Shown one piece after another: positions 1 through 64,000 of a stretch of DNA of 64,000 bases. The translations under genes were made by a program, and so were the position numbers. Source of the stretch: a virus. Lineage: Duplodnaviria > Caudoviricetes. The notes beneath the pieces were generated by a model that searched no databases, was not told where the DNA came from, and saw nothing but the letters and a program-made list of their open reading frames with translations. Numbering within the stretch: position 1 is the first letter of the stretch; every line of letters starts with the position of its first letter. The DNA lies in IMG/VR virus record IMGVR_UViG_3300028887_000067, positions 192,001 to 256,000 of that record, one strand, 5' to 3'.

Positions 1-2409
1 CACTTCGTTTGCAAGTATAATTTGCTGTTTTATCGCATATTGACGACTTACTTGGGCATAAATATACAGAGAATGTATAACTGGGCCGAAACCCACACCA
101 ATAGTGGTTTCGCTTCTATCGACTGGCTTGTTACTGAGTATCATTTTCCAGTATGTTCGATAGTTACTACGGGTGCCAGTGGTCAAGCTAAGGTTTTCCG
201 GTGTGTACGGGTCATTGTTATTGCTGGCATACAACACCTTATTAGAACTAGATGAAATCGTCGAGAAATAAATTCCCGCCAAGGATTCCCCGGAGTTGTC
301 AATTAATGCTATGAGTAAATAGTCTGAACCGTTGTATACAAATGGCTTATTTAATTGCATTTCAAACCATCCGGTTGCACCGATATATATCAGTCCACTA
401 TATACTTTATCATCGTCGGATGGGATTATCCAGCTAGTTGTTGAGCTAAACTGCGTCTTATTTGTATGTTTTATATATAAATCGACACATCTGATTGTAG
501 GTGATGAAGATGAATATTGAGGCACCTTAAACGAAACCGATTTAATTGTGGCTGCGGTTCCAATTTCGTTTGCGGTAATTATTTGTTCGCAAGCAGTATA
601 GTAGTATCCATTTCTTATTGGATAATACCCTGTTGAACTAGATTCATTGCCAATAGTTATTTCTCTATTGTCGTATACATCTTCAATTTTCGGGTAGATA
701 TACCATACATCGCTTGGTACTAAGTAAGACATTGTACTGTCGTCGAAACTGCCGCCTGGTACAGTCACGTCTTCATCGCCATATCCGTCAGCATAAGTGA
801 CCGTGAAGGTTGCCGTATCACCAGAAACTCCATATATAACGCTTGGCGTAATTGCGATAACCCTGTCAGTCGAGGAAATATCTGGTATAATTTGCACCTT
901 CGTTGGGCTAATCACGACGTTGACGTTGGATTGGATGTTAGTTATGACGATCGCACCGTTGACTAGTGTTCCGCCGCTTACTGAAATGGTGGAGAAATCT
1001 GCGCCATTACTAAGGGTAACCGGTATACTGATTGTGTCGCCAAGCCTTGCAATGGTGCTGTCTATTTCTGTAGATGCCCACGGACATGCGGAACTGTCGA
1101 TGGTGATTGTATATAATCGTTCGCCAGAAATAACCATTTTTAGCTGGTTTTTGGAGGTTGTTATCGATCCACCATACGTAGCCGCGGATTCTGGGGAATA
1201 ATTGGTATTATCATTGTATATATACAACGTAGAACCATTGCTTCCGTCAAACGTGGCAAAGTATCCGGAACTGGTGTACGAACCCGTATTATCATCAACC
1301 ATTATAAGGAGATTACTATGTCCATCGTACTCGAATGGTGTTGTCAATGTTAATTCATGCCAACCGGTCGTACCGCAATATATGGTTCCACTAAATACTT
1401 TGTCGGAGTCGCTCATGGATACCCAGTCGTTATAGCTGCTAAATGCGGTTTTATTGGTATGGGCCATGTAGATGTCAATAGTACGAGTCGATGAATCCGG
1501 TGTAACAATATAGAAGGCAATCGTTTTAATTGTTCCAATCGCACCAATTTCAGCCGCTTCGTATAACTGCTCGGTAAGTGAATACTTATAATACGTATTA
1601 AGTGGTATGTCACTTCTGGATGATTCCCCGGAACCAATTAATACCTCGATATTGGAGACATTGTCCGTAATGGCCGGACGTATCGACCAGGTATCAACCG
1701 GTACTATATATGTTAATACATTGCCATTGAATGTGCCGTTGTCCACCTTGACATCATCCGCCCCGCACCCTTCCGCATAGGTCACAATAAATTCAGTAGT
1801 CGCACCTGGCGTGGCATATGCTACGCTAGGAACAATCGCAATTATTGACTCGGTATTTGACAAGTCTGGCATAACCTGTACCTTGACCGGACTGATTGTC
1901 ACGTTGATATCGGATTGGACATCGGCGATGACGATGGCATTATTGGATAGTACGCCGCCAGTCACAGAGATCGTAGATTCGTCTGCGCCGTCGATAAGTG
2001 TCACTGGGATGGTAGCCGTATGACCCTCGAATCCGTAGTAACTCTCCGATTCGGTAGACGCCCAGTCACACAATGACTCGACGGAAATCACATACGGTTC
2101 TTTTGCCGGGACTAGCGTAACTTCAACATCACTTGTGACATTCTCCACCGTCACCCCAGCCTCGCTGACTGTACCACCGATAGCGCCGACATAGGTGTAG
2201 TCGGCTCCCATGGTGAGTACGAGAGGGACGGTTACTGAGCCCCCATCGTATACGTGTACGGAAGATACGCTCGCTTCTGCCCATTCGCAATTCGACACGA
2301 ATGTGACCGTGTGTGACGGTGGGTGCTTCCTGAGCAGCATTCCGTTCTTCTTGTCCCCGATGCGGATACGTCTACCGCGCGGCGTGGTGATATACGGCTG
2401 GTCGGACAT
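1..2409 (-). CDS. Repetitive tail-fibre/adhesin-like protein (>803 aa, runs off the window start; missing from the ORF track)
   Basis: GGAGG RBS, then ATG at 2409 (MSDQPYITTPRGRRIRIG...). Manual translation is open down to base 1. Repeats of Ig-like beta segments plus a domain 'PLNTYYKYSLTEQLYEAAEIG...IDIYMAHTNKTAF...GWHELTLTTPFEYDG.SNLLIMVDDN' that recurs about three times. Confidence 0.85.
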   Translation of the reverse strand, partial: MSDQPYITTPRGRRIRIGDKKNGMLLRKHPPSHTVTFVSNCEWAEASVSSVHVYDGGSVTVPLVLTMGADYTYVGAIGGTVSEAGVTVENVTSDVEVTLVPAKEPYVISVESLCDWASTESESYYGFEGHTATIPVTLIDGADESTISVTGGVLSNNAIVIADVQSDINVTISPVKVQVMPDLSNTESIIAIVPSVAYATPGATTEFIVTYAEGCGADDVKVDNGTFNGNVLTYIVPVDTWSIRPAITDNVSNIEVLIGSGESSRSDIPLNTYYKYSLTEQLYEAAEIGAIGTIKTIAFYIVTPDSSTRTIDIYMAHTNKTAFSSYNDWVSMSDSDKVFSGTIYCGTTGWHELTLTTPFEYDGHSNLLIMVDDNTGSYTSSGYFATFDGSNGSTLYIYNDNTNYSPESAATYGGSITTSKNQLKMVISGERLYTITIDSSACPWASTEIDSTIARLGDTISIPVTLSNGADFSTISVSGGTLVNGAIVITNIQSNVNVVISPTKVQIIPDISSTDRVIAITPSVIYGVSGDTATFTVTYADGYGDEDVTVPGGSFDDSTMSYLVPSDVWYIYPKIEDVYDNREITIGNESSSTGYYPIRNGYYYTACEQIITANEIGTAATIKSVSFKVPQYSSSSPTIRCVDLYIKHTNKTQFSSTTSWIIPSDDDKVYSGLIYIGATGWFEMQLNKPFVYNGSDYLLIALIDNSGESLAGIYFSTISSSSNKVLYASNNNDPYTPENLSLTTGTRSNYRTYWKMILSNKPVDRSETTIGVGFGPVIHSLYIYAQVSRQYAIKQQIILANEV

Positions 2410-2422
2410 CAGATATCCTCCA

Positions 2423-5400
2423 TTACTCTGGGCTATACATGCCCACTTCCACCCACTTGACCTTGCGTTCGACCGGATCCCATTCGAGGACGTGCCGGCG
2501 TTCCGGATTGGTCGGCGGTTTGATAGATATGGTCACGCCATTGGAGTCTTCTATGATGCTGATACCATCTCCTTCGGTCAACGAAGCGTCATCCTCACTG
2601 GAGACGAACCGGCGAGCCTCAATAGTACCGTCCGCATACACGGTGAACGCATTTGAGCGCTTGATGTACTGTTCGTCTTGCCACATCAGATCGTCACGTT
2701 CGCTATAGCCATTGCCGATAATGAACAGTGCTTTGTTTCTATCTGGGGATGGAATTTCTTTCCACAGGGATTCATCCCACGGGGTACCAGCTTCAATGTC
2801 ATCCTGTGCTTCGTAGAATTTTCCAATCTTTCCACTAGCGTCTTGCTTGTACACTACATCGGAACGGTCATACGAATCTTCTTGGTGGTAAAATTCCTTG
2901 ATACGAGCCGGACCGGGTTTCGGAGCATTGTACTTGCCGAGAACGGTCTGCCACTGGTCGGACACGAGCTGGGTACCGATAGCGACCGAGTTGTGTCCGT
3001 ATGCGACGATGCCGTTACCCATGAGCACCTGGTTGCTTCCATTTTCGGCCCAGTTGTCATTACCTTGGATAAAAGAATTGCTCAAGCAGAATGGTTCACC
3101 GGACTTGTTAATATCGAACAGAGTATTAACTATCCTGTTGTTGGAACCAAAAATTGTATGGCCGACGTTGAACGAACCGATGTGGTTTTGCTGGCCGACC
3201 ACGAAGGCACGGTCGATAAGGTATCCCATATCGCAATCAATGTGCTTGTCCGGCTGGCGATATTTCGGCAGATAGTAAACGTAGTAATCCCATGGCTCGG
3301 CGTAGAAATGATTTTCTGTCCAGGCGGTGATATAGTCTCCAAGCGCCTGGTCATACTCATACATGTTATCGCCGTCATCATTGTAGTATTCGTCATGTAC
3401 GTCATATCGCTGATCCGGCATGACGTTCAGACGTTTTGTATTGAAATCGTAATAATCTGGTATGAATTTATAGATTTTGCCGGCAAACACTCGCCACTTG
3501 ACGGTATATATCTCCCCGTCTACCTCATATTGATTGACTTCACCAAACCAGTATAGATTCACTTCGCCGGTTTCCGTCGCAATGAAGTATTTGGGGTAGG
3601 ACGACTGGTTCGACAATGCATACGAACGCTGATAGTTGATAATCTGCTCGACACTGAGACGAACCGGATCGACGCCAGACAGGTCGTTTTCTCGCCCGGT
3701 CACCGTCGAGTCCATGATGGCTACGCCACACAAGTAGTTGCGTCGCCCAGATATAGTATTCCCACAGAACTCGTCGCCATCCGCGCCGTACAAATTGTAT
3801 ACCTTGTTCTCGGAACCAGAAATGGTCAAGTGCGGAATACGAACTACTCCACCGCCGTCCGCATTGTTCACCAGGTTCCTATTGCCGTGGATGTTTGCAT
3901 AGTCAACGCCGTTCACAACGTTGTTTTCACCGGTAACGAACGAGCAATTCGCATCACCGACGAAGTTATCGCCGAAGTTCACGGTAGCCCTGGAGTTCAC
4001 CATCCATGCGTCGAGTGTAAAGTAATAAGGTAAATCCAGTGTCATGGCATCCATGATATCCGGAATGTACTCCCTGATATCGGTATAATACCAGTCGTCC
4101 GAGTTGCAATCAGCATTTTCGCTGTGGGAGAAGCACCCAAGCAACCCTTCGCCATATGCACCAAACAGAACCGTATTTTTGGCATAATCCCAGCCATTTC
4201 CCCAATATGGGTTGTCATTTTTTGCTTCAACGGTTTCGTTGCTGGATGTTTTTAGGTAGGCTCCGTTCATCAGTACATTTTTCGATACCGATGGTGCGCT
4301 GGACTCAATTTCCTCGTTGTTCGTTACATGTAACATCGATCCTTGCATCAGCACGTTATTGTCGATGGAATACGACGTGTACACTTCTGCGTCGATGATA
4401 GACCCAATTACCAAGTTTCCGGCAGCTGTACGGTTTGGTGGATATGAATTATCATCCTGGTAATCATCACCCCAGAACCAGTTTACTGAATTGATGAATA
4501 TGTTGTCAGTTACGCTACTAAACCATTCGGCATCAACTCTCGCATGTAGTATCGTGTTTCGATCAAACGCATTACTGACATCGATATATGTTGGATAAGT
4601 GGAATATTGGTCCCACGGAGTGTTATGCAACGGATCAATCAGGGTGTTATCGTTTGCCGAAGGTGCGCATATCGAAGTGGTGTAGCTGTTATATCCAGCT
4701 GGCGACATCATGACTATGTTGCGCGAATATGCGCCATACCCATCTTCGGTTGTGCCGAACTCGATACGGGCACCGACCATCATGTTGTCAGTCAATACAC
4801 TCGAACCGGCATATTTTGATTTCTTGTCGGTTTCCGTATCGTAATCCACTTCGGATGCAACCAGGAAGTTTCGAGCGCAGTACGGGTCGGTTTCACCGAT
4901 GCCATAGGCATTCAACTTGGATTCGATTATGCCCATATTAGCCGTACCGGTAATGTACGAGCTCATCATCGAGACGTTGCGGTACCCGCCGGCATAAGAG
5001 TGATGAATGGCCAGGTTCTCACCGCCATTCGCCATCGAGTTGAAGCCCAGTGCGATGTCGTAGTTGCGACCGACCACGTTGCAGTTACCGATTGCAAGAC
5101 CGAATCCGTCATCGTCGGTATTCTCGGATTTGCCGTGTGAGTCAACAGGTGCCAAAGAACGGTTGTATGCGCCCAGCAAGATGGAGTTGTGATGGTATGA
5201 CTCGTTGCCAACACCCATCAGGATGGAGTTGCACCATACGCCGGCTTTCCTAAACGGTATACGGATAATCCGATCAAGCCGGTAGTTTTCTGCCGATTTT
5301 CTAAAGTATTCTATCGCGGCGGCATAGTAGAAGAATGTCTTCGCTTGGGTTGCGTCAGTGAATGTGGACTCATCAAGCGACGGGCTCCAATAATACATCA

Positions 5401-6511
5401 GATTAGAGGCCAGTTCGAGCAAGTACATTTCGTAGGTGGCCAAGTTTGCCGCACCGACATCGACGAATTTCTCGAACAAAGCCACATAGTCATTGCTAAA
5501 GTAAGCGATTAATTCCGGCGTATCCAATAAGGTTGATATTATTGTTTTGCGTTCCGTTTCATTAGCCTCATCCCATCCATAGAAGAGGTATACAAACGAA
5601 TCGCGGTGTTCCGAATCCATCATGCCAGTCGGTGAGCACAAAAAATCAGAGTACGAATACTCACCACCGATATAATCGGTTGCTAAATGAGATGCAATAT
5701 CGCTATACAGATATGGATATGGCTCGTAACCATCGTCGCCAGTAAACAAAGTGTTGGATACTTCATAACGCTGTGAATCGTACCACTCATTTATCTGTTC
5801 CTGTGTGTACTGGTTGGTGGTGCGCAAGAAATCCCTTGCGGCAACGAGAATACTCTGAAAGCCATCAAAAAAATCATTGCGCAGCTCAGGCGCAGTGTCC
5901 GGCGTAATTAACGTGTGTGCCGTGTACGAACCCAAGTCACTTGTGGAATAGTTACCAAATCCGACTAGGGTAGCATGATTTTTTGCACCGGCGTCGACGT
6001 CGGTCAAGTTGTCTTCGCCGAACAGGATTGAATGGCCGTAGGCAGTGTTGCGCTGACCTATGTATATGGAATCAGAATAGCCAACCGACTGGTGGTCAAT
6101 CGACCACTGCATCCACGAGTTGAGCACCCCAGGCTGAGTTGCAGTCGTACCGATTTTCTGCCAATACGATTCCGCCTGGCCGCCGGGTACACACCATATC
6201 CACTCCGCGAACGTATCCTCGGTGGCGCTTCCCTCATTTTCTTGGACGAGATAGATATACTTCGTTGAGCGGTCGCCTACTGGTACGTCTGGGTGGCGGT
6301 CGGGGTCATCCTGAACCGGATCAACAACTACGTAGCTAGTGAAGTTCGCTAGACGCTCGTTGATAATATTCAACTGTTCCGTAACGACGCTATTGCTAAT
6401 CGGATTGCCCGAATGCTCGTCGAGTGCCGTATCCACAATGGGAATCTTCCTCTTGATGTGACGGTATAATTGCTTCGCGCCTTCTTCGCCTACGTACGTA
6501 AAATTAGCCAT
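2423..6511 (-). CDS. Large tail-fibre protein with YadA-head-like G/N-rich beta-roll repeats (1362 aa)
   Basis: Many 'SI.IG..N' type repeats; C-terminal 'ALFIIGNG...RSNAFTVYADG' motif typical of phage fibres; overlaps the upstream fibre gene. Confidence 0.7.
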   Translation of the reverse strand: MANFTYVGEEGAKQLYRHIKRKIPIVDTALDEHSGNPISNSVVTEQLNIINERLANFTSYVVVDPVQDDPDRHPDVPVGDRSTKYIYLVQENEGSATEDTFAEWIWCVPGGQAESYWQKIGTTATQPGVLNSWMQWSIDHQSVGYSDSIYIGQRNTAYGHSILFGEDNLTDVDAGAKNHATLVGFGNYSTSDLGSYTAHTLITPDTAPELRNDFFDGFQSILVAARDFLRTTNQYTQEQINEWYDSQRYEVSNTLFTGDDGYEPYPYLYSDIASHLATDYIGGEYSYSDFLCSPTGMMDSEHRDSFVYLFYGWDEANETERKTIISTLLDTPELIAYFSNDYVALFEKFVDVGAANLATYEMYLLELASNLMYYWSPSLDESTFTDATQAKTFFYYAAAIEYFRKSAENYRLDRIIRIPFRKAGVWCNSILMGVGNESYHHNSILLGAYNRSLAPVDSHGKSENTDDDGFGLAIGNCNVVGRNYDIALGFNSMANGGENLAIHHSYAGGYRNVSMMSSYITGTANMGIIESKLNAYGIGETDPYCARNFLVASEVDYDTETDKKSKYAGSSVLTDNMMVGARIEFGTTEDGYGAYSRNIVMMSPAGYNSYTTSICAPSANDNTLIDPLHNTPWDQYSTYPTYIDVSNAFDRNTILHARVDAEWFSSVTDNIFINSVNWFWGDDYQDDNSYPPNRTAAGNLVIGSIIDAEVYTSYSIDNNVLMQGSMLHVTNNEEIESSAPSVSKNVLMNGAYLKTSSNETVEAKNDNPYWGNGWDYAKNTVLFGAYGEGLLGCFSHSENADCNSDDWYYTDIREYIPDIMDAMTLDLPYYFTLDAWMVNSRATVNFGDNFVGDANCSFVTGENNVVNGVDYANIHGNRNLVNNADGGGVVRIPHLTISGSENKVYNLYGADGDEFCGNTISGRRNYLCGVAIMDSTVTGRENDLSGVDPVRLSVEQIINYQRSYALSNQSSYPKYFIATETGEVNLYWFGEVNQYEVDGEIYTVKWRVFAGKIYKFIPDYYDFNTKRLNVMPDQRYDVHDEYYNDDGDNMYEYDQALGDYITAWTENHFYAEPWDYYVYYLPKYRQPDKHIDCDMGYLIDRAFVVGQQNHIGSFNVGHTIFGSNNRIVNTLFDINKSGEPFCLSNSFIQGNDNWAENGSNQVLMGNGIVAYGHNSVAIGTQLVSDQWQTVLGKYNAPKPGPARIKEFYHQEDSYDRSDVVYKQDASGKIGKFYEAQDDIEAGTPWDESLWKEIPSPDRNKALFIIGNGYSERDDLMWQDEQYIKRSNAFTVYADGTIEARRFVSSEDDASLTEGDGISIIEDSNGVTISIKPPTNPERRHVLEWDPVERKVKWVEVGMYSPE

Positions 6512-7205
6512 TGCCGTTTACCTCGGGTGTATTGTCTTCTGCATCAACCGCGTCAAGCCACGTGTCCATCAACTGGGCACTGCAGGCTATCGGTGTATAT
6601 GACTCGGGCACAGCCGCCCACGTGCCGTCCCCTTTCAGGAACTTGCCCCGGTCTCCCGTCGCGGGTGCGGGGACGAGACCCTTGGCGCCGGCCCGTTCCG
6701 CCGTGGCGCCGGTGAACACGGGCAGGTCTTCCATGGACGGCTCCGACCAGGTGCCGTCTCCTCGCAGGAACTTGTCCTGGTCTCCGGCCACCGGCTTTGG
6801 AGGAATGCCGTAGTTTCCGTCCGCGTCCGCCGTCGCGCCCGCCATCTCCCTTATGACTATCAGGTCGGCCGGTTCTCCGGCTACTGTGCCCTCGTGTACT
6901 TCTATCGGGTATTCCCCGTAGATGTTCGGACGGACCAGTTCGGCGTTGACCTTGAGGAAGTACGCCGGCTTGCCGTGGTCGTAACCCGGATGTACCTCTA
7001 TCGTCCCGTCGTCGGACTTGATGACCGTGTCGTGCATCACGACCGTGTTGGTCGACGGGCAGCACGGGCCGGGCATCGCCGGCGGTGGCGGCGGTGGCGG
7101 CGTGAACGGGCGCTCCGGGGCGGGCCTGGCTACGGGTGCCCTCTTTGGCGGGGGAGGCGGGCACGCCCCTCCCTTCTTGGTGCCGATATCTAGCGGATGC
7201 GCCAT
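6504..7205 (-). CDS. Pro-rich tail fibre/collar-associated protein
   Basis: Two copies of 'GATA...G..G..P.P..GD..KFL(R/K)GDGTW', a repeat common in phage fibre proteins; upstream TATAAACTGC motif at 7233-7242. Confidence 0.65.
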   Translation of the reverse strand: MAHPLDIGTKKGGACPPPPPKRAPVARPAPERPFTPPPPPPPAMPGPCCPSTNTVVMHDTVIKSDDGTIEVHPGYDHGKPAYFLKVNAELVRPNIYGEYPIEVHEGTVAGEPADLIVIREMAGATADADGNYGIPPKPVAGDQDKFLRGDGTWSEPSMEDLPVFTGATAERAGAKGLVPAPATGDRGKFLKGDGTWAAVPESYTPIACSAQLMDTWLDAVDAEDNTPEVNGNG

Positions 7206-7232
7206 GTTCAGACCTCGAAATGCGGTTTAAAC

Positions 7233-7242
7233 GCAGTTTATA
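7233..7242 (-). promoter_or_regulatory. Putative phage late promoter TATAAACT(G)
   Basis: Same or near-identical motif at 27871(+), 45339(+), 48382-48391(-), 18106-18113(-), with variants at 10958-10968(-) and 26864(+). Resembles the T4 late promoter TATAAATA and precedes tail and putative virion genes. Confidence 0.55.
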
Positions 7243-7308
7243 CCGGGGGCGGGCCGACGGGCAGCCCGCCCTTTGCTATATTTCCGGTAACAGAAAAGGA
7301 GCCTGACC

Positions 7309-8532
7309 ATGCAAGAAGGGAATAACAAAGCCACGGAGCTGCGTACGATCGAGCTCGCCGACCAAGTCGACCTTGTCTACGTAATGCGGCTTAACGGACG
7401 TCGCGAGGACGACGCGCTCGTCATCAGCAACGTCAAGTTCGAGAGGAAGGAAGGCTGTGCGTTCCTGAAACTGGATTGCGACTCGAGTCCCGAGGTCAAT
7501 TGCTTCCGGTTTGACAAGTGCGAGTTCGACGGCAATATGGTTATCCGCATCCATTCGGGCGCCATCCAGGTGCCCGCCGTACAGTTCGAAAACTGCTCGA
7601 TGGGTGAGTGCCGCCTGGAATCGGATTTCTCGCTTTCGCTGAAGGACTGTTCGGCCGCCACCCCCTTCCGGGTGACCGACACGTCCGGGTCCTCGGCTCA
7701 TTTTCACACCCTGTCGCTCGTCGGCTGCGCCAAGGCCCTGTTGGCCACGACCGATATCGATTGGCACGGAATCGTGGCCATATGCAGCGCGGAACTGACG
7801 CCTGCATCCAGCATCAAGATCAGGCACGCCCACGGCGTCGATCTCAGCGCGGTTGTCGGCAGGCCGGTGGTCACGATTACAGGTGCGGGCGAGGATAGCT
7901 ACGTGACAGTGTTTTCCTGCTCGTTTGGCGAACTGAATGTCATGAAGTCTATAGTACACAGGCTCGGCGTACAAATATCCCGCATCCCCAAGATGCGCGT
8001 GGCGTATTCCGTTATCGAACAGCTCTCCATCGATGACGGTAGCGTGACCGAGCTGGAGGCCCGCTCTTCGGCGAGCGCCAATACGACTTACGGCGTCGTT
8101 CCCCCGACCGTCACATCGATAAACAGTTCCGGATTCGGGGAGGAGACGAAAGCGTCGGTGATGTACGTCCCATGTCGCGTAGAGAACCGTCACCAGGCAA
8201 CCGTCGGCTATGCAATCGCCGAGCTCCTCGTCCCGAGAACGGCGAAACGTACGGATTACACGTCCTACGTGATAGCCTCGGAGGCCAAGGTGATCGATAT
8301 CTACGAGGCACGCAAGGTGATCAATGTCGACGAGGCATACAAAGCCCAGAGTACGTTCATACACCCGCCGGTCAAGCCGGCGTTAGGATTGCGTTATGTG
8401 GCGATGCTTTCCTTCCCGTTAATTTCCGGAATGGTCGAGCAGCCTACCGAGTTCAAGATAGGCCGTATCGTTACCGACGTGTACGGGTGTCGCACCATCA
8501 ACGAGGCGGAAAATCTGCCTGATCAGCCCTAG
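7309..8532 (+). CDS. Hypothetical protein: beta-helix-like N-terminus, DUF5758-like C-terminus
   Basis: AAAGGAG RBS; TTTGCTATATTT promoter motif upstream; C-terminal 'IAELLVPRTAKR...ASEAKVIDI' resembles DUF5758. Confidence 0.5.
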   Translation: MQEGNNKATELRTIELADQVDLVYVMRLNGRREDDALVISNVKFERKEGCAFLKLDCDSSPEVNCFRFDKCEFDGNMVIRIHSGAIQVPAVQFENCSMGECRLESDFSLSLKDCSAATPFRVTDTSGSSAHFHTLSLVGCAKALLATTDIDWHGIVAICSAELTPASSIKIRHAHGVDLSAVVGRPVVTITGAGEDSYVTVFSCSFGELNVMKSIVHRLGVQISRIPKMRVAYSVIEQLSIDDGSVTELEARSSASANTTYGVVPPTVTSINSSGFGEETKASVMYVPCRVENRHQATVGYAIAELLVPRTAKRTDYTSYVIASEAKVIDIYEARKVINVDEAYKAQSTFIHPPVKPALGLRYVAMLSFPLISGMVEQPTEFKIGRIVTDVYGCRTINEAENLPDQP

Positions 8533-9500
8533 CGCACGTCGACGAGGCCGGTACCCTTGCAGGTGGAACACACCCGCTCGCTGTCGTCGACGCCGGTGCC
8601 GCCGCAGTCGGGACAGTAGTCCCTGTCGTCGGCGTTCTCGTCGGGCTCCTCGTCCTCGGAAAAGTCGTAACCCTTTGCGTCCCTTTCCCATGTGTGCGAG
8701 GGCACCTTGCTGAACTCCTCCGCGTCGCCCGACGGCTTGTAGCCGGGGCGTTCGTACTTCAGGATGATGTCCTTGATGAGCCGGTGACGGACGATGTCGT
8801 CCACGCCGAGTGTCACGAAGCCTATCCTCGGCACCCCACGGAGCAGTCCCAGCGCGTGAACGAACCCGGAGTCCGCCCTGTCGCCAAGGTCACACTGCTG
8901 CGCGTCGCCGCATATGACCATCTTTGAATCGCGACCGAGCCTGGTGAGCATCAGCTTCATCTGCGACACTGTCGTGTTCTGGAACTCGTCGCAGACGATG
9001 AAGCTCTTCTGCAGGGTGGAACCCCTTATGTAGGCCAGCGGGCACACCTGTACCTTGGAATAGAAGTCGTTGTTCGAGAATATCTCGTCAAGGTTCTTGT
9101 CCTTCCTCTTGGCCCGCTTCTCCTTGGCCGTCAGGGTCGGCATCTGCTTCACCTGTTCCTCCGGCTTGACGCGCCGTCCCTTGATCAGGGAGATGGCGTC
9201 GTAGAGGGGTTGCATGTATGGGGCGATCTTCTCGTCGAGCGAGCCCGGAAGGAAGCCGAGTTCCTCCCCTCCCGTTACCACGGGCCTGGTAAGGACCAGC
9301 TTCTCGTAGTTACCGCTGTCCATGCCGGCTATACCGAGCCAGGTGGCGATGGCCGTCTTGCCGGTGCCCGACGGCCCGTCGACGAAAATGATGTCGTTCT
9401 TCTTGATTGCTTCGACGAGGTTGTCCTGTCCCTGCGTCTTCGTGTAGATGGGACGGTTATGCCTGTCCCTGATGATTTCCTGGCCGCAAAAGTTTTGCAT
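8529..9500 (-). CDS. phoH: PhoH-family ATPase with C-terminal CxxCxGxG zinc finger
   Basis: GPSGTGKT Walker A, LTRP, LGFLPGSLDEK, YIRGSTL, DEFQN, LTRLG..SK, GD..QCDL, DIVRH motifs. Confidence 0.93.
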   Translation of the reverse strand: MQNFCGQEIIRDRHNRPIYTKTQGQDNLVEAIKKNDIIFVDGPSGTGKTAIATWLGIAGMDSGNYEKLVLTRPVVTGGEELGFLPGSLDEKIAPYMQPLYDAISLIKGRRVKPEEQVKQMPTLTAKEKRAKRKDKNLDEIFSNNDFYSKVQVCPLAYIRGSTLQKSFIVCDEFQNTTVSQMKLMLTRLGRDSKMVICGDAQQCDLGDRADSGFVHALGLLRGVPRIGFVTLGVDDIVRHRLIKDIILKYERPGYKPSGDAEEFSKVPSHTWERDAKGYDFSEDEEPDENADDRDYCPDCGGTGVDDSERVCSTCKGTGLVDVR

Positions 9501-9569
9501 CGCGAATCCCGTTGTTGAGGCTGAATTGCCTCTATAATAGCCGTTTATAGTTTTTTATTCAAGTACCTA

Positions 9570-9598
9570 TTGACTTTTGCAAAACGGAATACTATATT
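9570..9598 (+). promoter_or_regulatory. sigma70-type promoter TTGACT-N17-TATATT
   Basis: Near-consensus -35 and -10 with 17-nt spacer; no credible ORF downstream. Confidence 0.75.
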
Positions 9599-9604
9599 TT
9601 GGAA

Positions 9605-10145
9605 TATGGACGTGCGCGACGCGTCCGGCAGATTTAAAATGAGCTTAACGGTGCATTCAGCAATCAACTTTTGTTCTAACACCAGGCCGCCAATATCGGC
9701 TCGACGCCGGTTGCCCGTTTGGGTATAGTCTAACGTAGGACAGCGGCTACCTGAACAACGAACGCACCGTGCCTTTGAAAACAAAAGGCGTCCCGCACCA
9801 CAGGGAAGTGTCCGTGACGACGGACATCACTTGGAGATTGCATGCCGGGCGCCAGTCCGGGCCCTATAGTTGCCAGGCCGGCAGGTCTACATTTGCGAGT
9901 GTCCTGCCGGAGTCCGATCAAGGCCGTCCTCGCTTGCAAGGAGGCGACCATGTACACGACTTCTAAACAGCGTAACGACTACGGCGTCAAGTTCACGGGA
10001 ACCATATTCCCGCCGACGATGCCGATGAACGGTCGACCTTTGCCGCTATTCTAGGAAGCGACACGCTGAAACGGACATAACGGGGAGCCGTAAAGCTACA
10101 ACTAACCGCATAAGAAAAATATTGTGTCGTGGCGGGTAGGGTGAC
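9605..10145 (+). ncRNA. Candidate large, multi-stem structured non-coding RNA (family not identified)
   Basis: ~650-bp gene-free gap, strong promoter and at least 9 stems, including 9608-14/9620-26, 9648-54/9764-70, 9809-15/9820-26, 9878-85/9903-10, 9968-73/10063-68, 9996-10001/10007-12 and 9955-60/10126-31. Confidence 0.65.
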
Positions 10146-10153
10146 CGGCGAAT

Positions 10154-10933
10154 TTAACTCTTTCTCATGGATTCCGCCTTCTGGCGGGCAAGCTTGAACG
10201 CGTTGGACCTGGTGAACAGGTCCCACGAATAATAACCGTGTGTCGCGATGAACTTCGCTATGCACGGGAACACTTCGGCCTTCAGGCGCTCCGTAGCCAC
10301 CTTGAACTCATTCATCCACGACTGGTCGTGTACCATCTCGGTAAGGCCTTTCCACTGGCCGTCGATTACCGACACGGCCGGGTTGCCGTACGTTGTTTCT
10401 ACCACGACGTAGGTCTTTATGGCCTCGGTGACGATGTTGCCGTAGGACGGCTCCTCGGCGACGAGCTTTTCCATCGCCTCCACGAAACCCATGGCGTTTT
10501 CGGCGGACTCGTTCATCGCCGAGTCCCTGTTGAGCATGTCCATGTACCTGCCCTTCTCCTCGGCTTCCTTGAACTGGGGGGACATGAGGAATTCCACCAA
10601 GGCGGCGTCGCCGAACTTGGTCATGTAGGTCAGCAGCTCGTTCAACTTCATCTTGAAGTCCACGAAGTCGGCGTCGAACGTGCTCCGGTCGGCCTCCTTC
10701 AGTCGCAAGTCCCTGTTGGTGACGCGGTGTGCGCTGGGGGCGGGCTCCTCCATCTTGGCCGGGTTGCCGAACACGGCCTCCTTCGCCTTGCCGCAGGCGG
10801 ACTTGATGCCGTCCATCAGGCCTTCGTTGAGGATGTAGCACTTGGCGATGCACTTCAGGACCTCCTTGCCCTCGGGGTGTATCTTGGCGAGCTTGGTGAG
10901 ACCTTCGAGATAGATAGCGTGTTTCTCAGACAT
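10154..10933 (-). CDS. Hypothetical protein, possible internal head protein
   Basis: 259-aa ORF with good codon bias; late-type ATAAACT motif upstream; repeated hydrophobic-x-Glu motifs (YLEG, LNEG, MNES, VTEA). Confidence 0.6.
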   Translation of the reverse strand: MSEKHAIYLEGLTKLAKIHPEGKEVLKCIAKCYILNEGLMDGIKSACGKAKEAVFGNPAKMEEPAPSAHRVTNRDLRLKEADRSTFDADFVDFKMKLNELLTYMTKFGDAALVEFLMSPQFKEAEEKGRYMDMLNRDSAMNESAENAMGFVEAMEKLVAEEPSYGNIVTEAIKTYVVVETTYGNPAVSVIDGQWKGLTEMVHDQSWMNEFKVATERLKAEVFPCIAKFIATHGYYSWDLFTRSNAFKLARQKAESMRKS

Positions 10934-11022
10934 TGCGTAACCGTGGATGATTTACCCATAGTTTATTACGAATTTGAGTTTCAAACGGGTCTGAGCTATC
11001 TTTCTGCCACTGGAGAATCCAT

Positions 11023-12414
11023 ATGGCCAAAAGACTTACGAAGGCTGACCTGAACGAGGACCAGCTCAACGCGCTTGAATTTATCAAGAACTTCATCAAC
11101 TCGCCCGACAGAAGGCAGATGGTCCTGTACGGGGCGGCCGGAACTGGCAAGACTTCTCTTATCAACGTCCTTCTCGACGAACTCGACGAGGACGCTAACT
11201 CCCCCGTGTACTACTGCACGGCGCCGACCAACACGGCGGTCGAAGTGATTGCCGACAAGACGGGGCGTGACTTCGATCGTACCATTTACTCCCTGCTGGG
11301 ACTCATCCTCGTGGACTTTTCCGACGGCCGTCCCCGGCTGAAGAAGGAGAACGAAAGCCACCTTCACGAATACGACCTCATAATAGTCGACGAAGCGTCG
11401 ATGGTGTCCCTCATGCTTCTCAACGAGATCCAGCGACAGCTGCGAATATACACCGCCCTGAAGATCATCTACGTGGGCGACAGGTGCCAGATTCCTCCCG
11501 TGGACGACGCCAACAACGGGAATCTCGAATCCATCATCTTCCAGCTCCCCCTGCAGGTCGAGCTTACCAAGGTGATGCGCACGGCCACGGAGAACCCTAT
11601 CCTCGGCGCGGTAACCGCCATGCGTGCCGACATGAAGAGCGAGACCGACCTGTTCGAGCACGAGACGAAAGTGGCCGAGGACGGGACGGGCATATACTTC
11701 TACGGACTGCAGAAGCCGTTCATGAACACTATGCTGGATTATTTCCGTCGACCCGAGTACAAGGACGACCCGAACTATGTGATGGCGCTCGCCTATACCA
11801 ACAAGGCCGTGGACGCCATCAACGAGAAGGTTCGCGGGGTGCTCTATCCCGACAGCAAGCGGATGTACGAGCCGGGGGAGGTTGTCCGGGTCGAACGGAC
11901 ATACGGCAACATCATCAACAGGGGAAAGTCGTCCATTTTCAGCGTGGTGTACTCTATCGGGGAACGCCTGCGCGTCGACGACGTCGAGGACACGGCCGAC
12001 CCGGCCTACGGGATCCCCTGCTACAAGATAAAGGCCACTAACTGCGTCAAGAAGAAGTCCGGGCGAACCACGACCGTGGCCTACGTAGTGGCGCCGGATG
12101 GGACGGACCAGTATATGTCTCTGAAGGAAAAGCTCGCCGTAGGCGCGAGGGAGAAGGAGAAGGAACTCAACACACGCGGACACCCCGTTTACACCCCGAG
12201 GGAGGCGTGGAAGGAGTATTCCGACTTCAAAAAGTTCCACCTGTGGCTGGGTTACATCTACGCGCTGACTTCGCACAAGGCGCAGGGGTCGACGATACAG
12301 AACGCCTTCGTAGTGGAACGCAACATCAACCGGATTTCGGAGGCCGAGCTCAGGAACAAGCTGAAATACACGGCGTTCACCCGTGCCGCCCGAGAGCTCC
12401 ACGTATTGAGCTGA
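11023..12414 (+). CDS. Dda/RecD-like SF1B DNA helicase
   Basis: GAAGTGKT, TAPTN, IVDEASM, GD..QIPPV, LTKVMR, YALTSHKAQGST and YTAFTRA motifs. Confidence 0.93.
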   Translation: MAKRLTKADLNEDQLNALEFIKNFINSPDRRQMVLYGAAGTGKTSLINVLLDELDEDANSPVYYCTAPTNTAVEVIADKTGRDFDRTIYSLLGLILVDFSDGRPRLKKENESHLHEYDLIIVDEASMVSLMLLNEIQRQLRIYTALKIIYVGDRCQIPPVDDANNGNLESIIFQLPLQVELTKVMRTATENPILGAVTAMRADMKSETDLFEHETKVAEDGTGIYFYGLQKPFMNTMLDYFRRPEYKDDPNYVMALAYTNKAVDAINEKVRGVLYPDSKRMYEPGEVVRVERTYGNIINRGKSSIFSVVYSIGERLRVDDVEDTADPAYGIPCYKIKATNCVKKKSGRTTTVAYVVAPDGTDQYMSLKEKLAVGAREKEKELNTRGHPVYTPREAWKEYSDFKKFHLWLGYIYALTSHKAQGSTIQNAFVVERNINRISEAELRNKLKYTAFTRAARELHVLS

Positions 12415-12415
12415 T

Positions 12416-12724
12416 ATGTTAGCCGGAATACTGTATTGCGCGACGGCGGTGGCGACCGCGTACCGGATATATCGCAAGATGAAGAAGCGCATTCTCGATT
12501 CCGCCAGATATCCGACGGGCCCCTTGTCGAGCCGGTATAGCGTGAAACGCGATGATTCGATGAAGCACCTATGCCGTCTCTCGGTACACGACCTGATGAC
12601 GGAACTGACGAAGGAGATTGATGCGGAGATACTCAACGCAATGAAGCTTTTGGCACAGTCTAACCTGGAAACTCTTGACGGAAAGGCTCCCAAGAGCTAT
12701 ATTAAAGCCGGAAAACATCCATGA
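12416..12724 (+). CDS. Hypothetical protein with N-terminal hydrophobic segment
   Basis: Fills the gap between helicase and IF3 in operon orientation. Confidence 0.5.
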   Translation: MLAGILYCATAVATAYRIYRKMKKRILDSARYPTGPLSSRYSVKRDDSMKHLCRLSVHDLMTELTKEIDAEILNAMKLLAQSNLETLDGKAPKSYIKAGKHP

Positions 12725-12734
12725 AGGAGACTTA

Positions 12735-13457
12735 ATGGCATTTATCAAGGCTAATTTCGTCCTGATGCAGGACGAGGGTGGCAAGGACCTGGGCAAGATG
12801 CCCACCGGACAGGCCAAGGAATATGCACGCAAGAGGGGAATGGAACTGTTCCCCGTGGACGAGAAGGTTGACCCGCCCGTCTACACCGTCAGGCCACGGC
12901 AGAAGTTCGTGCCTCGTCAGGCGGACGACGGCCGTTCCCAGTACGTAGTGACCGCAGACAAGGTCCGTTGCTCCGACGAGAACGGAGTGTCGCTCGGCGT
13001 CATATCCACGGAGGAAGCCAAGCACATTGCGTCCGAGCGCGGCCTGGACCTCATAGCCGTCAACAATCACATGGACCCGCCTATCGGCCGGATCGGCGAC
13101 CTCAACAAGTACATCTACGACCAGAAGAAGGCGCAGAAGGAGAGGGAGAAGAAGAGCAGGGCGGCGGCGAGGGGTTGCGAAAAGAAGGACTTGAAGATGA
13201 CCTCCGACACAACGAACGCGTCAAAGGCCGACCGTGCCCGCATACTGAACCAGGCGAACGATTTCCTGAAGGACGGCCACCCGGTGGACATCAACATCCG
13301 TTTCCGTGGTCGCGAGAACGCCCATTCCGATACCGCTATGGCGAAACTCCGCGAGGAAATCGCCGAAGGCATCACCGAGGGCACAGTCGGGCAGGAGACC
13401 AGCAACTCGACCGGTGACACGTTCACCATCAGCTGCGTCCCCAGGAAGAAGCACTAG
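12735..13457 (+). CDS. infC: Translation initiation factor IF3 homologue with tandem duplicated N-terminal domain
   Basis: AAGGAGA RBS and ATG at 12735; two IF3-N units (DEGGKDLG..P...AKEYARKRGMELFPV....DPP and DENGVSLGVIS...AKHIASERGLDLIAV....DPP); Lys-rich linker; IF3-C 'FLKDGHPVDINIRFRGRE'. Confidence 0.88.
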   Translation: MAFIKANFVLMQDEGGKDLGKMPTGQAKEYARKRGMELFPVDEKVDPPVYTVRPRQKFVPRQADDGRSQYVVTADKVRCSDENGVSLGVISTEEAKHIASERGLDLIAVNNHMDPPIGRIGDLNKYIYDQKKAQKEREKKSRAAARGCEKKDLKMTSDTTNASKADRARILNQANDFLKDGHPVDINIRFRGRENAHSDTAMAKLREEIAEGITEGTVGQETSNSTGDTFTISCVPRKKH

Positions 13458-13475
13458 GATTTTTCTTTGTTGGGT

Positions 13476-13545
13476 GCGGGGGGTCGGCCTTCTGGCCGGC
13501 CCCCTTTTCTGTTTAACGTAGAAAGCCGGCCCGAAGGCCGGCTTA
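13476..13545. terminator. Two GC-rich hairpins between convergent genes
   Basis: GGGGTCGGCC-TTCT-GGCCGGCCCC followed by TTTT, and AAGCCGGCC-CGAA-GGCCGGCTT. Confidence 0.75.
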
Positions 13546-13569
13546 TGAACGATTAAGCTAGTCGATACC

Positions 13570-14349
13570 TTAGTAACCGCGACAGGCGCAGTAGGCACGG
13601 TAGGCGTCCGCCGAGTTCGCGGCGACCTGTTTCCACGCGTCGGTCTTCAGTAGGTTCTTCAATGTCTTGTTGATGTTCCTCGTGTCCGTCGTCACCAGTG
13701 ACTGCCCGAACTCATTGTGGGTGCTGTCCTCGGACACCACGCACACGTTGTTGACCAGTAGCGGGGCGAGCCGTACCTGTTCCTGTCTCGCGGAGTTCGG
13801 ATAGGCGTGGAGGTTGAGCACAATCTTCGACCGCTGGATATACGGTATCAGGTCGTCTCCGAACACTCCGGTCAGGATGACCGTCTTGGCGTGCTTGTGG
13901 CTCATCGTCGACCATGCCTGCAGTATCTGCAACCGGCGCTGTGTCAGCATCCCGTAGAACAGGACGTCGATGTCCTTCACCTCCGGCGCCTTCGTGTTGT
14001 ATTTCAGCGCGGGAGTGTACTCGAGGGGCATGTACTTCGCCTTTATCCCGAACGTGGCGAGGAAGTTGATGTTGTCGATGTCATAGTCCCAGACGTCGTC
14101 GGCCTTCCTGAGCCAGTCCAGGTAGAATGGGTTGGCGCAGGTTGCCCCAGGGAACATCTGCTCGAGATTGTAGACTATGACCCTCTTGTGCGGGTGCGTA
14201 GAACGGTACGCCTCGGGGTACATGTTTGTGTCGCATAGCGCTACCACTATGCAGGCGTCGTCGAGGTCCTTCCGGTCCCTGAACTTGTCTTCCAGCCACG
14301 CCTTCACGTCGTCGAAGACTCGGTCGTTGAATGTTTCGATGGTCGGCAT
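13570..14349 (-). CDS. Putative glycosyltransferase (GT-B C-terminal-like, Glyco_trans_1_2 type)
   Basis: 'KDIDVLFYG....RR', 'SKIVLNLH', 'EQVRL..LL.N..CVVSE' pattern. Confidence 0.7.
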   Translation of the reverse strand: MPTIETFNDRVFDDVKAWLEDKFRDRKDLDDACIVVALCDTNMYPEAYRSTHPHKRVIVYNLEQMFPGATCANPFYLDWLRKADDVWDYDIDNINFLATFGIKAKYMPLEYTPALKYNTKAPEVKDIDVLFYGMLTQRRLQILQAWSTMSHKHAKTVILTGVFGDDLIPYIQRSKIVLNLHAYPNSARQEQVRLAPLLVNNVCVVSEDSTHNEFGQSLVTTDTRNINKTLKNLLKTDAWKQVAANSADAYRAYCACRGY

Positions 14350-15716
14350 TATTGTACTTCCGTGAGCGGGATTGCAACCTTGGCCACGACGGCGCTTCCG
14401 TCCGTGACGAAAATGTTTGATTCGGCTGGGTAGTAGGCGTGGAGCACGGTGGTGGCGAACTCGTCCGGGCCCACTATGCTCGGGTTGATGTAGACCTTGG
14501 TCATCTTGCCGTCCTCAAGGGCGTCGATCGCGCCCTCGGCGCCCACGTGCCAGTGGCCCATAATTGCCACGTCGGCGTGGTTGTGGATAAGGTCAGTGCG
14601 GATCTTGCGGAGAACCGTGTTGATCGCGCCGGCAGCGGCGGTGGAGCCGTTGTAGCGGTCGCCGTGCTCGAGCATCCAGCGCTGGTTGCCGATCTCGGTC
14701 ACGAGGACGGTAGCCTCGTCGTCGAACTCGACCGTGATGTTCTTCGCCTCGGCTTCGCACCTGTCCTTGAGGGTGCTGTATATGATATGTTCGAAGTTGT
14801 CCAAGCTGCGGTTCTTGCTTTGGAGCTTCTTTCCGGTGCGTGAATGGTTTCCCACGACGCAGGAAATCTTGACCGTCTTGTAAAGTTTCGCGTACTTGAG
14901 GATGATGCCGGTGAGGAACGAGTTCAGGACGCTGACGCACTTGGGTGCCGTGTATGCGTTCGTTGCGCGGAGCTCGTCATGGATTTCGCCGGAGATGAGG
15001 TCGCCCAGCATGAGGATGTGGAGATGGTCGCATCCGTAGATGGTCGCGAACTTGTAATTTTCCTCGAAGAGCTTGGTGAGTCGCTTGAACGCGATTTCCG
15101 GGTTGAACTTGTTGAATCCGAAGTTGGACTGGGGCTGTACCACCTCGCCGAAATGGAGATCCGATATCGGGAGGACGTTGTAGTGCGGCCCGCCCTTCTT
15201 GCCGGCGTTGACCAGCTTGAGCTCGACGTTTGCCGGCTTCACGGAAGCCGCCGCTTCCGCCATGCGGTTGACCTTTTCCTTGCCGACGAAGGCCTCCTCC
15301 TGGAGCTTCCTGAGTTTTTTCTCCGTCGCCTTGAGCTCGCGCCGGTAGTAATATTCCTTGCCGTGCTCCTCGTCCTCGCTGTAGCCAAACATGAGGTCTT
15401 CATCCTCGTCCGGCGTTTCGGAATGCGGGAGCCTGTCCTTCGGGTTCTTCGGCGGGATGAAGGTCCCCTCGGTGGAAACCGGTCTCAGCAGGTTCTCGAG
15501 CGTCAGGTCGACAATCCGGTTGAACTTGTCGGCCGGTATGTTAGGCTCTATCCAGCCGGCCTCTACGAGTTCCTGCTGGTAGGCCTTCACGATGGACGGG
15601 TCTAGGTTGAAGTGTTTCAGGAGGTTGACCACGCCGCCGTTGTTGACGAGCGTCGGGGTTGTGCGAGCCTTTGGCTTTCCAATGACCCGCTGAATCGACT
15701 TGGAGGCTTTTCCCAT
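14349..15716 (-). CDS. Calcineurin-like metallophosphoesterase with N-terminal coiled coil
   Basis: SDLHFGE, LGDLISG.IH, VGNH, EHGD and GHWH metal-binding motifs. Confidence 0.85.
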   Translation of the reverse strand: MGKASKSIQRVIGKPKARTTPTLVNNGGVVNLLKHFNLDPSIVKAYQQELVEAGWIEPNIPADKFNRIVDLTLENLLRPVSTEGTFIPPKNPKDRLPHSETPDEDEDLMFGYSEDEEHGKEYYYRRELKATEKKLRKLQEEAFVGKEKVNRMAEAAASVKPANVELKLVNAGKKGGPHYNVLPISDLHFGEVVQPQSNFGFNKFNPEIAFKRLTKLFEENYKFATIYGCDHLHILMLGDLISGEIHDELRATNAYTAPKCVSVLNSFLTGIILKYAKLYKTVKISCVVGNHSRTGKKLQSKNRSLDNFEHIIYSTLKDRCEAEAKNITVEFDDEATVLVTEIGNQRWMLEHGDRYNGSTAAAGAINTVLRKIRTDLIHNHADVAIMGHWHVGAEGAIDALEDGKMTKVYINPSIVGPDEFATTVLHAYYPAESNIFVTDGSAVVAKVAIPLTEVQ

Positions 15717-15829
15717 CAGGATTGTCCTTTGTAATTGTTTACTCGATAAATTATATCGAATGGGGTTTGTTGACCATTATGTTAAAAATTTCTAATTTGA
15801 AATGCAAATTTTCTATGAGTACGAGAAAA

Positions 15830-16582
15830 ATGAGCAAACACAAAAACCGTCGGCGCGTCAAGCGAGTGTTCATGACGGTGGAGACAATCATCCTTTTCCT
15901 GCTTGTCGCAGTTGGTTCCTACCTGGTTGGTTCATACAAGAACAATTTTGAAAAAATCGACGAGACTATGTCAGTGGCGCAGTCCACATCGGATGCGATA
16001 GCGGCGAAACTCGACAGCCTGGACGCCCATGTGGCCGCCCTGCACGAGATAACGGAGGCCAACCGGGCTCGATCCCAGCAAATCGCCACCGGAACGAAAA
16101 TCATCATTTCCGCGAAAAAAGACATAGAACCTCGTTTTGCCGCCAAATTGGCCAGAATCATATACGACGAGTCGGAATTCAGCTCCAGCGTCGAATACCC
16201 GTTCCTGCTGGCCGTCATAGCGGTGGAATCACGGTTCAACCCCGACGCGGTTTCGCCGGCCGGAGCCAAGGGGCTTGGGCAGCTGATGCCCGCCACGGCC
16301 GAATCCATGGCACGGCAGGCGGGGATGTCCTTCAAGCCCGCCCTGCTGACCGACCCGAGATACAACGTTAAGCTGTCCGTCCAGTACTTGGGCAAGCTGA
16401 AGCACATGTTCCAGACCAACGTCCTTGTCGCGGCGGCTTACAACGGGGGCCCGCTCGGCGCCCAGAAGTACAAGAAGTGGATCGACGGCGAAATCCCGCA
16501 GGAACAGGTGCATCCGGAAACCGTGTCCTACGTCAGCATGGTGATGGAAAAATACTACGCATACAGGTCGCTTTTACAGTAG
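15830..16582 (+). CDS. Membrane-anchored lytic transglycosylase (SLT domain)
   Basis: N-terminal TM helix and coiled coil, then AVIAVESRFNPDAVSPAGAKGLGQLMP and AAYNGGP...ET..YV. Start codon uncertain. Confidence 0.9.
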   Translation: MSKHKNRRRVKRVFMTVETIILFLLVAVGSYLVGSYKNNFEKIDETMSVAQSTSDAIAAKLDSLDAHVAALHEITEANRARSQQIATGTKIIISAKKDIEPRFAAKLARIIYDESEFSSSVEYPFLLAVIAVESRFNPDAVSPAGAKGLGQLMPATAESMARQAGMSFKPALLTDPRYNVKLSVQYLGKLKHMFQTNVLVAAAYNGGPLGAQKYKKWIDGEIPQEQVHPETVSYVSMVMEKYYAYRSLLQ

Positions 16583-16590
16583 GAGGCTCT

Positions 16591-16812
16591 ATGTGGACTT
16601 TAATTCTCGTATTGGCTATTCATGGTTCGGTATTTACCGAACCGCAAACTATGATGACCAATATTCCCGGCTTCTCATCCAAGGAAAACTGCCTAGCGGC
16701 TGGCGAATCCCTTGCCAAGGAGAATCAAAAGCGCGGTTCTTGGATATATCACTGTATCGAAGTCAACTACGCACACCCTTTAGGGTGTGAGCTTGTAGTT
16801 GCAACCGTTTGA
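16591..16812 (+). CDS. Small secreted/membrane protein whose 3' end is interrupted by the TnpB element
   Basis: AGGAGG RBS; MWTLILVL signal-like start; 'F.SKENC..AG' motif. Joining 16761 to 18248 restores the ending ...CIEVK*. Confidence 0.6.
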   Translation: MWTLILVLAIHGSVFTEPQTMMTNIPGFSSKENCLAAGESLAKENQKRGSWIYHCIEVNYAHPLGCELVVATV

Positions 16813-18247
16813 ACTAGTTGCAACCACGATTGGCCGGTTGACATCGGCCTGCCCGAGAATACCATAGAGCCATAAGTTGGCTTGACTACGATTGAGTCGG
16901 GGCGGTGACGGAGGACGATATTGCAAGCGCCATTACTATCGGCATCAAGCAATTCTCCGTCTGAGGCATAATAACGAGTACCCAGCCGTTTGCCTTCAAG
17001 CAATCCTCGGTAGTCGAGACGGGATGTATAAGCTGGTTCAACTGTTACCACTTCCTTCCCGAGAAGCGGTGCCTTGTACTCTAGTGTGGTCTGGATTTCT
17101 TTCAGAGGAACCTGTCCAAACCGGTTATTATGCTTCTTTCGTTTGATTTCCGTGTGCTTCCCATCTATCTTGATGGTCTTCTTGGAAGTACACTTCTTAA
17201 TCTTGCTTAAATCTTCTAGTACATAGGTAGTATAGTCCTTTGCAAGAAGCCAGTTCACTACCCTATGGACTTCGTTCTTCGAACGATTTTGTTCAGTCCT
17301 TGACAATTTCTTCAAATGACGCTTAGCAGACTTGGTATTCTTTGACTTTAAACAACGGCGTAGATAGCGGAGCTTTCTTCTTTCTCGGTTAAAATCACGG
17401 TTAATCCACCCGGTCCCATCGGAACAGGTCACAATACGGCGAATCCCTCGGTCTACGCCGAGAGCTTCGCCTTCGGTGTGCTCAAGTTCCGGAACATCAA
17501 ACTGGATGGTTAAGTAAAACTGACCTTTTCGATAGAAAATATTGCAGTTCTGCGGCTTGTATAGCTCAAATAATTTGCTCAGTTGCTTGTATGAATCGAA
17601 GGTACAGCGGACTCGCTTGAAACCGGGTACAGTCAAATCGACGGCATTATGTGTTAAATTGTTGTACAATCGCTTGTCGAGAACCATAGAAAGGTTCTTC
17701 TTGATAGGCGGCTCGAAATTGTTTTTTTCGTTTGCTATGCAAGTAGTCCAGTTGCCTACGGCTTCCAATATAGCCTTCAGGACCATCTGGCTGCTTAATA
17801 GCGGAAATTGCTCCCTCAGTTCCTTGTAGTATTCCGATTGTACATCGTATCGACTTAATCTATGGTGCTTAAAGTCTATTCTACTGAATATCTGGCTAAG
17901 ATAGTTATAGCAATCCTTCTCAGCTTCGAGAATTTCCTTGTATCTTGTTTCAGTTTCCGTATTAGGAAATTTGAGAACTGCATTATAACTAATCACCATA
18001 AAGCAAGCAATGCCCGGTAGACACTTATTTTGGCCTTCAGTATCTACCGAGCATCTAAAATCCTATCAAGTACCAGAAGAAGGCCAATAATTCCGATACA
18101 TTAAAAGTTTATACAATTTACAAAAATATTTCATTCAATTCCAATATATTTTGCTATATTTTCATTGGAGGCGGCCATTCCTATGCCACCCTAAAGGGTT
18201 CCCGACCGCTATTCGCGGTCGGTGGCATCTTCCTGGCCGATTATTTT
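16762..18247 (-). mobile_element. Non-autonomous IS200/IS605-family (IS1341-like, tnpB-only) element
   Basis: Right end with CACACCC-TAAA-GGGTGTG hairpin ending ...GTAGTTGAC on the minus strand; left-end hairpin with CACCCTAAAGGGT at ~18187; lower GC; no tnpA; boundaries restore the flanking ORF. Confidence 0.75.
16767..17999 (-). CDS. tnpB: TnpB RNA-guided endonuclease
   Basis: RuvC-I GVDRG, RuvC-II VLEDL, PAYTS, RuvC-III DADSNGACNI; zinc-finger cysteines absent. Confidence 0.9.
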   Translation of the reverse strand: MVISYNAVLKFPNTETETRYKEILEAEKDCYNYLSQIFSRIDFKHHRLSRYDVQSEYYKELREQFPLLSSQMVLKAILEAVGNWTTCIANEKNNFEPPIKKNLSMVLDKRLYNNLTHNAVDLTVPGFKRVRCTFDSYKQLSKLFELYKPQNCNIFYRKGQFYLTIQFDVPELEHTEGEALGVDRGIRRIVTCSDGTGWINRDFNRERRKLRYLRRCLKSKNTKSAKRHLKKLSRTEQNRSKNEVHRVVNWLLAKDYTTYVLEDLSKIKKCTSKKTIKIDGKHTEIKRKKHNNRFGQVPLKEIQTTLEYKAPLLGKEVVTVEPAYTSRLDYRGLLEGKRLGTRYYASDGELLDADSNGACNIVLRHRPDSIVVKPTYGSMVFSGRPMSTGQSWLQLVQTVATTSSHPKGCA

Positions 18248-18257
18248 GTGAAATGAG

Positions 18258-18286
18258 TTGACCACTCGCGATAAGATTCCTATATT
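18258..18286 (+). promoter_or_regulatory. sigma70-type promoter TTGACC-N17-TATATT; thyX predicted leaderless
   Basis: ATG at 18293 lies after a 6-nt spacer from the -10 hexamer; no SD. Confidence 0.7.
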
Positions 18287-18292
18287 CAGAAT

Positions 18293-18991
18293 ATGAGTAT
18301 TCAAATTTTATCAATTACGAACAATCCGCTCCAGTTCATCGGTCGTTGCGCCGGAATCTGCTGGGACGCTCCCGTCGACGATCCCGATAAAAACATCAAG
18401 CGGGCCAAAGAGTGCATCGAAAGCAACCACGGTCGCGTGCTTGAATTTCCCGACATGACCATTGTCATCGATGGCCCGTCGGCAAGGATGATGCGCGAAC
18501 TTTACACCCACATCGGCGGCGGTCCGACCCGTCTGCAGTCGTCCACCCGCTATGTCAACGAGAAGGATTTCAAGTATTACACTCCGCCTTCTTGCCAGAA
18601 GGACGGCGTCAAGGAAATCTACGAAGAAGCTATGCAGCACGACGCCGAAGTGTATGGAAAGCTTATCGAGTTGGGCGTACCCCGCGAAGATGCGGCTAAC
18701 AAGCTTCCCCTTGGAATGGAGTCCAAGATGGTGTGGAAGATCAATCTACGCGCCCTGGTGAACTTCTTCAACAGGCGCCTGTGTACCCGCGCACTGAAAG
18801 AAATCCGCGAATTTGCCACGGCGCTCAAGAATACCATTGCCCAGGTCGACGAGGAATGGGCCTGGATTACCGAGAACCTGTTCGTGCCGTCGTGCGAGCA
18901 GTACAAGTATATGAATCCCGCCCTGTGCTTCTGTGTCGAGAAGAAGGGATGCGGTCGTCACCCATACATCAAGGAATGGAAAGCCAAATGA
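18293..18991 (+). CDS. thyX: FAD-dependent thymidylate synthase
   Basis: H.RVLEF, 'RELYTH...QSSTRY', 'GVPREDA...LP', 'NLRALVNFF..RLC.RA..EIR'. Confidence 0.9.
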   Translation: MSIQILSITNNPLQFIGRCAGICWDAPVDDPDKNIKRAKECIESNHGRVLEFPDMTIVIDGPSARMMRELYTHIGGGPTRLQSSTRYVNEKDFKYYTPPSCQKDGVKEIYEEAMQHDAEVYGKLIELGVPREDAANKLPLGMESKMVWKINLRALVNFFNRRLCTRALKEIREFATALKNTIAQVDEEWAWITENLFVPSCEQYKYMNPALCFCVEKKGCGRHPYIKEWKAK

Positions 18992-21168
18992 TCGAGACTT
19001 ACGGCGAATACTGCAAGCTCTGCGACGAGCTCAAGAAACTGGCGAAGGCCTACGACGACGGAAACTCGCTCGTCGACGATTCCGTCTATGACGCCAAGTA
19101 CCGCGAGCTCAAGGCCTATGAACTCCAGAACCCCGACCTGAAGCTGGATGACTCTCCGACGAACCGCGTCTACGGATCCAACACGGACGGGTTCCGCAAG
19201 GTCGAACACAAGATACCGATGGTTTCAATCACGAACGCCAACGGGATCGAGGAGGCGGTCGACTGGGTCCGCAAGATGCGCGACAAGTACGGGGCGAGAA
19301 AGTTCGAACTCGAGAACAAGCTCGACGGCGCGAGCCTGTCCCTCATATACAAGGACGGTACACTCGTCGACGCGGTCACCAGGGGTGAGAACAACGTGGG
19401 TGACGCTGTCCCTGAGAACGCCGTCCGTATGCAGGGCGTCAAGACCTGCATCAAGCGTAAGGGCGACGTGGAAATCCGTGGCGAGTGTCTGTGGTTCTTC
19501 GAGCAGTTTGACGCGTACAACGAGCAACTCGAGCAGTTCGGGAAGCCGCAGATATCCAACCCGCGCAACGGCGTAGCCGGCACGCTCAAGCTGAAGACCC
19601 CCGACGAGGTGGAACAGCGCAAGGTCAACTTCGTGGCGTACATCGTCGCACAGGGTTCAGAAAGCGACACGCAGACGGGCGACGTGGAATACCTCGAGTC
19701 CGAAGGGTTCGAAGTCCCCCCGCACGAGACCGTAGACGTGACCGGCGACGAGGGCTTGGAACGTTTCCGCGAGGTCGCCGAGAGGATGCGGGAGAACAGG
19801 TATAACATGCCGTACGCCATCGACGGCGTCGTCATCAAGGTGGACGACAAGGAGCTGCAGGACAGGATGGGATATACGTCCAAGGCCCCGAACTTCTACA
19901 AGGCCTACAAGTTCCCGCCCGAGGAGAAGGACACCGAGCTTATCGACATCGAGAACTCGATTGGAAAGTCCGGCGCCATCACGCCGGTGGCCGTGTTCAA
20001 ACCGGTCAACCTCGCGATGACAGTCGTCCAGCGCTGTTCGCTCGGCAACTGGGACCGCGTCGAGTACCTCGGCCTGTTCAAGGGTTGCACGGTAAGGATT
20101 CGCAAGGCCGGCGAAATCATCCCCGAACTGGTGAAATGTGTCGAGACCGGGGTGTCCAAGGACGATTACGACATCCTGGTCAACGAGCGTCATGAAAAGC
20201 CACGCGTATACGCGGAAATGCCGTACTCGAAGCGCCTGATCACCAATAAGGAGTTCTACAGGCGTCCTGAAAAGTGCCCGTTCTGCGGGTCAGTGCTTTG
20301 GCACGACGTCAACGACAAGGACGAGGAGCTGGTGGCCTGGGTGTGCAAGAACCCCGAGTGCCCCGCCCAGATGGTCGAGAAGCTGTGCCATTTCGTAGAC
20401 CGCAAGGTGATGAACATCCGTGGCCTCGGCGAGAGCTCGATTCAGCAGCTCTTCGATTCCGGAAAGGTGCGTACCTTCGACGACCTGTACAGGCTCAAGA
20501 AGGAGGATATCGAACAGGCGAGCGACCGCCACGGGAAGAAATCCAGGGCGTTACAGTCGGCAAAAATCCTCGACGCCATCGAGAAGTCCAAGGGCAACTT
20601 CCTGCACCAGTGGATCGAGGGGTTTGGCATCACCGGGCTCGGTCACACGGCGGCGCCTATTGTGGCCGAATGTGTCCACCGTTGCGGGGGGATGAAAAAG
20701 TTCATCGCCAACCCGACGTTCAGTACGACGGCGACCGAGTTCAGGCAGTACGCCGACACGCTTGGCGTCTCCGCCATGATAGCGGACGCCTTCCTGGATT
20801 TCGTGGTCAACCAGCAGGTAGTGCTGGCCAACCTCGTCTTCGCGGGGGTGACGTTCCCGCACAAGGAGAACAAGGTAGTGTCGGCATCGCTCGCCGGACG
20901 TGTCTGCATCATGACGGGCGTATTCGACAAGCTCGGGAGGAACGAGTTCAAAGAGCTTGTCGTGGCAAACGGCGGTACTGTCTGTTCCGGCATAAGCAAG
21001 AAGACGAACCTCGTCCTTATGGGCGACGGCGCGGGCCCGTCAAAAGTCAAGGCTATCGAGGACCTGAAGTCGGCAGGGTACAAGATCGACGTGTACACGC
21101 CGGACACGCTGTCCGATTTCATGAATATGGTAGAAGGTAAGCATGAGGAAACCGATCAGGAAGAATAA
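18988..21168 (+). CDS. ligA: NAD-dependent DNA ligase
   Basis: ATGA overlap with thyX; KLDG adenylation site, TRG, EIRGE, NPRN, DGVVIK, KAGEIIP, C4 zinc finger, C-terminal BRCT. Confidence 0.95.
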   Translation: MIETYGEYCKLCDELKKLAKAYDDGNSLVDDSVYDAKYRELKAYELQNPDLKLDDSPTNRVYGSNTDGFRKVEHKIPMVSITNANGIEEAVDWVRKMRDKYGARKFELENKLDGASLSLIYKDGTLVDAVTRGENNVGDAVPENAVRMQGVKTCIKRKGDVEIRGECLWFFEQFDAYNEQLEQFGKPQISNPRNGVAGTLKLKTPDEVEQRKVNFVAYIVAQGSESDTQTGDVEYLESEGFEVPPHETVDVTGDEGLERFREVAERMRENRYNMPYAIDGVVIKVDDKELQDRMGYTSKAPNFYKAYKFPPEEKDTELIDIENSIGKSGAITPVAVFKPVNLAMTVVQRCSLGNWDRVEYLGLFKGCTVRIRKAGEIIPELVKCVETGVSKDDYDILVNERHEKPRVYAEMPYSKRLITNKEFYRRPEKCPFCGSVLWHDVNDKDEELVAWVCKNPECPAQMVEKLCHFVDRKVMNIRGLGESSIQQLFDSGKVRTFDDLYRLKKEDIEQASDRHGKKSRALQSAKILDAIEKSKGNFLHQWIEGFGITGLGHTAAPIVAECVHRCGGMKKFIANPTFSTTATEFRQYADTLGVSAMIADAFLDFVVNQQVVLANLVFAGVTFPHKENKVVSASLAGRVCIMTGVFDKLGRNEFKELVVANGGTVCSGISKKTNLVLMGDGAGPSKVKAIEDLKSAGYKIDVYTPDTLSDFMNMVEGKHEETDQEE

Positions 21169-21895
21169 GGACAGCATCGACAAGACGAAGGGGATGGTTG
21201 TCTTTCCCAGTTCGCAGAGCACGCTCGCTACTACATGGGTGGACACTGTAGACAAGATCGTGACCGAAGGAACGGGCACGGCCGACGTCAACCGCCTCTC
21301 CGAAATCAAGAGCAAGCTGGAAAACGCTCTCGTGGTCGTCAATAACCGTCTGACGGAGGAGCTGGACCGAGCCGACCGGAGAAACCTGCTCGCCGCGAAG
21401 CTTGACGCCCGCAAGTGGCTAATCGAGCACGGACCCGGACATATTGCTCGTGTCAAGTGGATGGGCCTCGCGCAGACTACGGCATATATGCTGGTCACTT
21501 GCGTGACTTATGACCCGACGGCCTCGTCATTCCTGATTAGTGGCATCACGTTTAGCGTGCATATCAGGAACAACGGCAAGGGGGGCATCATTTGCAGTGG
21601 TATCAGGACTCCGTCCCCGATAATGGCGAGCTCGCTTTGTATCAAGAATGCCGAGCACAGGCATTACGTGATTTCCGGTGCCGTCCAGAGTGTTGAGTTC
21701 GGATTCGATTATGAAAACGGGGTGACCGAGGATGCTCTGGTCAATGGCGTGTCCGACGAACTGACACGCCTCGGCGAAACGTGCAACCAGTTTAAACAAA
21801 TGAGGAAAAAATGTCAAATCCAAACCTCAAGGCGAACGAAAGGAGCGCCACCGAAAAAAAGGTTCGGGAAAAAGGAACGCTCCTCTTCAAAGTGA
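21143..21895 (+). CDS. Hypothetical protein
   Basis: 250-aa ORF overlapping both neighbours in the same orientation. Confidence 0.55.
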   Translation: MRKPIRKNKDSIDKTKGMVVFPSSQSTLATTWVDTVDKIVTEGTGTADVNRLSEIKSKLENALVVVNNRLTEELDRADRRNLLAAKLDARKWLIEHGPGHIARVKWMGLAQTTAYMLVTCVTYDPTASSFLISGITFSVHIRNNGKGGIICSGIRTPSPIMASSLCIKNAEHRHYVISGAVQSVEFGFDYENGVTEDALVNGVSDELTRLGETCNQFKQMRKKCQIQTSRRTKGAPPKKRFGKKERSSSK

Positions 21896-23028
21896 TTACC
21901 GGCTCGACCGCGTTCGGGCTCAATACGCCGACTTCGGACCTTGATATCCGTGGCGTATACATTCTTCCGTGGGAAGACCGCATCAGGCCGTACGTCGGTG
22001 ACCAGATCGCCGACGAGTCCAATGACGAGACCTACTGGGAAATTTCGAAGTTCTTCAGGGAGCTCGCGAAGGCGAACCCGCAGGCGCTCGAGATGCTATA
22101 TTCTCCGGACAGCTGCATCCTCGAGGGAAAGGAGTATCTCGAGAAGTTGCGTCGCGACATGAAGTTTGTCACCCGGAGATGCGAGAAGACTTTCGTCGAG
22201 TACGCGAAAGGCCAGATTGCCCGCGCACGGGGCATGAACAAGAAGGTGTTCAACCCGAAGGCGGCCGACAAGCCGTTGATTCTCGACTTCTGCTACGTAA
22301 TGATGCCGAACGGCACTGCGGTGCCGGTCAAGAAGTGGCTGGCCACCCACAAGGACGACGAGTACGGCGACGACCAGAAGTGGTACGCCGTCGCCGCCAT
22401 TGACCATGTCGACATGGGGTTCGCCATTTACGGGCAACCCGTTTCCGAGCGCAACGTCCCCGGACTCAACGAGCACGAGTGGAGATGGGCCTACGGAATC
22501 GTCCGTAACGAGGAGACGAGCTGCGAGATCCAGCTCAACTCTATTCCGCAAGGTAAACGCGTACTCGCGTTCATGACATACAACAAGAATGCGTACTCGA
22601 AGGCGTGCAAGGAGCACGCCGAGTATGTCGAATGGGAAAAGAAGCGCAATCCCGAGCGCTATGCCACGACCATCGCCCATGGTCAGGGCTACGACGCTAA
22701 AAATATGATGCACTGCGTGCGGCTCCTCTTCACGGCCCGTGACATCGCAGTGACCCATACGGTCGTAGTCAGCCGGAAGGCGGAACGCGACTTCCTGCTC
22801 AACATCAAGAGTGGCGCGTGGAAGTACGACGACCTGATCTCGTACGCGGAAAAGCTGGTCGAAGAAGTGACGGGCCTGTTCAAGAACTCTGGGTTGCCTG
22901 AGGAAGGCCCGTCCGAGGCGGAGATGTGCGACTACCTTATCGGGTTCATCAAGTCTGTCCAGAGAGACCGGTCGCCGCTTGGCCGCTGTCTTCGACTACT
23001 GCGCAGACTTTGGCATATTTGTGCCTAG
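21811..23028 (+). CDS. Pol-beta superfamily nucleotidyltransferase (RlaP/Nuc-transf type)
   Basis: GSTAFGLNTPTSDLDIRGVY, ANP..LEML, 'YDAKNMMHCVRLL', 'LL.IK.G'. Confidence 0.85.
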   Translation: MSNPNLKANERSATEKKVREKGTLLFKVITGSTAFGLNTPTSDLDIRGVYILPWEDRIRPYVGDQIADESNDETYWEISKFFRELAKANPQALEMLYSPDSCILEGKEYLEKLRRDMKFVTRRCEKTFVEYAKGQIARARGMNKKVFNPKAADKPLILDFCYVMMPNGTAVPVKKWLATHKDDEYGDDQKWYAVAAIDHVDMGFAIYGQPVSERNVPGLNEHEWRWAYGIVRNEETSCEIQLNSIPQGKRVLAFMTYNKNAYSKACKEHAEYVEWEKKRNPERYATTIAHGQGYDAKNMMHCVRLLFTARDIAVTHTVVVSRKAERDFLLNIKSGAWKYDDLISYAEKLVEEVTGLFKNSGLPEEGPSEAEMCDYLIGFIKSVQRDRSPLGRCLRLLRRLWHICA

Positions 23029-23174
23029 ACTCGTACCATCGGATAAGTTCAATCTGATCGGTGATTGGCGAGAACACATCGGGGGAGCAGCCGGACAGGC
23101 CGCTCCTCTTGTCTATGTAGATAATTCCGTATCTCATGCTTGCCAGTTTATGAGTCTAAAGCTATATTTCATCC

Positions 23175-23378
23175 GTGTCTAAAGAAAAGAAGCAACTCAG
23201 GAAAGTAGAAGTCAATTTCATCTCCAAGAGCGGATTCGGGACGGCTTCCGACATATACAAGGTCGTCGTCGGTCCTGGCTCGACTACGGAGAAGGAAATC
23301 GACTGGAGGACGGCCCACATGGAGCCCGACGAGTGGACCCGAGAAATCGGATCCGATGAACTTATAAAGGAGATCTAG
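23175..23378 (+). CDS. Small hypothetical protein (predicted leaderless, GTG start)
   Basis: TTGCCA-N17-TATATT-N6-GTG. Confidence 0.55.
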   Translation: MSKEKKQLRKVEVNFISKSGFGTASDIYKVVVGPGSTTEKEIDWRTAHMEPDEWTREIGSDELIKEI

Positions 23379-23379
23379 T

Positions 23380-24093
23380 ATGGCTGATATTGACAACAGC
23401 GAAGCTATCAAGAAGATGATGCACTTTGAAATCGAGGGCGATACCTACTTCGTCCAAGTTCAGATTCGTGGCAAGGACGTCGGCGGTCGTGACCTCATCG
23501 TCAAGGATTTCCATATACACAGCATCGAGCATCTCGACAAGGAATATCCGGATATCAAGGATCTCTGCAGGAAGTATCGCGCCCGCGCATACATCCGTCT
23601 CAACCAGCGCAGCACGTGGGACGCCAACATCATCGCGCAAATCGAGGCGCTCCAACAGCAGATCGAGATCAACCGCGTCATGCGCAAGCACCTCCGCACG
23701 GGTGAAAAGCCTACCTTCCCGAAAGTCCTCTCCATCTCGAAGCTGTACAGCAGCGCACTCGGGCGCAACAATACCGAGGCGTCGGAATCCCGCAAGTGGA
23801 TCGTCGACGTCGACCCTGACATGGTAGACCCGTCGAAGCCGGGGTTCGGTTCGATTACCGAGATCGCGGACACGCTTTCCAACATCATCGCGACCAAGTG
23901 CGGCACCAAGGAAAACCCGGAACCGCATGAGATTGCGAGGTTGCCGTCGAAGTCCGGCATCCACCTCGTGACGACTACGTTCAATATGCATGCGTTCACG
24001 TGTGCCGTCGGAAAGCCCAAGCAGGGCGACTTCGTGAAGCCCGATGCAAATACCAACCTGTTCATCCCGTCCAACTTGTTCATCACGGAATAG
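23380..24093 (+). CDS. Phage hypothetical protein (RAYI..N.RS, IVDVD, SKSG.HL motifs; possibly AEP-like fold)
   Basis: AAGGAG RBS; DxD and SG.H motifs reminiscent of archaeo-eukaryotic primase-like folds. Confidence 0.6.
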   Translation: MADIDNSEAIKKMMHFEIEGDTYFVQVQIRGKDVGGRDLIVKDFHIHSIEHLDKEYPDIKDLCRKYRARAYIRLNQRSTWDANIIAQIEALQQQIEINRVMRKHLRTGEKPTFPKVLSISKLYSSALGRNNTEASESRKWIVDVDPDMVDPSKPGFGSITEIADTLSNIIATKCGTKENPEPHEIARLPSKSGIHLVTTTFNMHAFTCAVGKPKQGDFVKPDANTNLFIPSNLFITE

Positions 24094-24205
24094 AGTATGG
24101 CGAAAAAATCGCGCCGGCGCTCCGGTATATGGAAATTATGTAAGACCGTGATATATTCCGTCATGGTCGTAAGGATTGTAATGGCTGTTATTGTCAGGAT
24201 TCACA

Positions 24206-26026
24206 ATGTCAAGGATTAGCGAAGCTTCGACGTATCTTGGAAATGTTCATTTGCCTGTCGCGCATCCCCGTAACAAATGTGCGCTGGAGAACACTGCCGA
24301 AGAACCCAAGGCCGAGGAGGCCAACGAGTCTTCGAACGGCAAATCGTCCAACACCACCGACATAATCCGGCAAATTCAGTCAGCGGTAGAGGACCTGCCC
24401 GAGTTGTGGTTGACGGGGAAGGGTAACATTATCGACCTGTTGGATGACCTGTTCGACATCTCGGAAGTGAAGGAACGGTTCAAGAAGGGCGGGTATAAGA
24501 CCCTGTTCACGTCGTTGCTGTCGTTCAACGCCACCAAGTACATCTTCGCGTTCGATACGATTGTGTCCCTGCTCGCCCCGAACCACATCCTGAGCAAGGC
24601 GTCGAACATGATGCGCAACATAGCACTCCTCGACAGCATGGTCGGCTCGACCATCGGCAAGATTTCCCTGAGCGGCAACCTGCGGGCCGGTGAAGACCTG
24701 AAGAACTTGCTGAAGCAGTTCAAGGATTTTCCCCTCAACCCGAACGACTTCTACATCCGCCAGCACGGGCAGATCGGTATGCTGTTCGTCTTTTTCGCTA
24801 CGATTTCGGACTGTAAGGTCGGCGACGTCATAGAGCTCAAATCACCTGCATTTCGGTTCAGACCTCTTACCGACGGAATGTACACGGATACGCTCCACTG
24901 CAGAATCGTGTACAAGTCGCACGAGTTATCTCGCGACCCGTACGGCCTGTACCTGAAAAGCGCAACGGCCGACAAAACCATCGTTCTCTGCGAACTTCTT
25001 GAACTCAACCGGTTCATAATGCTCGCCCCGTCGCTCGCAGGCGACCGGAGCGACCTTACTGTCCGTCGCCTTATTATGGGATCTCCGGATTCGATATACG
25101 CGTTCTACAAGTCGGAAGACGACTTTGAGGGATATAGGGACACAGCCATACTCAGGGCACTTCCCATGTCTACCTTCGATTTCCAGAAAAACTGCATCGG
25201 GTTGACAAGCGAAGGGGATATATACAAGCTCGACCGAACCATTTTCGATACGACAGTCGACGAGGTATACGATACCCATGCGCTGACAGTCATCGAACGC
25301 ATATCGAACTCAATCAAGCTCAATTGCTCCAGAGCGTTCGCCCTGGTCGGAATTCCCGGAACGGGCAAGACCTTCCTGCAGAAGAAGATTGTCCGAGACC
25401 ATCCGGAATCGGCGGTCATTAGGCCTTACATTTCCGACAGGGGCGTAAACGACTCGCTGATCCGTTCGATTGGCGAGACTGTTATGGCAATCCCGTTGCG
25501 CAATGTCCTCATTGTACTGGACGATTTCGACAAGGGAGTGCAGGGTGACGAGAACCTCACTCCGCAGTACAAGAGCCAGAGGCTCATCGAACTGTTCGAT
25601 ACCCTTCACAGAGCATGTCCGGGCGGGTTCGACAAGGAAACGGGGGAACCGAAGAGGACGTTCACCCTCGTCGCCACGATGAACAGCCCGAAGCTGCTCG
25701 ACAATTCCGTGATAAAACGCTCGGAACGCTTCGACGAGGTCATCGAGATCGGACTGCCGGAAACGTTCATCTACGGGAAGCGCCTCAATGCCATCAAGGA
25801 CCCTGACGACTGCACGGACTTCACCTCGTCACGGTTCAAGCCGGTATACTGGTACATGCGCCGCAAGGTGATCACGCTTGCCGACCTCGGCAACATTTAC
25901 GACATCCTGCGCATCCACCGCCGGAAGAAAGGTGATAAACTGCGTTATAACATCAGAGACTTACTCTACGCTGTCAAGTACATCGGCCGCAACAGGGCCT
26001 CCGCCAGCAAGGAGTACGAATTGTGA
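24206..26026 (+). CDS. AAA+ ATPase
   Basis: Walker A GIPGTGKT, Walker B IVLDDFD, 'ATMN', 'KRSERFD'. Start uncertain. Confidence 0.8.
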   Translation: MSRISEASTYLGNVHLPVAHPRNKCALENTAEEPKAEEANESSNGKSSNTTDIIRQIQSAVEDLPELWLTGKGNIIDLLDDLFDISEVKERFKKGGYKTLFTSLLSFNATKYIFAFDTIVSLLAPNHILSKASNMMRNIALLDSMVGSTIGKISLSGNLRAGEDLKNLLKQFKDFPLNPNDFYIRQHGQIGMLFVFFATISDCKVGDVIELKSPAFRFRPLTDGMYTDTLHCRIVYKSHELSRDPYGLYLKSATADKTIVLCELLELNRFIMLAPSLAGDRSDLTVRRLIMGSPDSIYAFYKSEDDFEGYRDTAILRALPMSTFDFQKNCIGLTSEGDIYKLDRTIFDTTVDEVYDTHALTVIERISNSIKLNCSRAFALVGIPGTGKTFLQKKIVRDHPESAVIRPYISDRGVNDSLIRSIGETVMAIPLRNVLIVLDDFDKGVQGDENLTPQYKSQRLIELFDTLHRACPGGFDKETGEPKRTFTLVATMNSPKLLDNSVIKRSERFDEVIEIGLPETFIYGKRLNAIKDPDDCTDFTSSRFKPVYWYMRRKVITLADLGNIYDILRIHRRKKGDKLRYNIRDLLYAVKYIGRNRASASKEYEL

Positions 26027-26033
26027 GGCTATT

Positions 26034-26231
26034 ATGCAGGATTCCAAGGTCAGGACCATTCTCTCCACGGTAAAGAGCAAGAGCGTCGCCGGCGTATCCC
26101 CGGTGGACTACATCGACGGCGTATTGGACGCGCTCCCCGACGGGACGAACGCCGCCGTCGAAACCGCGAGCGCCGGCAAGAAGCCGCTACTCGCCGCCGA
26201 CTACGGGAACGGATCCCGCGCCCTGTTTTAG
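26034..26231 (+). CDS. Small hypothetical protein
   Basis: GAGG RBS and ATG immediately after the ATPase. Confidence 0.45.
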   Translation: MQDSKVRTILSTVKSKSVAGVSPVDYIDGVLDALPDGTNAAVETASAGKKPLLAADYGNGSRALF

Positions 26232-26783
26232 CAGGGACCAGTCGTTACGCGCCTTTTCCAGGGCGGAGTCGAATTCCGACTTCGCCCGTTTCATATATGC
26301 GGAGATGTACGCCATCAGCGTAGCCGTGGCGCCGGCCTCGTTTTCCGGCCAGTATAGCACCCTGTTCCCGTCGTCGAACATCCCGTCGCGCCTTATCCTG
26401 TCCATCACGGCCTCGTCGAGGGAATCGACGACCCCCCTCCTGACACCGTTCAGGATGTCCCACGACACGTAGTTCACCTCCTCCGTCGGCAGGCTGTCGA
26501 GGAAGGTCACGTGCTCCTTGCCTTCCATGTCCTCGAAGATGACGCATTTCCCGTTCGTGGAATCGGTAACCTGCTTCACCACCATCGACTGCGCGAACTT
26601 CCTCGAATGCTGTCCGGACGTCGCCTCTGGGTGGTATATCAGCTTGTGGTGGGTGGGGCAGAGCGGTATGGCCACGTCGGAACCCAGCCGGGACCCGAGC
26701 TCCCGGAGGTGGATGTGGTGGAAATCGATCAGGGCGCGGTGCTCCGTCTCGTAGGGGCACCCCGGAAAACAACACTTGAACAT
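26187..26783 (-). CDS. HNH-type nuclease/zinc-finger protein (predicted leaderless)
   Basis: C.FPGC, HHIH and LCPTHH...H motifs; TTTGC-TATCTT-N6-ATG. Confidence 0.7.
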   Translation of the reverse strand: MFKCCFPGCPYETEHRALIDFHHIHLRELGSRLGSDVAIPLCPTHHKLIYHPEATSGQHSRKFAQSMVVKQVTDSTNGKCVIFEDMEGKEHVTFLDSLPTEEVNYVSWDILNGVRRGVVDSLDEAVMDRIRRDGMFDDGNRVLYWPENEAGATATLMAYISAYMKRAKSEFDSALEKARNDWSLLKQGAGSVPVVGGE

Positions 26784-26889
26784 GCCGAGAAGATAGCAAA
26801 ACAGCGTTCTGGACTCAAATTCGGCAAATTTTCGGGACAGGCGTCGATACGAGTGGCCATTGGACTAAACTGCAGGTAGGAGGCGGCCC

Positions 26890-27411
26890 ATGGAAACACA
26901 GATCGTAAGGCTTGTAGGTCAGATAAGCGAAGAGACGATTTCACCCGTGATAGAGGAACTGGGCCGGCTAGACCCGGAGACCAGTGAGGTCACGCTCGTC
27001 ATAGACAGCTACGGCGGGTCCATCGAGGAAGGCTTCAGGCTAATCGACGCAATCCGCATAATCCAGTCCAGGGGGGTGGTCGTACACTCGGTCATAACGG
27101 GGAAGGCCTACTCCATGGGGATATACATAGCTCTCGCGGCGAACAAGCGCACCGCCTACCCCAGCGCACGGATAATGACTCACAGCGCACGCTACGACGG
27201 GCTGGAGGAGGATACGCCGTACACGGCCAAGGACCTCAAGACGATGTTCCTGGAAATGGACAACTATGACAGGATGTTCAAGGAACTGCTGGTGTCGGCC
27301 GGCGTCGACCCAAACGACGCGGACGTCATTATGGCCAAGGACACCTATTTCGGCGTCGACACGGCCATACGGCTCGGCTTAGTGCAGTCGGTCGAGAAGG
27401 ACGTCGTCTGA
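26890..27411 (+). CDS. clpP: ClpP-family serine protease
   Basis: AGGAGG RBS; IDSYGGS, G.AYSMG (Ser), RIMTH (His), DTYF. Confidence 0.85.
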   Translation: METQIVRLVGQISEETISPVIEELGRLDPETSEVTLVIDSYGGSIEEGFRLIDAIRIIQSRGVVVHSVITGKAYSMGIYIALAANKRTAYPSARIMTHSARYDGLEEDTPYTAKDLKTMFLEMDNYDRMFKELLVSAGVDPNDADVIMAKDTYFGVDTAIRLGLVQSVEKDVV

Positions 27412-27833
27412 AGCCGCCTGCGCTCCATTTCCTCCTTCACGTAGGGCGACAGGTTCTTGAAGAACATCTCGGGGCAGTCGGTCAGGGCGAACGAGTCGTT
27501 CTCCGGCTTGACGTTGCCGAAGCTGTCTACGAAAGTGGCGTCGCAGTGCAGGGTTTCTAGGTCGAAGTCCATTTCCACGGAGAACAGGTGCAGACGCTTC
27601 TTCGACTGGTAGCGACGGTCGCCTATTTCGAAGATTTCGGTTTCCGCCGGTATAGAGAGACCGGTCTCTTCCATGAGCTCCCTCTTTGCCGCCTCCAGCG
27701 GTGTCTCCCCGTTCTCCAGGTGTCCCTTCGGTATGTCCATCGAGTGTTCGCCCGCCTGCCGTCCGGTCGGGTGGCACGCTAGGATCTTGCCCGTGCCTTT
27801 CTTTACGATTATGAATCCGCAACTCTTTTCCAT
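27345..27833 (-). CDS. Nudix hydrolase (T4 NudE-like)
   Basis: SCG start; DIPKGH...GETPLEAAKRELMEETGL Nudix box. Confidence 0.88.
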   Translation of the reverse strand: MEKSCGFIIVKKGTGKILACHPTGRQAGEHSMDIPKGHLENGETPLEAAKRELMEETGLSIPAETEIFEIGDRRYQSKKRLHLFSVEMDFDLETLHCDATFVDSFGNVKPENDSFALTDCPEMFFKNLSPYVKEEMERRRLQTTSFSTDCTKPSRMAVSTPK

Positions 27834-27906
27834 ATCCTCAAATATAGCAAACCATGAACTATTACAGGATTATAAACTGCGTTGGAAGCGAAAAAGGACA
27901 TTTCAG

Positions 27907-28476
27907 ATGGACAAGACGAATATCTTCTTCTGCACCGAGGACGACGGAAACGAACTCGCCGTCATGCTCGACGACACGCGACCGGATGGTTCCCTGGGCT
28001 GCTATTCCCATGTCGGCCAGCATTCTACCGCCGAACCGGCCTATATCGAAGGTTGCCGGCCCATGTTAAACCCAGAGCAGTCCGACCTGTACAAGGAACT
28101 TCAGGGACAGGGATATACCGACATCAACATTGTCCCGAACTTCAACGAGCCCGACGCTTCCCTTGCCGACAAGGTATCCGACATCGCCAAGTCAAGCACC
28201 GACAACCCGGCATTTGCCGAGGCAGTCAGCCAGCTCGCCAAGGCCTGTTTCGAAGGATATGGGTATGGGGCCAAGGATTATGAGTCCATGGACGTCAATG
28301 CCTTGTACCAGGAATTGCTTGATCACAACTTGTTTACCGAACCCGAATTGGTGCTGGTTACCAACGGGTGGGGTCTTAACGAAGATACCCTCAACACGGC
28401 GTGTTATGCCCGCTACGGATTCAATAGCGCCGCACAGACGCTCGAAGACGATGATAAACACGGGGTTCGCCGATGA
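27907..28476 (+). CDS. Hypothetical protein, late-promoter driven
   Basis: AAGGA RBS; TATAAACTGC at 27871; 'CYSHVGQHS' motif; acidic. Confidence 0.65.
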   Translation: MDKTNIFFCTEDDGNELAVMLDDTRPDGSLGCYSHVGQHSTAEPAYIEGCRPMLNPEQSDLYKELQGQGYTDINIVPNFNEPDASLADKVSDIAKSSTDNPAFAEAVSQLAKACFEGYGYGAKDYESMDVNALYQELLDHNLFTEPELVLVTNGWGLNEDTLNTACYARYGFNSAAQTLEDDDKHGVRR

Positions 28477-29342
28477 GCCCGTGTCTGGCTATCAGCATTA
28501 ACGGCGGTGGGGCGCTCGGAATAGGCCCGCTCGCCTTCATGTGCCGACTCGAACAGGACATCGGAAAGAAGCTCGGCGACTGCGCCGTCGCGTTCGCGGG
28601 CACGTCGACGGGTGCGATCATTGCCGGCGGTCTCGACGAGGGTTATTCCGCCCACGACCTGTTCGACCTATACAGGAACAACTTGAAAAAGATTTTCACG
28701 AAGTACCCGTGGTACAAGCGCGTCAAGCCAACGTGCCCTCCATACGACAATACGTTCCTCAAGTCGATTCTGGAAGAAAAGTTCAAGGGTAACGTCGGCG
28801 ATTGGAAAAAACCCATTTTCATTCCGACCACGTATACTAACGGCAAGAGCGTCGAGAAGGTATGGGACCTGGGTGACAAGGATGTCCCTAAGTCTTTCGC
28901 CATCCTCACCAGCACGGCCGCCCCTACGTTCTTCGACATTATTGTCAAGGACGGCAAGAGCTTCGCGGACGGCGGACTCTGGGCGAACTGTCCCGTGGCC
29001 GTCCTGAACGCCGGATTGAAGTGCTCGGAATACAATGGTCATCTGCGGATATTGTCGTTCAATACCGGAATGGACATGCCGAATACGTTGGTAGGGAACC
29101 AGTCTTTAATATCGTGGATTAAGTATCTTCTTACGGGTTGGATCGCTAGGGCCGGAAAGAGCAACGATTATATCGTCATGAAAGACATCGGGGAAGAAAA
29201 CTTCGCCGTTGCGTCGCCGCATTATGACAAGTCGATCCCGATGGACGATACGGATGACGACACCCTCGACTTGGTGATTGGAATGTGGAACGACTACTAC
29301 GACGCCAACAAGGATTACTTCCTCCACTTCGTGAATCCTTAA
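28473..29342 (+). CDS. Patatin-like phospholipase
   Basis: GGGALG, GTSTG nucleophile elbow, AAPTFF, DGGLWAN. Confidence 0.92.
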   Translation: MSPCLAISINGGGALGIGPLAFMCRLEQDIGKKLGDCAVAFAGTSTGAIIAGGLDEGYSAHDLFDLYRNNLKKIFTKYPWYKRVKPTCPPYDNTFLKSILEEKFKGNVGDWKKPIFIPTTYTNGKSVEKVWDLGDKDVPKSFAILTSTAAPTFFDIIVKDGKSFADGGLWANCPVAVLNAGLKCSEYNGHLRILSFNTGMDMPNTLVGNQSLISWIKYLLTGWIARAGKSNDYIVMKDIGEENFAVASPHYDKSIPMDDTDDDTLDLVIGMWNDYYDANKDYFLHFVNP

Positions 29343-29418
29343 TTTACAGGCCGGTTGGGACCGGCCTTTCTTGTATATCTATTAATTATTTTGTACATTT
29401 AAACAAAAAGGAAAAACT

Positions 29419-29871
29419 ATGTGCAATCCTATAGAAGAGAAGCAACAATCGATTATCGTTAAATATCTCGACGACACGGTTAAGCGTCTGCAATACACCA
29501 ACAAGGGTGACTGGGTCGACCTCAGTGCGGCGGAACGCGTCGAACTGAAGAAGGGAGAGTTCAAGACCATCCACCTTGGTGTCGCTATGCAGCTTCCCGA
29601 AGGATATGAGGCGCACATCGCCCCGCGCAGCTCCACGTTCAAGAACTGGCACATTATCCAGACCAACTCGGTCGGCGTGGTCGACCACACATACTGCGGC
29701 CCCAACGACTGGTGGAAGATGCCCGTGTACGCCACCGAGGACACCGTCATTGAGAAGGGAGACCGTATCTGCCAGTTCCGCCTCATGGAAATTCAGCCGA
29801 AGTTCCCGTTCGTCGACGGCAACCTCGAAGGCGAGGACAGGGGCGGTTTTGGGTCTACCGGCAAAGCATAA
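29419..29871 (+). CDS. dut: Trimeric dUTPase
   Basis: DL.A, PRSS, GVVD..Y.G, GDRICQ, RGGFGSTG motifs. Confidence 0.95.
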   Translation: MCNPIEEKQQSIIVKYLDDTVKRLQYTNKGDWVDLSAAERVELKKGEFKTIHLGVAMQLPEGYEAHIAPRSSTFKNWHIIQTNSVGVVDHTYCGPNDWWKMPVYATEDTVIEKGDRICQFRLMEIQPKFPFVDGNLEGEDRGGFGSTGKA

Positions 29872-29880
29872 ACTGCTCGC

Positions 29881-30192
29881 ATGACAGAACTCCTTCGACC
29901 GCTTCTAGGCGCGGTCGCCCCCTACGGCGGGACTATCGGCGCCATACTATTCGCCCTGTGCAACCTGCCCATAATCATACAAATTTACGTCAAACGCTCG
30001 TCGGAGGGGGTATCCCTCCCGTACGTGCTCATGTCGTTCTGCGCCAACATAGGGTGCGGGCTATTCGTCCTGGACAACAACCTAACGACCGGCGTGTGGC
30101 AATACCAGCTGTATTTCAACTACGGGACGGCGCTGGTATTCTGCGCATGGATTCTGTGGCTGATACACAGGTTCCGCCCGAAGGACAAATGA
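29881..30192 (+). CDS. PQ-loop/SemiSWEET-like three-TM membrane protein
   Basis: 'LFALCNLPIIIQIY..RSSEGVS' (PQ degenerate to PI) and 'L.FNY'. Confidence 0.6.
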   Translation: MTELLRPLLGAVAPYGGTIGAILFALCNLPIIIQIYVKRSSEGVSLPYVLMSFCANIGCGLFVLDNNLTTGVWQYQLYFNYGTALVFCAWILWLIHRFRPKDK

Positions 30193-30233
30193 ACTAATTT
30201 CCTCGATGTTAAACCAAACACCGAGGAAGCCGC

Positions 30234-32075
30234 ATGGCGACAGAACACAGTAACTACACGGAACCCGCCCCCTTGCGCGTCAATGTCGGGGATATCGGCC
30301 GGAATTGGCCGGACCGACTCCAACAGGCCACAGGGGCGTCGTTTGACCCGTGGTATACCAAGAAGCAAGCGCTTGAACTCAAGCCCACGCAACGGCCGAA
30401 TGACAACGAACGGCTGTCGGACGACCACCTGAACCTCGCGCCAAACACGCCGTCCGAACAAATTCCGGTTGTCGAGGCGCCCGTAGAGGCGTCGGCCGAA
30501 TTTATGAAGGCCTACAACGAGAACATCAAGGCGTACGAAGCAGCAGTCGCCAAGGAGAAAATGGCCGGCAATATGAGTTCGGTACTTCCCGACGGATTCA
30601 GTCCGTGGGGTACTTGCCAGACTCAGGTGAAAGATGATAGGCTGTCCGGCATTCATGCCAAGATGATGGTTGACAGCTTGCACAAAAACATGGAAACCCG
30701 CATTATGGGTTCCATGAGGAGCCCGCTCGCCCCAGGTGTTTCGATCGAACTTACCGAACCCCCGAAGAAGCGCGACGGCTTGCACTCCTACACGTATGAA
30801 ACGCCGCCGTGGGATGCCGGCATGACAATCAAGTACGGGGTAACGAAACCCGAATGCACACCAACCACACAGGAGAAACACGACCCAATGATACAGCCAG
30901 ACTACAAAAAGGACGACGAAGCGGAAAAGCTCGACGAGATGCGCAACGCAGCCACCGCAAACGAGCGCGAAGTTGCCGAGAACACCAACGACGTGTGGGT
31001 ATCCGCAACGATGATTTCCAACATCAAGTCCAACATCGAACTGCTTGCCAGCACCATTGAAACGCTGAGATGGGAAGGTGACGAACAATGCTCGAAGGTC
31101 GACAACAAGACTTGCGAGGCGATGATCCGCGTAAACCGCGACACGCTCGAGGAGTTCATTAAGATGTTCGAGCGGTTCGCCAAGGAAACCAATGTCGACC
31201 TGCACGCCACCCTGCAGAACGTCCCCGACAAACCTGTCGAAAACGACATCCACCCAGCCAGGGAGAAGTCGGAATCCCGCGCCAAAGTGAAGAGCCCGCT
31301 TGAAGACATCTATATGAAGGACCTCGGCGGCAAACGGGTCGACTGGCACGCCGATAATGACGAGCCGAACGAGTTCGACAACCCAAGCGTTGACAATGTG
31401 AGGCGCTACGTCACCGCACACGATATCCATTTCACTAAGGACGGCGTAGACCCTGTCCTCGAAGGCAAGGGCGTGGACGTCGATTCCCAACTCGTGGTCG
31501 ATTTTCAGACGGACAAAATCCGCAAGCTCACCCAGGAAGAATACGCTAAATCGGTCTCGGAAACCAGCATTGCATCAAGCAAGTTCAACACGGATTTCTT
31601 GAAAACCCCCGAGCAACCTAAACCGGGATTTAGTCCGATGGCGACTCCGTTCAGTCCGCCGCCGGCAATGCCGTGCCCGATGTATGCTCAGCCGCATCAC
31701 ATACCGGTACCCGAGGAAAAAGACCGCAAATCCGGTATTGACAATAACGACCTCCCGTCCGGTCTCATCGACCTCATCATGCACCTACCGGCCGATATGT
31801 GGCACTACGAGGTAGTAGACAGCGAGGAAACCGACGAAACCGAGGAAGATAGAAGAATCATTCTGTCCTTCACCCACGATACACGCACCATCACGGTCGA
31901 GCTCAACCGCCTCACTAACATCGTGACTGTCAAGTCCAAAAAGACTGCGCGTGGCACGTATCTCCGCCAGTTCGCCTGGGTTGACCCGTCCGACCTTCCG
32001 GAGACGAAGGAACCCAGCAACACGGCCAAGCTGCTATCCTGGATGAAGATCAACATCGACAATCTCATGAACTAA
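30234..32075 (+). CDS. Large acidic/Pro-rich hypothetical protein
   Basis: GAGG RBS; 613-aa ORF followed by a terminator. Confidence 0.7.
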   Translation: MATEHSNYTEPAPLRVNVGDIGRNWPDRLQQATGASFDPWYTKKQALELKPTQRPNDNERLSDDHLNLAPNTPSEQIPVVEAPVEASAEFMKAYNENIKAYEAAVAKEKMAGNMSSVLPDGFSPWGTCQTQVKDDRLSGIHAKMMVDSLHKNMETRIMGSMRSPLAPGVSIELTEPPKKRDGLHSYTYETPPWDAGMTIKYGVTKPECTPTTQEKHDPMIQPDYKKDDEAEKLDEMRNAATANEREVAENTNDVWVSATMISNIKSNIELLASTIETLRWEGDEQCSKVDNKTCEAMIRVNRDTLEEFIKMFERFAKETNVDLHATLQNVPDKPVENDIHPAREKSESRAKVKSPLEDIYMKDLGGKRVDWHADNDEPNEFDNPSVDNVRRYVTAHDIHFTKDGVDPVLEGKGVDVDSQLVVDFQTDKIRKLTQEEYAKSVSETSIASSKFNTDFLKTPEQPKPGFSPMATPFSPPPAMPCPMYAQPHHIPVPEEKDRKSGIDNNDLPSGLIDLIMHLPADMWHYEVVDSEETDETEEDRRIILSFTHDTRTITVELNRLTNIVTVKSKKTARGTYLRQFAWVDPSDLPETKEPSNTAKLLSWMKINIDNLMN

Positions 32076-32091
32076 CCGGTCGACTGATTTC

Positions 32092-32125
32092 AAAAGCGGT
32101 ACCGGGTCACCGGTGCCGTTTTTTG
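32092..32125 (+). terminator. Intrinsic terminator
   Basis: GCGGTACCGG-GTCA-CCGGTGCCGT followed by TTTTT. Confidence 0.75.
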
Positions 32126-32162
32126 TTCGGTTTGCTATATTTTGCAGAAAAATGGAGACATT

Positions 32163-32543
32163 ATGCAAAATAACCTGTATCAGAATCAGTTGAAAGTTTT
32201 ATATTCGAAAACGGATACAATCTACGTGCTGGTCGGAGAGAACGACAGGTACTACGCCGAATCGTTCAATGAGCCGAGTGCCGAACACGCGCTCTACGCC
32301 ACCGAGAACATAAGCGAGGCTACCAAGTTCTCTAGCGAGGCAGATGCCGAGCTGCTTATAACCCGCATAGCCTCGTTTCACATTTCGTCGGACGACGTTA
32401 TAGCGAAGGTACGCCAGGAGTTTGTGTCCAAGTGCAAGCCGAAGGAGATCATACACGAGGAATGTTTCTCGGTGCGGGAAAAGGTTCTGCGTGTCCCTGT
32501 AATGCAGGTTCCCCTCAAAATGGAATCGATAGCAAAAAGGTAG
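32163..32543 (+). CDS. Hypothetical protein
   Basis: TTTGCTATATTT promoter motif and GGAGA RBS. Confidence 0.6.
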   Translation: MQNNLYQNQLKVLYSKTDTIYVLVGENDRYYAESFNEPSAEHALYATENISEATKFSSEADAELLITRIASFHISSDDVIAKVRQEFVSKCKPKEIIHEECFSVREKVLRVPVMQVPLKMESIAKR

Positions 32544-32569
32544 CATTGACAGGATTGTGGACGCCGGCA

Positions 32570-34273
32570 TTACGTTGCCGCGTCAATCCACGTCGACATC
32601 GACCGGCCTATCTTCTCGACGATGCCGGTAACCAGGGCGTTCCCCATGAGGAACGCTCTTTTAGTGTCCGTCACTCCCTCGGTGTGGTTGTCGGGGAACA
32701 TGTTGAGCCGCTCCAGCTCGATTGGCATCAGCCTGCGGTAGCGACCCGACGGGGTCAGTATTACGTGCTTGAACCTGGACGGCGCCGTACCGCCTTCGCC
32801 GGTGATGATAGTACGGGACGGCTTGCCTAGGTTGTCCGGAAACGCCATCGGGCCCTCGGTGTAGTTGTACTCGTATCCCTCGGAAGTCACTCGCTTCTCG
32901 CATTTCCCGCCTTTCAGGTACTGCCATCTCGGTAGGTCCTTGCTGTCGATGAAGAACTCGGCCGGCACGTCCTTCTCGTCCACGAGAACGTCGCCGAGAG
33001 TTATGCTCGGCCCCACGTAGCACGAGTCGACATCCACGGTGGTCACAAGGCGGTCGCGTAGTATGCCCGCCGTGAGGAACGGGGAGGTCTTCTTCCCCTT
33101 GTTGAACTCGTCGGAGACCTTGACGAGATCATCATCGAGGGAGAATGCGTTCATCTTGGACTTTGCCGACGGCTTCGACTTGAACGCCGTGCCGATCACG
33201 CCGTTATATATGGCAACCTCGGCCGACTGGCTGCGCATCTTCGTGGCAAGGTCGCCGTCGTTCCTGTAGGCTACCATGTACGTCCGGCGCCGTCGTTGCG
33301 GCATCCCGTAGTCGGCCGCGTTGATGACTCTCCACTCAACATCGTAGCCGAGGTTGGCGAGAGAGGCGAGGATGATCGCGAAGTCGCGACCCCGCTGCTT
33401 TGCCGGGGATTTGAGGAGACGGTCTACGTTCTCGAATATGCAGTAGCTCGGTTTGTGCTTGCTGTCCTTGAGGATGCGGTAGATTTCCCACCAGAGTACA
33501 CCCTTCTTCCCCTCGATACCGCCGGAGCGGTTGAGAGTGGAAGCGACGCTGTAATCTTGGCAGTTATGGGTAATCATATGATTGGCGATGAACGAATGAG
33601 TATTTTCTACTTCAATGTCGTATACTTGGGCTTCGCCAGATTCAACAACGTTTACGACCTTGTCAAAATATTGTATTTGGTTGTCGTCAACACACGACAA
33701 GTAAATATCTTTATTTGCTGATTTAATTTCATCTACCGTTATCCATTCTAGTCCAAACGTGGCAAATCGGTGATTGCCAGTCGCAACGATGGTTATTCCG
33801 CTATCCAAAGTTAGGGTGTATACTTTCTTGATGCCTTGATCAAATACTTTTGTAACCGGCTGATAGGATTTGTCGTGCGACAACACCTTATCACCGACTA
33901 CAACTACTTTTAACGGAATCTGTCCACGATCTGTCCAGACTAAGGTGTCACCGGTAAGGCAAGGGAAACCTCCCACGACCATATCGGCTTCCGGAATCTG
34001 GTCTACGCCGACCTTGCATACGTCCTCGTTCGAGTGGCCTTTCTTGCCGAAACGAGCCACGTACACCTCGGAAGCGTCCTGCTTCTTGGTTGACGGCTCC
34101 CATTGGCTACTCCACACAGTCTTGAACCGGTCGGACGCACGTTCGAGACCGATGCGGAACCCGCCGACTCCCGCGAAGAGTTCGACTACGCGAACCGGGT
34201 CGCCGGAGTACGGCGCGGTCGCGGTTGGTTGGCTGTTCAGATAATTCTCTATGGCGGGGCAGTAATGTGGCAT
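32570..34273 (-). CDS. dcm: C5-cytosine DNA methyltransferase containing a mini-intein
   Basis: GAAGGA RBS and ATG at 34273; ELFAGVGG, GGFP[intein]CQ, ENV, Q.R.R, RL..FP and GNA motifs. Confidence 0.93.
   Translation of the reverse strand: MPHYCPAIENYLNSQPTATAPYSGDPVRVVELFAGVGGFRIGLERASDRFKTVWSSQWEPSTKKQDASEVYVARFGKKGHSNEDVCKVGVDQIPEADMVVGGFPCLTGDTLVWTDRGQIPLKVVVVGDKVLSHDKSYQPVTKVFDQGIKKVYTLTLDSGITIVATGNHRFATFGLEWITVDEIKSANKDIYLSCVDDNQIQYFDKVVNVVESGEAQVYDIEVENTHSFIANHMITHNCQDYSVASTLNRSGGIEGKKGVLWWEIYRILKDSKHKPSYCIFENVDRLLKSPAKQRGRDFAIILASLANLGYDVEWRVINAADYGMPQRRRRTYMVAYRNDGDLATKMRSQSAEVAIYNGVIGTAFKSKPSAKSKMNAFSLDDDLVKVSDEFNKGKKTSPFLTAGILRDRLVTTVDVDSCYVGPSITLGDVLVDEKDVPAEFFIDSKDLPRWQYLKGGKCEKRVTSEGYEYNYTEGPMAFPDNLGKPSRTIITGEGGTAPSRFKHVILTPSGRYRRLMPIELERLNMFPDNHTEGVTDTKRAFLMGNALVTGIVEKIGRSMSTWIDAAT
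33563..33961 (-). mobile_element. Mini-intein (133 aa, no homing endonuclease)
   Basis: Begins CLTGDT; block B 'ATGNHRF'; ends 'VYDIEVENTHSFIANHMITHN' before Cys; markedly AT-rich. Confidence 0.93.
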
Positions 34274-34355
34274 TTTGGAGTCCTTCCGAAAGTGTTGCCA
34301 AAATATAGATCCGAGATGGTTGAAGTTCAAATTTCCCATGGCTATATTGATTCGC

Positions 34356-35096
34356 ATGAGGACAATTACAATCGAGCTCAAGGTCGACGACCGAGATGGA
34401 ATGCCTGACAACGACCGCCTTTGCGACGTACTGGGGACGTTGGGCAGCGACATCATCCGCGAAGTCGGAAACATTGCCAAGCCCGTGTGCATGCGGATAA
34501 ACGACGTCATGGTTTGGAGCAGGTTCATCCCGCTCCCGGCCCCGTTCAAGAATATCGACCTGTTCGACACGTTCTTCGACTCCCTGCGCGAGGATTACCC
34601 CGGCTTCAACGAGTGGTTCGAGCGAAAGCGGGACGCGACTGCGTACGTGGTTTTCGACGCATCCAACAAGCTGGCGGGTTTCCTCCATACCAAGGTCGAG
34701 GACGAAACCGAGGATTATTCCGATATCGGCGACCTGCCGCCGAAGCGACGTCTCAAGATATGCACGTTCAAGATATCCGAATCCGGTTGCGGCATCGGTT
34801 CGATGTTTATGCGCATCGTGGATTCGGAAGCGAAGCGCAACAAGGTGGACGAGACTTATTTCACTATCTACATGCGTACGCAGGGCCAGGTAGACCTGTG
34901 CCGTTTCATGGAACGTTACGGATTCCTATATTACGGCTACAGGAAGAATAAGGAATACGTGTTCCAGAGAAAGGAGAACCCAGATGGAAAAGGAAATATG
35001 GGGGTCGATGCCCCACCTGCCGCAGTGCATATCGGAGATGACGCCCGAGCAGCGGGCGTACGTGGAACGTTCCAAGGCGAGCCTACCGCGCCGTAG
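34356..35096 (+). CDS. GNAT-family acetyltransferase-like protein (predicted leaderless)
   Basis: 'FFDSLREDYPGFNEWFERK', 'LKICTFKI', 'G.GIG', 'YGF..YG'; TTGAAG-N17-TATATT-N7-ATG. Confidence 0.72.
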   Translation: MRTITIELKVDDRDGMPDNDRLCDVLGTLGSDIIREVGNIAKPVCMRINDVMVWSRFIPLPAPFKNIDLFDTFFDSLREDYPGFNEWFERKRDATAYVVFDASNKLAGFLHTKVEDETEDYSDIGDLPPKRRLKICTFKISESGCGIGSMFMRIVDSEAKRNKVDETYFTIYMRTQGQVDLCRFMERYGFLYYGYRKNKEYVFQRKENPDGKGNMGVDAPPAAVHIGDDARAAGVRGTFQGEPTAP

Positions 35097-35793
35097 CCCG
35101 AAACCGCCCGACCCCGACTACATCGACAAGGTCATCGACGGCGAAAAGGACATGACCACGTTGAAGCCGAGAAATATGAAACCGAGGAATACCTGGCGAA
35201 TGGGAGGATGCATAGCGAGCGTACCCGAGGACGACGAAGTCAGCGAGCGGTTATGTTTCGAGCAATTCCGGCGAGATTACAGGTTTATGCGACGCTTGAT
35301 GCGACTGGACCTACCGAGATACCGCGACGGGCGTCTCGACTATGAATCGCTATTCGGCCGGGACATAGCCGAGATTCGTGCCGAGGAGGCGCACGAGAAG
35401 GAACAGGAGCGTCTGGTCGACCAATGGCAGGCGCCTACCGTGGAGGATATCCTTGCTGTATGTTTCGACGCAATCGAAAAAATCTACATCAGGGAGCACA
35501 AGCACGTGTCGCGATCGCACACTAGGGCCGGCTACCAGCGGAATCTCGACAAGGAAAGGAACCGAATGAAAGGCGTATTCCTGGACAAGCTGGACGACTT
35601 CTGCTACACGATGAAATGCCCGAATAAACTGAAGCTGGTCTGCCGTGCGAAGATACTGGACACCTGGTGGATGGAGGCCTACGTGCCGCTCAAGACTATG
35701 CTCCAGAGCGTCGGCGTCGCTTTCGACGGCGAAAAGTTCTCCATCGGCGACCAGTCGATAAGCGTCGACTCTATATTGTCGGCGAAACGCTAA
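34984..35793 (+). CDS. Hypothetical protein
   Basis: AAGGAG RBS; 269-aa ORF. Confidence 0.6.
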   Translation: MEKEIWGSMPHLPQCISEMTPEQRAYVERSKASLPRRSPKPPDPDYIDKVIDGEKDMTTLKPRNMKPRNTWRMGGCIASVPEDDEVSERLCFEQFRRDYRFMRRLMRLDLPRYRDGRLDYESLFGRDIAEIRAEEAHEKEQERLVDQWQAPTVEDILAVCFDAIEKIYIREHKHVSRSHTRAGYQRNLDKERNRMKGVFLDKLDDFCYTMKCPNKLKLVCRAKILDTWWMEAYVPLKTMLQSVGVAFDGEKFSIGDQSISVDSILSAKR

Positions 35794-36467
35794 ATCGTTG
35801 CCCCGGACATGACCATATAGTGTATCTCGACCTTCGTCGCGGTATACACCTTCAGCTTCCTGAGACGGGCCCACAGCCCGAAAATGTGTTCTGCCAGATA
35901 CCCGTCTATCCGGAAGTTGCTCTCGTCGATTCCGTGGAACTCGTCGAACAGCCGCAGTTTTGGGAACAGCCACTCGCAGTATTCGGCCATCAGTTCGCGG
36001 CGGGCGATGAACATGTTGCACTGCCGGAGAGTGCGCTCGCCCATGTAGGATAACAGCATCTTTCCGAGGCCGTCGTACTTCTCGTCAAGTATGTCCGCCC
36101 AGGCGAGCAGGTCGTCTATCTTTCCGGCCCGGATGAAATACTTGTACGCGCTGAAACCCTTGACGTGGGTGTAGTTGCACATTATGATGTCGTGCGTCTT
36201 CAATATTTCGGACGCCTCGTCCAGCGTCATCCTCGTCTTGTTGTGCTTCGGGGAGGCGAAGAATCTCCTGTAGTGCTCGAGGCCGACTATTTCCGACGTG
36301 GAGTGCTTCCACATATGGTAAAGGCCGGTCAGCTCGCAGTACCATTTGTTGAGAAAGTCGATATTGTCGCCGTCGTGCGGAACGTCCACGAGAAACTTCT
36401 CGCGCCCCGCATCCAGTTCGGGAAACATGTTCTTCGACGACCCGACTACGTATATGCTCATATTCAA
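35790..36467 (-). CDS. DUF4422-family glycosyltransferase (galactofuranosyl-transferase-like)
   Basis: 'GDNI...N.WYCELTGLY..WK', 'VGLEHYRRFF', 'NMFIA', 'YCEWLF', 'R..GYLAE'. Confidence 0.85.
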   Translation of the reverse strand: MNMSIYVVGSSKNMFPELDAGREKFLVDVPHDGDNIDFLNKWYCELTGLYHMWKHSTSEIVGLEHYRRFFASPKHNKTRMTLDEASEILKTHDIIMCNYTHVKGFSAYKYFIRAGKIDDLLAWADILDEKYDGLGKMLLSYMGERTLRQCNMFIARRELMAEYCEWLFPKLRLFDEFHGIDESNFRIDGYLAEHIFGLWARLRKLKVYTATKVEIHYMVMSGATI

Positions 36468-36470
36468 TTC

Positions 36471-37145
36471 CTATCTGAAGTTCTGCTTGAGCTTGCCGGC
36501 AATCCAGTTTATGTCGAGCATCAGCGACATGAAGTCGACCTGCGTCGGGTCCATGAACCAGAACGGGCGTATGTGATGCTTCAGCGAGACGTGCGTCCGG
36601 TTGTCCATATAGTAGACTGTCCTGTAGTAGGCGAGGAGCACCCTGACGAGCGGAATGGATTCCGAGTCCGTGTTCAGGATAAGAACCTTGTCGGTGATCG
36701 ATTCCCTGTTATCGAGTACGCAACAGGTGTGCGACCCGCAGAAAATCTGGTGATACGCCGTCGTCGGGACGCTCATCGCGCCGCCGAATAGGCATTCCAT
36801 ATCGGCGCCGTGTTTCTCCCTGCCGGTGAACAGCGACTTGCAGCTGATGACGCAGGGGCGGTCGAATGTATAGTACGACAGGTCGTGCTTGCCGTCTTCG
36901 CTCCGGTAGTCGACTTTCCTGAAGTGGCTCGACGACCATTCCATGCCGGCCGTAGTGAGCATTAGCGGAGCCGCCTGCGTACAGGCGAACTCGGTAGTCC
37001 AATGGTGCTCGTTTTGCTTGTAGCCCAGGTACAGAGGAACTCCCTCGAACACGTGGAAGTGGCTCCCGTCGGTAGGACGGACCAGGTCGGGCCTGTTGTT
37101 GACGTTGACGACGAAATTGTAGACCATATTTTTGAAATTAGTCAT
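36471..37145 (-). CDS. Hypothetical protein (possibly glycan-modification related)
   Basis: Co-oriented 3 nt from the DUF4422 gene; 'KVLIL.TDS..IP' resembles DHHW/SGNH-like proteins. Confidence 0.55.
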   Translation of the reverse strand: MTNFKNMVYNFVVNVNNRPDLVRPTDGSHFHVFEGVPLYLGYKQNEHHWTTEFACTQAAPLMLTTAGMEWSSSHFRKVDYRSEDGKHDLSYYTFDRPCVISCKSLFTGREKHGADMECLFGGAMSVPTTAYHQIFCGSHTCCVLDNRESITDKVLILNTDSESIPLVRVLLAYYRTVYYMDNRTHVSLKHHIRPFWFMDPTQVDFMSLMLDINWIAGKLKQNFR

Positions 37146-37226
37146 TTTGTTGTCGCCGAACTTGAAAAATGCTATAATTTATGTTGGACGGCAACGGTGC
37201 CGTACTTTGATCAAAGGAAAAACACT

Positions 37227-37892
37227 ATGGGAATTCTTAATACCCTCAAAAAAATTCTCCACATCGGCGCGGTCGTCGTCGATGATGGTCTCAACAAACT
37301 CATTAGCGTTGAACTCCAGCTGAAGGCGGTCGAGAAGGATACTATCGACGCCTTGGACAAGCAGGCCCAGAACGCTGTGAAGCTCAACGCCGCGAAGATC
37401 GAGTTCGACCGCAACTATGACAAGGCCAAGCAGGAACTTACCCGCATGAAGACCTCGTGCGAAGTACTGAAGAACAATCTTGTCAAGCAAGGCAAGAACC
37501 CGAACGAAGACGAGGATATGCAGCTCGCCGCAGCCACCTACGTCGAGCAGAAGAAGCTCGTTGACGAGATGGCTAACCAGAAGGAAAGCATGGACACCAT
37601 GATCAAGCGCGTTGACAAGATCCTCAAGCATCTCAAGCTCAACAAGAGCGTGATCAATATGAAGGCCACCATGCTCCGTCAGAAGATCACGATGTACCAG
37701 AACCAGGCCCTCATCAGCGAATCTGGCATGATCGACATCAACAACACGTTCAGCGAAATCGACGGCATTGTCCAGAAGATGCAGGACGAGCAGCAGGCAG
37801 CCCAGCGCGTCGACGCAATCGTCAACGGCCGCGACACCGCTCAGGTCGCCAACGATGCCGACGTCATGAACTTCATCGACAGCTTGTCCTAA
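37227..37892 (+). CDS. PspA/IM30-like coiled-coil protein
   Basis: AAAGGA RBS; 221-aa all-helical heptad pattern; sits before the ATPase-Ter operon. Confidence 0.55.
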   Translation: MGILNTLKKILHIGAVVVDDGLNKLISVELQLKAVEKDTIDALDKQAQNAVKLNAAKIEFDRNYDKAKQELTRMKTSCEVLKNNLVKQGKNPNEDEDMQLAAATYVEQKKLVDEMANQKESMDTMIKRVDKILKHLKLNKSVINMKATMLRQKITMYQNQALISESGMIDINNTFSEIDGIVQKMQDEQQAAQRVDAIVNGRDTAQVANDADVMNFIDSLS

Positions 37893-37918
37893 TCAGGCAG
37901 GAAACTCCGTTATCCCCT

Positions 37919-37950
37919 AAGTGTCGCCTCCGGGCGACACTTTTTTCTAT
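37919..37950 (+). terminator. Intrinsic terminator
   Basis: AAGTGTCGCC-TCCG-GGCGACACTT followed by TTTT. Confidence 0.8.
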
Positions 37951-38045
37951 TTTTTTTTACAAAAAGCTATTGACGATGATGATTTTGTATGCTATAATTA
38001 TTGCGGCGTCCAACCCCGGCCGCCACAACTATATGGATATACAAT

Positions 38046-40682
38046 ATGCAGCTTAACGGATTGACTTCGAATGAAGTTACTCAGTCTCGTGCCAAATTCG
38101 GCACGAACCAGATTCCGGATACGGAACCGACCACCTTCTGGGCGGAGTTCAAGGAGTCCTTCAGCGACCCGATGATTCGTATCCTCCTCGCCATCGCAGG
38201 CCTTATGCTTGCCTTGTGGGTGGCTAAGTTCATCTTCCCCAACGCCGGCATCGAGCAGACCATCTACGAGCCGATCGGCACCATGGTGGCAGTCCTCCTC
38301 GTGGCGACGATTTCCGCGAAGACGGCGGTTTCGTCCGACGGCAAGTACCGCGACCTCAAGAACCGTACCGAAAAGGACAAGGCCAAGGTGATCCGCGACG
38401 GATCCACGCAGACCGTCGACTTTGACGACGTGGTTGTCGATGACATCGTCCACCTGCAGTCCGGCGACAAGATTCCCGCAGACGGCACCCTCATTCAGGG
38501 CGAACTTCGCGTCGACAACTCCGCGCTCAACGGTGAAGCCGAGGAATGTCACAAGGAAGCCGACGAGAACGGCGTAATTCCCGAAGAAATTACCGGCGAC
38601 ACGTTCGTCGACAAGTCTTCCCTCTTCCGTGGCGCCATCGTGTACGACGGCGACGGCTTCATGAAGGTCCAGAAAGTTGGCCTCAAGACTATGATGGGCA
38701 AGATGGCCGAGGAAATGTCCGGCGACGAACCGGATTCCCCACTCAAGACCAAGCTCGCCAAGCTCGCTAACCAGATTTCCGTTTTCGGCTACATTTCCGC
38801 AGCTCTTATCGTTATCCTCTACCTCGTTACCGGCATCCTCAGCGCGGGCGGCGTGGGCGAGTTCGTCGATATGGGATGGCAACACGTGCTCAACACCTTC
38901 ATCCGTGCAGCAGACCTCGCTATCCTTATCGTGGTATGCGCCGTGCCCGAAGGCCTGCCGTTGATGATTTCCCTCGTGTTGATGCAGAATACCTCCAAGC
39001 TTCTCGACCATAACGTCCTGGTGCGCAAGGCACAGGGCATTGAGACGGCCGGCGCGGTAAATATCCAGTTCTCCGACAAGACCGGAACCATTACCAAGGG
39101 CAACCTCGAGGTTGTCGAGCTCTTTGACGGCAAGGGAAATTCCACTGGGATGTCGGATAAGCTCATCAATTGCATCGCCCGCAACACCCAGTCCACTTTT
39201 GACCGCAAGGGCGCCGTCATCGGTGGCAATGCCACTGAACACGCACTTATGAATTATATCGGCATGGACAACTACCACGGATGCTCCGTCGGTGTTACCG
39301 CCATGCAGGGATTCAACTCCGCCAACAAGTTCTCCCAGGCCAAGCTCGCCGACGGCACCCTCGTGTACAAGGGAGCCCCCGAAAAGATTCTCGCCAAGTG
39401 TACCAAGTTCATGGACATGAACGGCAACATTGACGACGTCGACATGAATGCGATCAACGCCAAGATTGATGAAATGGCCAACAAGGCTATGCGCATGCTC
39501 GCTTTCGCGTACTGCGACGCCGAACTTGAAGAAAACGTCATCCACGACAACCTGACTCTCATCGCCGTCGCCGCCATCCGTGACGACGTCCGCCCTGAAG
39601 CCAAGGCTGCTATCGAGGCCATGCAGAACGCCGGAATCCAGGTCGTGATGATTACTGGTGACCGTCTCGAGACGGCCCGCGCAATCGCCAAGGACGCTGG
39701 ACTCGTCAAGAGCACCAAGGATATAGTCCTCTCTTCTTCCGACCTCGCCACGATGTCCGACGACGATGTCAAGAAGATTCTCAAGGATATCCGCGTTATC
39801 GCCCGTGCCCTCCCGACCGACAAGTCCCGCATGGTCCGCATTTCCCAGGAAATGGGCCTCGTCTGCGGTATGACGGGTGACGGCGTCAACGACTCTCCCG
39901 CACTGAAGCGTGCCGACGTCGGTTTCGCTATGGGTTCCGGTACGGAAGCCGCCAAGGAAGCGGGCGACCTGATCATCCTCGACGACAACTTCAACTCCAT
40001 CAAGGATGCAGTGTGGTTCGGTCGTACGATTTTTCACAACATCCTGAAGTTCGTCAAGTTCCAGCTTACCATTAACGTCGCCGCAGTCGGTGTGACCCTC
40101 CTCGCACCGCTCTTCGGTTGCGAACCTCCCCTTACCGTTGTCCACCTCCTTTTCGTTAACCTTGTGATGGACGGCCTCGGATCCATAATGCTCGGTTCCG
40201 AACCCGCTCTCCCGAAGTATATGACAGAGAAGCCGCGCAACCGCGAAGACTCCATCATCGACAAGTCCATGGTCGGCTCCGTAATTATTCCGGCTGTCTG
40301 GATTATCGCTCTCGGATTCGTGTTCCTCAAGGTTCCGTTCTTCACGACCCGTTTCGACTCCGTCCTCCAGATGAACACGGCATTCTTCGCGTTCTTTATC
40401 TGGAGCGCACTCTGGAACGGATTCAACGTGCGTTCCGACCGCTTCGCCATCTTCTCGCGTTTGGCTGAAAATCCGGGTTTCCTGAAGGTGCTCGTAATCA
40501 TCGCTTTTGTGCAGGCCTTGATCATCAATGTCGGCGTGCTCAATAACCCGGTGTGCCAGACGATTTCCAAGATGTTCAGCTGCATCCCGTTCGGCTTCAC
40601 CGAATGGTTGATTATCGCGGTGCTCTCGTTCACAATCATCCCAGTGGCATCCGTTGCCAAGCTGGCTCTCGCAAGGAAATAG
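38046..40682 (+). CDS. P-type (IIA/IIB-like) calcium-translocating ATPase
   Basis: GDKIPADG, LNGEA (TGES-like), VPEGLP, DKTGT phosphorylation site, KGAPE, MITGD, GDGVNDSPAL; about 10 TM helices. TTGACG-N17-TATAAT promoter upstream. Confidence 0.95.
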   Translation: MQLNGLTSNEVTQSRAKFGTNQIPDTEPTTFWAEFKESFSDPMIRILLAIAGLMLALWVAKFIFPNAGIEQTIYEPIGTMVAVLLVATISAKTAVSSDGKYRDLKNRTEKDKAKVIRDGSTQTVDFDDVVVDDIVHLQSGDKIPADGTLIQGELRVDNSALNGEAEECHKEADENGVIPEEITGDTFVDKSSLFRGAIVYDGDGFMKVQKVGLKTMMGKMAEEMSGDEPDSPLKTKLAKLANQISVFGYISAALIVILYLVTGILSAGGVGEFVDMGWQHVLNTFIRAADLAILIVVCAVPEGLPLMISLVLMQNTSKLLDHNVLVRKAQGIETAGAVNIQFSDKTGTITKGNLEVVELFDGKGNSTGMSDKLINCIARNTQSTFDRKGAVIGGNATEHALMNYIGMDNYHGCSVGVTAMQGFNSANKFSQAKLADGTLVYKGAPEKILAKCTKFMDMNGNIDDVDMNAINAKIDEMANKAMRMLAFAYCDAELEENVIHDNLTLIAVAAIRDDVRPEAKAAIEAMQNAGIQVVMITGDRLETARAIAKDAGLVKSTKDIVLSSSDLATMSDDDVKKILKDIRVIARALPTDKSRMVRISQEMGLVCGMTGDGVNDSPALKRADVGFAMGSGTEAAKEAGDLIILDDNFNSIKDAVWFGRTIFHNILKFVKFQLTINVAAVGVTLLAPLFGCEPPLTVVHLLFVNLVMDGLGSIMLGSEPALPKYMTEKPRNREDSIIDKSMVGSVIIPAVWIIALGFVFLKVPFFTTRFDSVLQMNTAFFAFFIWSALWNGFNVRSDRFAIFSRLAENPGFLKVLVIIAFVQALIINVGVLNNPVCQTISKMFSCIPFGFTEWLIIAVLSFTIIPVASVAKLALARK

Positions 40683-40685
40683 CAT

Positions 40686-41393
40686 ATGCTTTCACTCTCT
40701 AAGGGCGGTTCCCTCAACCTCTCCAAGGAATCCGACGGCCTCACCCATATCTTCCTCGGCATGGGTTGGGCTATCAAGGACAAGAATAGCAAGGAGACCT
40801 ACACCGAGGAAGTCCCGGTCAAGTCTATCGGCAACCTGTTCCGCTCGATTTTCGGCGGCTCGCTCGTCACCAAGACCGTCACCCGTACGCGCAGGGGCCC
40901 CACTTCCCCGTTCGAATACGACCTTGACGCGTCTTGCGCCCTCATCAACCTCGATGGCAGGTGCAATAACTCCGACCTGATCTACTTCAACCACAAGAAC
41001 CACTCGTCCGGAGCGGTCGCGCACGGTGGCGACAACCTCACCGGCAGTGACGGCAACAAAGACGACGAAGTCATCGATGTCCGTCTGGACAAGGTCCCGA
41101 ACAACATCAAGACCATCGTGTTCTTCATGAACATCTACCAGGCGTCCTCCCGCAAGCAGTCCTTCAAGGACCTCACCAAGGCATACATCCGTATTGTCAA
41201 TGCCGACGGGAACGCCGAGCTCTGCCGTTACGACCTTACCGACCTGAGCCCCAATGACACCGCTCTTATTCTCGGCAAGCTCGAACGCCAGAATTCCGAA
41301 TGGGTGTTCACGGCGGTCGGCGAGTCCCTTACGGCCGATTACCCGAGCGAGGTGGTCGGCAAGCTCAAGAAATTCATCAACAACAAGAGGTAA
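40686..41393 (+). CDS. terD: TerD/TerZ-family stress protein 1
   Basis: LSKG..LNL, GMGW, DLDAS, H.GDNLTG, DDE.I.V.L, NIY, W.FTAVG. Confidence 0.9.
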   Translation: MLSLSKGGSLNLSKESDGLTHIFLGMGWAIKDKNSKETYTEEVPVKSIGNLFRSIFGGSLVTKTVTRTRRGPTSPFEYDLDASCALINLDGRCNNSDLIYFNHKNHSSGAVAHGGDNLTGSDGNKDDEVIDVRLDKVPNNIKTIVFFMNIYQASSRKQSFKDLTKAYIRIVNADGNAELCRYDLTDLSPNDTALILGKLERQNSEWVFTAVGESLTADYPSEVVGKLKKFINNKR

Positions 41394-41399
41394 ATCATC

Positions 41400-41963
41400 A
41401 TGATCAATCTTACCAAAGGCGAAAACCACGCACTCGACAAAAACACTCAGACGGCCCTGATCGGTCTCGGTTGGGACATCAAGTCCGGCGCAGGCGACAA
41501 CTTCGACCTCGACGCTGCGGCTTTCCTCCTTGATGACAAGGGTCATCTCGCGAGTGACGGCGACTTCATCTTCTTCAACAACAAGAAGCACTCGTCCGGC
41601 GCGGTCGTGCATTCCGGTGACAACCTCACCGGCGAAGGCGACGGCGACGACGAGCAGATCAAGATCGACTTCAGCAAGATGCCGGCCAACATTGCCCGTA
41701 TTGCCATCGTGGTCAACATCTACCAGGCCGCCGCACGCCACCAGAACTTCGGCCAGGTCAACAACGCCTTCGTGCGTCTCGTCGACACTACCGGCGGAAA
41801 GAACTCCGAAGAGTTCCGCTTCGACCTCACCGAGGACTACTCCGGATTCACCGCAATCCGCGTGGCCGACATCTATCGCCACAATGACGAATGGAAGATG
41901 AAGGCCGTGGGCGAGGGTTCCAACAACGACCTCGGCGCGTACGCCACTTCGTTCAAGGGGTAA
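41400..41963 (+). CDS. terD: TerD-family stress protein 2
   Basis: GLGWD, FDLDA, FIFFNN, HSGDNLTGEGDGDDEQI, QNFGQV.NAFVR. Confidence 0.95.
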   Translation: MINLTKGENHALDKNTQTALIGLGWDIKSGAGDNFDLDAAAFLLDDKGHLASDGDFIFFNNKKHSSGAVVHSGDNLTGEGDGDDEQIKIDFSKMPANIARIAIVVNIYQAAARHQNFGQVNNAFVRLVDTTGGKNSEEFRFDLTEDYSGFTAIRVADIYRHNDEWKMKAVGEGSNNDLGAYATSFKG

Positions 41964-41969
41964 TTGTCA

Positions 41970-42584
41970 ATGGCACTTACTCTCTCCAAAGGCAACGTGA
42001 TTTCCTTGAAAAAGGGAGTCAAGTATGCCAAGATTGGCCTCGGTTGGCAGTGCGGTACGCAGAACATCGACCTTGACGCGTCGGCGTTTCTTCTCGGTTC
42101 CAACGGGAAGTGCGCTTCCGACGACGATGTCGTGTTCTACGGTATGCAAAGCGACGACAAGGTCCACGTATCCGGCGCAGTGAAGTACGGCGGTGACAGC
42201 CTCTCCGGCGGCGACGGCGACGAGGACGACGAGACGCTCTTCTTCGATTTCGAGAAGATGCCCAGGCGCGTCACCGAGGTCGACATCACGGTTACCATCC
42301 ACCGTTGGAAGACCCGTAACCAGACGTTCGGAATGGTCAAAAAGGCTTACTGCCGCCTTATTGCCACCGACGCGAACGGCAACCCAGACGGCTCCGGAGA
42401 CGAGCTCCGCTTTAACCTCCCTGATGACTACCCGAAAGATACCGCAATCCTCGTGGCCAAGCTCATCAAGGACGACGCCAGCAGGACGTGGTCGTTCAAG
42501 GCGGTCGGCGACGGCTACCAGAACGCCGGCCTCGGCAAGCTCGTCCGCGACCGCGGCCTCGTTTGCGACGACGGAGACCAGTAA
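41970..42584 (+). CDS. terD: TerD-family stress protein 3
   Basis: GLGW, DLDASAFLL, GD...G.GDEDDE, QTFGMV..AY.R, WSFKAVG.GY. Confidence 0.9.
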   Translation: MALTLSKGNVISLKKGVKYAKIGLGWQCGTQNIDLDASAFLLGSNGKCASDDDVVFYGMQSDDKVHVSGAVKYGGDSLSGGDGDEDDETLFFDFEKMPRRVTEVDITVTIHRWKTRNQTFGMVKKAYCRLIATDANGNPDGSGDELRFNLPDDYPKDTAILVAKLIKDDASRTWSFKAVGDGYQNAGLGKLVRDRGLVCDDGDQ

Positions 42585-43030
42585 TGGGCGAAGCTTACGA
42601 TATGGAAAACAGAACGCCGTCGAACCGGAATGGCCGTAACAAGGCCATCCTGTTTGCCTGCCTGCTTGCCTATATCGCGTTGGTCGCGCCGTCCGTCTAC
42701 GGTATGGCCCGGTTCTTCACCGGTATGGCAACCGGAGGCTCCTGTACAGCCGACGTAGCCATCGTGCAGCCGGACGGCACGTATATCCAGTCTGCCGTGA
42801 TATCGCTCAATGGTGACGGCGTTGTCGTGAAGGACATGTCGTGCGCCAAGTTCAACGAGCGTTACTCGGAAGAACGTCCGCTTAACCTATTTCGCTACGC
42901 GCATCCGTACTTCGCGCTATACTCTTTGCTGGTATGCGCGGGGACGCTGGTGGCCTTAGTGTCCTGGCCACTGGCGTCTTTCGGCGGATTCTTGTCCCGT
43001 AGGTTGGTCAAGCGTAAACAGAATTGCTAG
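42584..43030 (+). CDS. Two-TM membrane protein
   Basis: TAATG overlap with terD 3; two hydrophobic segments. Confidence 0.65.
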   Translation: MGEAYDMENRTPSNRNGRNKAILFACLLAYIALVAPSVYGMARFFTGMATGGSCTADVAIVQPDGTYIQSAVISLNGDGVVVKDMSCAKFNERYSEERPLNLFRYAHPYFALYSLLVCAGTLVALVSWPLASFGGFLSRRLVKRKQNC

Positions 43031-43048
43031 TAGTCCATATAGCAAGCC

Positions 43049-43080
43049 AAAGCGCCTCGCCGGTAACGGCGGGGCGTTTT
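43049..43080 (+). terminator. Intrinsic terminator
   Basis: AAAGCGCCTCGCCG-GTAA-CGGCGGGGCGTTTT. Confidence 0.8.
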
Positions 43081-43084
43081 GCTA

Positions 43085-43113
43085 TTGACAATTCACTGTA
43101 TATTTGTTATATT
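43085..43113 (+). promoter_or_regulatory. Near-consensus sigma70 promoter TTGACA-N17-TATATT; leaderless start at 43120
   Basis: Exact -35, TG extension, 6 nt to ATG, no SD. Confidence 0.85.
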
Positions 43114-43119
43114 TACGGT

Positions 43120-43668
43120 ATGGAAAATGTACCCGATTCTACGCCGGAGACAACGAAGCACATCGATGCCGTCTTCGAACGCCTCCTGAATTTCGCAACG
43201 AAGATTATCAGGCGCGGCCACTTGCACGACCGTACCAAGCTCCTCCCGCCGGAAAAACCTGGTTTCGACAAGTACACGCCTGACCTCGCGAAGCTGAAAT
43301 ACGGAACCAAGGCGTACGAGGAAAACAAGGTCAGGATGGCCCCGTTCCTCGGCCACCACTACAGGAACAATTCGCACCATCCGGAACACTTTAAAAAATT
43401 CCACGACGGGATGACTCTATACGACCTTGTCGAGTACTATGCCGACATATCGGCGTCGGTATCACGCGGGAAGGACGGGAATATTTTCAAGTCGCTCAGA
43501 ATCCACAAGAAGAAATACAAAATGTCAGACCAGCTCTATAACATACTGAAGAACACGGCCAAGCTGGACTTCCGCAGGGAGCCGGCGCCCGGCGTCGAGG
43601 GATATGCCACCGAGGACCTAGCCAAGTCCGCGAGCACGGTCGATGAGATCGTGAAAGAAGCTCCATGA
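43120..43668 (+). CDS. DUF5662-family (HD-like) protein
   Basis: 'HDRTKL', 'HHYRNNSHHPEHF', 'M.L.DLVE...D'. Confidence 0.8.
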   Translation: MENVPDSTPETTKHIDAVFERLLNFATKIIRRGHLHDRTKLLPPEKPGFDKYTPDLAKLKYGTKAYEENKVRMAPFLGHHYRNNSHHPEHFKKFHDGMTLYDLVEYYADISASVSRGKDGNIFKSLRIHKKKYKMSDQLYNILKNTAKLDFRREPAPGVEGYATEDLAKSASTVDEIVKEAP

Positions 43669-44573
43669 GGACGCTCCTTGCTATCCCGTCGAAGGGACAG
43701 GTGAAGTACCTGCCCCGCATGCTTGCCGACCTCTGCGCGATGTCGGTAAAGCCCGATCGTGTCCTCTACATGTTGGACAGGCCGCCCGCATCGGATATCG
43801 TGGAATGCAGGAAGCTGCTTTCCGGAAATGCGTCCGTCGAGCTTGTCATCGTCAACAAGATGCCTGATCGCATCGGGCATCCCCAGATGGTCTACGGGGA
43901 ATCCCAGTTCCTCGCCGGACACGTCAGGGAACTAGCCATCAACTACATGCTGGATAACGGATACGACGCCGTGGTGTTCACCGACGGCGACTGCCTACCC
44001 GAGCCGGATCTCGTCAAGGAGCACGTCGCGGCGCTGGACTGCGGTTCGCCCGCCGTGTCGGTGGGACAGCGCAAGGAGTTCATCCATGACTGGGCTGACC
44101 AAAGACTAAGGCCGGATAGCCAGATATCCGTGTTCTTCGATCGGGCGACTCCCGTAGAGAAGGAATGCTACTTCGTCGATTCCGGCGTGGTATGGACGTG
44201 CAACTTCGGCATGAACAGGGAAGCCGTCCTGAAGTTGCGCGGTATCAACAATACCCTCTACGGAAGGGAGGAGACGTTCCTGAGCGACTTCCACGGGACG
44301 TGGGGAGGCGAGGACGGCTTTATCGGCATGGAGTGCTTCTACACGGCGATACCGGTCATTGCGCTCCCACTGGGGCCCAGCGGGGTCAAGCACCAGTTCC
44401 ATACGAGGGAATCCGACAAGTACCAGCACGACTCGTTCATAGACTATCTCGAATCGCACAGGGAACAGCTCCTGTACCTTCTCGACAGGTATGGCCTGAA
44501 CGTACGCGGGATCGGCTTCCTCCCGCGTGAGGACATACTGAAGCGCGACGGGATTTTCGAAACCGAGCCCTGA
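43665..44573 (+). CDS. Glycosyltransferase family 2-like
   Basis: 'R..AI', FTDGD (DxD), 'WTCNFG', 'F.GTWGGED'. Confidence 0.8.
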   Translation: MRTLLAIPSKGQVKYLPRMLADLCAMSVKPDRVLYMLDRPPASDIVECRKLLSGNASVELVIVNKMPDRIGHPQMVYGESQFLAGHVRELAINYMLDNGYDAVVFTDGDCLPEPDLVKEHVAALDCGSPAVSVGQRKEFIHDWADQRLRPDSQISVFFDRATPVEKECYFVDSGVVWTCNFGMNREAVLKLRGINNTLYGREETFLSDFHGTWGGEDGFIGMECFYTAIPVIALPLGPSGVKHQFHTRESDKYQHDSFIDYLESHREQLLYLLDRYGLNVRGIGFLPREDILKRDGIFETEP

Positions 44574-44605
44574 CTAAATTTTCATTCACTTAAAGCGAGG
44601 AATAA

Positions 44606-45289
44606 ATGAAAACCGTAACAGAATATGCAATCAATCAGAAAGTGTCCATAAAGGAAACTGACATCGCAGAACTGTATGGCCTTTCCATTAAGGTCACTGG
44701 GTTCATGTACCATAAACCCGAATGTACTTTGAAATACAGTCGTAAACTCATTGATGGCGTAAGCGGTTGTGGTTGGCTTAACGGCCTCAATGATTATGGA
44801 AAGCCTGAAAAGACTATCACGTTATTCCTCAAGGAAGAGGGCAGGCCATCCAAGAACCTGGCTCTAAACTTGAAGGCGGAACCGATCAACCCCGAGTTCG
44901 TTAAGATCTTTGAACAGGATATTGCCGCACTTGAACAGAACAATGTAACCGGTTTCTTCTACAACTATCTTATTTGCAATGGCGGAGCCAACTACAAGGA
45001 AATGTCCATTAAGGACGCGGAAGCTATGATGGTTCTCGATGAGAATGGGAATTATAAAGGTTTCACGCTGTCGAATCTGACTAATTTTAGCAGCATCATT
45101 CTTACTGCCGCCGCCATCAACCAGGCTAGAGAACGCTATGAAAAGGATACCAGCAAGGAAAAGGTTACGCTCGAAAAAATCGAATCTTATCAGGAAGTCG
45201 AGAAGGGTTATGATGTGTTCTATGGTGGCCTGATTTTCGGTAAGGATATTAAGAGCCATGAATATGGTTATAAGTCAGAAGGGTGGTGA
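44606..45289 (+). CDS. Hypothetical protein (lower GC)
   Basis: GAGGA RBS; 227-aa ORF. Confidence 0.65.
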   Translation: MKTVTEYAINQKVSIKETDIAELYGLSIKVTGFMYHKPECTLKYSRKLIDGVSGCGWLNGLNDYGKPEKTITLFLKEEGRPSKNLALNLKAEPINPEFVKIFEQDIAALEQNNVTGFFYNYLICNGGANYKEMSIKDAEAMMVLDENGNYKGFTLSNLTNFSSIILTAAAINQARERYEKDTSKEKVTLEKIESYQEVEKGYDVFYGGLIFGKDIKSHEYGYKSEGW

Positions 45290-45370
45290 TAATGGCTGTC
45301 CGTCTGGCGACATTCATACTGTACCAAGAGGCGTAATATATAAACTGCGGTTAGTAATAAGGAATTTCTT

Positions 45371-47704
45371 ATGCCGACCAACAAGCAGGTGCTATATCGA
45401 GTTATCCATCAGATCCTAGGCCTGCCCGAGTGCGACGCGGGCGATATCAAGGTGGATATGAACGACATCTCGCTTTCCGACCGAGGATTCGTCGTAAAGT
45501 TCCGTACACCCGACTCGACCTCTCCCCTGTTCGTTATGAAGTCCAATATGGTCAACACGGAAATCGTGTTCCGTGACGAGAACGTCAGGCGACGTATCGA
45601 TGTTACCGACACGGGAATATCCGACGTTGACCTCGGCTGGGTCAAGAAGGCGATCGCCTACTACGTGCGCACGGTGCGCGAAATCGCGACCCGCGTCATG
45701 ACGGCCGAGGGCGCGATGCAGTCGGAGCGTGGCGAACCTTATTTCGAACAGTTCCCGAAGGCTTCCCCGAGACAACTGCTCGACCAGTCGTACCCGAGTC
45801 CGGAGCTCGTTGACGCGGTGAAGAACTATCTGACCGTGATGGGCGCCTACGACGAGGAAGCCGCCGAGGGAATCCTGACGGACAACAGGGTAGCGCTATC
45901 CAGACTCGTCGCCTCCGGGGTGTCTCCGGCCGACGCGGTCAAGTACGTGTTCAACTCGCCGACGCAAATCGCCAACATCGATCCCGACGACATCGTGGTT
46001 TCCGACAGGAAGACCGGTGAATCGGTCACTCTCGGGCGCAGCTCGGGAAGCCGGCTCTCCACCCTTCTCGACGCCCCGCTCAACGAGAATACGTCGTGCT
46101 CTGTCGACATTGGCTACCTGCAGGGCGGCGAGCGTCCGGCGATGTTCTACCGTCTCACCATAGACGGCGGCAAGCTGGCTCTCACGCGCTACACGAACCC
46201 CGACGAAGGCGGTAAGGTCAATACCAGCTCGGTCAAGTCTACTACCGCCCTGGGTGATCTCGATTCGCTGAACGAGTGGATCGATTCCACCATCCAGTCC
46301 CTCTACGAGGTCGACTACGACATCGACAACAAGCCGAAGGGCAACCTCGTCGTGTATTTCGGTGAGAACCCGCCGGAAAAATATCCGGACGACGTGGCCG
46401 CGACCATGGCGGCCTACAGGAAGGCGGGACACCGGGTCGAGATGTCGGCGAACGCCGGTAGCACGAACCTTGTCAGCGATGTCCCGGTCGAGTTCAAGGT
46501 GGCCGACACGGCGGACGACAGTACCGACCACGCCGTCGTATACCTGCTTGGCAGTACCAAGCTTCCCGTCATATCCATCCCGGTCGACGGCGACACGTCC
46601 CACGCGGGAGAAGGTTTCATCGTTGTTGACGACGGCGCCGGTACGGAGATGAAGTATATGACCCGCGTCGGTCGCAAGACGGCATACGCTTCGGAATCAT
46701 TCAACACGGTTGCAGGTGCGGTTAGCTTCGCCCGCAAGCTAGTCCCTGCATACAAGCTCGTGACCGATTTTGACAAGGGAGTACGAGGCCTCGTCAGGCT
46801 TCTCATCAATTCCGGCGCGAAGGACGTGGAAGGCGCAAACATATCCCATATCGACCCGTCGAACTACTACACCGATTCGAAAATAGACAAGGTCGGCGAC
46901 AACGTGAAGGTCGTCATGACCCTGTTCTCGACGATTTCCGACAAGACGATGGTGTTCGACGCGATCGTTTCCGACGTCGAAGGCGGGGTGAAGGTCGACT
47001 TCATGTACAGACCCGCCGCGGCAAGTACGCCGGTAGAGGTCAAGCTTGGCGACGAAAGCGTTGCCCAGGCGCTTACCGACCCGTCCAACGGCAGCTTCAA
47101 CGACATAATCAAGACCATGATACCCGTGCTGGCGTCTTCTATGTACGGCAACAAGCCTACCCAGAGCGAAATCGCCAAGAACACGGCCCAGGCCGAGCTG
47201 GAGCGCCGCCGTCGCAACAGTCTCGTCGCTGAACCCGAAGTGGACAAGTCCGACGCCATCGCCAAGATTGGCGCCTGCCGCACGGCGTTCGACAACACGT
47301 TCGGCCCGATGGTCGAGCAGCTCCGTGACAAGTCCGGCGAGGGAGCGTACGCCGACGTTACCTACAAGCTCAGCCAGAACTACGTGTCGCGAAACGATGA
47401 CGGAAACATAGTGTCCGTGTCGTTCAACGTGGACAACGGCGAGAGCGGAAACTTCTTCACGATGCAGAAAGCCGACGAGGCCGGAAAGCGTCTTGACGAG
47501 AGCGTCGTTGTATGCCAGGTCGAGGGCAACGCGAACAGCTACGTCTCTTACGAGAACGGAAGGCTGTCTCCGAAGTTCGTCGAGTGGTTCCTGTCCAAAC
47601 CGGGCAAGCTGCAGAGCGCTATAGCAAGGGCGAGACGGCACGCTGAGGAGCCGCCCGCAGAACCGGACACTTCCCTGATATACAGGGACGGCCCAGAGGA
47701 CTAG
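45371..47704 (+). CDS. Large hypothetical protein, probably virion-associated
   Basis: 777-aa ORF; TATAAACTGC at 45339 and AAGGA RBS. Confidence 0.75.
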   Translation: MPTNKQVLYRVIHQILGLPECDAGDIKVDMNDISLSDRGFVVKFRTPDSTSPLFVMKSNMVNTEIVFRDENVRRRIDVTDTGISDVDLGWVKKAIAYYVRTVREIATRVMTAEGAMQSERGEPYFEQFPKASPRQLLDQSYPSPELVDAVKNYLTVMGAYDEEAAEGILTDNRVALSRLVASGVSPADAVKYVFNSPTQIANIDPDDIVVSDRKTGESVTLGRSSGSRLSTLLDAPLNENTSCSVDIGYLQGGERPAMFYRLTIDGGKLALTRYTNPDEGGKVNTSSVKSTTALGDLDSLNEWIDSTIQSLYEVDYDIDNKPKGNLVVYFGENPPEKYPDDVAATMAAYRKAGHRVEMSANAGSTNLVSDVPVEFKVADTADDSTDHAVVYLLGSTKLPVISIPVDGDTSHAGEGFIVVDDGAGTEMKYMTRVGRKTAYASESFNTVAGAVSFARKLVPAYKLVTDFDKGVRGLVRLLINSGAKDVEGANISHIDPSNYYTDSKIDKVGDNVKVVMTLFSTISDKTMVFDAIVSDVEGGVKVDFMYRPAAASTPVEVKLGDESVAQALTDPSNGSFNDIIKTMIPVLASSMYGNKPTQSEIAKNTAQAELERRRRNSLVAEPEVDKSDAIAKIGACRTAFDNTFGPMVEQLRDKSGEGAYADVTYKLSQNYVSRNDDGNIVSVSFNVDNGESGNFFTMQKADEAGKRLDESVVVCQVEGNANSYVSYENGRLSPKFVEWFLSKPGKLQSAIARARRHAEEPPAEPDTSLIYRDGPED

Positions 47705-47708
47705 GATT

Positions 47709-47740
47709 AAAAAAAAAGGCACCGCAGTAGCGGTGCCGTT
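47709..47740. terminator. Terminator between convergent genes
   Basis: A-run, then GGCACCGC-AGTA-GCGGTGCC-GTT. Confidence 0.75.
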
Positions 47741-47757
47741 CTCGTCTTCAGAAATGG

Positions 47758-48357
47758 TTACCACGCGAACGTCTTCTTCAGCGAGTCGGCGGTACGGCCT
47801 TGCCGCTTAACCCATTCGTGGTCGTGTTGCATCTTTTCCCCGTTCTCTTTCTTTTTCTTTTCGCCTTCGGGTTCATCCGGATCCGGCGCGAGGTCGCCCC
47901 ACACCATGTCGTCGTCATCGACATCGGGTTCGTTTTCTTCGACTTGCTCGCCTTTCAGGCTACGTACGTGCTTGTTGATGGCGGCTACTATGTAGCGGTA
48001 AATCTTGTTCCTTGTCTCGTCGTCGGCGGATTCGAAGTCGGCGATGAGAGGCATGTAGTACGACGTCGCGATGTCGCGTACTTCTTCCTGCGTGATGTGG
48101 GGAGTGTCGCAGTCCGCCGGAATGCTGTTGGCGTATTCTTCGGTAAATTTCTTCACAGCCGCGTTGTATATGTCGTTTGGCGTCTGCGCCTGTTGCTGTA
48201 CGGGCTCCTGGTCATTCTCCGACTGCTGTGCCGTAGCCGGTTGAGCCTGCTGGGCCTGCGTAGCGTCCTCGAATATGGAATTGGGGTTATGTTCGCCGGT
48301 ACGCTCGAAAATGCGACCGAATGCGTCAAGCATGTTGCACCCAATGTGTTCAATCAT
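47758..48357 (-). CDS. Acidic hypothetical protein, late-promoter driven
   Basis: TATAAACTAC at 48382-48391; IFER and IFED motifs; Q/A-rich linker. Confidence 0.65.
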   Translation of the reverse strand: MIEHIGCNMLDAFGRIFERTGEHNPNSIFEDATQAQQAQPATAQQSENDQEPVQQQAQTPNDIYNAAVKKFTEEYANSIPADCDTPHITQEEVRDIATSYYMPLIADFESADDETRNKIYRYIVAAINKHVRSLKGEQVEENEPDVDDDDMVWGDLAPDPDEPEGEKKKKENGEKMQHDHEWVKRQGRTADSLKKTFAW

Positions 48358-48416
48358 AATAGGCTCGCGGTTCGTTTTGATGTAGTTTATAAGATTGAAC
48401 TAAATAGGAACCACGC

Positions 48417-49370
48417 ATGACACCGGAAAACATCTCTGATAGGGAATCCAAGTTCGCTCTGAAGCTTGTCGATTCCAACGCTAAACAGTTCACCGCAGGC
48501 GATGCCATCGACATCGGCGGTGGATTCAGCATCACGCCGTTGACCACTAACATCAGCTCGTACTACTACAAGACTCCGACCACGAAGACACAGATATGTC
48601 TCCATTTCACGGTCGGCATGATCCAGTCGGACATAGCCACGCTGACGAGGGCGAACAACCATATGTCCGTGCAGTACGTGGTCGACCGCCTCGGACACAT
48701 CTACAGGCTATTCCCCGACGAGTTCTGGAGCTACCATCTTGGCGCGAGCGCGGTCGGCGGCAACGCGGCTATGTCGAAACAGTCCATCGGTATCGAGATT
48801 TCGAACTACGGCCCGCTCAAGCTCAACGGGGCCAAGTATGAAGATGTCTACGGCAGTACCTATACGACGGACGACTCGCTCGTAGACAAGGTGTCCTTCC
48901 GTGGTTACGACTACTACGCCAAGATGTCCGAACGACAGAAGGAAGCCGTGGCGCGTCTGGCCGTGTACATCTCCAAGAAACACGGGATCCCGCTCGACTT
49001 CAAGGAATTCTTGTCCGAACCGTTCAAGAGCAAGGAGGACGCGCTCGCGTTCCGTGGGATATTCTGTCACTGCCATGTCCGCAGCGACAAGTACGACCTG
49101 CCTCCCGAACAGGCGATGCAGATCAAGGACGCGATAGCCGCCGTCACCAGCCCAGTTGCCGAACCGGCGCAGGAACCCGTACAGGAGCCGGAAAAGGAAC
49201 CCGATAAAGAGCCGGAAAAGGAACCGGAAAAAGAGACAGAAAAGGAGGCCGAACCGCAACAGGCGCCCTCCGTGGAAAGTCGTCCGGAACCTGTCCGGCA
49301 AGTTGAACCGCCTGCACGCCTGCCGTGGTGGCAACGGCTTCTTGAAATTCTTCGCGACGCGTTCCGCTAA
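48417..49370 (+). CDS. N-acetylmuramoyl-L-alanine amidase (Amidase_2; endolysin candidate)
   Basis: LHFT, 'S..YVVDR.G.I', 'WSYHLG', SIGIEI, 'H..VRSDK.D'; (EPEK)n linker; amphipathic C-terminal helix. Confidence 0.88.
   Translation: MTPENISDRESKFALKLVDSNAKQFTAGDAIDIGGGFSITPLTTNISSYYYKTPTTKTQICLHFTVGMIQSDIATLTRANNHMSVQYVVDRLGHIYRLFPDEFWSYHLGASAVGGNAAMSKQSIGIEISNYGPLKLNGAKYEDVYGSTYTTDDSLVDKVSFRGYDYYAKMSERQKEAVARLAVYISKKHGIPLDFKEFLSEPFKSKEDALAFRGIFCHCHVRSDKYDLPPEQAMQIKDAIAAVTSPVAEPAQEPVQEPEKEPDKEPEKEPEKETEKEAEPQQAPSVESRPEPVRQVEPPARLPWWQRLLEILRDAFR
49160..49260 (+). repeat. Degenerate 12-bp tandem repeat coding an EPxK/EPxQ linker
   Basis: gaaccggcgcag gaacccgtacag gagccggaaaag gaacccgataaa gagccggaaaag gaaccggaaaaa. 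Confidence 0.7.
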
Positions 49371-49398
49371 GTTCAACCGTAATTGCTATATTTGCACC

Positions 49399-49893
49399 AT
49401 GATCGACATTACAAAGACACACGCATTCTTTTTCACCGAGTGGCCGTCCAACTTCTACTATACGACCATCGAATACAAGGGGCAGAAGTTCTTCTGTTCC
49501 GAGCAGGCGTTCATGTGGGAAAAGGCCAAGTATTTCAAGGACGAGGAAACCGCCTCCCTCATCCTTATGGTCGATACGCCTATGAAGGCAAAGCAGCTTG
49601 GGCGTAAAGTCCGTAACTACGTCGATTCTGAATGGGACAAGGTGCGGTTCGACGTTATGTACGAGGTCAACTTGGCCAAGTTCTCCCAGAACGATGAGCT
49701 GAAGCGCAAGCTGCTCGACCCGAAGTTCGACGGCAAGACCTTCGTCGAGGCGTCTCCCTACGACAACATCTGGGGAATCAAGATAGGCCTCGGAGATGCC
49801 CGCCTTCACGACGAAAAGAACTGGATGGGGCAGAATCTCCTCGGTAAGGTCATCACGAAAGTCCGCGAAACCCTCAAGTCGGAAAGTAAGTGA
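49399..49893 (+). CDS. NADAR (YbiA/DUF1768) family protein, predicted leaderless
   Basis: SNFY, SEQAFM..KA..F.D, AKQLGRKV, KFSQN, EASPYDNIWGI, GQNLLG; TGC-TATATT-N6-ATG. Confidence 0.93.
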   Translation: MIDITKTHAFFFTEWPSNFYYTTIEYKGQKFFCSEQAFMWEKAKYFKDEETASLILMVDTPMKAKQLGRKVRNYVDSEWDKVRFDVMYEVNLAKFSQNDELKRKLLDPKFDGKTFVEASPYDNIWGIKIGLGDARLHDEKNWMGQNLLGKVITKVRETLKSESK

Positions 49894-50393
49894 TGGCTAC
49901 CGCAGTCTTCTATGTCGTGTTTGCCGTTCTGGGATTCGTCGTGCTGGCGCTGTCCCTTCGGAACGACTTCGCCGGACGGTCGCGTGACATAGTGGACGCG
50001 TGGTATGCCAGTACTGTAGACAAGATCAAGAAATACGCCGAGCTGGAATGCGGATGGAACGGATACGACGCCCCGATGATACCCCCCGAGGTCATCGCGT
50101 TCAGTCTCGCAGTGGTCGAGGAAATGAAGTCGTCCGGCCCGTGGGTCGCCCTGTGGGAGGTGTTCCCGACGGGGAGGGAGACCATACAATTCGAAACGAG
50201 CCAGACGGCCTATGTCGAAGTGGAAATATACAAGAAATACGCTGTGCTGTTCGACCAGAGCAAGAAGAGCAACAGCGAACAGGTATTGCATGCTTTCGAC
50301 GCCAAGGACGTCGTCGAAAAGATGAGGTCGGCGACGAAAGTCCCTCTCATGAAGAAACTCAGTTGGTATTGGTATGGCGACACTCAACAATAA
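49893..50393 (+). CDS. Membrane-anchored hypothetical protein
   Basis: N-terminal TM; 'L..GWNGYDA..I' motif. Confidence 0.6.
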   Translation: MATAVFYVVFAVLGFVVLALSLRNDFAGRSRDIVDAWYASTVDKIKKYAELECGWNGYDAPMIPPEVIAFSLAVVEEMKSSGPWVALWEVFPTGRETIQFETSQTAYVEVEIYKKYAVLFDQSKKSNSEQVLHAFDAKDVVEKMRSATKVPLMKKLSWYWYGDTQQ

Positions 50394-51582
50394 ATATGAT
50401 GTCCTGCTTGTCGGGGCCGGGCTGTTCAACGCGGTTCTCGCGTGCAGGTTGCAGAAAATGGGGCTTTCCGTACTTGTAGTCGAGAAGCGGAAAGGGGAGG
50501 ACGCTATCGGCGGCAATTGCTCGACAAGGAATATGGGTGGAATCCACGTGCATACGTACGGGGCGCACATCTTCCACACGTCGGACGAGTCCGTATGGAA
50601 TTTCGCAAACAAGTTTGCCAAGTTCACCCCATTTGTCAACAGCCCCGTAGCTATGGTGACTACTGACCACGACCAGGCTCCTCGTCGCGCAAATACCTCG
50701 GAAAAGGTCGTTCTGCCCCGCAAATATTACGCGTACAACCTCCCGTTCAACATGAACACGTTTGCACGCCTGTTCAACGAGACCGACCCTTGCATAGTCA
50801 AGTGTATCATCAATGAGGAAACTGCCCCGTACGTCAAGCCCGAGTACGCGAACCTCGAGGAGAAGGCTCTTTCGATGGTTGGCCCGACCATCTACGAGAC
50901 GTTCATCAAGCACTACACCGAAAAGCAGTGGGGACGCCCGTGTACCGAATTGTCCCCCGATATCATAACGCGCATCCCGCTCCGGTTCACCTACGACAAC
51001 AACTATTTTACGGACACGTACCAGGGAATCCCTGTCGGTGGGTACAGCCAATGGATCAAGAATATGTTCGGCGATGCCCACATAATCACGGGCGTCAATT
51101 TCCTCGAACACACGGAAGACCTTATCCCCATCGCGAGCCACGTATTTTATTCCGGACGGGTAGACGACTTCTTCAAGCGCAAGTACGGGGAACTGGAATA
51201 CAGGAGCCTTAGCTTCGACATCCGTTTCGAGCCGACGGACAATTACCAAGGTGTTGCCGTGGCCAACTGGCCGGGGCCGGAAGTCCCTTACACGAGGACA
51301 ATCGAACACAGACATTTCATGTCGGCCGAAGAGCAGAAGTCCATAGAGCATAAGGGCACGTACATCACGACGGAATACCCATCCAAAATGTACACATACA
51401 GCGAGCCGTTCTACTCGGTGAACGACGCGAAGAACAACGCCTTGTACGCGAAGTATCTAGCGGAATGCCCCGACTATATGACGTTTGTCGGCCGGCTGGG
51501 AATGTACAAGTACAACGACATGGACGACACCATACTGCAGGCGTTAAATATCGACTTGTCGCGGTTTGCTAAAAAATTATGA
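50374..51582 (+). CDS. glf: UDP-galactopyranose mutase
   Basis: VGAGL FAD motif, IGGNC, H.YGAHIFHT, YTEKQWG, YF.DTYQGIP..GY, YTR.IEH, GRLG.YKY.DMD. Confidence 0.95.
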   Translation: MATLNNKYDVLLVGAGLFNAVLACRLQKMGLSVLVVEKRKGEDAIGGNCSTRNMGGIHVHTYGAHIFHTSDESVWNFANKFAKFTPFVNSPVAMVTTDHDQAPRRANTSEKVVLPRKYYAYNLPFNMNTFARLFNETDPCIVKCIINEETAPYVKPEYANLEEKALSMVGPTIYETFIKHYTEKQWGRPCTELSPDIITRIPLRFTYDNNYFTDTYQGIPVGGYSQWIKNMFGDAHIITGVNFLEHTEDLIPIASHVFYSGRVDDFFKRKYGELEYRSLSFDIRFEPTDNYQGVAVANWPGPEVPYTRTIEHRHFMSAEEQKSIEHKGTYITTEYPSKMYTYSEPFYSVNDAKNNALYAKYLAECPDYMTFVGRLGMYKYNDMDDTILQALNIDLSRFAKKL

Positions 51583-51650
51583 AATGTGTCATAGCATTTC
51601 AATGGAAATATAGCAAATAATTCGATAATTGTGCAAAATAAATACTATGT

Positions 51651-52694
51651 ATGGTGAAGGCGGCACTTCGCCGCAGGAAGCTGGACCTTGAAATCCGGCA
51701 GAAGTGCATTGAGGCCGGCAAGGCAATCCCGAAGCGTGTAGCCTACCGGCTCGACCACAAGCCTAGCATGCCTAGGACTGCCAAGGCGAACGCAGAAATT
51801 AACTCGATATGCTGCTCGGTACAGGACGGCGAGCATACGACGTTCTCGATATGGGTCGAACTGAAGTCGATGTTTTCGTGCGATGAGTACGCGAGAGGAT
51901 ATTCAATCCAGATTCCGTTGAAGCGGACGAAGATGGACGACAAATGGAGGGCGGGTGAACACGAAATATTGCCGTCCATCCTGCTGTCCGACAATGCGAT
52001 ACATATAAGGTATCGTCGTCCGGTCCCCGAATGCAAGGGAGAACGGATAACTGGTCTAGATCAGGGGGTGCGCCGCATGCTTACCGCATCTGACGGCACG
52101 GTAATTCCTGATGACGGGCATGGGTTCAAGCACGTACTGCGGAAGATAGCCAGGAAGAGGCGCGGTTCAAAGGCATATCAGCGTGCGCTGAAGGAGAGAG
52201 CAAATTATGTATTCCATTCCATCAAGCAGGTGGACTGGTCGGTATACAAGCTGATCAACCTAGAAAGACATTTCGACATTAAACGGGGAAGGAAAACAAG
52301 CAGGATGCTTACCGCCTTCTCCAACCCACAAATACGCAATGCGTTGTACATGCGGACAACCGAAGAGTTGGGCGTCCCACTCCAGGAAGTCGATAACGTA
52401 TGCAATTCGTTGCGGTGTCCAATGGACGGCTGGGTGCATGTAAAGAACAGACCTAAGAAAGGAGTCGTATTCCGCTGCTGCAAATGCGGATACATCGACG
52501 ATGCGGACAAGGTAGGTGCAATCAACGCCAACCTCCATGCAAATGGTCTGCCCGACTGCAGTCACGCACTCGTATTCACGTGGAAGCTGCATAAGAAGTT
52601 CGGATTCTTCTGGACTAATGAAGGCTTCTTCGATGAAAAAGGAAATCCTATTTCCGTGGTCGGGAGTTCACAGTCCCCGACAGGCCTAAAATAA
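51651..52694 (+). CDS. tnpB: Divergent, N-terminally short TnpB-like nuclease
   Basis: GLDQG RuvC-I, INLE RuvC-II, CP.DG and C..CG zinc finger, DAD..GA.N RuvC-III; 3' GGGAGTTCACAGTCCCC and CTAGAA..TTCTAG hairpins; in-frame stop just upstream. Confidence 0.75.
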   Translation: MVKAALRRRKLDLEIRQKCIEAGKAIPKRVAYRLDHKPSMPRTAKANAEINSICCSVQDGEHTTFSIWVELKSMFSCDEYARGYSIQIPLKRTKMDDKWRAGEHEILPSILLSDNAIHIRYRRPVPECKGERITGLDQGVRRMLTASDGTVIPDDGHGFKHVLRKIARKRRGSKAYQRALKERANYVFHSIKQVDWSVYKLINLERHFDIKRGRKTSRMLTAFSNPQIRNALYMRTTEELGVPLQEVDNVCNSLRCPMDGWVHVKNRPKKGVVFRCCKCGYIDDADKVGAINANLHANGLPDCSHALVFTWKLHKKFGFFWTNEGFFDEKGNPISVVGSSQSPTGLK

Positions 52695-52828
52695 CTAGAA
52701 GCATTTTATATGATTTCTAGTAACTGTAATATATTGCTTTTTTTGCCTTCCGGCCACCCGTTAGACAGGGTATTTTTAGCGAAATATGCAATATATTGCT
52801 GTTTTCGGCGAATATTTTAGCTGCATAA

Positions 52829-53287
52829 CTATCTTGCTTCCGGCCAGAGCGTCCGTATGGCGGTCAACGTCTTGTTGAACGTCTCTATCTTGTCGTCGCC
52901 GGTAACGTCGACCATGGCGAGCTTGTTCTCCGTCATTCCGAACTGGTCCATCTGTTTGAACGTCTCAAGATACAGGCCGTTGTACTTCGGCGCGTCGAGG
53001 TCGAAATCCGATATCGGCTTCTCCCGTGTTCGGATCCGGCGCATCAGTTCCTCACTATCCGTGTTGACCATAAAGATGACGATTACGTCGTTGTTCTTCA
53101 GGTATTCACGGATATTGTTCGTGCGGGTGACCATGTTGATATCGAACATCATATTCGCCGATATCGTGTCGCGGTCGCGATCCTTGATTTTCACCGGAAT
53201 GTAATGGCTTTGAAAATACTCGTCCAATGCCTTTATGACGGTGCTCTTGCCGACTCCGTCAGTACCTTCTATCACTATCGTCTTCAT
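52829..53287 (-). CDS. P-loop nucleoside/nucleotide kinase (dTMP-kinase/NadR-kinase-like)
   Basis: IVIEGTDGVGKST, DR and RI..R motifs. Confidence 0.75.
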   Translation of the reverse strand: MKTIVIEGTDGVGKSTVIKALDEYFQSHYIPVKIKDRDRDTISANMMFDINMVTRTNNIREYLKNNDVIVIFMVNTDSEELMRRIRTREKPISDFDLDAPKYNGLYLETFKQMDQFGMTENKLAMVDVTGDDKIETFNKTLTAIRTLWPEAR

Positions 53288-53835
53288 ATCTTAGCCTCCT
53301 TGTTCCACTTCACCAGCGTGGCTACGGCGAGCGCAGTCCACACTATATACAGGCCCAACAAGTACAGAGCCTGGTTCGGGAGCATCCAGAATTCCACGAC
53401 GTAAGCAATGTCGTTCACGAGCCACACGACCCACGCTTCGACCTTCCGGAGCGCCATGAGCCAGAGAGCGACGAACGTGGTCACCGTTGTGAATGCGTCG
53501 ATGAACGGCAACGGGTCGTCTGTGTTGCGCAGGATGACGCTCGCCACGGCAACCGCCAATACAGTGAGGACTATTACGGCCGTTGCCTGAATCGCGGTAC
53601 AGTACCTGATGGCCGACTCGGCGCGTCCCCACTGCCACCACGCGTATGCGCATATGCCTACCATTATGCCGTTCTGTACCAGGTCGCCGTACAGGCTGTT
53701 CATATACGAGAACGCGATCAGGGCGACAAGCTGGACGATGTAGACTATCCAGTTGCACCTCTTGTTCATGAGAACGAGGATTCCCTGGGCAAGCCCGAGT
53801 GCCGTAGCCAATATTTCGACCTGTGCCGATGTCAT
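53284..53835 (-). CDS. pnuC: PnuC-family nicotinamide riboside/vitamin transporter
   Basis: Multi-TM; 'LYGD..QN', 'WWQW', 'PFIDAFTT', 'RKVEAWVVWLVND'. Confidence 0.88.
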   Translation of the reverse strand: MTSAQVEILATALGLAQGILVLMNKRCNWIVYIVQLVALIAFSYMNSLYGDLVQNGIMVGICAYAWWQWGRAESAIRYCTAIQATAVIVLTVLAVAVASVILRNTDDPLPFIDAFTTVTTFVALWLMALRKVEAWVVWLVNDIAYVVEFWMLPNQALYLLGLYIVWTALAVATLVKWNKEAKI

Positions 53836-54380
53836 CTTGCGACTCCCCTGCTTAATCTATGCAGCTCGTCCAGGCACGCGTCTCGGGCGGCTGTCGCCGA
53901 CTCGAACTCGTGGAACCTGATTTGCGGGTTGATTGCCTTCGCCTGTAGGAACGGGTACCAATAAGGATGGTGGATCTGGCCGTCTAGGCCGACCGCAGTC
54001 GAGTCTACCTCTGTTTTCCTAATGGACTTTACGTAGTACACGTCGATATGTTTCAGCTCCGTCGCGGCGAACACGAGCTCGGCGAGCGTACCCGGCGCGT
54101 CCACGCCGTCGGGGAAGACGAGGAATACGTGGGTGGCATCCTTGATGGCTTCTATCTCGGCCTCGACCACGTCGGACGGGCCTAAGCCACGCTTGTAGTA
54201 ATAGAACGGACCGACGTAGTCAACCTCGCCGATGGCGACCGACGGACCCTTTTGCTCGATGAACGGGTCGCCGACGAACGAGTACCTGAAATCCTTCTTG
54301 ATGTTTTCCTCGGAAAACTCGGCGTACTTGAATGAGAACGGTCCGCCTATGTAGACCCTAGGCCTGTTGTTGCTGTTCAT
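53832..54380 (-). CDS. Nucleoside 2-deoxyribosyltransferase-like (NDT/SLOG-like) protein
   Basis: VYIGGPF, 'EIEAI..A', 'APGT.AEL.FA'. Confidence 0.65.
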   Translation of the reverse strand: MNSNNRPRVYIGGPFSFKYAEFSEENIKKDFRYSFVGDPFIEQKGPSVAIGEVDYVGPFYYYKRGLGPSDVVEAEIEAIKDATHVFLVFPDGVDAPGTLAELVFAATELKHIDVYYVKSIRKTEVDSTAVGLDGQIHHPYWYPFLQAKAINPQIRFHEFESATAARDACLDELHRLSRGVAR

Positions 54381-54735
54381 GGTATAGTCCTAACATTTTG
54401 AGTGTTGCTTCCATATCGACGTCCGGATAATACTTCTTCCAGGTGTCGTATGCGTCGAGCGGCTTATCCGGCTTTGTAAATCGGGCGCACTCCCAGTCGA
54501 GTGCTGCCTGCACCTTGTCCTTGATGTCGCCGGTGCTCCTGTGATAATGGTGGTTTGACCATGCCCGGTGAAGAACCTGTGTCAGGCGCTTGCCGAACAA
54601 GATATACATCGGGACCTTGTCGAGGTCGTGAAACGGGAACGAGAACCCCTTTTCCTTTGCGAGCTTCTGCAACGCCCTATGATGGTCGAGCGTGTACTTG
54701 ATTAGCGCGATACGGGACTTCAATGTCTTAATCAT
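54358..54735 (-). CDS. DUF5662/HD-like small protein, predicted leaderless
   Basis: HDLDK, H...S.HH, DWECAR.TKPDKPL.A; TGC-TATATT-N6-ATG. Confidence 0.7.
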   Translation of the reverse strand: MIKTLKSRIALIKYTLDHHRALQKLAKEKGFSFPFHDLDKVPMYILFGKRLTQVLHRAWSNHHYHRSTGDIKDKVQAALDWECARFTKPDKPLDAYDTWKKYYPDVDMEATLKMLGLYHEQQQQA

Positions 54736-54822
54736 AGCCCAAATATAGCAATTTGCTGTTTAAACCGATTGATGCTATATTTAGGCGTGCATTCTTAAAC
54801 AACCATTATCAATGGAGCTTTT

Positions 54823-55335
54823 ATGTCCGCTTTTGAAACCAAAGGAATCCTCGTGTCCAAGCAGGACGCCGTAATCAAGGAAACCCGCGTAACCAAGCTG
54901 AAATTCAAGATAACCTCTCCGGGATCGGTACGATCCTTCGCCCGTGCCCTGCAGACCGAATGCAAGGTCGACGGCGTCATCTCGGCGACCGATTCCACCA
55001 GCGGAAACTGGTCCTACAAGGTCAACACTAAGGAATACTGCATCTACCTCAAGTTCTGCTTCGGTACCGAACTGGAGAACATCACCGAGTTTGACGGCCA
55101 GCTCGTCGGCGCGTCATTCTCCCATTCCATGAAGGAAGTCAAGGAAGAGCTCGTCGAGAAGTCGTCCTGCACCATAGAGATCCTGAAGGAGCGAGACACC
55201 GACGCCGACTTCAAGCTTGGCGAATACATCAAACGAACCATCACCGACGAGAAGACCAACAAGAAGATACTTGTCACGATGGTACTTTCTGCCGACCCGA
55301 TTCCACAAAACCCGATTATAGGCACGGAAATCTAA
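54823..55335 (+). CDS. Hypothetical protein
   Basis: GGAG RBS; TGCTATATTT promoter motif upstream. Confidence 0.65.
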   Translation: MSAFETKGILVSKQDAVIKETRVTKLKFKITSPGSVRSFARALQTECKVDGVISATDSTSGNWSYKVNTKEYCIYLKFCFGTELENITEFDGQLVGASFSHSMKEVKEELVEKSSCTIEILKERDTDADFKLGEYIKRTITDEKTNKKILVTMVLSADPIPQNPIIGTEI

Positions 55336-55336
55336 A

Positions 55337-56212
55337 ATGCAAAAATTCCTGATATCTTCCGACATAGGCGGTGCAAGCCTTACCAAGGGCGCCCTAGAGT
55401 ATATTCTCGACCATAATGGCGAAGCCGGCACTGACAACAAGTATTCGGAATCCAACGGATGCGTGTATAGGGAGTATACCCTTGGGTATACCGGCGCTCG
55501 GGAAACATGGCCCAGCCCGCTGTATACGGAATGGTATCAGCTCTACAAGGAGCAGACCCCGACCGAATCAGTCCGTCCGTTCAACGAAATTCCACTCGAC
55601 GCATCGGTCCAACTGCCCACAAGCAACTGCCTGAGAAACTTGTTGCCGCAGGGAATGACGCAATCCGTGTATGACGCGTACGTCCCGAGCGAATATTTCA
55701 GTGAGCTTGACCGGCTCAACGGTGGATGCCGTCTCCGCATCGTCACCGTGCCGGAAGGCGCCGACGTGTATATTGTCTCCGATGACGACATGGGATGCGA
55801 GCGGGTCGAGGAATTTCACCGTTCTTGGTCTGTACAGCCTGACGACGAAATCGCTTTTGTTGAAACGGTAAAGAGACTTTCGTCAGTTTTTGAACATGAC
55901 CCGATCAAACCGAATCAAGTAGTGGACACCGATGAAATCCAGTTCGTTCACCGTGGCTGTAAAGGCGACGGCGTCCTCTTCGTGCATAATGGACGCGAGG
56001 GCATCGCCGTGTCCAAGAAAACGGGCAAGGTTGCTTTGCTCGTGCTCGCCGAATATTTCTGTGAGACGGACATACACCCGAAAAGTTGGTTCGAAATTGT
56101 CGGCGCGGAAAAGGATCACATCACGTCACAGTACGGAATGCTGTTCAAAATGAAAGAGATGAAATCATATATGGACTTGTGGACGCTACTCCAGCAACGG
56201 CTGAACAAATAG
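55337..56212 (+). CDS. Hypothetical protein
   Basis: 291-aa ORF in operon. Confidence 0.65.
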   Translation: MQKFLISSDIGGASLTKGALEYILDHNGEAGTDNKYSESNGCVYREYTLGYTGARETWPSPLYTEWYQLYKEQTPTESVRPFNEIPLDASVQLPTSNCLRNLLPQGMTQSVYDAYVPSEYFSELDRLNGGCRLRIVTVPEGADVYIVSDDDMGCERVEEFHRSWSVQPDDEIAFVETVKRLSSVFEHDPIKPNQVVDTDEIQFVHRGCKGDGVLFVHNGREGIAVSKKTGKVALLVLAEYFCETDIHPKSWFEIVGAEKDHITSQYGMLFKMKEMKSYMDLWTLLQQRLNK

Positions 56213-56218
56213 GAGGTT

Positions 56219-56623
56219 ATGGTGCCAGCAAATATGGAAAAATCGCTACCTGTTGTACAATCGTCGACAGCTGAGCGGGAAGCTAACATCATCAACTATT
56301 GTATAAAGTTGCAGAAAAAGATCAAGTATTGCGACACCGCTATGGCTGTATTGCATGCCTTGATTGTAGTCGACGCGGTGTCGTTATTTTTCTCAATGCT
56401 AATATACGCAAGCGCGGATGCCGCTTTGGCCGGCGTTATTTTTGTGGTATCTCTCAGCCTCGCGCCATTGTTGATACTGGGCATCATTTTCTGTCCTACT
56501 CCGAATCCATACGGAACCCAGCTCATGGTAGCGGCAAACAAGTTGCCGAACAACACGGATGCAATGATGCACTTGAAACGCCGACTCATCGACGAAGCCG
56601 AAGACGCCATAAAATGGCATTAA
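56219..56623 (+). CDS. Two-TM membrane protein
   Basis: GGAGG RBS; two hydrophobic helices. Confidence 0.65.
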   Translation: MVPANMEKSLPVVQSSTAEREANIINYCIKLQKKIKYCDTAMAVLHALIVVDAVSLFFSMLIYASADAALAGVIFVVSLSLAPLLILGIIFCPTPNPYGTQLMVAANKLPNNTDAMMHLKRRLIDEAEDAIKWH

Positions 56624-57270
56624 TCGTCCCAGAACTTCTCGATCGTTCCGACCAGTGCGTATTTACGCAACGCGCTTATGCAGGAATGGTATGACGAGTA
56701 GTGGTTCTGCACATTGAGAGCAATGTCCTTCAATGTCGCTCCCGGATTCGCCTGCACGTATTCCTTGGCGCGTGCGATGAAACGCGAGAACGAAGTTGAC
56801 CTGGAGCCGGCCTGTGTGCCGGCTTCAAGCTTTTTGTCCATGTGCCTGAGTTCGGGAAGCCAGAAATCGAGGTCGCCCGGCAATGGTTCGGCTTTCAGGG
56901 CGATTCTTGCGAACCTCTGGGGCGTGTCGTCGAGTATTCCCTGGTATTCGCCAACCATTATATAGCCAATCCCCAGTGCGCGGAGCACCTGTCTGGCATC
57001 GTTGTTCAGCGTACAAGGACAGGCGACATACACACGTGTGGCTGTATCGAGCCACCTGGTCGCTTGCGCAATGACCTTGATGTTCAGCTGTTTCTTGAGC
57101 TCGATAGCGATCACCTCGCCGTCGTTGAAGTATACCAGGTCGCACGAACCCGATCCGCCGATGCCTACTTCCTCGGCCATCTCCATGCCCTTGAAAAGGT
57201 TGGCGTCCTTTATGGCGCGTCCTACCTCTACCTCGCTAATGTCGAACTTGAATTGCTTGCGTCGTCTCAT
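56620..57270 (-). CDS. PD-(D/E)XK nuclease-like protein (MmcB/DUF2161-like), predicted leaderless
   Basis: E..., CDLV, AIELK..L, 'QA', 'YVA.P', LGIG; TATATT-N6-ATG. Confidence 0.7.
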   Translation of the reverse strand: MRRRKQFKFDISEVEVGRAIKDANLFKGMEMAEEVGIGGSGSCDLVYFNDGEVIAIELKKQLNIKVIAQATRWLDTATRVYVACPCTLNNDARQVLRALGIGYIMVGEYQGILDDTPQRFARIALKAEPLPGDLDFWLPELRHMDKKLEAGTQAGSRSTSFSRFIARAKEYVQANPGATLKDIALNVQNHYSSYHSCISALRKYALVGTIEKFWDD

Positions 57271-57461
57271 GCCGAAAATATAGCTAAATGTCCATAAAAA
57301 GCGAAATCCATCGCGTTTGCGATGGATTGCCCCTTGTGCTTCTCTTTCCTCGTGTACTTCGATTTTAGCTGTACCACCCTTGTTCGAAGGGTGGCGCCGT
57401 TGCTGGTTCCGGCAACCCTCGCCATGCGCTGTCGCGCCGTTTCGGTAGCTTTCGTCTTCAT
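57267..57461 (-). CDS. ArfA-like (alternative ribosome-rescue factor-like) small basic protein
   Basis: GAGGA RBS; 'LRTRVVQLKSKYTRKEKHK' matches the ArfA F/LRxRV...YxRKxKH pattern; terminator hairpin lies before the stop codon. Confidence 0.6.
   Translation of the reverse strand: MKTKATETARQRMARVAGTSNGATLRTRVVQLKSKYTRKEKHKGQSIANAMDFAFYGHLAIFSA
57296..57333 (-). terminator. Intrinsic terminator inside the ArfA-like ORF
   Basis: AATCCATCGC-AAAC-GCGATGGATT, then TCGC-TTTTT on the minus strand, about 9-10 codons before the TGA. Confidence 0.65.
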
Positions 57462-57527
57462 ATTGCTTTCCTCGCGTTGATACAAGTTTAGCAATTTGCT
57501 ATATTTCGGTCAACCAAAGAGGATCCG

Positions 57528-58010
57528 ATGGACACGAAAGACACACTCAAGCTCAGCAACCTGTATAACGCTAAAAACCTGACTACCTTGGTCGGCGACC
57601 AACTCAAGGCGCTGAAGACGTACGACCCGCGCAAGTTCGCCCAGGTAATCGAGAACCAGCTGTGCCTGAACAGCGGAAACATGCCGAAGGCGTTCAAGGA
57701 CGTGCTCAAGTTCAACGTACCCATACTGCAGTCCGAGCTGAAGCCTTACGTGTATGAAGATAAGTTCGGCCGTGGCACCGTGCCGACTGACACTTATTTC
57801 GTCAAGAGCTGTGGAAAGGTCAGCGCGATTATCAAGATCATCGGCGGGGAGACCGGCATCGGGACGGTCAGCCCGTCGAAAATACCCGATGACGTGTACG
57901 TGTATACGGTCGGGGAAATCAGCGAGAAGGTGGTCGCCACCATCAAGCTGTTCACCGACGAGATCGAACGTCTCCGCGCCGAGGAACGGGTGAAGAAGGA
58001 ACAGGATTGA
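57528..58010 (+). CDS. Hypothetical protein
   Basis: TTTGCTATATTT promoter motif and GAGGA RBS. Confidence 0.7.
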   Translation: MDTKDTLKLSNLYNAKNLTTLVGDQLKALKTYDPRKFAQVIENQLCLNSGNMPKAFKDVLKFNVPILQSELKPYVYEDKFGRGTVPTDTYFVKSCGKVSAIIKIIGGETGIGTVSPSKIPDDVYVYTVGEISEKVVATIKLFTDEIERLRAEERVKKEQD

Positions 58011-58495
58011 TGAGAACCATCGGCTTGTGCGCACTTGCGGCCGTGCTCGTTGCCATTTCGGTGAAGAACGCATTCCGCGACTTCGTCCGCAAGTGCAACG
58101 GCATGATTCGTCTGGTGGCGTGCGCCGGCGGGTCCTATATGTTGTTAAGGTGCGTCGTGTTTCACGCCGACCCCTATCACTCGGCGATCGTATATGTCGC
58201 GTTGAGCGAGACGGAATGTAAATCTGTGATACAGGATATGTGTGACAAGTACCCGAAGGTATTCGAATATGATGACATACTCGGCATTAAACGGTCCCGG
58301 CTCAAGACAAGCGGGTTTTTTATCTCGCCGAATGCGAAATTGAAGCAGACGATTCCTGATTGGGACGACTTCAGACATTTCCTAAAAAGCCTCAACAATG
58401 TCCCACCCTTCTGGCGCAATCCCGTGCCTGTAGACGACATTATCAGTGATTTCAAGTCACGATGGAAACAAACTATTATAAAATATGGAACATAA
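58010..58495 (+). CDS. Membrane-anchored hypothetical protein
   Basis: TGATG overlap; hydrophobic N-terminus. Confidence 0.55.
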   Translation: MRTIGLCALAAVLVAISVKNAFRDFVRKCNGMIRLVACAGGSYMLLRCVVFHADPYHSAIVYVALSETECKSVIQDMCDKYPKVFEYDDILGIKRSRLKTSGFFISPNAKLKQTIPDWDDFRHFLKSLNNVPPFWRNPVPVDDIISDFKSRWKQTIIKYGT

Positions 58496-58504
58496 GGAGA
58501 TCAT

Positions 58505-59896
58505 ATGACAAAGCGCATATCAGAATCCGTAATCGCCAAGGCGAGACGTACGATTGGGCACCGCTCGGGCCGCGCCACTTCGGTGAGCCCGCGCCTTCCT
58601 AAGCAGTACAAGAAGAAGAACCCGAGCAAGTGGATAATCCACCACTTGACCCAGACGGACCTGTACAAGTATTCAATGGGCCAGCTATACTTCCACAAGC
58701 ACCGCAACGTGCAGGCCCGCTGGGAGTTCAAGCTGCGTTCCAAGGGGGTCCGTCTCGACCACCTTTACGAGGCGATCAACCTCGAGCTCGACCACCTCTG
58801 CACGCTTCGCTACACCATGACTGAACTGAACGGGCTCCGCGTAGTCGGCCCGTGGCTCGCTGAGGACTTCGTCCGTTACCTGAAACTCGTCCAGCTCAAC
58901 CGCGAGTACATCCATTGCGAATACGACCCCGATGACGAGTGTGGTCTCAAGATATGGGCCGAGGGACCGCAGATGGACGTGTTCTGGTTTGAGATTTACT
59001 GCCTCCAGATTGTCCAGCACCTCTATTTTGATGACCTTGAGATCGACTGGGACGCTTCCAAGGCAGCTCTCGACGAAGCTATCCAAAAGTGGAAGGCCGC
59101 CGCCGAACGCGGTATCAAGTTCACCATCTCTGACTTCGGTATCCGTCGCAGCGTCGACGACAATTGGAACGAGTATATGGTGTCCACCATGTTGAAGGAA
59201 CTCCCCGGCGTATTTGTCGGCACCTCCAACGTTTACCTCGCAATCAAGCTGGGATGCAAGGCCATCGGAACTTTCGCCCACGAACTCTACCAGGTTTACC
59301 AGGGCCTCGACTACATCAACCTCCGCATGTTCCAGGTTGCCGTGTTCGAGGACTGGATGCACGAGTTCGGCGGTGACCTCGGTATCGCTCTCTCCGACAT
59401 CGTCGGCTTCAAGGCATTCCTCGCCGACTTCGGTGGCGACGACCCGCGTGGCAAGCTCTACGCTAAGGTGTTCGACGGATGCCGTCACGATTCCGGCGAC
59501 CCGTACACGTGGGGAGAGATGCTAATTGCGCATTACCGGAAGTTGAAGATTCTGCCCGAGACTAAGATCGGCTGCTGGAGCGACTCCCTCAACGTCGACA
59601 AGTCCATCGCCATCGCGGAACACTTCAATCTCCGCATCAAGATCGCTTTCGGAATCGGCCAGTTCCTCTGCGCGAGCCTCTTGAAATTCAAGAACAATAC
59701 GGACAACCGCAAGCCGCTTTCCATGGTGATGAAGGTCGTCATGATCAAGGCGCACGACAAGGCCCCGTGGGTATGGGTCGTCAAGCTGTCCGACTCGGTC
59801 GGAAAGACGATGTGCCCCGACCAGGAGCGCATCGACCTGATCAAGCGTACGTTCAACTACAGTTCGATTGACGACGACCCCCCGAGCTGCCAATAA
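58505..59896 (+). CDS. pncB: Nicotinate phosphoribosyltransferase
   Basis: TDLYKYSM, DFG.RR, GTSNV, GTFAHE (phospho-His), R.DSGDP, SDSL, FGIG, V.K, KLSD..GK. This is the enterobacterial-type PncB signature rather than the NAMPT TDSYK/DFG.RG. Confidence 0.9.
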   Translation: MTKRISESVIAKARRTIGHRSGRATSVSPRLPKQYKKKNPSKWIIHHLTQTDLYKYSMGQLYFHKHRNVQARWEFKLRSKGVRLDHLYEAINLELDHLCTLRYTMTELNGLRVVGPWLAEDFVRYLKLVQLNREYIHCEYDPDDECGLKIWAEGPQMDVFWFEIYCLQIVQHLYFDDLEIDWDASKAALDEAIQKWKAAAERGIKFTISDFGIRRSVDDNWNEYMVSTMLKELPGVFVGTSNVYLAIKLGCKAIGTFAHELYQVYQGLDYINLRMFQVAVFEDWMHEFGGDLGIALSDIVGFKAFLADFGGDDPRGKLYAKVFDGCRHDSGDPYTWGEMLIAHYRKLKILPETKIGCWSDSLNVDKSIAIAEHFNLRIKIAFGIGQFLCASLLKFKNNTDNRKPLSMVMKVVMIKAHDKAPWVWVVKLSDSVGKTMCPDQERIDLIKRTFNYSSIDDDPPSCQ

Positions 59897-59905
59897 CTTG
59901 TTAAC

Positions 59906-59947
59906 CAAAGAATCCAGTTGCCACGCGACTGGATTCTTTGCTATATT
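59906..59947 (+). promoter_or_regulatory. 15-bp inverted repeat overlapping a TTGCCA-N18-TATATT promoter
   Basis: CAAAGAATCCAGTTG-CCACG-CGACTGGATTCTTTG immediately followed by C-TATATT-N6-ATG. Confidence 0.65.
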
Positions 59948-59953
59948 TTTCGC

Positions 59954-61081
59954 ATGGCATCCATTACATTTATTTATGGCGGCGCGTTTGACCCGATTAC
60001 CATCGGTCACGAGAGCATCATCTACAACTTGACGCTTTACATCGACTCCATCATCGGAAAAGACAAATTTGATAGTGTCCACCGGATTATCGCCGTGACG
60101 GCGAACGACGAGAAGAGCTATCACTTATCGCTGAAGCATCGCATGGAGATGGTTCAAATCGCCATCCCGGAGGCGCTGGGGTGGAAAGTTGTCGAGCAGG
60201 AAACCCGCATGGCGGATTTCGTACGGAACCTGCGCAAAGAACAGCAGACCCCCGAAGATAGCATACCCGGTCCCTTGTTCGTCATTGCCCTCGGTTACGA
60301 TGAATGGGAAGACTTGAAACATAACAAGTGGGTCGACTCCGATTTCCTCTTGCACAATTGCTCGTTCATCGTCGTGGATCGCCCTGATGTGCATAGCAAG
60401 TATACCCGTCAAGACGAGACCGGTTACTCGGTCACGCATGTTAAATGGGGCGTGCCCTGCGTATCCTCGACACAGGTCAGAAACGATATGCGGAATACTC
60501 CGCTGTATGCCGGCAAGGACGTATCCATTCCCGTTTCGATGTACCTCCGCGGCCACCACCTGCTCGGCCAGACTACGGCGGTCGAGTACGAGGAGATAGA
60601 GAACGAAGGAATCAATTCCTATAACCCGAAAGACTTCCCGAAGCCGTCGGTCACGGCCACCACCCTTATTATGTTTAAGGATCGTGTGCTTCTTGTTCGG
60701 AGGAAGAATTTTCCCGACCACGACATGTGGTGCTTTCCGGGAGGCTTCGCCAACCCGCACGAGAATATCGAGACGGTCGGGGCTCGCGAGGTGTTCGAAG
60801 AGACCCAGATTTCCATACCAGAGGACAAAATCATCCAGCTCGGCGTGTTCACTCCCGACGACCCGCGCATCTGGAAGTTCGAAAAGTTCTGGTCGTACGA
60901 CGTTGCCCTTTGGGCGGACGTGTCGTTCCATCAAAACACTAACTTACTTGAGCCGAGGGCGGCCGACGACGCCAAGGACGCCTGCTGGTTCCCTATAAAG
61001 GAAGTCAGGGGCATGCAGTTGGCGTTCCACCACAACAAGATTCTCGAGAAGTTCTTATCCACACATCCCGGTTACGTTTAA
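59954..61081 (+). CDS. nadD: Bifunctional NadD-type nicotinate-nucleotide adenylyltransferase / Nudix ADP-ribose pyrophosphatase
   Basis: YGGAFDPITIGH, 'LGYD...L...W', 'FIVVDRP', VSSTQVR; then 'PSVT', 'W.FPGGF....E......AREVFEET', ADDA..A.W, LAF.H. Confidence 0.88.
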   Translation: MASITFIYGGAFDPITIGHESIIYNLTLYIDSIIGKDKFDSVHRIIAVTANDEKSYHLSLKHRMEMVQIAIPEALGWKVVEQETRMADFVRNLRKEQQTPEDSIPGPLFVIALGYDEWEDLKHNKWVDSDFLLHNCSFIVVDRPDVHSKYTRQDETGYSVTHVKWGVPCVSSTQVRNDMRNTPLYAGKDVSIPVSMYLRGHHLLGQTTAVEYEEIENEGINSYNPKDFPKPSVTATTLIMFKDRVLLVRRKNFPDHDMWCFPGGFANPHENIETVGAREVFEETQISIPEDKIIQLGVFTPDDPRIWKFEKFWSYDVALWADVSFHQNTNLLEPRAADDAKDACWFPIKEVRGMQLAFHHNKILEKFLSTHPGYV

Positions 61082-61111
61082 ACCGGCATACAGCCAAAAG
61101 GAAAAACAACC

Positions 61112-61738
61112 ATGATTCAGAAAGATTCCTACGATTTCCTCGAAGTCACCGACTGGCAGGGCGACTTCAACGATGGTGCCCTCAAGAATGACGCCGCTAT
61201 CGCGAAGGAAGATGCAGTCATCGCCGAAATCGACAACTTCGAAGGCGATGTCCTAATTGCAACCCGCGATACCCATGACAAGGACACATACGGCGATTCC
61301 GTCGAAGGACAGAACCTCCCGATTCACTGCGTAAGGGGCACTCCCGGCTGGGAAATCACCCCCCGTGTACAGGAAGCTCTCGATCGGGCGAAGGCCGCCG
61401 GAAAGACGGTCAAGTATGTCGACAAGTCGACATTCGGTTTCCTCGGCTGGCCGAAGGTACTGTTCGATATCGACAGCACCGACCAGGAAGCCGTACACGC
61501 GCTTCTCCGTGGCAAGAAGATCCGCATCCGCATCATCGGTACCTGTTCCAACATCTGCAACATGAGCGCTGCCGTAATCCAACGCGCCTGGTTCCCGATG
61601 GCCGATATTGAATTTGTCGATGGCGCATCCGCACCTTCCGGCCTTACGTCTAAGGAAGTTGAGGATAACCAGAAAGCCGCGTTGACCATCGCGGCAAGTA
61701 TGCTCTGTAAGGTTGTCCCCACGGTCTACAAGGGTTAA
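61112..61738 (+). CDS. pncA: Nicotinamidase (isochorismatase family)
   Basis: D.Q.DF..GAL, TRDTH, P.HC..GT.GW, K.TF, G..S.IC: Asp-Lys-Cys triad plus metal Asp/His/His. Confidence 0.88.
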   Translation: MIQKDSYDFLEVTDWQGDFNDGALKNDAAIAKEDAVIAEIDNFEGDVLIATRDTHDKDTYGDSVEGQNLPIHCVRGTPGWEITPRVQEALDRAKAAGKTVKYVDKSTFGFLGWPKVLFDIDSTDQEAVHALLRGKKIRIRIIGTCSNICNMSAAVIQRAWFPMADIEFVDGASAPSGLTSKEVEDNQKAALTIAASMLCKVVPTVYKG

Positions 61739-61741
61739 GAT

Positions 61742-62545
61742 ATGCCGGGCAAAGACGTAGTTCAGTTTACGCAGATAAGCGACATCCACCTCGGCGGGGA
61801 TTACAAAGGATTTTTCCCCGTAGAGGAAAACTTCAAGCAGGTTCTCGACTGGGCGCCGGCGGACTCCTACCTCATTATCACGGGAGACCTTGCCGACAAC
61901 AACCACCGCGAACACTACGAGCGCATCAAGCGTGACGTCGAGGCTAAGTTCAATGACCGGTACTCGGTCTTGCCGGGAAACCACGACGACGTAAATGTAC
62001 TGAACGAAGTCTTTGCCGGCCATACGAGCTCCTTTGTATACAGGGGTGTCCCGGTGTCTCTAATCCCGACTATATGGGACGAGTCCGCAGGGAGCGAGTT
62101 CGGCGTAGGGATGGATTTCTTTGACGACTACGATATGTTGCCCGGTTCGATAGTGTTCACCCACTACCCCGTGTTCGACACGTCGCACAAGTTCATGAAC
62201 AAGCACGCGCTGTCCCAGCCAGGAAAGCAACGCATCCGTAACCTGATGGAAAAAACGAAGTCCTCCTTGCTGTTCTGTGGCCATTTTCACGATTGTTGCA
62301 AGTCAGAAATCACCAACACGGTAACTGAAACGCACGATATGGGTCATACCGAGGTCAGGAACGGGACTGAATTTGTCCAGTACATCTGTCCCGCGACGCA
62401 GTGCCAGATCGACCCGTTGTCGGATATGTTCGTATGTTCGAGCAAGAAACCGAACGGGTTTACCATAAACGTCTATGTCGACACGCCGACTCCGCAATCC
62501 GTTATACGCCGTTCCGATGTCGGCGTCCGTCGTTTCGTAATTTGA
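61742..62545 (+). CDS. CpdA/Icc-like metallophosphoesterase (cyclic-nucleotide phosphodiesterase-like)
   Basis: QISDIHL, ITGDLAD, PGNHD, THYP, CGHFH, 'CPAT..Q'. Confidence 0.82.
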   Translation: MPGKDVVQFTQISDIHLGGDYKGFFPVEENFKQVLDWAPADSYLIITGDLADNNHREHYERIKRDVEAKFNDRYSVLPGNHDDVNVLNEVFAGHTSSFVYRGVPVSLIPTIWDESAGSEFGVGMDFFDDYDMLPGSIVFTHYPVFDTSHKFMNKHALSQPGKQRIRNLMEKTKSSLLFCGHFHDCCKSEITNTVTETHDMGHTEVRNGTEFVQYICPATQCQIDPLSDMFVCSSKKPNGFTINVYVDTPTPQSVIRRSDVGVRRFVI

Positions 62546-62550
62546 ACGCC

Positions 62551-63012
62551 ATGATGAATAATCCGCTTATCGAAAATGAAATCTATGAGCTTCCACGATA
62601 TCCCCATACGGAGGCCGTATTCATTGTTCCTAAAGACGGGATGTACGAGATAACCAAATTCAATACGTTTAGGCTAGAAAATGACCAAAAACCAGTCTTG
62701 GTCGACAGCCTCTACGACGCATGTTGTCTTGTAACAGAGTATCTAAATTTCATTGCGCGTGAATTTCTTCATCCGCATACCGAGTTGTACGACTATTCCG
62801 GAAAACAGGTGTACTTCATACGGAATGCGCAATATGCGCTGGTTCCTGACTTCAATAAGGATGGCGGATGGCGGGTGTTCGACTTTGTCGGGCTGAACAC
62901 GATTTCGTTCAATACATATACCGAAGCGAAGGACGCGCTAAATACGCTGATGAGTGTTGTCTCTCGGAAAGACGACGTGTTCGTCGCCGCTCCGGGATGT
63001 TCTTTGAAATGA
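62551..63012 (+). CDS. Hypothetical protein
   Basis: ORF in operon orientation. Confidence 0.55.
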   Translation: MMNNPLIENEIYELPRYPHTEAVFIVPKDGMYEITKFNTFRLENDQKPVLVDSLYDACCLVTEYLNFIAREFLHPHTELYDYSGKQVYFIRNAQYALVPDFNKDGGWRVFDFVGLNTISFNTYTEAKDALNTLMSVVSRKDDVFVAAPGCSLK

Positions 63013-63022
63013 AGAGGATGCA

Positions 63023-63319
63023 ATGAGTAGCCCGCATGTATGTTCTAAGATTTCCTACGTGGTTATTAGCGCACAAGTCAAGGAGTTCCTCTGGTTCGGT
63101 ACAACCTATCACGGCGTCGGGCTCGACTCGCTGAGCGCATATTCTGACCTTATGACGTGCTTGACCGACTTCGACAAACGTCATGCCGATTACCGAATAA
63201 AGGTAATGTATATTGATACAGTGGGTAAGGCGAGAACCTTATGGCGTACTCGGCCGATGACGTTCGACTTTATTAAACGTCTTGCTACCGAAAACTGGAG
63301 CAAGAAGGACCACAATTGA
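63023..63319 (+). CDS. Hypothetical protein
   Basis: GAGGA RBS. Confidence 0.55.
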   Translation: MSSPHVCSKISYVVISAQVKEFLWFGTTYHGVGLDSLSAYSDLMTCLTDFDKRHADYRIKVMYIDTVGKARTLWRTRPMTFDFIKRLATENWSKKDHN

Positions 63320-63675
63320 AATTCTCTCCGATAAAAGATGATTCCATTGGATTCAAGCACGTCAACGGTGTCTATTTCGCCGGCTCTCTGCAACAGAAGC
63401 TCTGTACCGACCTGGTCGACATATCCGAGGTCGACATCGATCTTTTCAAGGTATTGATAAATGGCGGCAACGGCATAAACGGTCTCTCCGTCGAGGTGGA
63501 AGGATTTGATGGAGACGCCGTTCTGTATGCGTGGAAATCCAACCGAGGCGTAGTAATGATTTGCAATCCCGGATTCGAGGCTTTGTGGTTCCGTGGATTC
63601 ATCGTCGACAAGTCCGACAAGGATGCAGTTGAATACGCGTCGAAATGTTTCGAGGAAAAGAGACAAATTTTGTAA
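63316..63675 (+). CDS. Hypothetical protein
   Basis: AAGGA RBS; TTG start overlapping the previous stop. Confidence 0.55.
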   Translation: MKFSPIKDDSIGFKHVNGVYFAGSLQQKLCTDLVDISEVDIDLFKVLINGGNGINGLSVEVEGFDGDAVLYAWKSNRGVVMICNPGFEALWFRGFIVDKSDKDAVEYASKCFEEKRQIL

Positions 63676-63730
63676 TTGCAAAAAGTTGTCATCAAAATTT
63701 TAATATGCTATATTTAGGCGCGAGGTTAGT

Positions 63731-64000
63731 ATGAGCTGGACAGACTTGACTAAAAGACTGAAGGACATTGGCATCCATACAGCAGCGGACGGCGTCGGAA
63801 ATTATGGGTTTTCGTATAACGGGTATCACCTCGGCGGATATACAGATGGCGACCCGTATGTCACGTTCGCTACCGACTGGAAACGCAACGACAATGACAA
63901 ATACTCGTTCGCATCCCCTGAATACATCATGTCCGTCGATACGAAGAAATACAAGTGCGCCGATTTCGACAAACTCTCGGACGACGAGGTAATCAACATT
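63731..64000 (+). CDS. Hypothetical protein (runs off the window end)
   Basis: TGCTATATTT promoter motif and GAGG RBS; ATG AGC TGG... open to 64000. Confidence 0.55.
   Translation, partial: MSWTDLTKRLKDIGIHTAADGVGNYGFSYNGYHLGGYTDGDPYVTFATDWKRNDNDKYSFASPEYIMSVDTKKYKCADFDKLSDDEVINI

What the first reader, a model, noticed from the sequence alone, without database searches (positions are those of the whole stretch)
9570..10150. Unidentified ~540-nt ornate non-coding RNA under a strong promoter
Seen: the largest gene-free gap in the window. It starts right after TTGACT-N17-TATATT and is packed with nested local and long-range helices: GGACGTG/CGCGTCC at the 5' end, ACGGTGC 9648/GCACCGT 9764, TGTCCGT/ACGGACA, CCGGCAGG/CCTGCCGG, CAGCGT 9968/ACGCTG 10063 enclosing GTTCA/TGAAC and CGGGAA/TTCCCG, and CACGAC 9955/GTCGTG 10126. 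Size and phage context recall ROOL/GOLLD-class RNAs, but I cannot match it to one. Partial hints: group I-like elements GGGTATAGTCT (9721) and CGTAACGACTA (9971) could form a P7-like GACUA/UAGUC pair but in permuted order; RNase P-like words AGTCCGGGC, TGAAACGG, GGAGC and CGGGTAGG occur in the canonical order, without the full consensus.
Basis: partly seen in the sequence, partly recalled or inferred. Interest (0 to 1): 0.8.

Follow-up and report, generated by a model that had tools for sequence, protein, structure and literature searches.

The report
tRNA-mimic RNA plus unknown phage RNA
This gene-free stretch of a jumbo phage is not one big ornate RNA but a promoter-driven unit holding a small Y-RNA-like tRNA look-alike followed by a conserved, folded 360-base RNA that matches no known family.

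Summary
In detail: a 650-bp gene-free gap in a jumbo phage, a phage-type promoter at 9570-9598, and the seven helices I checked at the stated places. The single ROOL/GOLLD-like reading does not hold; the region is composite. Part 1 (9646-9772) is a 7-bp stem plus CAGCAA 'handle' enclosing a circularly permuted tRNA body, i.e. YrlA-like. A model built without the window finds it as the only hit in the genome (44.9 bits). Its promoter and leader are paralogous to a three-handle RNA operon in the same phage species' tRNA region. This scan has reported the handle family before in other phages, beside Ro60-like DUF2828 genes; no such gene was found here or in a 93%-complete relative. Part 2 (9776-10140) diverges 3-5 times less than fourfold-degenerate sites among close strains, but whole-region folding is only modestly better than shuffles, there is no two-sided covariation, and no distant homologue was found. 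RNase P, group I and tmRNA tests failed. The group I-like 'TAGTCT' is the tRNA D-arm. Expression is untested. Most likely role: tRNA-mimic decoy or scaffold in phage counter-defence; part 2 is unassigned.

The parts
9570..9598 (+). Promoter TTGACT-N17-TATATT of a class used across this phage; start near 9604-9606 inferred
   Evidence: same class heads the handle-RNA units of G001 and of the same species' tRNA region
9604..9645 (+). Leader: 7-bp hairpin 9608-9626, then GCAGATTT-AAAT...GAGCT, shared with the sibling operon
   Evidence: alignment score 70 against a maximum of 44.9 in 4736 genome windows
9646..9772 (+). Handle RNA (Y-RNA-like): stem 9648-9654/9764-9770, 3 nt, CAGCAA 9658-9663, A-rich 3' linker
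   Evidence: same architecture as 4 FelixO1 and 5 G001 RNAs; only hit of a strict handle filter in 308 kb; model R2 44.9 bits, E 2e-6
9685..9748 (+). Circularly permuted tRNA body: anticodon-stem-like helix 9685-9690/9743-9748, V 9691-9694, T arm 9695-9711 (degenerate loop CTCGACG), acceptor 9712-9716/9721-9725 sealed by a 4-nt loop, TA, D arm 9728-9741; no anticodon loop
   Evidence: fold z -2.9 and compensatory C9688T+G9745A in strain L141; family covariation
9771..9789 (+). Short GCCTTT/AAAGGC hairpin right after the handle RNA; possible boundary or processing mark
   Evidence: a CCTT/AAGG hairpin also follows the lone G001 handle RNA; role inferred
9790..10140 (+). Unassigned, sequence-constrained multibranched RNA of about 350 nt (domain 2); 3' end not defined
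   Evidence: 1.2-2.7% divergence against 6.3-7.8% at fourfold sites, p 8e-5 to 7e-4; substitutions tend to spare predicted pairs; no family or distant homologue
9938..10054 (+). Shine-Dalgarno-like AAGGAGG inside a hairpin and a 34-codon ORF (ATG 9950); probably not a gene
   Evidence: ATG becomes CTG in L131; 6 of 7 changes in the 70-codon frame are non-synonymous; no real homologue
8529..9500 (-). Flanking phoH gene (divergent); context only
   Evidence: PF02562; relatives have other DNA upstream of phoH
10154..10933 (-). Flanking 259-aa hypothetical gene (convergent); context only

Best explanation
The gap is a small non-coding transcription unit of a jumbo phage. A phage promoter drives a leader, a ~127-nt handle RNA and a ~350-nt second structured RNA. 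Shown: the handle RNA belongs to a widespread phage family in which a terminal stem plus CAGCAA carries interchangeable tRNA-derived cargo, here a permuted tRNA body that cannot decode (no anticodon loop, sealed acceptor). Shown: promoter, leader and handle are a paralogue of the operon in the phage's tRNA region. Inferred: the unit arose by moving or duplicating that operon's 5' end to the phoH locus. Inferred: the handle docks a ring-shaped Ro60-like protein, supplied by the host or by an unseen or unrecognised phage gene, while the tRNA body acts as a decoy or tether for tRNA-recognising host enzymes such as defence nucleases or exoribonucleases, alongside the phage's 30+ tRNAs and RtcB. 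Inferred and weakest: domain 2 is a co-transcribed scaffold or decoy RNA stabilised behind the handle, or released from it at the 9771-9789 hairpin. I put the anatomy at about 0.85, the decoy/tether role of part 1 at about 0.5, and any specific role of domain 2 below 0.3.
For: Handle architecture identical to FelixO1 and G001 RNAs and unique in the genome; model R2 hit 44.9 bits; the G001 permuted member scores 39 bits with YrlA RF02553; covariation in handle, T and acceptor helices across the family; three sibling handles with the same promoter and leader in the same species, one carrying a canonical Asn(GUU) anticodon arm; RtcB and a tRNA array in the same species; a DUF2828-type protein near 6 of 9 other family loci by motif search, four confirmed by Pfam; Bas63 gp130, a Ro60-like protein, counters the ppl defence system (10.1101/2024.10.10.617714); purifying selection on domain 2.
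Against: No expression data. No TROVE, DUF2828, DUF7788 or vWA_Ro60 gene in G000 (81% complete), G001 (93%) or 30 kb of the same species' tRNA region. The window element has no RF02553 match, lacks the 5' GNCGAAN0-1G motif, has a degenerate T loop (further changed in L141), and changes at nearly the neutral rate in L141 (8.3% against 7.8%), so it may be decaying. Six of nine R2 training sequences were picked with a pattern holding the window's TAGTCTA, which inflates that score somewhat. Domain 2 has no two-sided covariation in 4 near-identical sequences and weak overall folding.
Confidence: 0.6

Rival explanations
1. The whole 9604-10140 transcript is one ornate RNA (ROOL/GOLLD-like in kind) that has absorbed a handle-tRNA module as one of its domains.
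For: One promoter and no terminator between the parts; about 540 nt; a weak helix joins leader and 3' end in the predicted fold (9634/10157); ROOL and GOLLD occur near tRNAs and in prophages (PMC5737381).
Against: No Rfam match; part 1 closes on itself and exists alone elsewhere; the two parts evolve at different rates.
Confidence: 0.15
2. Domain 2 is a heavily eroded, non-catalytic RNase P RNA derivative that still binds tRNA elbows or the host RNase P protein.
For: Words AGTCCGGGC, TGAAACGG, GGAGC and CGGGTAG lie in canonical order; by hand a P4 with bulged U (9855-9860/10145-10149) and a P11-like ATGT/ACAT can be drawn; the same word pattern retrieved three genuine viral RNase P RNAs.
Against: RF00010 finds nothing in the genome; alignment to four true RNase P RNAs gives p 0.04-0.6 and scores below random genome windows; ordered-block score 5 bits, matched by 1178 of 3314 null windows, against 45-94 for true ones (only 4 training sequences); CR-IV, CR-V, P2 and the AA of CR-I are absent; A9854 varies A/T/C.
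Confidence: 0.08
3. Domain 2 is a structured leader controlling a 34-aa peptide (AAGGAGG at 9938, ATG 9950).
For: Perfect Shine-Dalgarno sequence sequestered in a hairpin; the frame stays open in all strains.
Against: ATG lost in L131, mostly non-synonymous changes, no homologue among 1.8 billion proteins except low-complexity artefacts.
Confidence: 0.06
4. Domain 2 is constrained for another reason (DNA element, minus-strand 3' region, or a recent sweep of this segment), and the fold is incidental.
For: z only -1.2 for 9790-10150; only three distinct strains; the pair-sparing test is noisy, since on the whole region the - strand did better than + (p 0.013 against 0.068).
Against: Low divergence in two strains; for domain 2 alone + strand p 0.006, - strand 0.11; it lies directly behind a promoter-led RNA gene.
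Confidence: 0.09
5. A circularly permuted group I ribozyme that circularises its insert.
For: ACGACTA (9975) can pair with TAGTCT (9726); P3-, P4- and P6-like pairings can be drawn in the right order.
Against: TAGTCT is the family-wide D-arm sequence; no omega-G is kept before the tRNA half (G9685A in all three variants); the P8-like pairing is broken by strain changes; RF00028 negative in the genome although it detects a real intron in the same species; pattern scans gave chance hits.
Confidence: 0.02

Closest known systems
YrlA, the bacterial and phage Y RNA-like tRNA mimic (Rfam RF02553; Chen et al. 2014, PMC4201824)
   Same: Terminal stem enclosing V, T arm, sealed acceptor-like stem and D arm in that permuted order; about 130 nt; no anticodon loop.
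   Different: CAGCAA handle instead of the 5' GNCGAAN0-1G motif; no RF02553 match for the window copy; degenerate T and D loops; no Ro60/TROVE gene nearby or in the genome portion held; followed by a 350-nt RNA.
Stem-plus-CAGCAA 'handle' RNAs of FelixO1-like and other phages beside DUF2828/DUF7788 Ro60-like genes
   Same: Handle geometry, CAGCAA, A-rich linker and permuted tRNA cargo with a TAGTCTA D arm.
   Different: Outside the tRNA array, no DUF2828 partner found in the clade, eroded T loop, extra domain 2.
phiRo60 with Yrl1/Yrl2 of Thermus phage phiLo (PMC12135203)
   Same: Phage-encoded Y-like RNAs; a model for how such RNAs could engage host PNPase.
   Different: Those carry a CGAA motif and lie just upstream of a Ro60 gene; no CAGCAA is mentioned.
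ROOL and GOLLD large RNAs (PMC5737381)
   Same: Size range, phage and tRNA-rich context.
   Different: No match to their Rfam models; composite anatomy.
Dictyostelid Class I RNAs (PMC7919456)
   Same: Short covarying terminal stem with an adjacent conserved unpaired motif.
   Different: Eukaryotic, 42-65 nt, no tRNA body; sequence match not tested here.

Membership tests
YrlA (RF02553) | tRNA-like domain in the order V, T, AS, D inside a terminal stem | tested here: met
YrlA (RF02553) | Match to the Rfam model | tested here: not met
   no hit at E<=10; the G001 sibling reaches 39 bits, below the cut-off of 69
YrlA (RF02553) | GNCGAAN0-1G motif near the 5' end | tested here: not met
   the 5' strand carries CAGCAA; an ACGAACG lies on the 3' side at about 9758-9764
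YrlA (RF02553) | Ro60/TROVE gene within about 4 kb on the same strand | tested here: not met
YrlA (RF02553) | Binds a Ro60 orthologue; carries pseudouridine 55 and dihydrouridine | not testable with these tools
   needs experiment
CAGCAA handle RNAs | A, 7-bp terminal stem, 3 nt, CAGCAA, A-rich 3' linker | tested here: met
CAGCAA handle RNAs | Significant score with a model from other phages | tested here: met
   44.9 bits, sole hit in the genome; training set partly chosen with a window-derived word
CAGCAA handle RNAs | DUF2828/DUF7788 gene in the same genome | tested here: inconclusive
   absent from G000 (81%), G001 (93%) and 30 kb more of the same species; about 100 kb of the species' genome not seen
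ROOL / GOLLD | Match to the Rfam models | tested here: not met
Bacterial RNase P RNA | Conserved regions CR-I to CR-V with P2 and the P4 pseudoknot | tested here: not met
   positive controls
Group I intron | P3-P7 core with R before S, omega-G, RF00028 match | tested here: not met
   positive control
tmRNA | tRNA-like domain with G3.U70, tag frame, RF00023 or ARAGORN match | tested here: not met
skipping-rope RNA (RF02924) | Rfam match | tested here: not met

The most novel reading that the evidence does not exclude
Domain 2 is a new class of large structured phage RNA, expressed behind a Y-like tRNA mimic in a jumbo-phage clade that keeps handle RNAs without any phage Ro60-like protein, so that the pair works as an RNA-only decoy against, or hijacker of, host tRNA-recognising machinery.
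Probability: 0.25. Interest if true: 0.75.

Novelty: new variant of a known kind. Interest (0 to 1): 0.48.

Why it matters
It adds an informative outlier to an uncatalogued phage family of Y-RNA-like tRNA mimics: a clade with several handle RNAs and no recognisable Ro60-like gene in a 93%-complete genome. That makes it testable whether the handle needs a phage partner, uses a host one or has another ligand. It also nominates a constrained 350-nt RNA of no known family for probing. The limits are that the family was already noted by this scan, domain 2 rests on three close strains, and expression is unshown.

Tried and rejected
Rfam scans at gathering and E<=10, ARAGORN and blastn against GenBank phages: nothing. 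No second copy in the genome held. Synteny: phoH relatives at 61-80% identity hold small ORFs or other DNA at this place. Domain 2 was sought by blastn, nhmmer and a sequence-only model in G001-G005, by five pattern scans of viral contigs, one of metagenome contigs and one of prokaryote genomes: only the same phage or chance hits. These exact-word scans miss diverged homologues, so absence is not shown. Skipping-rope, recalled from memory, was tested and rejected. PhoH2-associated RNAs (10.64898/2026.10.21.760802) were rejected: this PhoH has no PIN domain and the linkage is not kept in relatives. The 393-475 kb contigs of the same species could not be searched whole; I walked 30 kb by gene look-ups instead. 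The host could not be fixed; Fib_succ_major domains in G001, G003 and G004 suggest Fibrobacter (inference).

Full report
Setting. The window is 192,001-256,000 of a 308-kb virus record, 81% complete. Contigs of the same species reach 393-475 kb. The finding lies between a divergent phoH (8529-9500) and a convergent 259-aa hypothetical gene (10154-10933). Gene callers leave this interval empty in all close relatives. Relatives with PhoH at 61-80% identity carry small ORFs or other DNA there, so the element is specific to this species at this locus. The host is not established; related phages carry Fib_succ_major domains.

Observation. The gap is the largest in the window. The promoter is real as a sequence class: TTGAC-N17-TATATT recurs about ten times in the genome. 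Folding is only modestly better than shuffles overall (z -1.88 on +, -0.23 on -), with two better local blocks, 9683-9750 (z -2.9) and 9960-10070 (z -2.75). Rfam gives nothing at E<=10.

Part 1, 9646-9772. The only notable DNA match in a 355-kb relative (G001) was 20 nt at the start of this part. It led to a promoter-led non-coding operon with four repeats of a stem-plus-CAGCAA element, one enclosing a circularly permuted tRNA that scores 39 bits with YrlA. The window's element has the same build: stem 9648-9654/9764-9770, three bases, CAGCAA, then an anticodon-stem-like helix, V, T arm, a 5-bp acceptor sealed by GTTT, TA and a D arm. This is the order described for YrlA (PMC4201824). FelixO1 has four such elements downstream of its DUF2828/DUF7788 gene. 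A strict handle filter finds one site in G000, this one, and five in G001. A viral scan retrieved more permuted-tRNA members, several nearly collinear with the window; six of nine loci lie near a DUF2828-type gene. A covariance model from nine of them, window excluded, scores the window at 44.9 bits, E 2e-6, the sole hit in the genome. Six training sequences were selected with a window-derived word, so this score is somewhat flattered; the FelixO1 and G001 comparisons are free of that. Family helices covary. Strain L141 shows a two-sided change, C9688T with G9745A. The window copy is degenerate: its T loop is CTCGACG, changed further in L141, and its divergence in L141 equals that of fourfold sites.

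Origin. Walking beyond the end of G000 in a 393-kb scaffold of the same species showed a tRNA array of more than 30 genes, then a non-coding operon with three more handle RNAs under the same promoter class, one with a canonical Asn(GUU) anticodon arm as cargo, then RtcB. The window's promoter, leader and handle start align to that operon's 5' end with score 70, against a maximum of 44.9 in 4736 genome windows. In G001 the permuted-tRNA member sits in that operon and a second one stands alone under its own promoter. The window's unit is therefore best read as a relocated or duplicated 5' end of this operon (inference).

Partner. No TROVE, DUF2828, DUF7788 or vWA_Ro60 gene was found in G000, in G001 (93% complete) or among ten unannotated proteins near the sibling operon; positive controls rang. 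No DxSxSM vWA motif protein was seen in either genome. About 100 kb of the species' genome was not seen, so the absence is not final.

Part 2, about 9790-10140. Among three distinct strains (95-99.6% identical) this part diverges 1.2-2.7% against 6.3-7.8% at fourfold-degenerate sites of four flanking genes (Fisher p 8e-5 to 7e-4). Its 15 substitutions lose less predicted + strand pairing than random ones (p 0.006; - strand 0.11), but this was one of six tests and the whole-region result favoured the - strand, so it is weak support. There is no two-sided change. No homologue was found in G001-G005, the tRNA region, or the collection scans. The internal frames are not conserved as protein: the ATG at 9950 is lost in one strain, most changes are non-synonymous, and a search of 1.8 billion proteins returned only low-complexity repeats.

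Group I: ACGACTA does complement TAGTCT, but TAGTCT is the D-arm word shared by the family; RF00028 is negative in the genome yet detects a real intron in the same species' tRNA array; permuted-order scans gave chance hits. RNase P: the words are in canonical order and a partial threading can be drawn by hand, which is why I leave it 0.08. But RF00010 is negative, while the same word pattern pulled out genuine viral RNase P RNAs at 143-188 bits. Pairwise alignments score below random genome windows, an ordered-block score equals the null, and even the most divergent Patescibacteria RNase P RNAs keep CR-I, CR-IV and CR-V, which are missing or altered here. tmRNA is negative.

Mechanism. Shown: anatomy, family membership by structure, paralogy, constraint. 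From the literature: YrlA binds Ro60 and PNPase and is treated as tRNA by host enzymes (PMC4201824); phiRo60 with its Y-like RNAs dampens host PNPase (PMC12135203); Bas63 gp130, Ro60-like and upstream of the tRNA array, counters the ppl defence system. Inferred: the handle is a protein-docking site and the tRNA body a decoy or tether acting with the phage's tRNA supply and RtcB against host RNA-targeting defence. Domain 2 is most simply a co-transcribed scaffold or decoy RNA; nothing here fixes its target.

Verdict. It works like a Y RNA (YrlA) in part 1 but is not a member of RF02553 by motif, score or gene context. It is a member of the CAGCAA handle family that this scan has reported on other DNA. 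I had seen the handle and the permuted tRNA before looking up earlier notes; the FelixO1/DUF2828 lead and the word 'handle' came from them and were re-tested. The new elements are the missing partner and the attached 350-nt RNA. Novelty: new variant of a known kind. Interest 0.48.

Noticed in passing
L294 12931-13137 (same phage species, beyond the left end of G000): A tRNA gene that looks like tRNA-Asn is interrupted in its anticodon loop by a group I intron (RF00028, 37 bits, E 1e-6).
   Followed up: no
L294 about 12140-12340; G001 about 70,600-70,800 (minus): A ~200-nt element that begins like a tRNA and ends in a T arm and acceptor, conserved between the two phages, with no Rfam match; tmRNA-like or intron-bearing tRNA.
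   Followed up: no
G000 98-196 (minus); G001 about 71,600-71,690: Conserved hairpin-rich non-coding element between tRNA genes at the start of the array.
   Followed up: no
L297 5605-6003; G001 60,848-61,376 and 42,874-43,003: Sibling handle RNAs; several carry anticodon-arm-like cargo (Asn GUU in L297; Lys UUU-like in G001), which suggests anticodon-nuclease decoys.
   Followed up: partly
L250 2590-2867, L255 9823-10153, L258 10778-11091: Genuine RNase P RNAs on viral contigs, two inside tRNA arrays; L258 also has a tmRNA.
   Followed up: partly
window 12675-13457: Phage-encoded translation initiation factor IF3 with a duplicated N-terminal domain.
   Followed up: no
window 16767-17999; L294 18853-20592; L299 12168-13463: TnpB/Cas12f-like genes in this species.
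   Followed up: no
window 9991-10030: GTTCA/TGAAC crosses CGGCGTC/GATGCCG: a possible pseudoknot or switch inside domain 2.
   Followed up: partly
G001 46,671-51,967 and 62,848-63,285: RtcB, a probable RNA ligase and a PTH2-like gene near the handle RNAs: a tRNA repair island.
   Followed up: partly

Follow-up and report, generated by a model that had tools for sequence, protein, structure and literature searches.

Gene, domains and expression signals

The window (the whole 64,000-nt stretch of phage DNA that was analysed) contains an infC gene encoding an IF3 in which the N-domain occurs twice. The gene and its associated features are as follows.

12675..12703, +, host sigma70-type promoter TTGACG-17-TATATT (consensus, 10/12 matches)
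12724..12729, +, Shine-Dalgarno (SD) sequence AAGGAG, 5 nt before the ATG; the purine-rich SD is conserved in relatives
12735..13457, +, phage infC, 240 aa, N1-N2-linker-C (ORF; Pfam; TIGR00168)
12744..12905, +, N1, aa 4-57, a truncated, apparently repurposed IF3_N (Pfam, AlphaFold2, alignment, dN/dS)
12906..12947, +, flexible N1-N2 spacer (pLDDT <50 at residues 58-65)
12948..13103, +, N2, aa 72-123, a canonical-type IF3_N (Pfam, alignment)
13101..13175, +, basic linker helix, aa 123-147 (AlphaFold2, alignment)
13185..13448, +, IF3_C, remodelled, aa 151-238 (Pfam, alignment, fold match)
13478..13505, +, intrinsic-terminator-like hairpin with a 12-pair stem and a T run (consensus match only, shuffle mean 1.1)

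The gene product matches TIGR00168 with 116 bits (cut-off 60), the match being divided into two stretches. The Pfam scan suggested in the first-pass annotation returned three domains at or above cut-off: IF3_N at residues 4-57, scanned alone (N1; 32.5 bits, E 1e-7, cut-off 26.9), IF3_N at residues 72-135 (N2; 66.4 bits, same cut-off), and IF3_C at residues 151-229 with a marginal score of 34.9 bits (cut-off 34.8). The C-domain is matched to the fold of 1tig with Z 12.6 and rmsd 1.8 over 86 aligned residues. A gap-free alignment of N1 with N2 shows 33% identity over 60 aa and scores 96, as compared to 45 for the best of 5000 shuffles. The N-N-linker-C architecture that had been read from the sequence is thereby borne out, and the D..G..LG, A...A...G..L..V and DPP patterns are indeed present in both N-domains.

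In the AlphaFold2 model (48 sequences), N1 (E8-12, E18-23, H24-33, E36-42, E49-54) and N2 (E76-80, E86-91, H92-101, E105-110, E117-121) share the order strand-strand-helix-strand-strand with an offset of 68 residues and a pLDDT of approximately 80. A disordered spacer lies between them, and N2 is followed by the linker helix and the C-domain. Since residues 66-239 alone superpose on the whole of T. thermophilus IF3 (5lmn; Z 13.6, rmsd 3.5, 164 aligned), N1 is the added part. The earlier expectation that the first ~55 aa fold as IF3_N is supported by the predicted element order and the Pfam match, but N1 is truncated: it covers positions 5-58 of the 70 in Pfam IF3_N and lacks the C-terminal helix. 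The relative packing of N1 and N2 was predicted with pTM 0.34 and a mean pLDDT of 69, and the spacer, measured from the end of N1 strand 4, varies from 7 to 29 residues across the phage family, a tether that fits N1 as a flexible appendage. When BFVD and the ESM Atlas were searched by fold with the N1-N2 model, ordinary IF3s were the sole matches. A separate ESM Atlas query with residues 1-62 pointed to stand-alone IF3_N proteins of 42-62 aa in partly viral clusters (score 0.80, a lead only).

Transcription of infC is predicted to start near position 12710, leaving a leader of ~25 nt. Taken singly, the promoter match is close to chance expectation (shuffle mean 0.6); most relatives in subclade 1 have a TATATT-type box at the corresponding position, several of them with TTGAC upstream, and TATATTT is the top upstream 7-mer in one Fibrobacter genome (G052) and the second in another (G007). 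The SD sequence is complementary to the CCTCCTTT found at what appears to be the 3' end of Fibrobacter 16S rRNA. Considering promoter and terminator-like hairpin together, infC looks like a self-contained transcription unit.

An upstream TTG at 12675 is in frame with infC. Due to its overlap with the -35 box and to in-frame stops located 0-2 codons ahead of the ATG in many relatives, the ATG is taken as the infC start. It is preceded by a purine-rich SD-like run in all 28 distinct family genes for which DNA was available, so that the SD plus ATG start noted in the first-pass annotation holds both here and throughout these genes. A start of this type implies that phage infC is free of AUU-type autoregulation; the non-canonical start codon that marks E. 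coli-type AUU-autoregulated infC is absent from these 28 genes. The contrast that had been drawn with bacterial infC stands as far as the phage ATG is concerned, but is softer for the probable host, in which a conserved TTG is found at SD distance (L131, L137-L140, L142, L146, L147, L151) and infC probably starts at UUG rather than AUU. An artefact or a mis-started ORF is ruled out by the Pfam matches, the shuffles, 110 homologs, the conserved SD and ATG, and the in-frame upstream stops.

Distribution, history and residue conservation of the family

Subclade 1 comprises 47 full-length relatives with 45-96% identity; a second subclade of ~60 proteins of ~229 aa is ~37% identical to the first. 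Both occur near PhoH and PIF1-type helicase genes, the longest contigs reaching 300-470 kb, and an RNA ligase gene is situated two genes upstream of the IF3 gene in the second subclade. A viral scan with a second-subclade query gave no match. In the proposed search for the N-N-C architecture, a general N-domain profile revealed two IF3_N domains in 110/110 family proteins, and at least one bacterial case came to light beyond the family; all 43 other viral IF3 loci and the compared bacterial loci have a single N-domain.

In the domain tree, the N1 sequences fall into one clade (SH-aLRT 97) and the N2 sequences into another (85), each mirroring the subclades of the other, a pattern consistent with one duplication before the family split; the sisterhood of N1 and N2 is weak (52; 51 columns). 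An origin of N1 by one such duplication fits these data. A recent duplication is ruled out by the 50% DNA identity of N1 and N2 in register and by the separate clades. The N2-C core forms a separate long branch (SH-aLRT 100) that is not nested in Fibrobacter, and a recent capture from Fibrobacter infC is unsupported on account of these separate long branches. An N-N-C IF3 of the host itself was not found: in the genus sample, the other 52 of 53 matching genomes have one match, which does not span N1. The two full-length matches to bacterial assemblies lie on short contigs of rumen MAGs; these contigs look like mis-binned phage DNA, and each MAG also holds a normal infC. Phage-family contigs are binned into species-representative Fibrobacter and Prevotella MAGs (L050, L051, L277; G001, G002, G074). 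At L004:9196-16582, the genes directly behind the IF3 gene are no longer of phage but of bacterial type (undecaprenyl synthase, RadA-like, dnaN), reflecting either a chimeric assembly or an integration site.

The N-domain of E. coli IF3 meets the initiator tRNA elbow via R25 (invariant), Q33 and R66 (PMC9723500). The platform contact runs through the linker and Y75, and IF3-N resides at the platform near uS11 first and at the tRNA elbow later (PMC5037330). Residue equivalents were derived from the alignment to E. coli IF3 (offsets 53 and 68). In N1 of the phage protein, L10, T51 and P60 occupy the positions of R25, R66 and Y75. Across the family, position 10 is A, M, S, Q, T or L, never arginine, position 51 is T, A or S, and position 18, equivalent to Q33, is D or S. 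The platform helix with Y70 and Y75 is missing, with P60 in subclade 1 and the segment deleted in subclade 2. The presumed action of N1 on initiator tRNA in the manner of IF3-N is therefore not upheld, as the R25 and R66 equivalents are missing and Asp or Ser stands in place of Q33; judged by these residues, N1 is not a second working IF3 N-domain.

N1 is under purifying selection like the other parts of the protein, with pooled dN/dS values of 0.18 for N1, 0.24 for N2, 0.22 for the linker and 0.20 for the C-domain (116 pairs, not independent). Due to this selection, the conserved SD-like run and ATG, and the promoter box in most subclade-1 genes, N1 is very likely translated. Fixed in at least 90% of 110 sequences are I4, D13, G20, M22, G25, A27, A31, L38, P47, P48 and Y50. 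G25 and Y50 depart from the residues usual at these IF3_N positions, which suggests that N1 carries a new binding surface. The mean net charge of N1 is +1 to +1.5, i.e., slightly basic.

N2 retains R78, S86 and R119 at the positions of R25, Q33 and R66, with Met at the R66 position in subclade 2. Family-wide changes occur at the equivalents of N16, E55 and Y70, which are near-invariant in Fibrobacter, other bacteria and other phages. In the linker, Y128 (equivalent to Y75) is invariant in 110 sequences, as are K125, K131 and K132. The C-domain contains a 3-residue insert (aa 162-164; 13218-13226) before a D166-R167-x-R169 motif, of which D166 and R169 are invariant and R167 is near-invariant in the phage family. 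The K110 position is taken by I170 here and by I, L or M in 100% of the family, compared to K or R in 93-100% of other IF3 groups. The K123 equivalent is P family-wide and the Y107 equivalent is R; the R99 position is T156 here and T or P in the family, but bacteria, too, vary at this position (His in Fibrobacter). The C-domain retains K151, K154, G192, R193 and H197. E. coli IF3 with the K110L substitution does not bind 30S (PMC7145577), and Arg91 of Thermus IF3, the R99 equivalent, touches the start codon. Considering these residues, 30S binding of the phage IF3 is probably retained in altered form, and R167 and R169 may compensate for the loss of K110.

Phage, probable host and mRNA classes

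The source record (308 kb, 81% complete) contains a T4-type major capsid gene (Gp23), and the source family is one of T4-like jumbo (giant) rumen phages. An IF1 gene is located at G000:C1:154265-154456 (-) (L278) and recurs in a 93%-complete relative (G203; L283); genes for S1, S21, HPF and RF1 were not found in the 81%-complete record. At 16767-17999 (-) of the window, a 410-aa ORF of low GC3 (0.49) lies between a lytic transglycosylase-like gene and thyX and reads, by eye only, like an IS200/IS605 TnpB-like gene.

The host is probably Fibrobacter. Phage-family contigs occur in two Fibrobacter MAGs and one Prevotella MAG, relatives carry Fib_succ_major genes, and for the phage amidase gene DNA matches of ~69-77% turned up in many Fibrobacter genomes and, of 101 Prevotella genomes, only in the MAG that contains phage contigs. 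Furthermore, the TATATT box of the phage promoters is a top upstream motif in Fibrobacter, and SD use by the phage is 69% versus 7% in a control window; Bacteroidetes generally lack SD sequences (PMC3155529). As no CRISPR-spacer-like match was seen (40 kb against 101 Fibrobacter genomes), Fibrobacter remains a host that we infer.

Three upstream motif classes were distinguished in the phage, assigned by motif position: a late-type TATAAACT box, a CCGGGGCTCC-type motif, and the host-type TATATT box. The late-type box is mostly located 31-41 nt before the ATG, giving leaders of ~25 nt, and is combined with weak SDs: 40% of late-type genes have at least 4 SD-matching bases versus 89-97% in the two early-type classes. 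A T4-late-promoter-like (T/G)ATAAACT motif precedes many genes genome-wide by 31-41 nt (in the window at 7205(-), 10933(-), 27907, 45371 and 48357(-)), and the SDs of these genes are weak. The CCGGGGCTCC-type class at 282-306 kb of the genome has strong SDs; its genes are leadered, with at least 4 matching bases in 97%. There, at G000:C1 ~282000-306200 (+), ~30 small genes each stand behind CCGGGG(C/T)TCC ... CT(A/G)TAC ... AAGGAG, likely an early-gene or host-takeover array.

In approximately 11-12 phage genes a TATATT box occurs 12-13 nt before an ATG or GTG without SD. This arrangement supports the leaderless phage genes postulated in the first-pass annotation, which are likely real. Starts of this type are found in the window at 18293, 23175, 27833(-), 34356, 43120, 49399, 54735(-), 57270(-) and 59954, and the genes include thyX, Nudix, NADAR and NadM/Nudix. 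As counted with a simple gene caller and 600 kb of host DNA, leaderless-type genes account for 11 of 280 phage genes (3.9%) versus 31 of 341 Fibrobacter genes (~9%; p=0.015), and per host-type promoter for 9 of 31 versus 11 of 54 (p=0.43). The Fibrobacter loci (L151-L160, L166-L185) appear to combine a (C/T)TATATTT -10 box with ~9% leaderless-type genes; a literature search for a Fibrobacter -10 box or leaderless genes found none. SD use, ATG use and start/stop overlap did not differ between phage and probable host in these small samples, and ~10% of phage genes overlap an upstream stop. Judged by these counts, the phage follows the habit of its host and is not enriched in leaderless genes.

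Proposed role, alternatives and comparison with known systems

The N-N-C IF3 probably affects the delivery of the host ribosome to phage mRNAs, though not to leaderless ones in particular. The explanation we favour, tentatively and with a rough probability of 0.45, is that of an early, non-autoregulated IF3 that acts on 30S via N2, linker and C-domain, uses N1 as a contact module, and serves initiation on leadered, often weak-SD phage mRNAs. The phage would make its own IF3 early, from a host-type promoter with SD and ATG, free of start-codon feedback. N2, the linker helix and the C-domain would sit on the host 30S as in other IF3s (platform, h23/h24, P site), and N1, copied once in the family ancestor and flexibly tethered, would add a contact near the platform or the mRNA exit, candidate partners being a 30S protein, rRNA, the 5' leader, or a phage factor such as IF1. 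The grip of N1 may offset a C-domain without K110, which probably gates the P site more weakly or loosely. Overall, competition with host IF3 would be expected, along with 30S subunits kept recycled and available and an IF3 permissive for leadered mRNAs, especially weak-SD late ones.

This explanation is in agreement with an N-domain pair present throughout the family, with an N1 that is as constrained as N2 and the C-domain and that lost the R25, R66 and Y75 equivalents while fixing M22, G25 and Y50, and with the retention of R25 and Y75 equivalents in N2 and linker and of K151, K154, G192 and R193 in the C-domain. Family-wide loss of a lysine whose replacement in E. coli abolishes 30S binding, the path of IF3-N from uS11 to the tRNA elbow, the leaders and weak SDs of the late-type genes, and the IF1 genes of the phage and its relative point in the same direction, IF1 being the anchor of the IF3 C-domain. 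On the other hand, R167 and R169 may replace K110, in which case the C-domain need not be weaker; the host-like SD and ATG use and overlaps leave no obvious phage-wide mRNA feature to select; the charge of N1 is weak for an RNA-binding module; and the host is a probable one, with promoter classes that rest on motif position. The more specific idea of N1 as a specificity module that N2 tethers at the 30S platform, reading phage leaders or a phage protein (e.g., IF1) and thereby assembling initiation complexes selective for the phage on host ribosomes, together with a C-domain that relaxes the P-site check, is regarded as unlikely; if true, N1 would turn an initiation factor of bacterial type into one that chooses its mRNAs by means of an extra domain.

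Alternatively, the protein might act as a plain supplement to host IF3 that raises its dose (subunit splitting, recycling, waking of idle ribosomes), with N1 stabilising it or adding non-specific affinity. Many jumbo phages carry an ordinary N-C IF3, which has been suggested to act in ribosome rescue or support (PMC7824862), the E. coli C-domain alone sustains growth (PMC9723500), and the initiation signals of the phage resemble those of the host. However, the N1 surface positions are fixed across subclades that are ~37% identical, which suggests a specific partner, and N2 and the C-domain changed family-wide at the near-invariant N16, E55, Y70, K110 and K123 equivalents. We consider a plain supplement rather doubtful.

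Improbable is the retuning towards leaderless transcripts that the first-pass annotation had proposed, by which an altered IF3 would relax anti-association or discrimination in favour of leaderless phage mRNAs. Leaderless-type genes such as thyX, NADAR and NadM/Nudix exist, and the loss of the K110 and R99 equivalents could weaken the gate. Excess of normal IF3 inhibits leaderless initiation, re-initiation and even growth of M13 (PMC2268962), so that a phage overproducing IF3 may need a more tolerant one that protects such genes. But leaderless genes are rarer in the phage than in Fibrobacter and do not differ significantly per promoter, the late-type and CCGGGG-class genes are leadered, and an mRNA without 5' leader would offer nothing for an extra domain to read. 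Retuning accounts better for the C-domain changes than for N1, and its weak form, a tolerant IF3, may concern the C-domain more than N1.

Quite improbable is a role in counter-defence, in which a host protein able to bind or modify IF3-N would be met by N1 as a decoy or shield, or in which the phage IF3 would stand in for a host IF3 inactivated during infection. N1 keeps the fold without the ribosomal contact residues, small stand-alone viral IF3_N proteins appear to exist (the 0.80 lead mentioned above), and the second subclade has the upstream RNA ligase gene. Yet we know of no defence that targets IF3-N, the steady purifying selection on N1 is not arms-race change, and a decoy should mimic the host surface from which N1 departs. 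Very improbable is host shut-off, in which tight 30S binding by two N-domains would hinder host mRNAs, including the leaderless ones in which the host is richer and which IF3 excess inhibits along with re-initiation (PMC2268962), while phage early mRNAs with strong SDs such as the CCGGGG class escape; the strong-looking, unregulated expression signals of infC would suit it, but the phage would harm its own weak-SD late genes and stop-overlapping genes, and the loss of K110 points to weaker rather than tighter C-domain binding.

The N-N-C IF3 family represents a natural experiment, combining a conserved second N-domain without the known contact residues with the loss of K110. It also suggests that the largest phages of a probable main cellulose degrader of the rumen exert control over translation. 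What the N-domain of IF3 does is a matter of ongoing work (PMC9723500), and the role of phage-encoded IF3s is described as untested (PMC11895373).

By profile and fold the phage protein belongs to the IF3 family, from which it departs in K110 and in the single-N dumb-bell. Its residues 66-239 resemble bacterial IF3 (infC; TIGR00168; PF05198 + PF00707; PDB 5lmn, 8jsg) in sequence and fold, with R25, Y75, the basic linker and the G-R loop in common. In contrast to bacterial IF3, it has an extra truncated N-domain, an SD plus ATG start, an N2 changed at the N16, E55 and Y70 equivalents, and a C-domain with K110 to I/L, R99 to T/P, Y107 to R and a 3-residue insert. The IF3s of GAP32-like phages and of further jumbo or huge phages (phrog_9787) are comparable in that a T4-like jumbo phage carries IF3 together with IF1, and phage IF3 has been proposed to redirect or support host translation (PMC7162821, PMC7824862, PMC11895373). 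Unlike the protein described here, 43/43 other viral loci are single-N, mostly with K/R110, and no entry among 47 GenBank phage records reached 80% coverage of the double-N query. A further parallel is phage bS21 with an N-terminal extension (PMC7162821), likewise a phage version of an initiation component that is lengthened at its N-terminus and has been proposed to give phage mRNAs preference; there the addition is a basic/aromatic tail, whereas here it is a folded duplicate of the protein's own domain.

The first-pass annotation knew of no described double-N IF3, in agreement with our literature search, which found none and covered subscription papers in part. Phage IF3s are already known; the conserved N-N-C variant is apparently undescribed. 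In mitochondrial and chloroplast IF3 and in Myxococcus Dsg, terminal extensions on the IF3 core tune activity; to our knowledge these are not second IF3_N folds.

Beyond the phage family, at least one N-N-C case was present among the best 150 matches from 1.84 billion representatives searched. This bacterial infC paralog (P0069, P0208) has two IF3_N domains, each of which exceeds the Pfam cut-off in P0069, followed by a linker and a C-domain, and is chromosomal, directly behind a normal infC near rpsF-ssb-rpsR (L150:6033-6782, L161:8001-8786, L162:1793-2578). Due to its grouping with its own neighbour IF3 (SH-aLRT 86), an independent origin is likely. Unlike phage N1, the first domain of P0069 has Arg at or beside the R25 position. 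If N1 is a specificity module, such an independent paralog would make selection through an added domain a recurring design.

Follow-up and report, generated by a model that had tools for sequence, protein, structure and literature searches.

Why would a large phage carry a 64-codon gene for a basic peptide whose reading frame runs, with no stop codon in between, into a hairpin and U-rich tract resembling an intrinsic terminator? The question was raised by a sequence-only reading of the window, here the whole 64,000-nt stretch analyzed (positions 192,001 to 256,000 of IMG/VR record IMGVR_UViG_3300028887_000067), in which the gene was taken for an ArfA-like ribosome rescue factor made from non-stop mRNA. 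For arfA and brfA, stop-less mRNAs are produced by a stem-loop or terminator inside the ORF, and expression is gated by trans-translation (PMC8012679). The phage that carries the gene is uncultured, with a genome of roughly 308 kb. Comparison with related genes makes it reasonably probable that the gene encodes a ribosome-binding peptide of a wider ArfA/DUF7230 lineage, most likely acting as a back-up rescue factor on stop-less mRNAs.

The ORF lies on the minus strand at 57461-57267, starts with ATG and nominally has 64 codons, the TGA at 57269-57267 counted in. Its product is, base for base as first read, a small basic peptide with LRTRVV at residues 25-30 and K-x-KYTRKEKHK, of which KYTRKEKHK forms residues 35-43. 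A Shine-Dalgarno-like GAGGA, read off the sequence, is located at 57473-57469 (minus strand), 7 nt 5' of the ATG, and a consensus scan predicted a sigma-70-like promoter on the same strand at 57513-57485 (TTGACC-17-TAAACT, with TG ahead of the second hexamer). This promoter-like site stands back to back with the plus-strand promoter of the gene at 57528. A 75-codon version beginning with TTG at 57494 was rejected because that start falls within the gene's own promoter-like site, and it is also contradicted by the homologues, which begin at the ATG.

Homologues of the peptide (18 close ones, and 131 clusters at 50% identity), together with selection by codon position, rule out a chance ORF; by these comparisons the gene is real and under selection. 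Related loci were searched with sub-alignments of the 139-sequence family alignment. Third-position excess and the hhalign and ArfA alignments support a conserved protein core of codons 1-43 (57461-57333, minus strand), in which third codon positions of phage-type sequences differ at 0.46 vs 0.22 and 0.21 at positions 1-2, and those of Fibrobacter at 0.36 vs 0.14 and 0.11. The N-terminal segment of the core reads E-x4-R-x2-R-[VI]-x-G-T-x-N-G-A-T and is followed by the strand-like L-R-T-R-V-V (25-30) and a basic C-terminal tail, K-x-K-Y-x-R-K-x-K-H-K, present here as K-x-K-Y-T-R-K-E-K-H-K with the KH motif at K41-H42. Among close homologues Y36, R38, K39 and K41 are invariant, H42 is conserved in at least 90%, and the L-R-T-R-V-V segment is among the best-conserved parts. 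GenBank phage records contained no match to the window gene at either the DNA or the protein level, NCBIfam gave nothing for its protein, and all PDB chains searched with the protein and its profile returned nothing at E up to 10. An AlphaFold2 model from the 18-sequence alignment was uninformative (pLDDT 57), with a short helix at residues 9-18 only.

Three codons past the basic tail, with no stop codon between, the frame enters the hairpin (57328-57305, minus strand), which proved to be the perfect 10-bp structure originally described: arms AATCCATCGC (57328-57319) and GCGATGGATT (57314-57305) form 10 perfect pairs, 5 of them G-C, around the 4-nt loop AAAC. Next comes the U-rich tract TCGCTTTTTA (= UCGCUUUUUA) at 57304-57295 on the minus strand, near-invariant in relatives. 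The tract was likewise found ahead of the stop, in broken form (UUUCGCUUUUU; UUU-CGC-UUUUU); since CGC interrupts it, it is not an uninterrupted canonical run. Hairpin and tract were flagged by a consensus terminator scan, and the region folds at -24.7 kcal/mol (z = -3.05), with 0 of 200 shuffles folding as well. The hairpin occupies codons 45-53 (Q-S-I-A-N-A-M-D-F) and the U run ends at codons 55-56, 8-9 codons before the TGA. A transcript 3' end is predicted at about 57296-57300, giving a stop-less product of roughly 55 residues. The stem is a putative terminator; alternatively it could be a target of RNase III, whose cleavage would be another route to the same stop-less RNA. For E. coli arfA it is targeting by RNase III that is documented, while the hairpin of the window gene looks like an intrinsic terminator.

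Comparison of relatives shows that the in-frame hairpin is conserved as a sense-strand RNA structure. Across 39 aligned relatives, stem positions are paired in 97.2% of cells, vs 35-55% with the partners slid, and one stem position covaries, showing C-G, A-U, U-G and U-A. Frequent G·U pairs in the stem are possible on the sense strand only, and the structure therefore belongs to the sense RNA. One relative (L095) has a compensated stem, and another (L027) carries an unrelated 15-bp hairpin in the same place in the gene. Codons of the hairpin and U tract differ at 0.06/0.04/0.26 across the three positions, again a third-position excess, and this pattern in the alignment is taken to show translation through the hairpin. 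In the next 12 codons the values are 0.71/0.71/0.70, that is random, and conservation ends right after the U tract. In-frame stops between KHK and the stem end were found in none of the 73 distinct hairpin loci, which come from jumbo-phage contigs and from Fibrobacter (single-copy genes). Because relatives share an almost identical hairpin, the missing stops inside the stem do not count as many independent observations. The in-frame hairpin, the lack of earlier stops and the point at which conservation ends together bear out the arfA/brfA-like layout that had been proposed, and match the description in PMC8012679. For the protein-only homologues (P0020-P0147), hairpins were assigned solely from the encoded S-x-A..A-x-D-F motif, and a regular-expression count, approximate and with many members misparsed, put at least 65 of the 139 members as read-through and at least 27 as stop-terminated.

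Beyond the U tract the frame continues at 57294-57270 (minus strand) as Y-G-H-L-A-I-F-S-A, an unconserved read-through tail that is probably translated rarely or never. The tails of homologues are wholly different in sequence and length, and their lengths agree with random expectation, the frame 3' of the stem being open for a median of 20.5 codons vs 15 and 18 in the other two frames and about 21 at random. The last 9 codons of the small ORF overlap the promoter and start codon of the next gene (the promoter overlap was already seen in the sequence-only reading), with the promoter motif GCTATATTT, an extended -10 form (TGnTATATT), at 57284-57276 on the minus strand. The next gene (56620-57270, minus strand) has its ATG at 57270, 6 nt past the -10 hexamer and overlapping the small ORF's TGA as ATGA, an arrangement that suggests a leaderless transcript. 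Copies of GCTATATTT number 30 in the 308-kb genome vs about 6 expected, many with an ATG 6-7 nt downstream, and the motif is part of the neighbouring gene, not of the switch itself.

This neighbouring promoter bears on an unlikely alternative, in which the peptide is an ArfA/DUF7230-type ribosome binder, but the hairpin is the ordinary terminator of a terminator-promoter module and the missing stop has no regulatory meaning; the product would then be mostly full length by read-through, or be released otherwise without tmRNA control. Such an account draws on the finding that in this genome a hairpin and T run often stand directly before a GCTATATT promoter (G000 181238, 199276, 224135 and 251941), and on the interruption of the U tract. 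Related phage genes also manage with normal stops: the close phage relatives L012-L014 and L096-L099 have ordinary stop codons, and the non-stop design is therefore not obligatory in the family and the peptide can work without the switch. However, at the NAPRTase gene (G000 251941), the one other module that was checked for its upstream gene, a stop codon precedes the hairpin, as it does in none of the 73 loci, and Fibrobacter chromosomes keep the in-frame hairpin with no preceding stop even though no such promoter follows. The tail, moreover, is not conserved at all, so selection does not maintain a full-length protein, and any transcript that does end at the terminator lacks a stop and must go to a rescue pathway.

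The likeness to ArfA itself found support for the C-terminal half, by way of DUF7230, and was marginal or absent in direct comparison. The Pfam ArfA model (PF03889; gathering score 25.5 bits), which scored E. coli ArfA at 89.5 bits as a positive control, matched neither the window protein nor any of the 139 family members at E up to 1, and gave no match in the phage genome. Direct hhalign comparison with ArfA was marginal (probability 2-5%, P 0.008-0.023, 20-27 columns, spanning window-protein residues 24-46; global alignment E 0.66). It places L25-R-T-R-V-V30 opposite ArfA F25-R-Q-R-V-E30, and the aligned part takes in ArfA F25, the Q27-E30 strand and the KH motif. A DUF7230-type profile, in turn, aligned with the window family (hhalign 96.9%, E 1.9e-10; window residues 23-43) and with ArfA (95.8%, E 7.6e-9). 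The DUF7230 model (PF23876; gathering score 27 bits) gave the window protein 16.8 bits (E 0.0075, residues 33-45 only); of the 139 family members, 94 matched this model at E up to 1, with a best value of 6.7e-8; PHROGs 18092 and 2701 match the window protein at E 1.6e-6 and 2.5e-5. One DUF7230-type protein (L102) lies above the DUF7230 cut-off and also matches Pfam ArfA at E 1.3e-4; a homologue search with it returned one sequence and added nothing. These profile comparisons support a distant and indirect link to ArfA, running via DUF7230 and through the C-terminal half only, and the window clade is related to DUF7230 but separate, its N-terminal half being different.

A short, lysine- and arginine-rich motif and the missing Pfam match are also what a convergent or compositional similarity would give, in which a generic basic nucleic-acid-binding protein is accompanied by a hairpin that serves some other end, such as stabilizing the mRNA, yielding a small RNA by RNase III processing or acting as a site in the DNA. 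That RNAs derived from a hairpin can be functional in their own right is illustrated by E. coli arfA, whose 3' fragment carries an annotation as a small regulatory RNA. We nonetheless consider this explanation very improbable: the signal is lost when the hhalign profiles are column-shuffled or reversed (E at least 0.02 vs 1e-9 to 1e-10), and conservation picks out specific positions in a fixed order (L/F-R-x-R-V, then K-x-Y-x-R-K-x-K-H). The G·U pairs, again, put the structure on sense RNA, and an Rfam search of 56500-58100 returned no family match.

Compared with ArfA (YhdL), which has 72 codons vs the nominal 64 here, the window gene would yield an active form of similar size, roughly 55 residues in both and predicted here. 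A strand-like hydrophobic-R-x-R-V segment of the window protein aligns with ArfA F25 to E30, and both proteins have a basic Y-x-R-K-x-K-H tail that includes the KH motif. In both genes the ORF contains a stem-loop, about 10-14 codons past the KH, so that the mRNA has no stop (predicted for the window gene), and an unconserved, partly hydrophobic read-through tail follows. The N-terminal 22 residues of the window protein, however, are unrelated to the ArfA N-terminus and its helix 15-24; that region is covered by no alignment, the family has a different conserved N-terminus, and the ArfA KGKGS segment is absent from the window protein. Activation of RF2 by ArfA requires residues 1-24, which comprise this N-terminal region with its helix and include A18. 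ArfA is RF2-dependent and belongs to beta- and gammaproteobacteria, whereas the window gene occurs in a jumbo phage and Fibrobacter; in the FCB group a survey found ArfA in 0 of 1,956 genomes (PMC11633108).

DUF7230 comprises small phage proteins of unassigned function, whose annotation in cultured T4-like Acinetobacter phages goes no further than hypothetical protein. Like the window protein they are phage-borne, and they have in common with it the C-terminal half R-x-R-V-V-x-x-K-K-x-Y-T-R-K-E-K-H-K. DUF7230 proteins start N-P-x-A-K-x-L-x-x-P-x-F, much nearer to ArfA, whereas the window clade has K-E-S...N-G-A-T-L, and the DUF7230-type genes examined (L102, L105-L148) end in ordinary stop codons, unlike the window gene. 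BrfA (YqkK) of Bacillus subtilis, a small protein regulated by trans-translation, has a rho-independent terminator ahead of the stop, as is predicted here, and its C-terminal tail places the KH motif in the mRNA channel (PMC8012679). It is reported as restricted to Bacillus, unlike the window family, and PDB chains (BrfA entry 6SZS per PMC8012679) showed no sequence similarity to the window protein at E up to 10. A phage-borne ArfA-type gene has been named by annotation, g10 of Citromicrobium phage vB_CbaS-RXM, in a genome paper that gives neither an analysis of non-stop layout nor a functional test (PMC8953757).

Outside phages, 56 of 201 Fibrobacterota genomes carry the gene, mostly as a single copy and with the same hairpin. 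They encode tmRNA as well as two RF-1-domain proteins of full length (taken as RF1 and RF2), and a Pfam ArfA search of them found none. The gene neighbourhood is variable and uninformative (histidine phosphatase, AbiEii, NERD). A tree of the 45-residue core sets Fibrobacter apart from the viral and metagenomic sequences; the direction of transfer is not given by it because the alignment is too short. As the only pointer to a host, the homologue suggests that the phage may infect Fibrobacter. Related metagenome contigs presumably come from rumen samples. No tmRNA, SmpB or release factor was found encoded in the phage genome.

The steps that we infer, from termination at the site through tmRNA gating, ribosome binding and release-factor recruitment to rescue and a benefit for the phage, would run as follows. 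Transcription would start at the promoter at 57513-57485, and the RNA would end at, or be cut in, the hairpin and U tract (57328-57295), leaving an mRNA of about 180 nt with no stop codon. Ribosomes would reach its 3' end, and host tmRNA-SmpB would normally tag the product of about 55 residues for degradation, so that the peptide probably builds up only when host tmRNA is overloaded. Once trans-translation is saturated, as might happen when infection damages mRNA or tRNA on a massive scale, untagged peptide would escape; its basic KH-motif tail would enter the empty mRNA channel of stalled ribosomes, and the L-R-T-R-V-V strand would recruit a class-I release factor, freeing the ribosome. Use against tRNA- or mRNA-cleaving defences, as first suggested, is speculation.

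Instead of rescuing ribosomes or 30S subunits, the peptide might bind in their empty mRNA channel and stop or redirect translation, whether for host shut-off, as a hibernation-like block or to protect ribosomes; it could be gated by tmRNA or not. That only the strand and the basic tail resemble ArfA, the N-terminal half being different, would allow this, and there are documented cases of phage proteins directed at host ribosomes early in infection (PMC10914614). We think it improbable. A single-copy chromosomal homologue of the same design in many Fibrobacter genomes suits a housekeeping back-up better than a shut-off weapon, and for shut-off it would make little sense to have the product destroyed in healthy cells, as a non-stop design does. 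In ArfA, moreover, the Q27-E30 strand pairs with RF2 and the KH-motif tail occupies the mRNA channel (PMC8012679), and L-R-T-R-V-V aligns with that RF2-recruiting strand.

A rescue function may also have a wider setting, to which we give somewhat less than even credence. ArfA would be the proteobacterial tip of a much larger, so far unrecognised superfamily of tiny rescue peptides (DUF7230 and the N-G-A-T-L-R-T-R-V-V clade) whose members span many phages, Fibrobacter and other bacteria, and the gated jumbo-phage copies would be a viral sensor of translational stress. The tmRNA-gated non-stop switch would have been retained or have arisen anew, in some cases on an unrelated hairpin (as in L027). 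Ribosomes stalled by RNA damage during infection or by RNA-cleaving defence systems would be freed only once host trans-translation is exhausted, possibly in concert with release factors that an FCB-group host supplies.

To our knowledge, back-up rescue by small release-factor-recruiting peptides comprises only three narrow cases, ArfA, BrfA and ArfT. Further such factors probably exist and are hard to find by sequence, according to a 2021 review (PMC8012679). A conserved basic KH-motif peptide that runs stop-less into a conserved terminator-like hairpin offers a sequence handle for them. Should the peptide prove active, rescue of the ArfA type would reach the FCB group, in which the 1,956-genome survey found no ArfA (PMC11633108); large phages would import a stress-gated ribosome-rescue factor besides tRNAs and repair enzymes; and there would be a function to test for DUF7230, which is common in phages, the cultured T4-like Acinetobacter phages among them.

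The window gene is a 64-codon ORF on the minus strand (ATG at 57461, TGA at 57269-57267) with GAGGA 7 nt upstream of the ATG and a sigma-70-like site (TTGACC-17 nt-TAAACT, 57513-57485, minus strand) found by consensus scan. Three codons past its basic stretch K-S-K-Y-T-R-K-E-K-H-K, a terminator scan located a hairpin with a perfect 10-bp stem, AATCCATCGC and GCGATGGATT around the loop AAAC (57328-57305, minus), followed directly by the U-rich tract TCGCTTTTTA (57304-57295, minus), which ends at codons 55-56, eight to nine codons ahead of the stop. RNA folding of the region gave -24.7 kcal/mol (z = -3.05), with none of 200 shuffles as stable; together with a re-reading of the sequence, these scans confirmed the coordinates that the sequence-only reading had assigned to ORF and hairpin.

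The Pfam ArfA model matched neither the window protein nor any of 139 members of its family (the N-G-A-T-L-R-T-R-V-V clade), NCBIfam gave no match to the window protein, and BLASTP against E. coli ArfA (from NC_000913) found only K-x-x-Y-x-R-K-x-K-H. Using an ArfA alignment of 35 sequences, enterobacterial only, hhalign placed T-L-R-T-R-V-V-Q-L-K-S---K-Y-T-R-K-E-K-H-K on the corresponding ArfA segment with P of only 0.008-0.023. On profile evidence, the bridge between the two is formed by the small phage proteins of DUF7230 (PF23876) and PHROGs 18092 and 2701. The window protein matches all three weakly, and 94 of the 139 relatives match DUF7230 at E up to 1 (best 6.7e-8). One DUF7230-type phage protein (L102), beginning M-K-K-R-N-P-H-A-K-I-L-R-S-P-L-F-R-M-R-V-V-Q-D-K-K-K-Y-T-R-K-E-K-H-K, scores above the DUF7230 cut-off and also matches Pfam ArfA (E 1.3e-4). 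A profile of 18 such proteins aligned with ArfA residues 12-47 (probability 95.8%, E 7.6e-9) and with the window family (probability 96.9%, E 1.9e-10, residues 23-43), and reversed or column-shuffled control targets gave E of at least 0.02. With these DUF7230 profiles, homology to ArfA is likely but confined to the C-terminal half; the Pfam model gives the description "ArfA-like" no support and the direct comparison gives it little. A review (PMC8012679) has ArfA pairing with the RF2 beta-sheet through F25 and Q27-E30, and places the KH motif common to ArfA and BrfA in the mRNA entry channel. L25, T-R-V-V (27-30) and K41-H42 of the window protein align with the RF2-pairing residues and the KH motif. 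Its N-terminal 22 residues are unrelated to the ArfA N-terminus, and the KGKGS segment of ArfA is missing. Cultured Acinetobacter phages (133, ZZ1, Acj61, KARL-1 and others) also carry DUF7230/ArfA-like mini-genes, labelled hypothetical protein or unannotated, in 63 records, of which those listed are about 160-170 kb, a T4-like size; these phages are tractable systems for testing family function.

Conservation in the family ends at the U tract rather than at a stop codon. Eighteen close homologues, on contigs up to 460 kb, give a gap-free alignment that reaches from the N-terminus to K-H-K-G-Q-S-I-A-x-A-M-D-F-A-F, within which the sole variable residue is the hairpin loop codon, and beyond which sequence and length diverge fully. 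An exhaustive profile search yielded 131 clusters at 50% identity, many with S-[ILF]-A-x-A-[MRGE]-D-F-[APS]-F past KHK (the end of the basic stretch) and then unrelated tails; others end 3-10 residues past KHK. Predicted proteins with repeated F-N-G-A-T-L-R-T-R-G-I units (P0116, P0132, P0146 and the long P0041, P0118, P0131, P0144), which resemble translation products of DNA repeats, possibly of CRISPR arrays, also came from the profile search and were excluded as spurious N-G-A-T-L-R-T-R matches. DNA of relatives came from viral contigs, metagenome contigs and 59 Fibrobacter or Fibrobacterales genomes; for homologues known as protein only, hairpins were predicted from the encoded motif alone. 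In nearly all relatives with DNA, the hairpin starts 2-4 codons past KHK and is followed by TT-C-C/G-C-TTTT. Differences at codon positions 1/2/3 were 0.22/0.21/0.46 in the core (codons 1-43) of phage-type sequences and 0.14/0.11/0.36 in that of Fibrobacter. In the Fibrobacter set they were 0.06/0.04/0.26 over the 12 hairpin and U-tract codons, and 0.71/0.71/0.70, a random level, over the next 12. The third-position excess indicates that the hairpin codons are translated as well as structured, and its extent up to the U tract, with a random-level tail, that selection sees a protein ending there without a stop.

The stem itself is maintained. Across 39 aligned hairpin-bearing relatives, standard pairs filled 97.2% of cells, compared with 35-55% when the 3' arm was slid by 1-3 columns as a control. 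One position appears as C-G (24), A-U (9), U-G (4) and U-A (2), one locus (L095) has a compensated CTC/GAG stem, and U-G and G-U pairs, possible on the sense RNA only, are frequent. The stem is so conserved that covariation within it is modest. In-frame stops from KHK to the stem end are absent from all 73 distinct hairpin-bearing loci, and past the stem the median open stretch is 20.5 codons (15 and 18 in the other frames; random about 21); given the conserved stem, this absence does not represent many independent events. A DUF7230-type gene (23.5 bits) on a 31.8-kb IMG/VR contig (L027:1259-1468) seems to show the stop-less layout independently: its frame is open into a very strong 15-bp hairpin that is unrelated to the window-gene hairpin and occupies the same place, directly past KHKK. 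Ordinary stops occur in clade members L012-L014 and L096-L099 and in all DUF7230-type genes examined (L102, L105-L148), so the switch is optional. Among natural variants that have lost the in-frame hairpin, a Fibrobacterales MAG (L066) has a disrupted 3' arm, a TGA 9 codons past the core and then a different canonical terminator, and viral contigs L012-L014 (243-248 kb for L012 and L014, 55 kb for L013) have a stop 7-8 codons past KHK and no hairpin; these are natural controls useful for experiments.

The earlier suggestion that the tail doubles as the neighbour's promoter was borne out: the last codons of the window gene overlap GCTATATTT (57284-57276, minus), a promoter motif recurrent genome-wide, and also contain the next gene's ATG at 57270 (ATGA overlap). 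The 308,245-bp genome contains 30 copies of GCTATATT, about 6 being expected; their consensus is tTTGCTATATTT, which is of the extended -10 type. About ten copies have an ATG 6-7 nt past TATATT, which suggests leaderless mRNAs, and at several sites a hairpin with a T run directly precedes the motif, the two together making up a terminator-promoter module. Sites in the window include 57499-57506 (+), 59941-59948 (+), 54748 (-) and 49386 (+), and some form close divergent pairs (whole-genome positions 269747/269777, 274390/274410 and 246748/246775). The gene just downstream (216 aa, 56620-57270, minus) matches PHROG 12193 (E 3.7e-13, function unknown) and, faintly, VRR-NUC and NucS; it may encode a PD-(D/E)XK-type nuclease, and it also adjoins the 3' side of the ArfA-like gene at a related locus (L004). 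A clear nicotinate phosphoribosyltransferase gene of a NAD-salvage cluster (58505-59896, plus; NAPRTase E 1.7e-53 and its N-terminal domain) is closed by a stop codon that lies ahead of a 16-bp hairpin and a GCTATATT promoter.

From what is observed, namely a conserved layout and sequence relatedness to ArfA, we propose a mechanism in which a transcript of about 180 nt would end at the hairpin and U tract or be cleaved there, and ribosomes would arrive at the mRNA 3' end with no stop codon on the way. The product of about 55 residues would normally be tagged and destroyed via tmRNA-SmpB; with trans-translation saturated, untagged peptide would be freed, bind stalled ribosomes via its KH tail and use its L-R-T-R-V-V strand to recruit a release factor. 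Termination, tagging, binding and hydrolysis are predicted, as is any benefit against RNA-cleaving defences. Against this count the weak direct similarity to ArfA, the interrupted U tract, the ordinary stops in clade members and DUF7230-type genes, and the fact that the hairpin also acts as the terminator half of the phage's usual terminator-promoter module. Taken jointly, the five steps nonetheless seem to us moderately probable. A search of the phage genome found no tmRNA, SmpB or release factor and two tRNA-Ala genes only, so the peptide would depend on host partners.

The window gene is not a new kind of system: an ArfA annotation already exists for a phage gene, g10 of Citromicrobium phage RXM (PMC8953757), and the regulatory principle is defined by arfA and brfA. 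In the searchable literature, no description was found of the divergent window clade, its stop-less design in phages or its presence in Fibrobacter. A published survey of 1,956 FCB-group genomes (PMC11633108) reported no ArfA, and Pfam ArfA matched none of 61 Fibrobacteraceae genomes. The profile search found the window-family gene in 56 of 201 sampled Fibrobacterota genomes, mostly as a single copy. All three Fibrobacterota genomes checked have a tmRNA, two full-length RF-1-domain genes, taken as RF1 and RF2, and in addition a weak third RF-1-domain ORF. This third ORF (G003:C9:388304-388468, open frame 164 aa; G001:C30:28764-28961) might encode a factor of the ArfB type, present alongside the stop-less ArfA-like gene. 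Genes around the Fibrobacter homologue vary between genomes, and a tree from the short alignment places the Fibrobacter clade apart from viral and metagenomic sequences, giving no direction of transfer. That chromosomes carry one copy of a gene built in the same stop-less way points to a housekeeping, back-up function and not to a peculiarity of phages.
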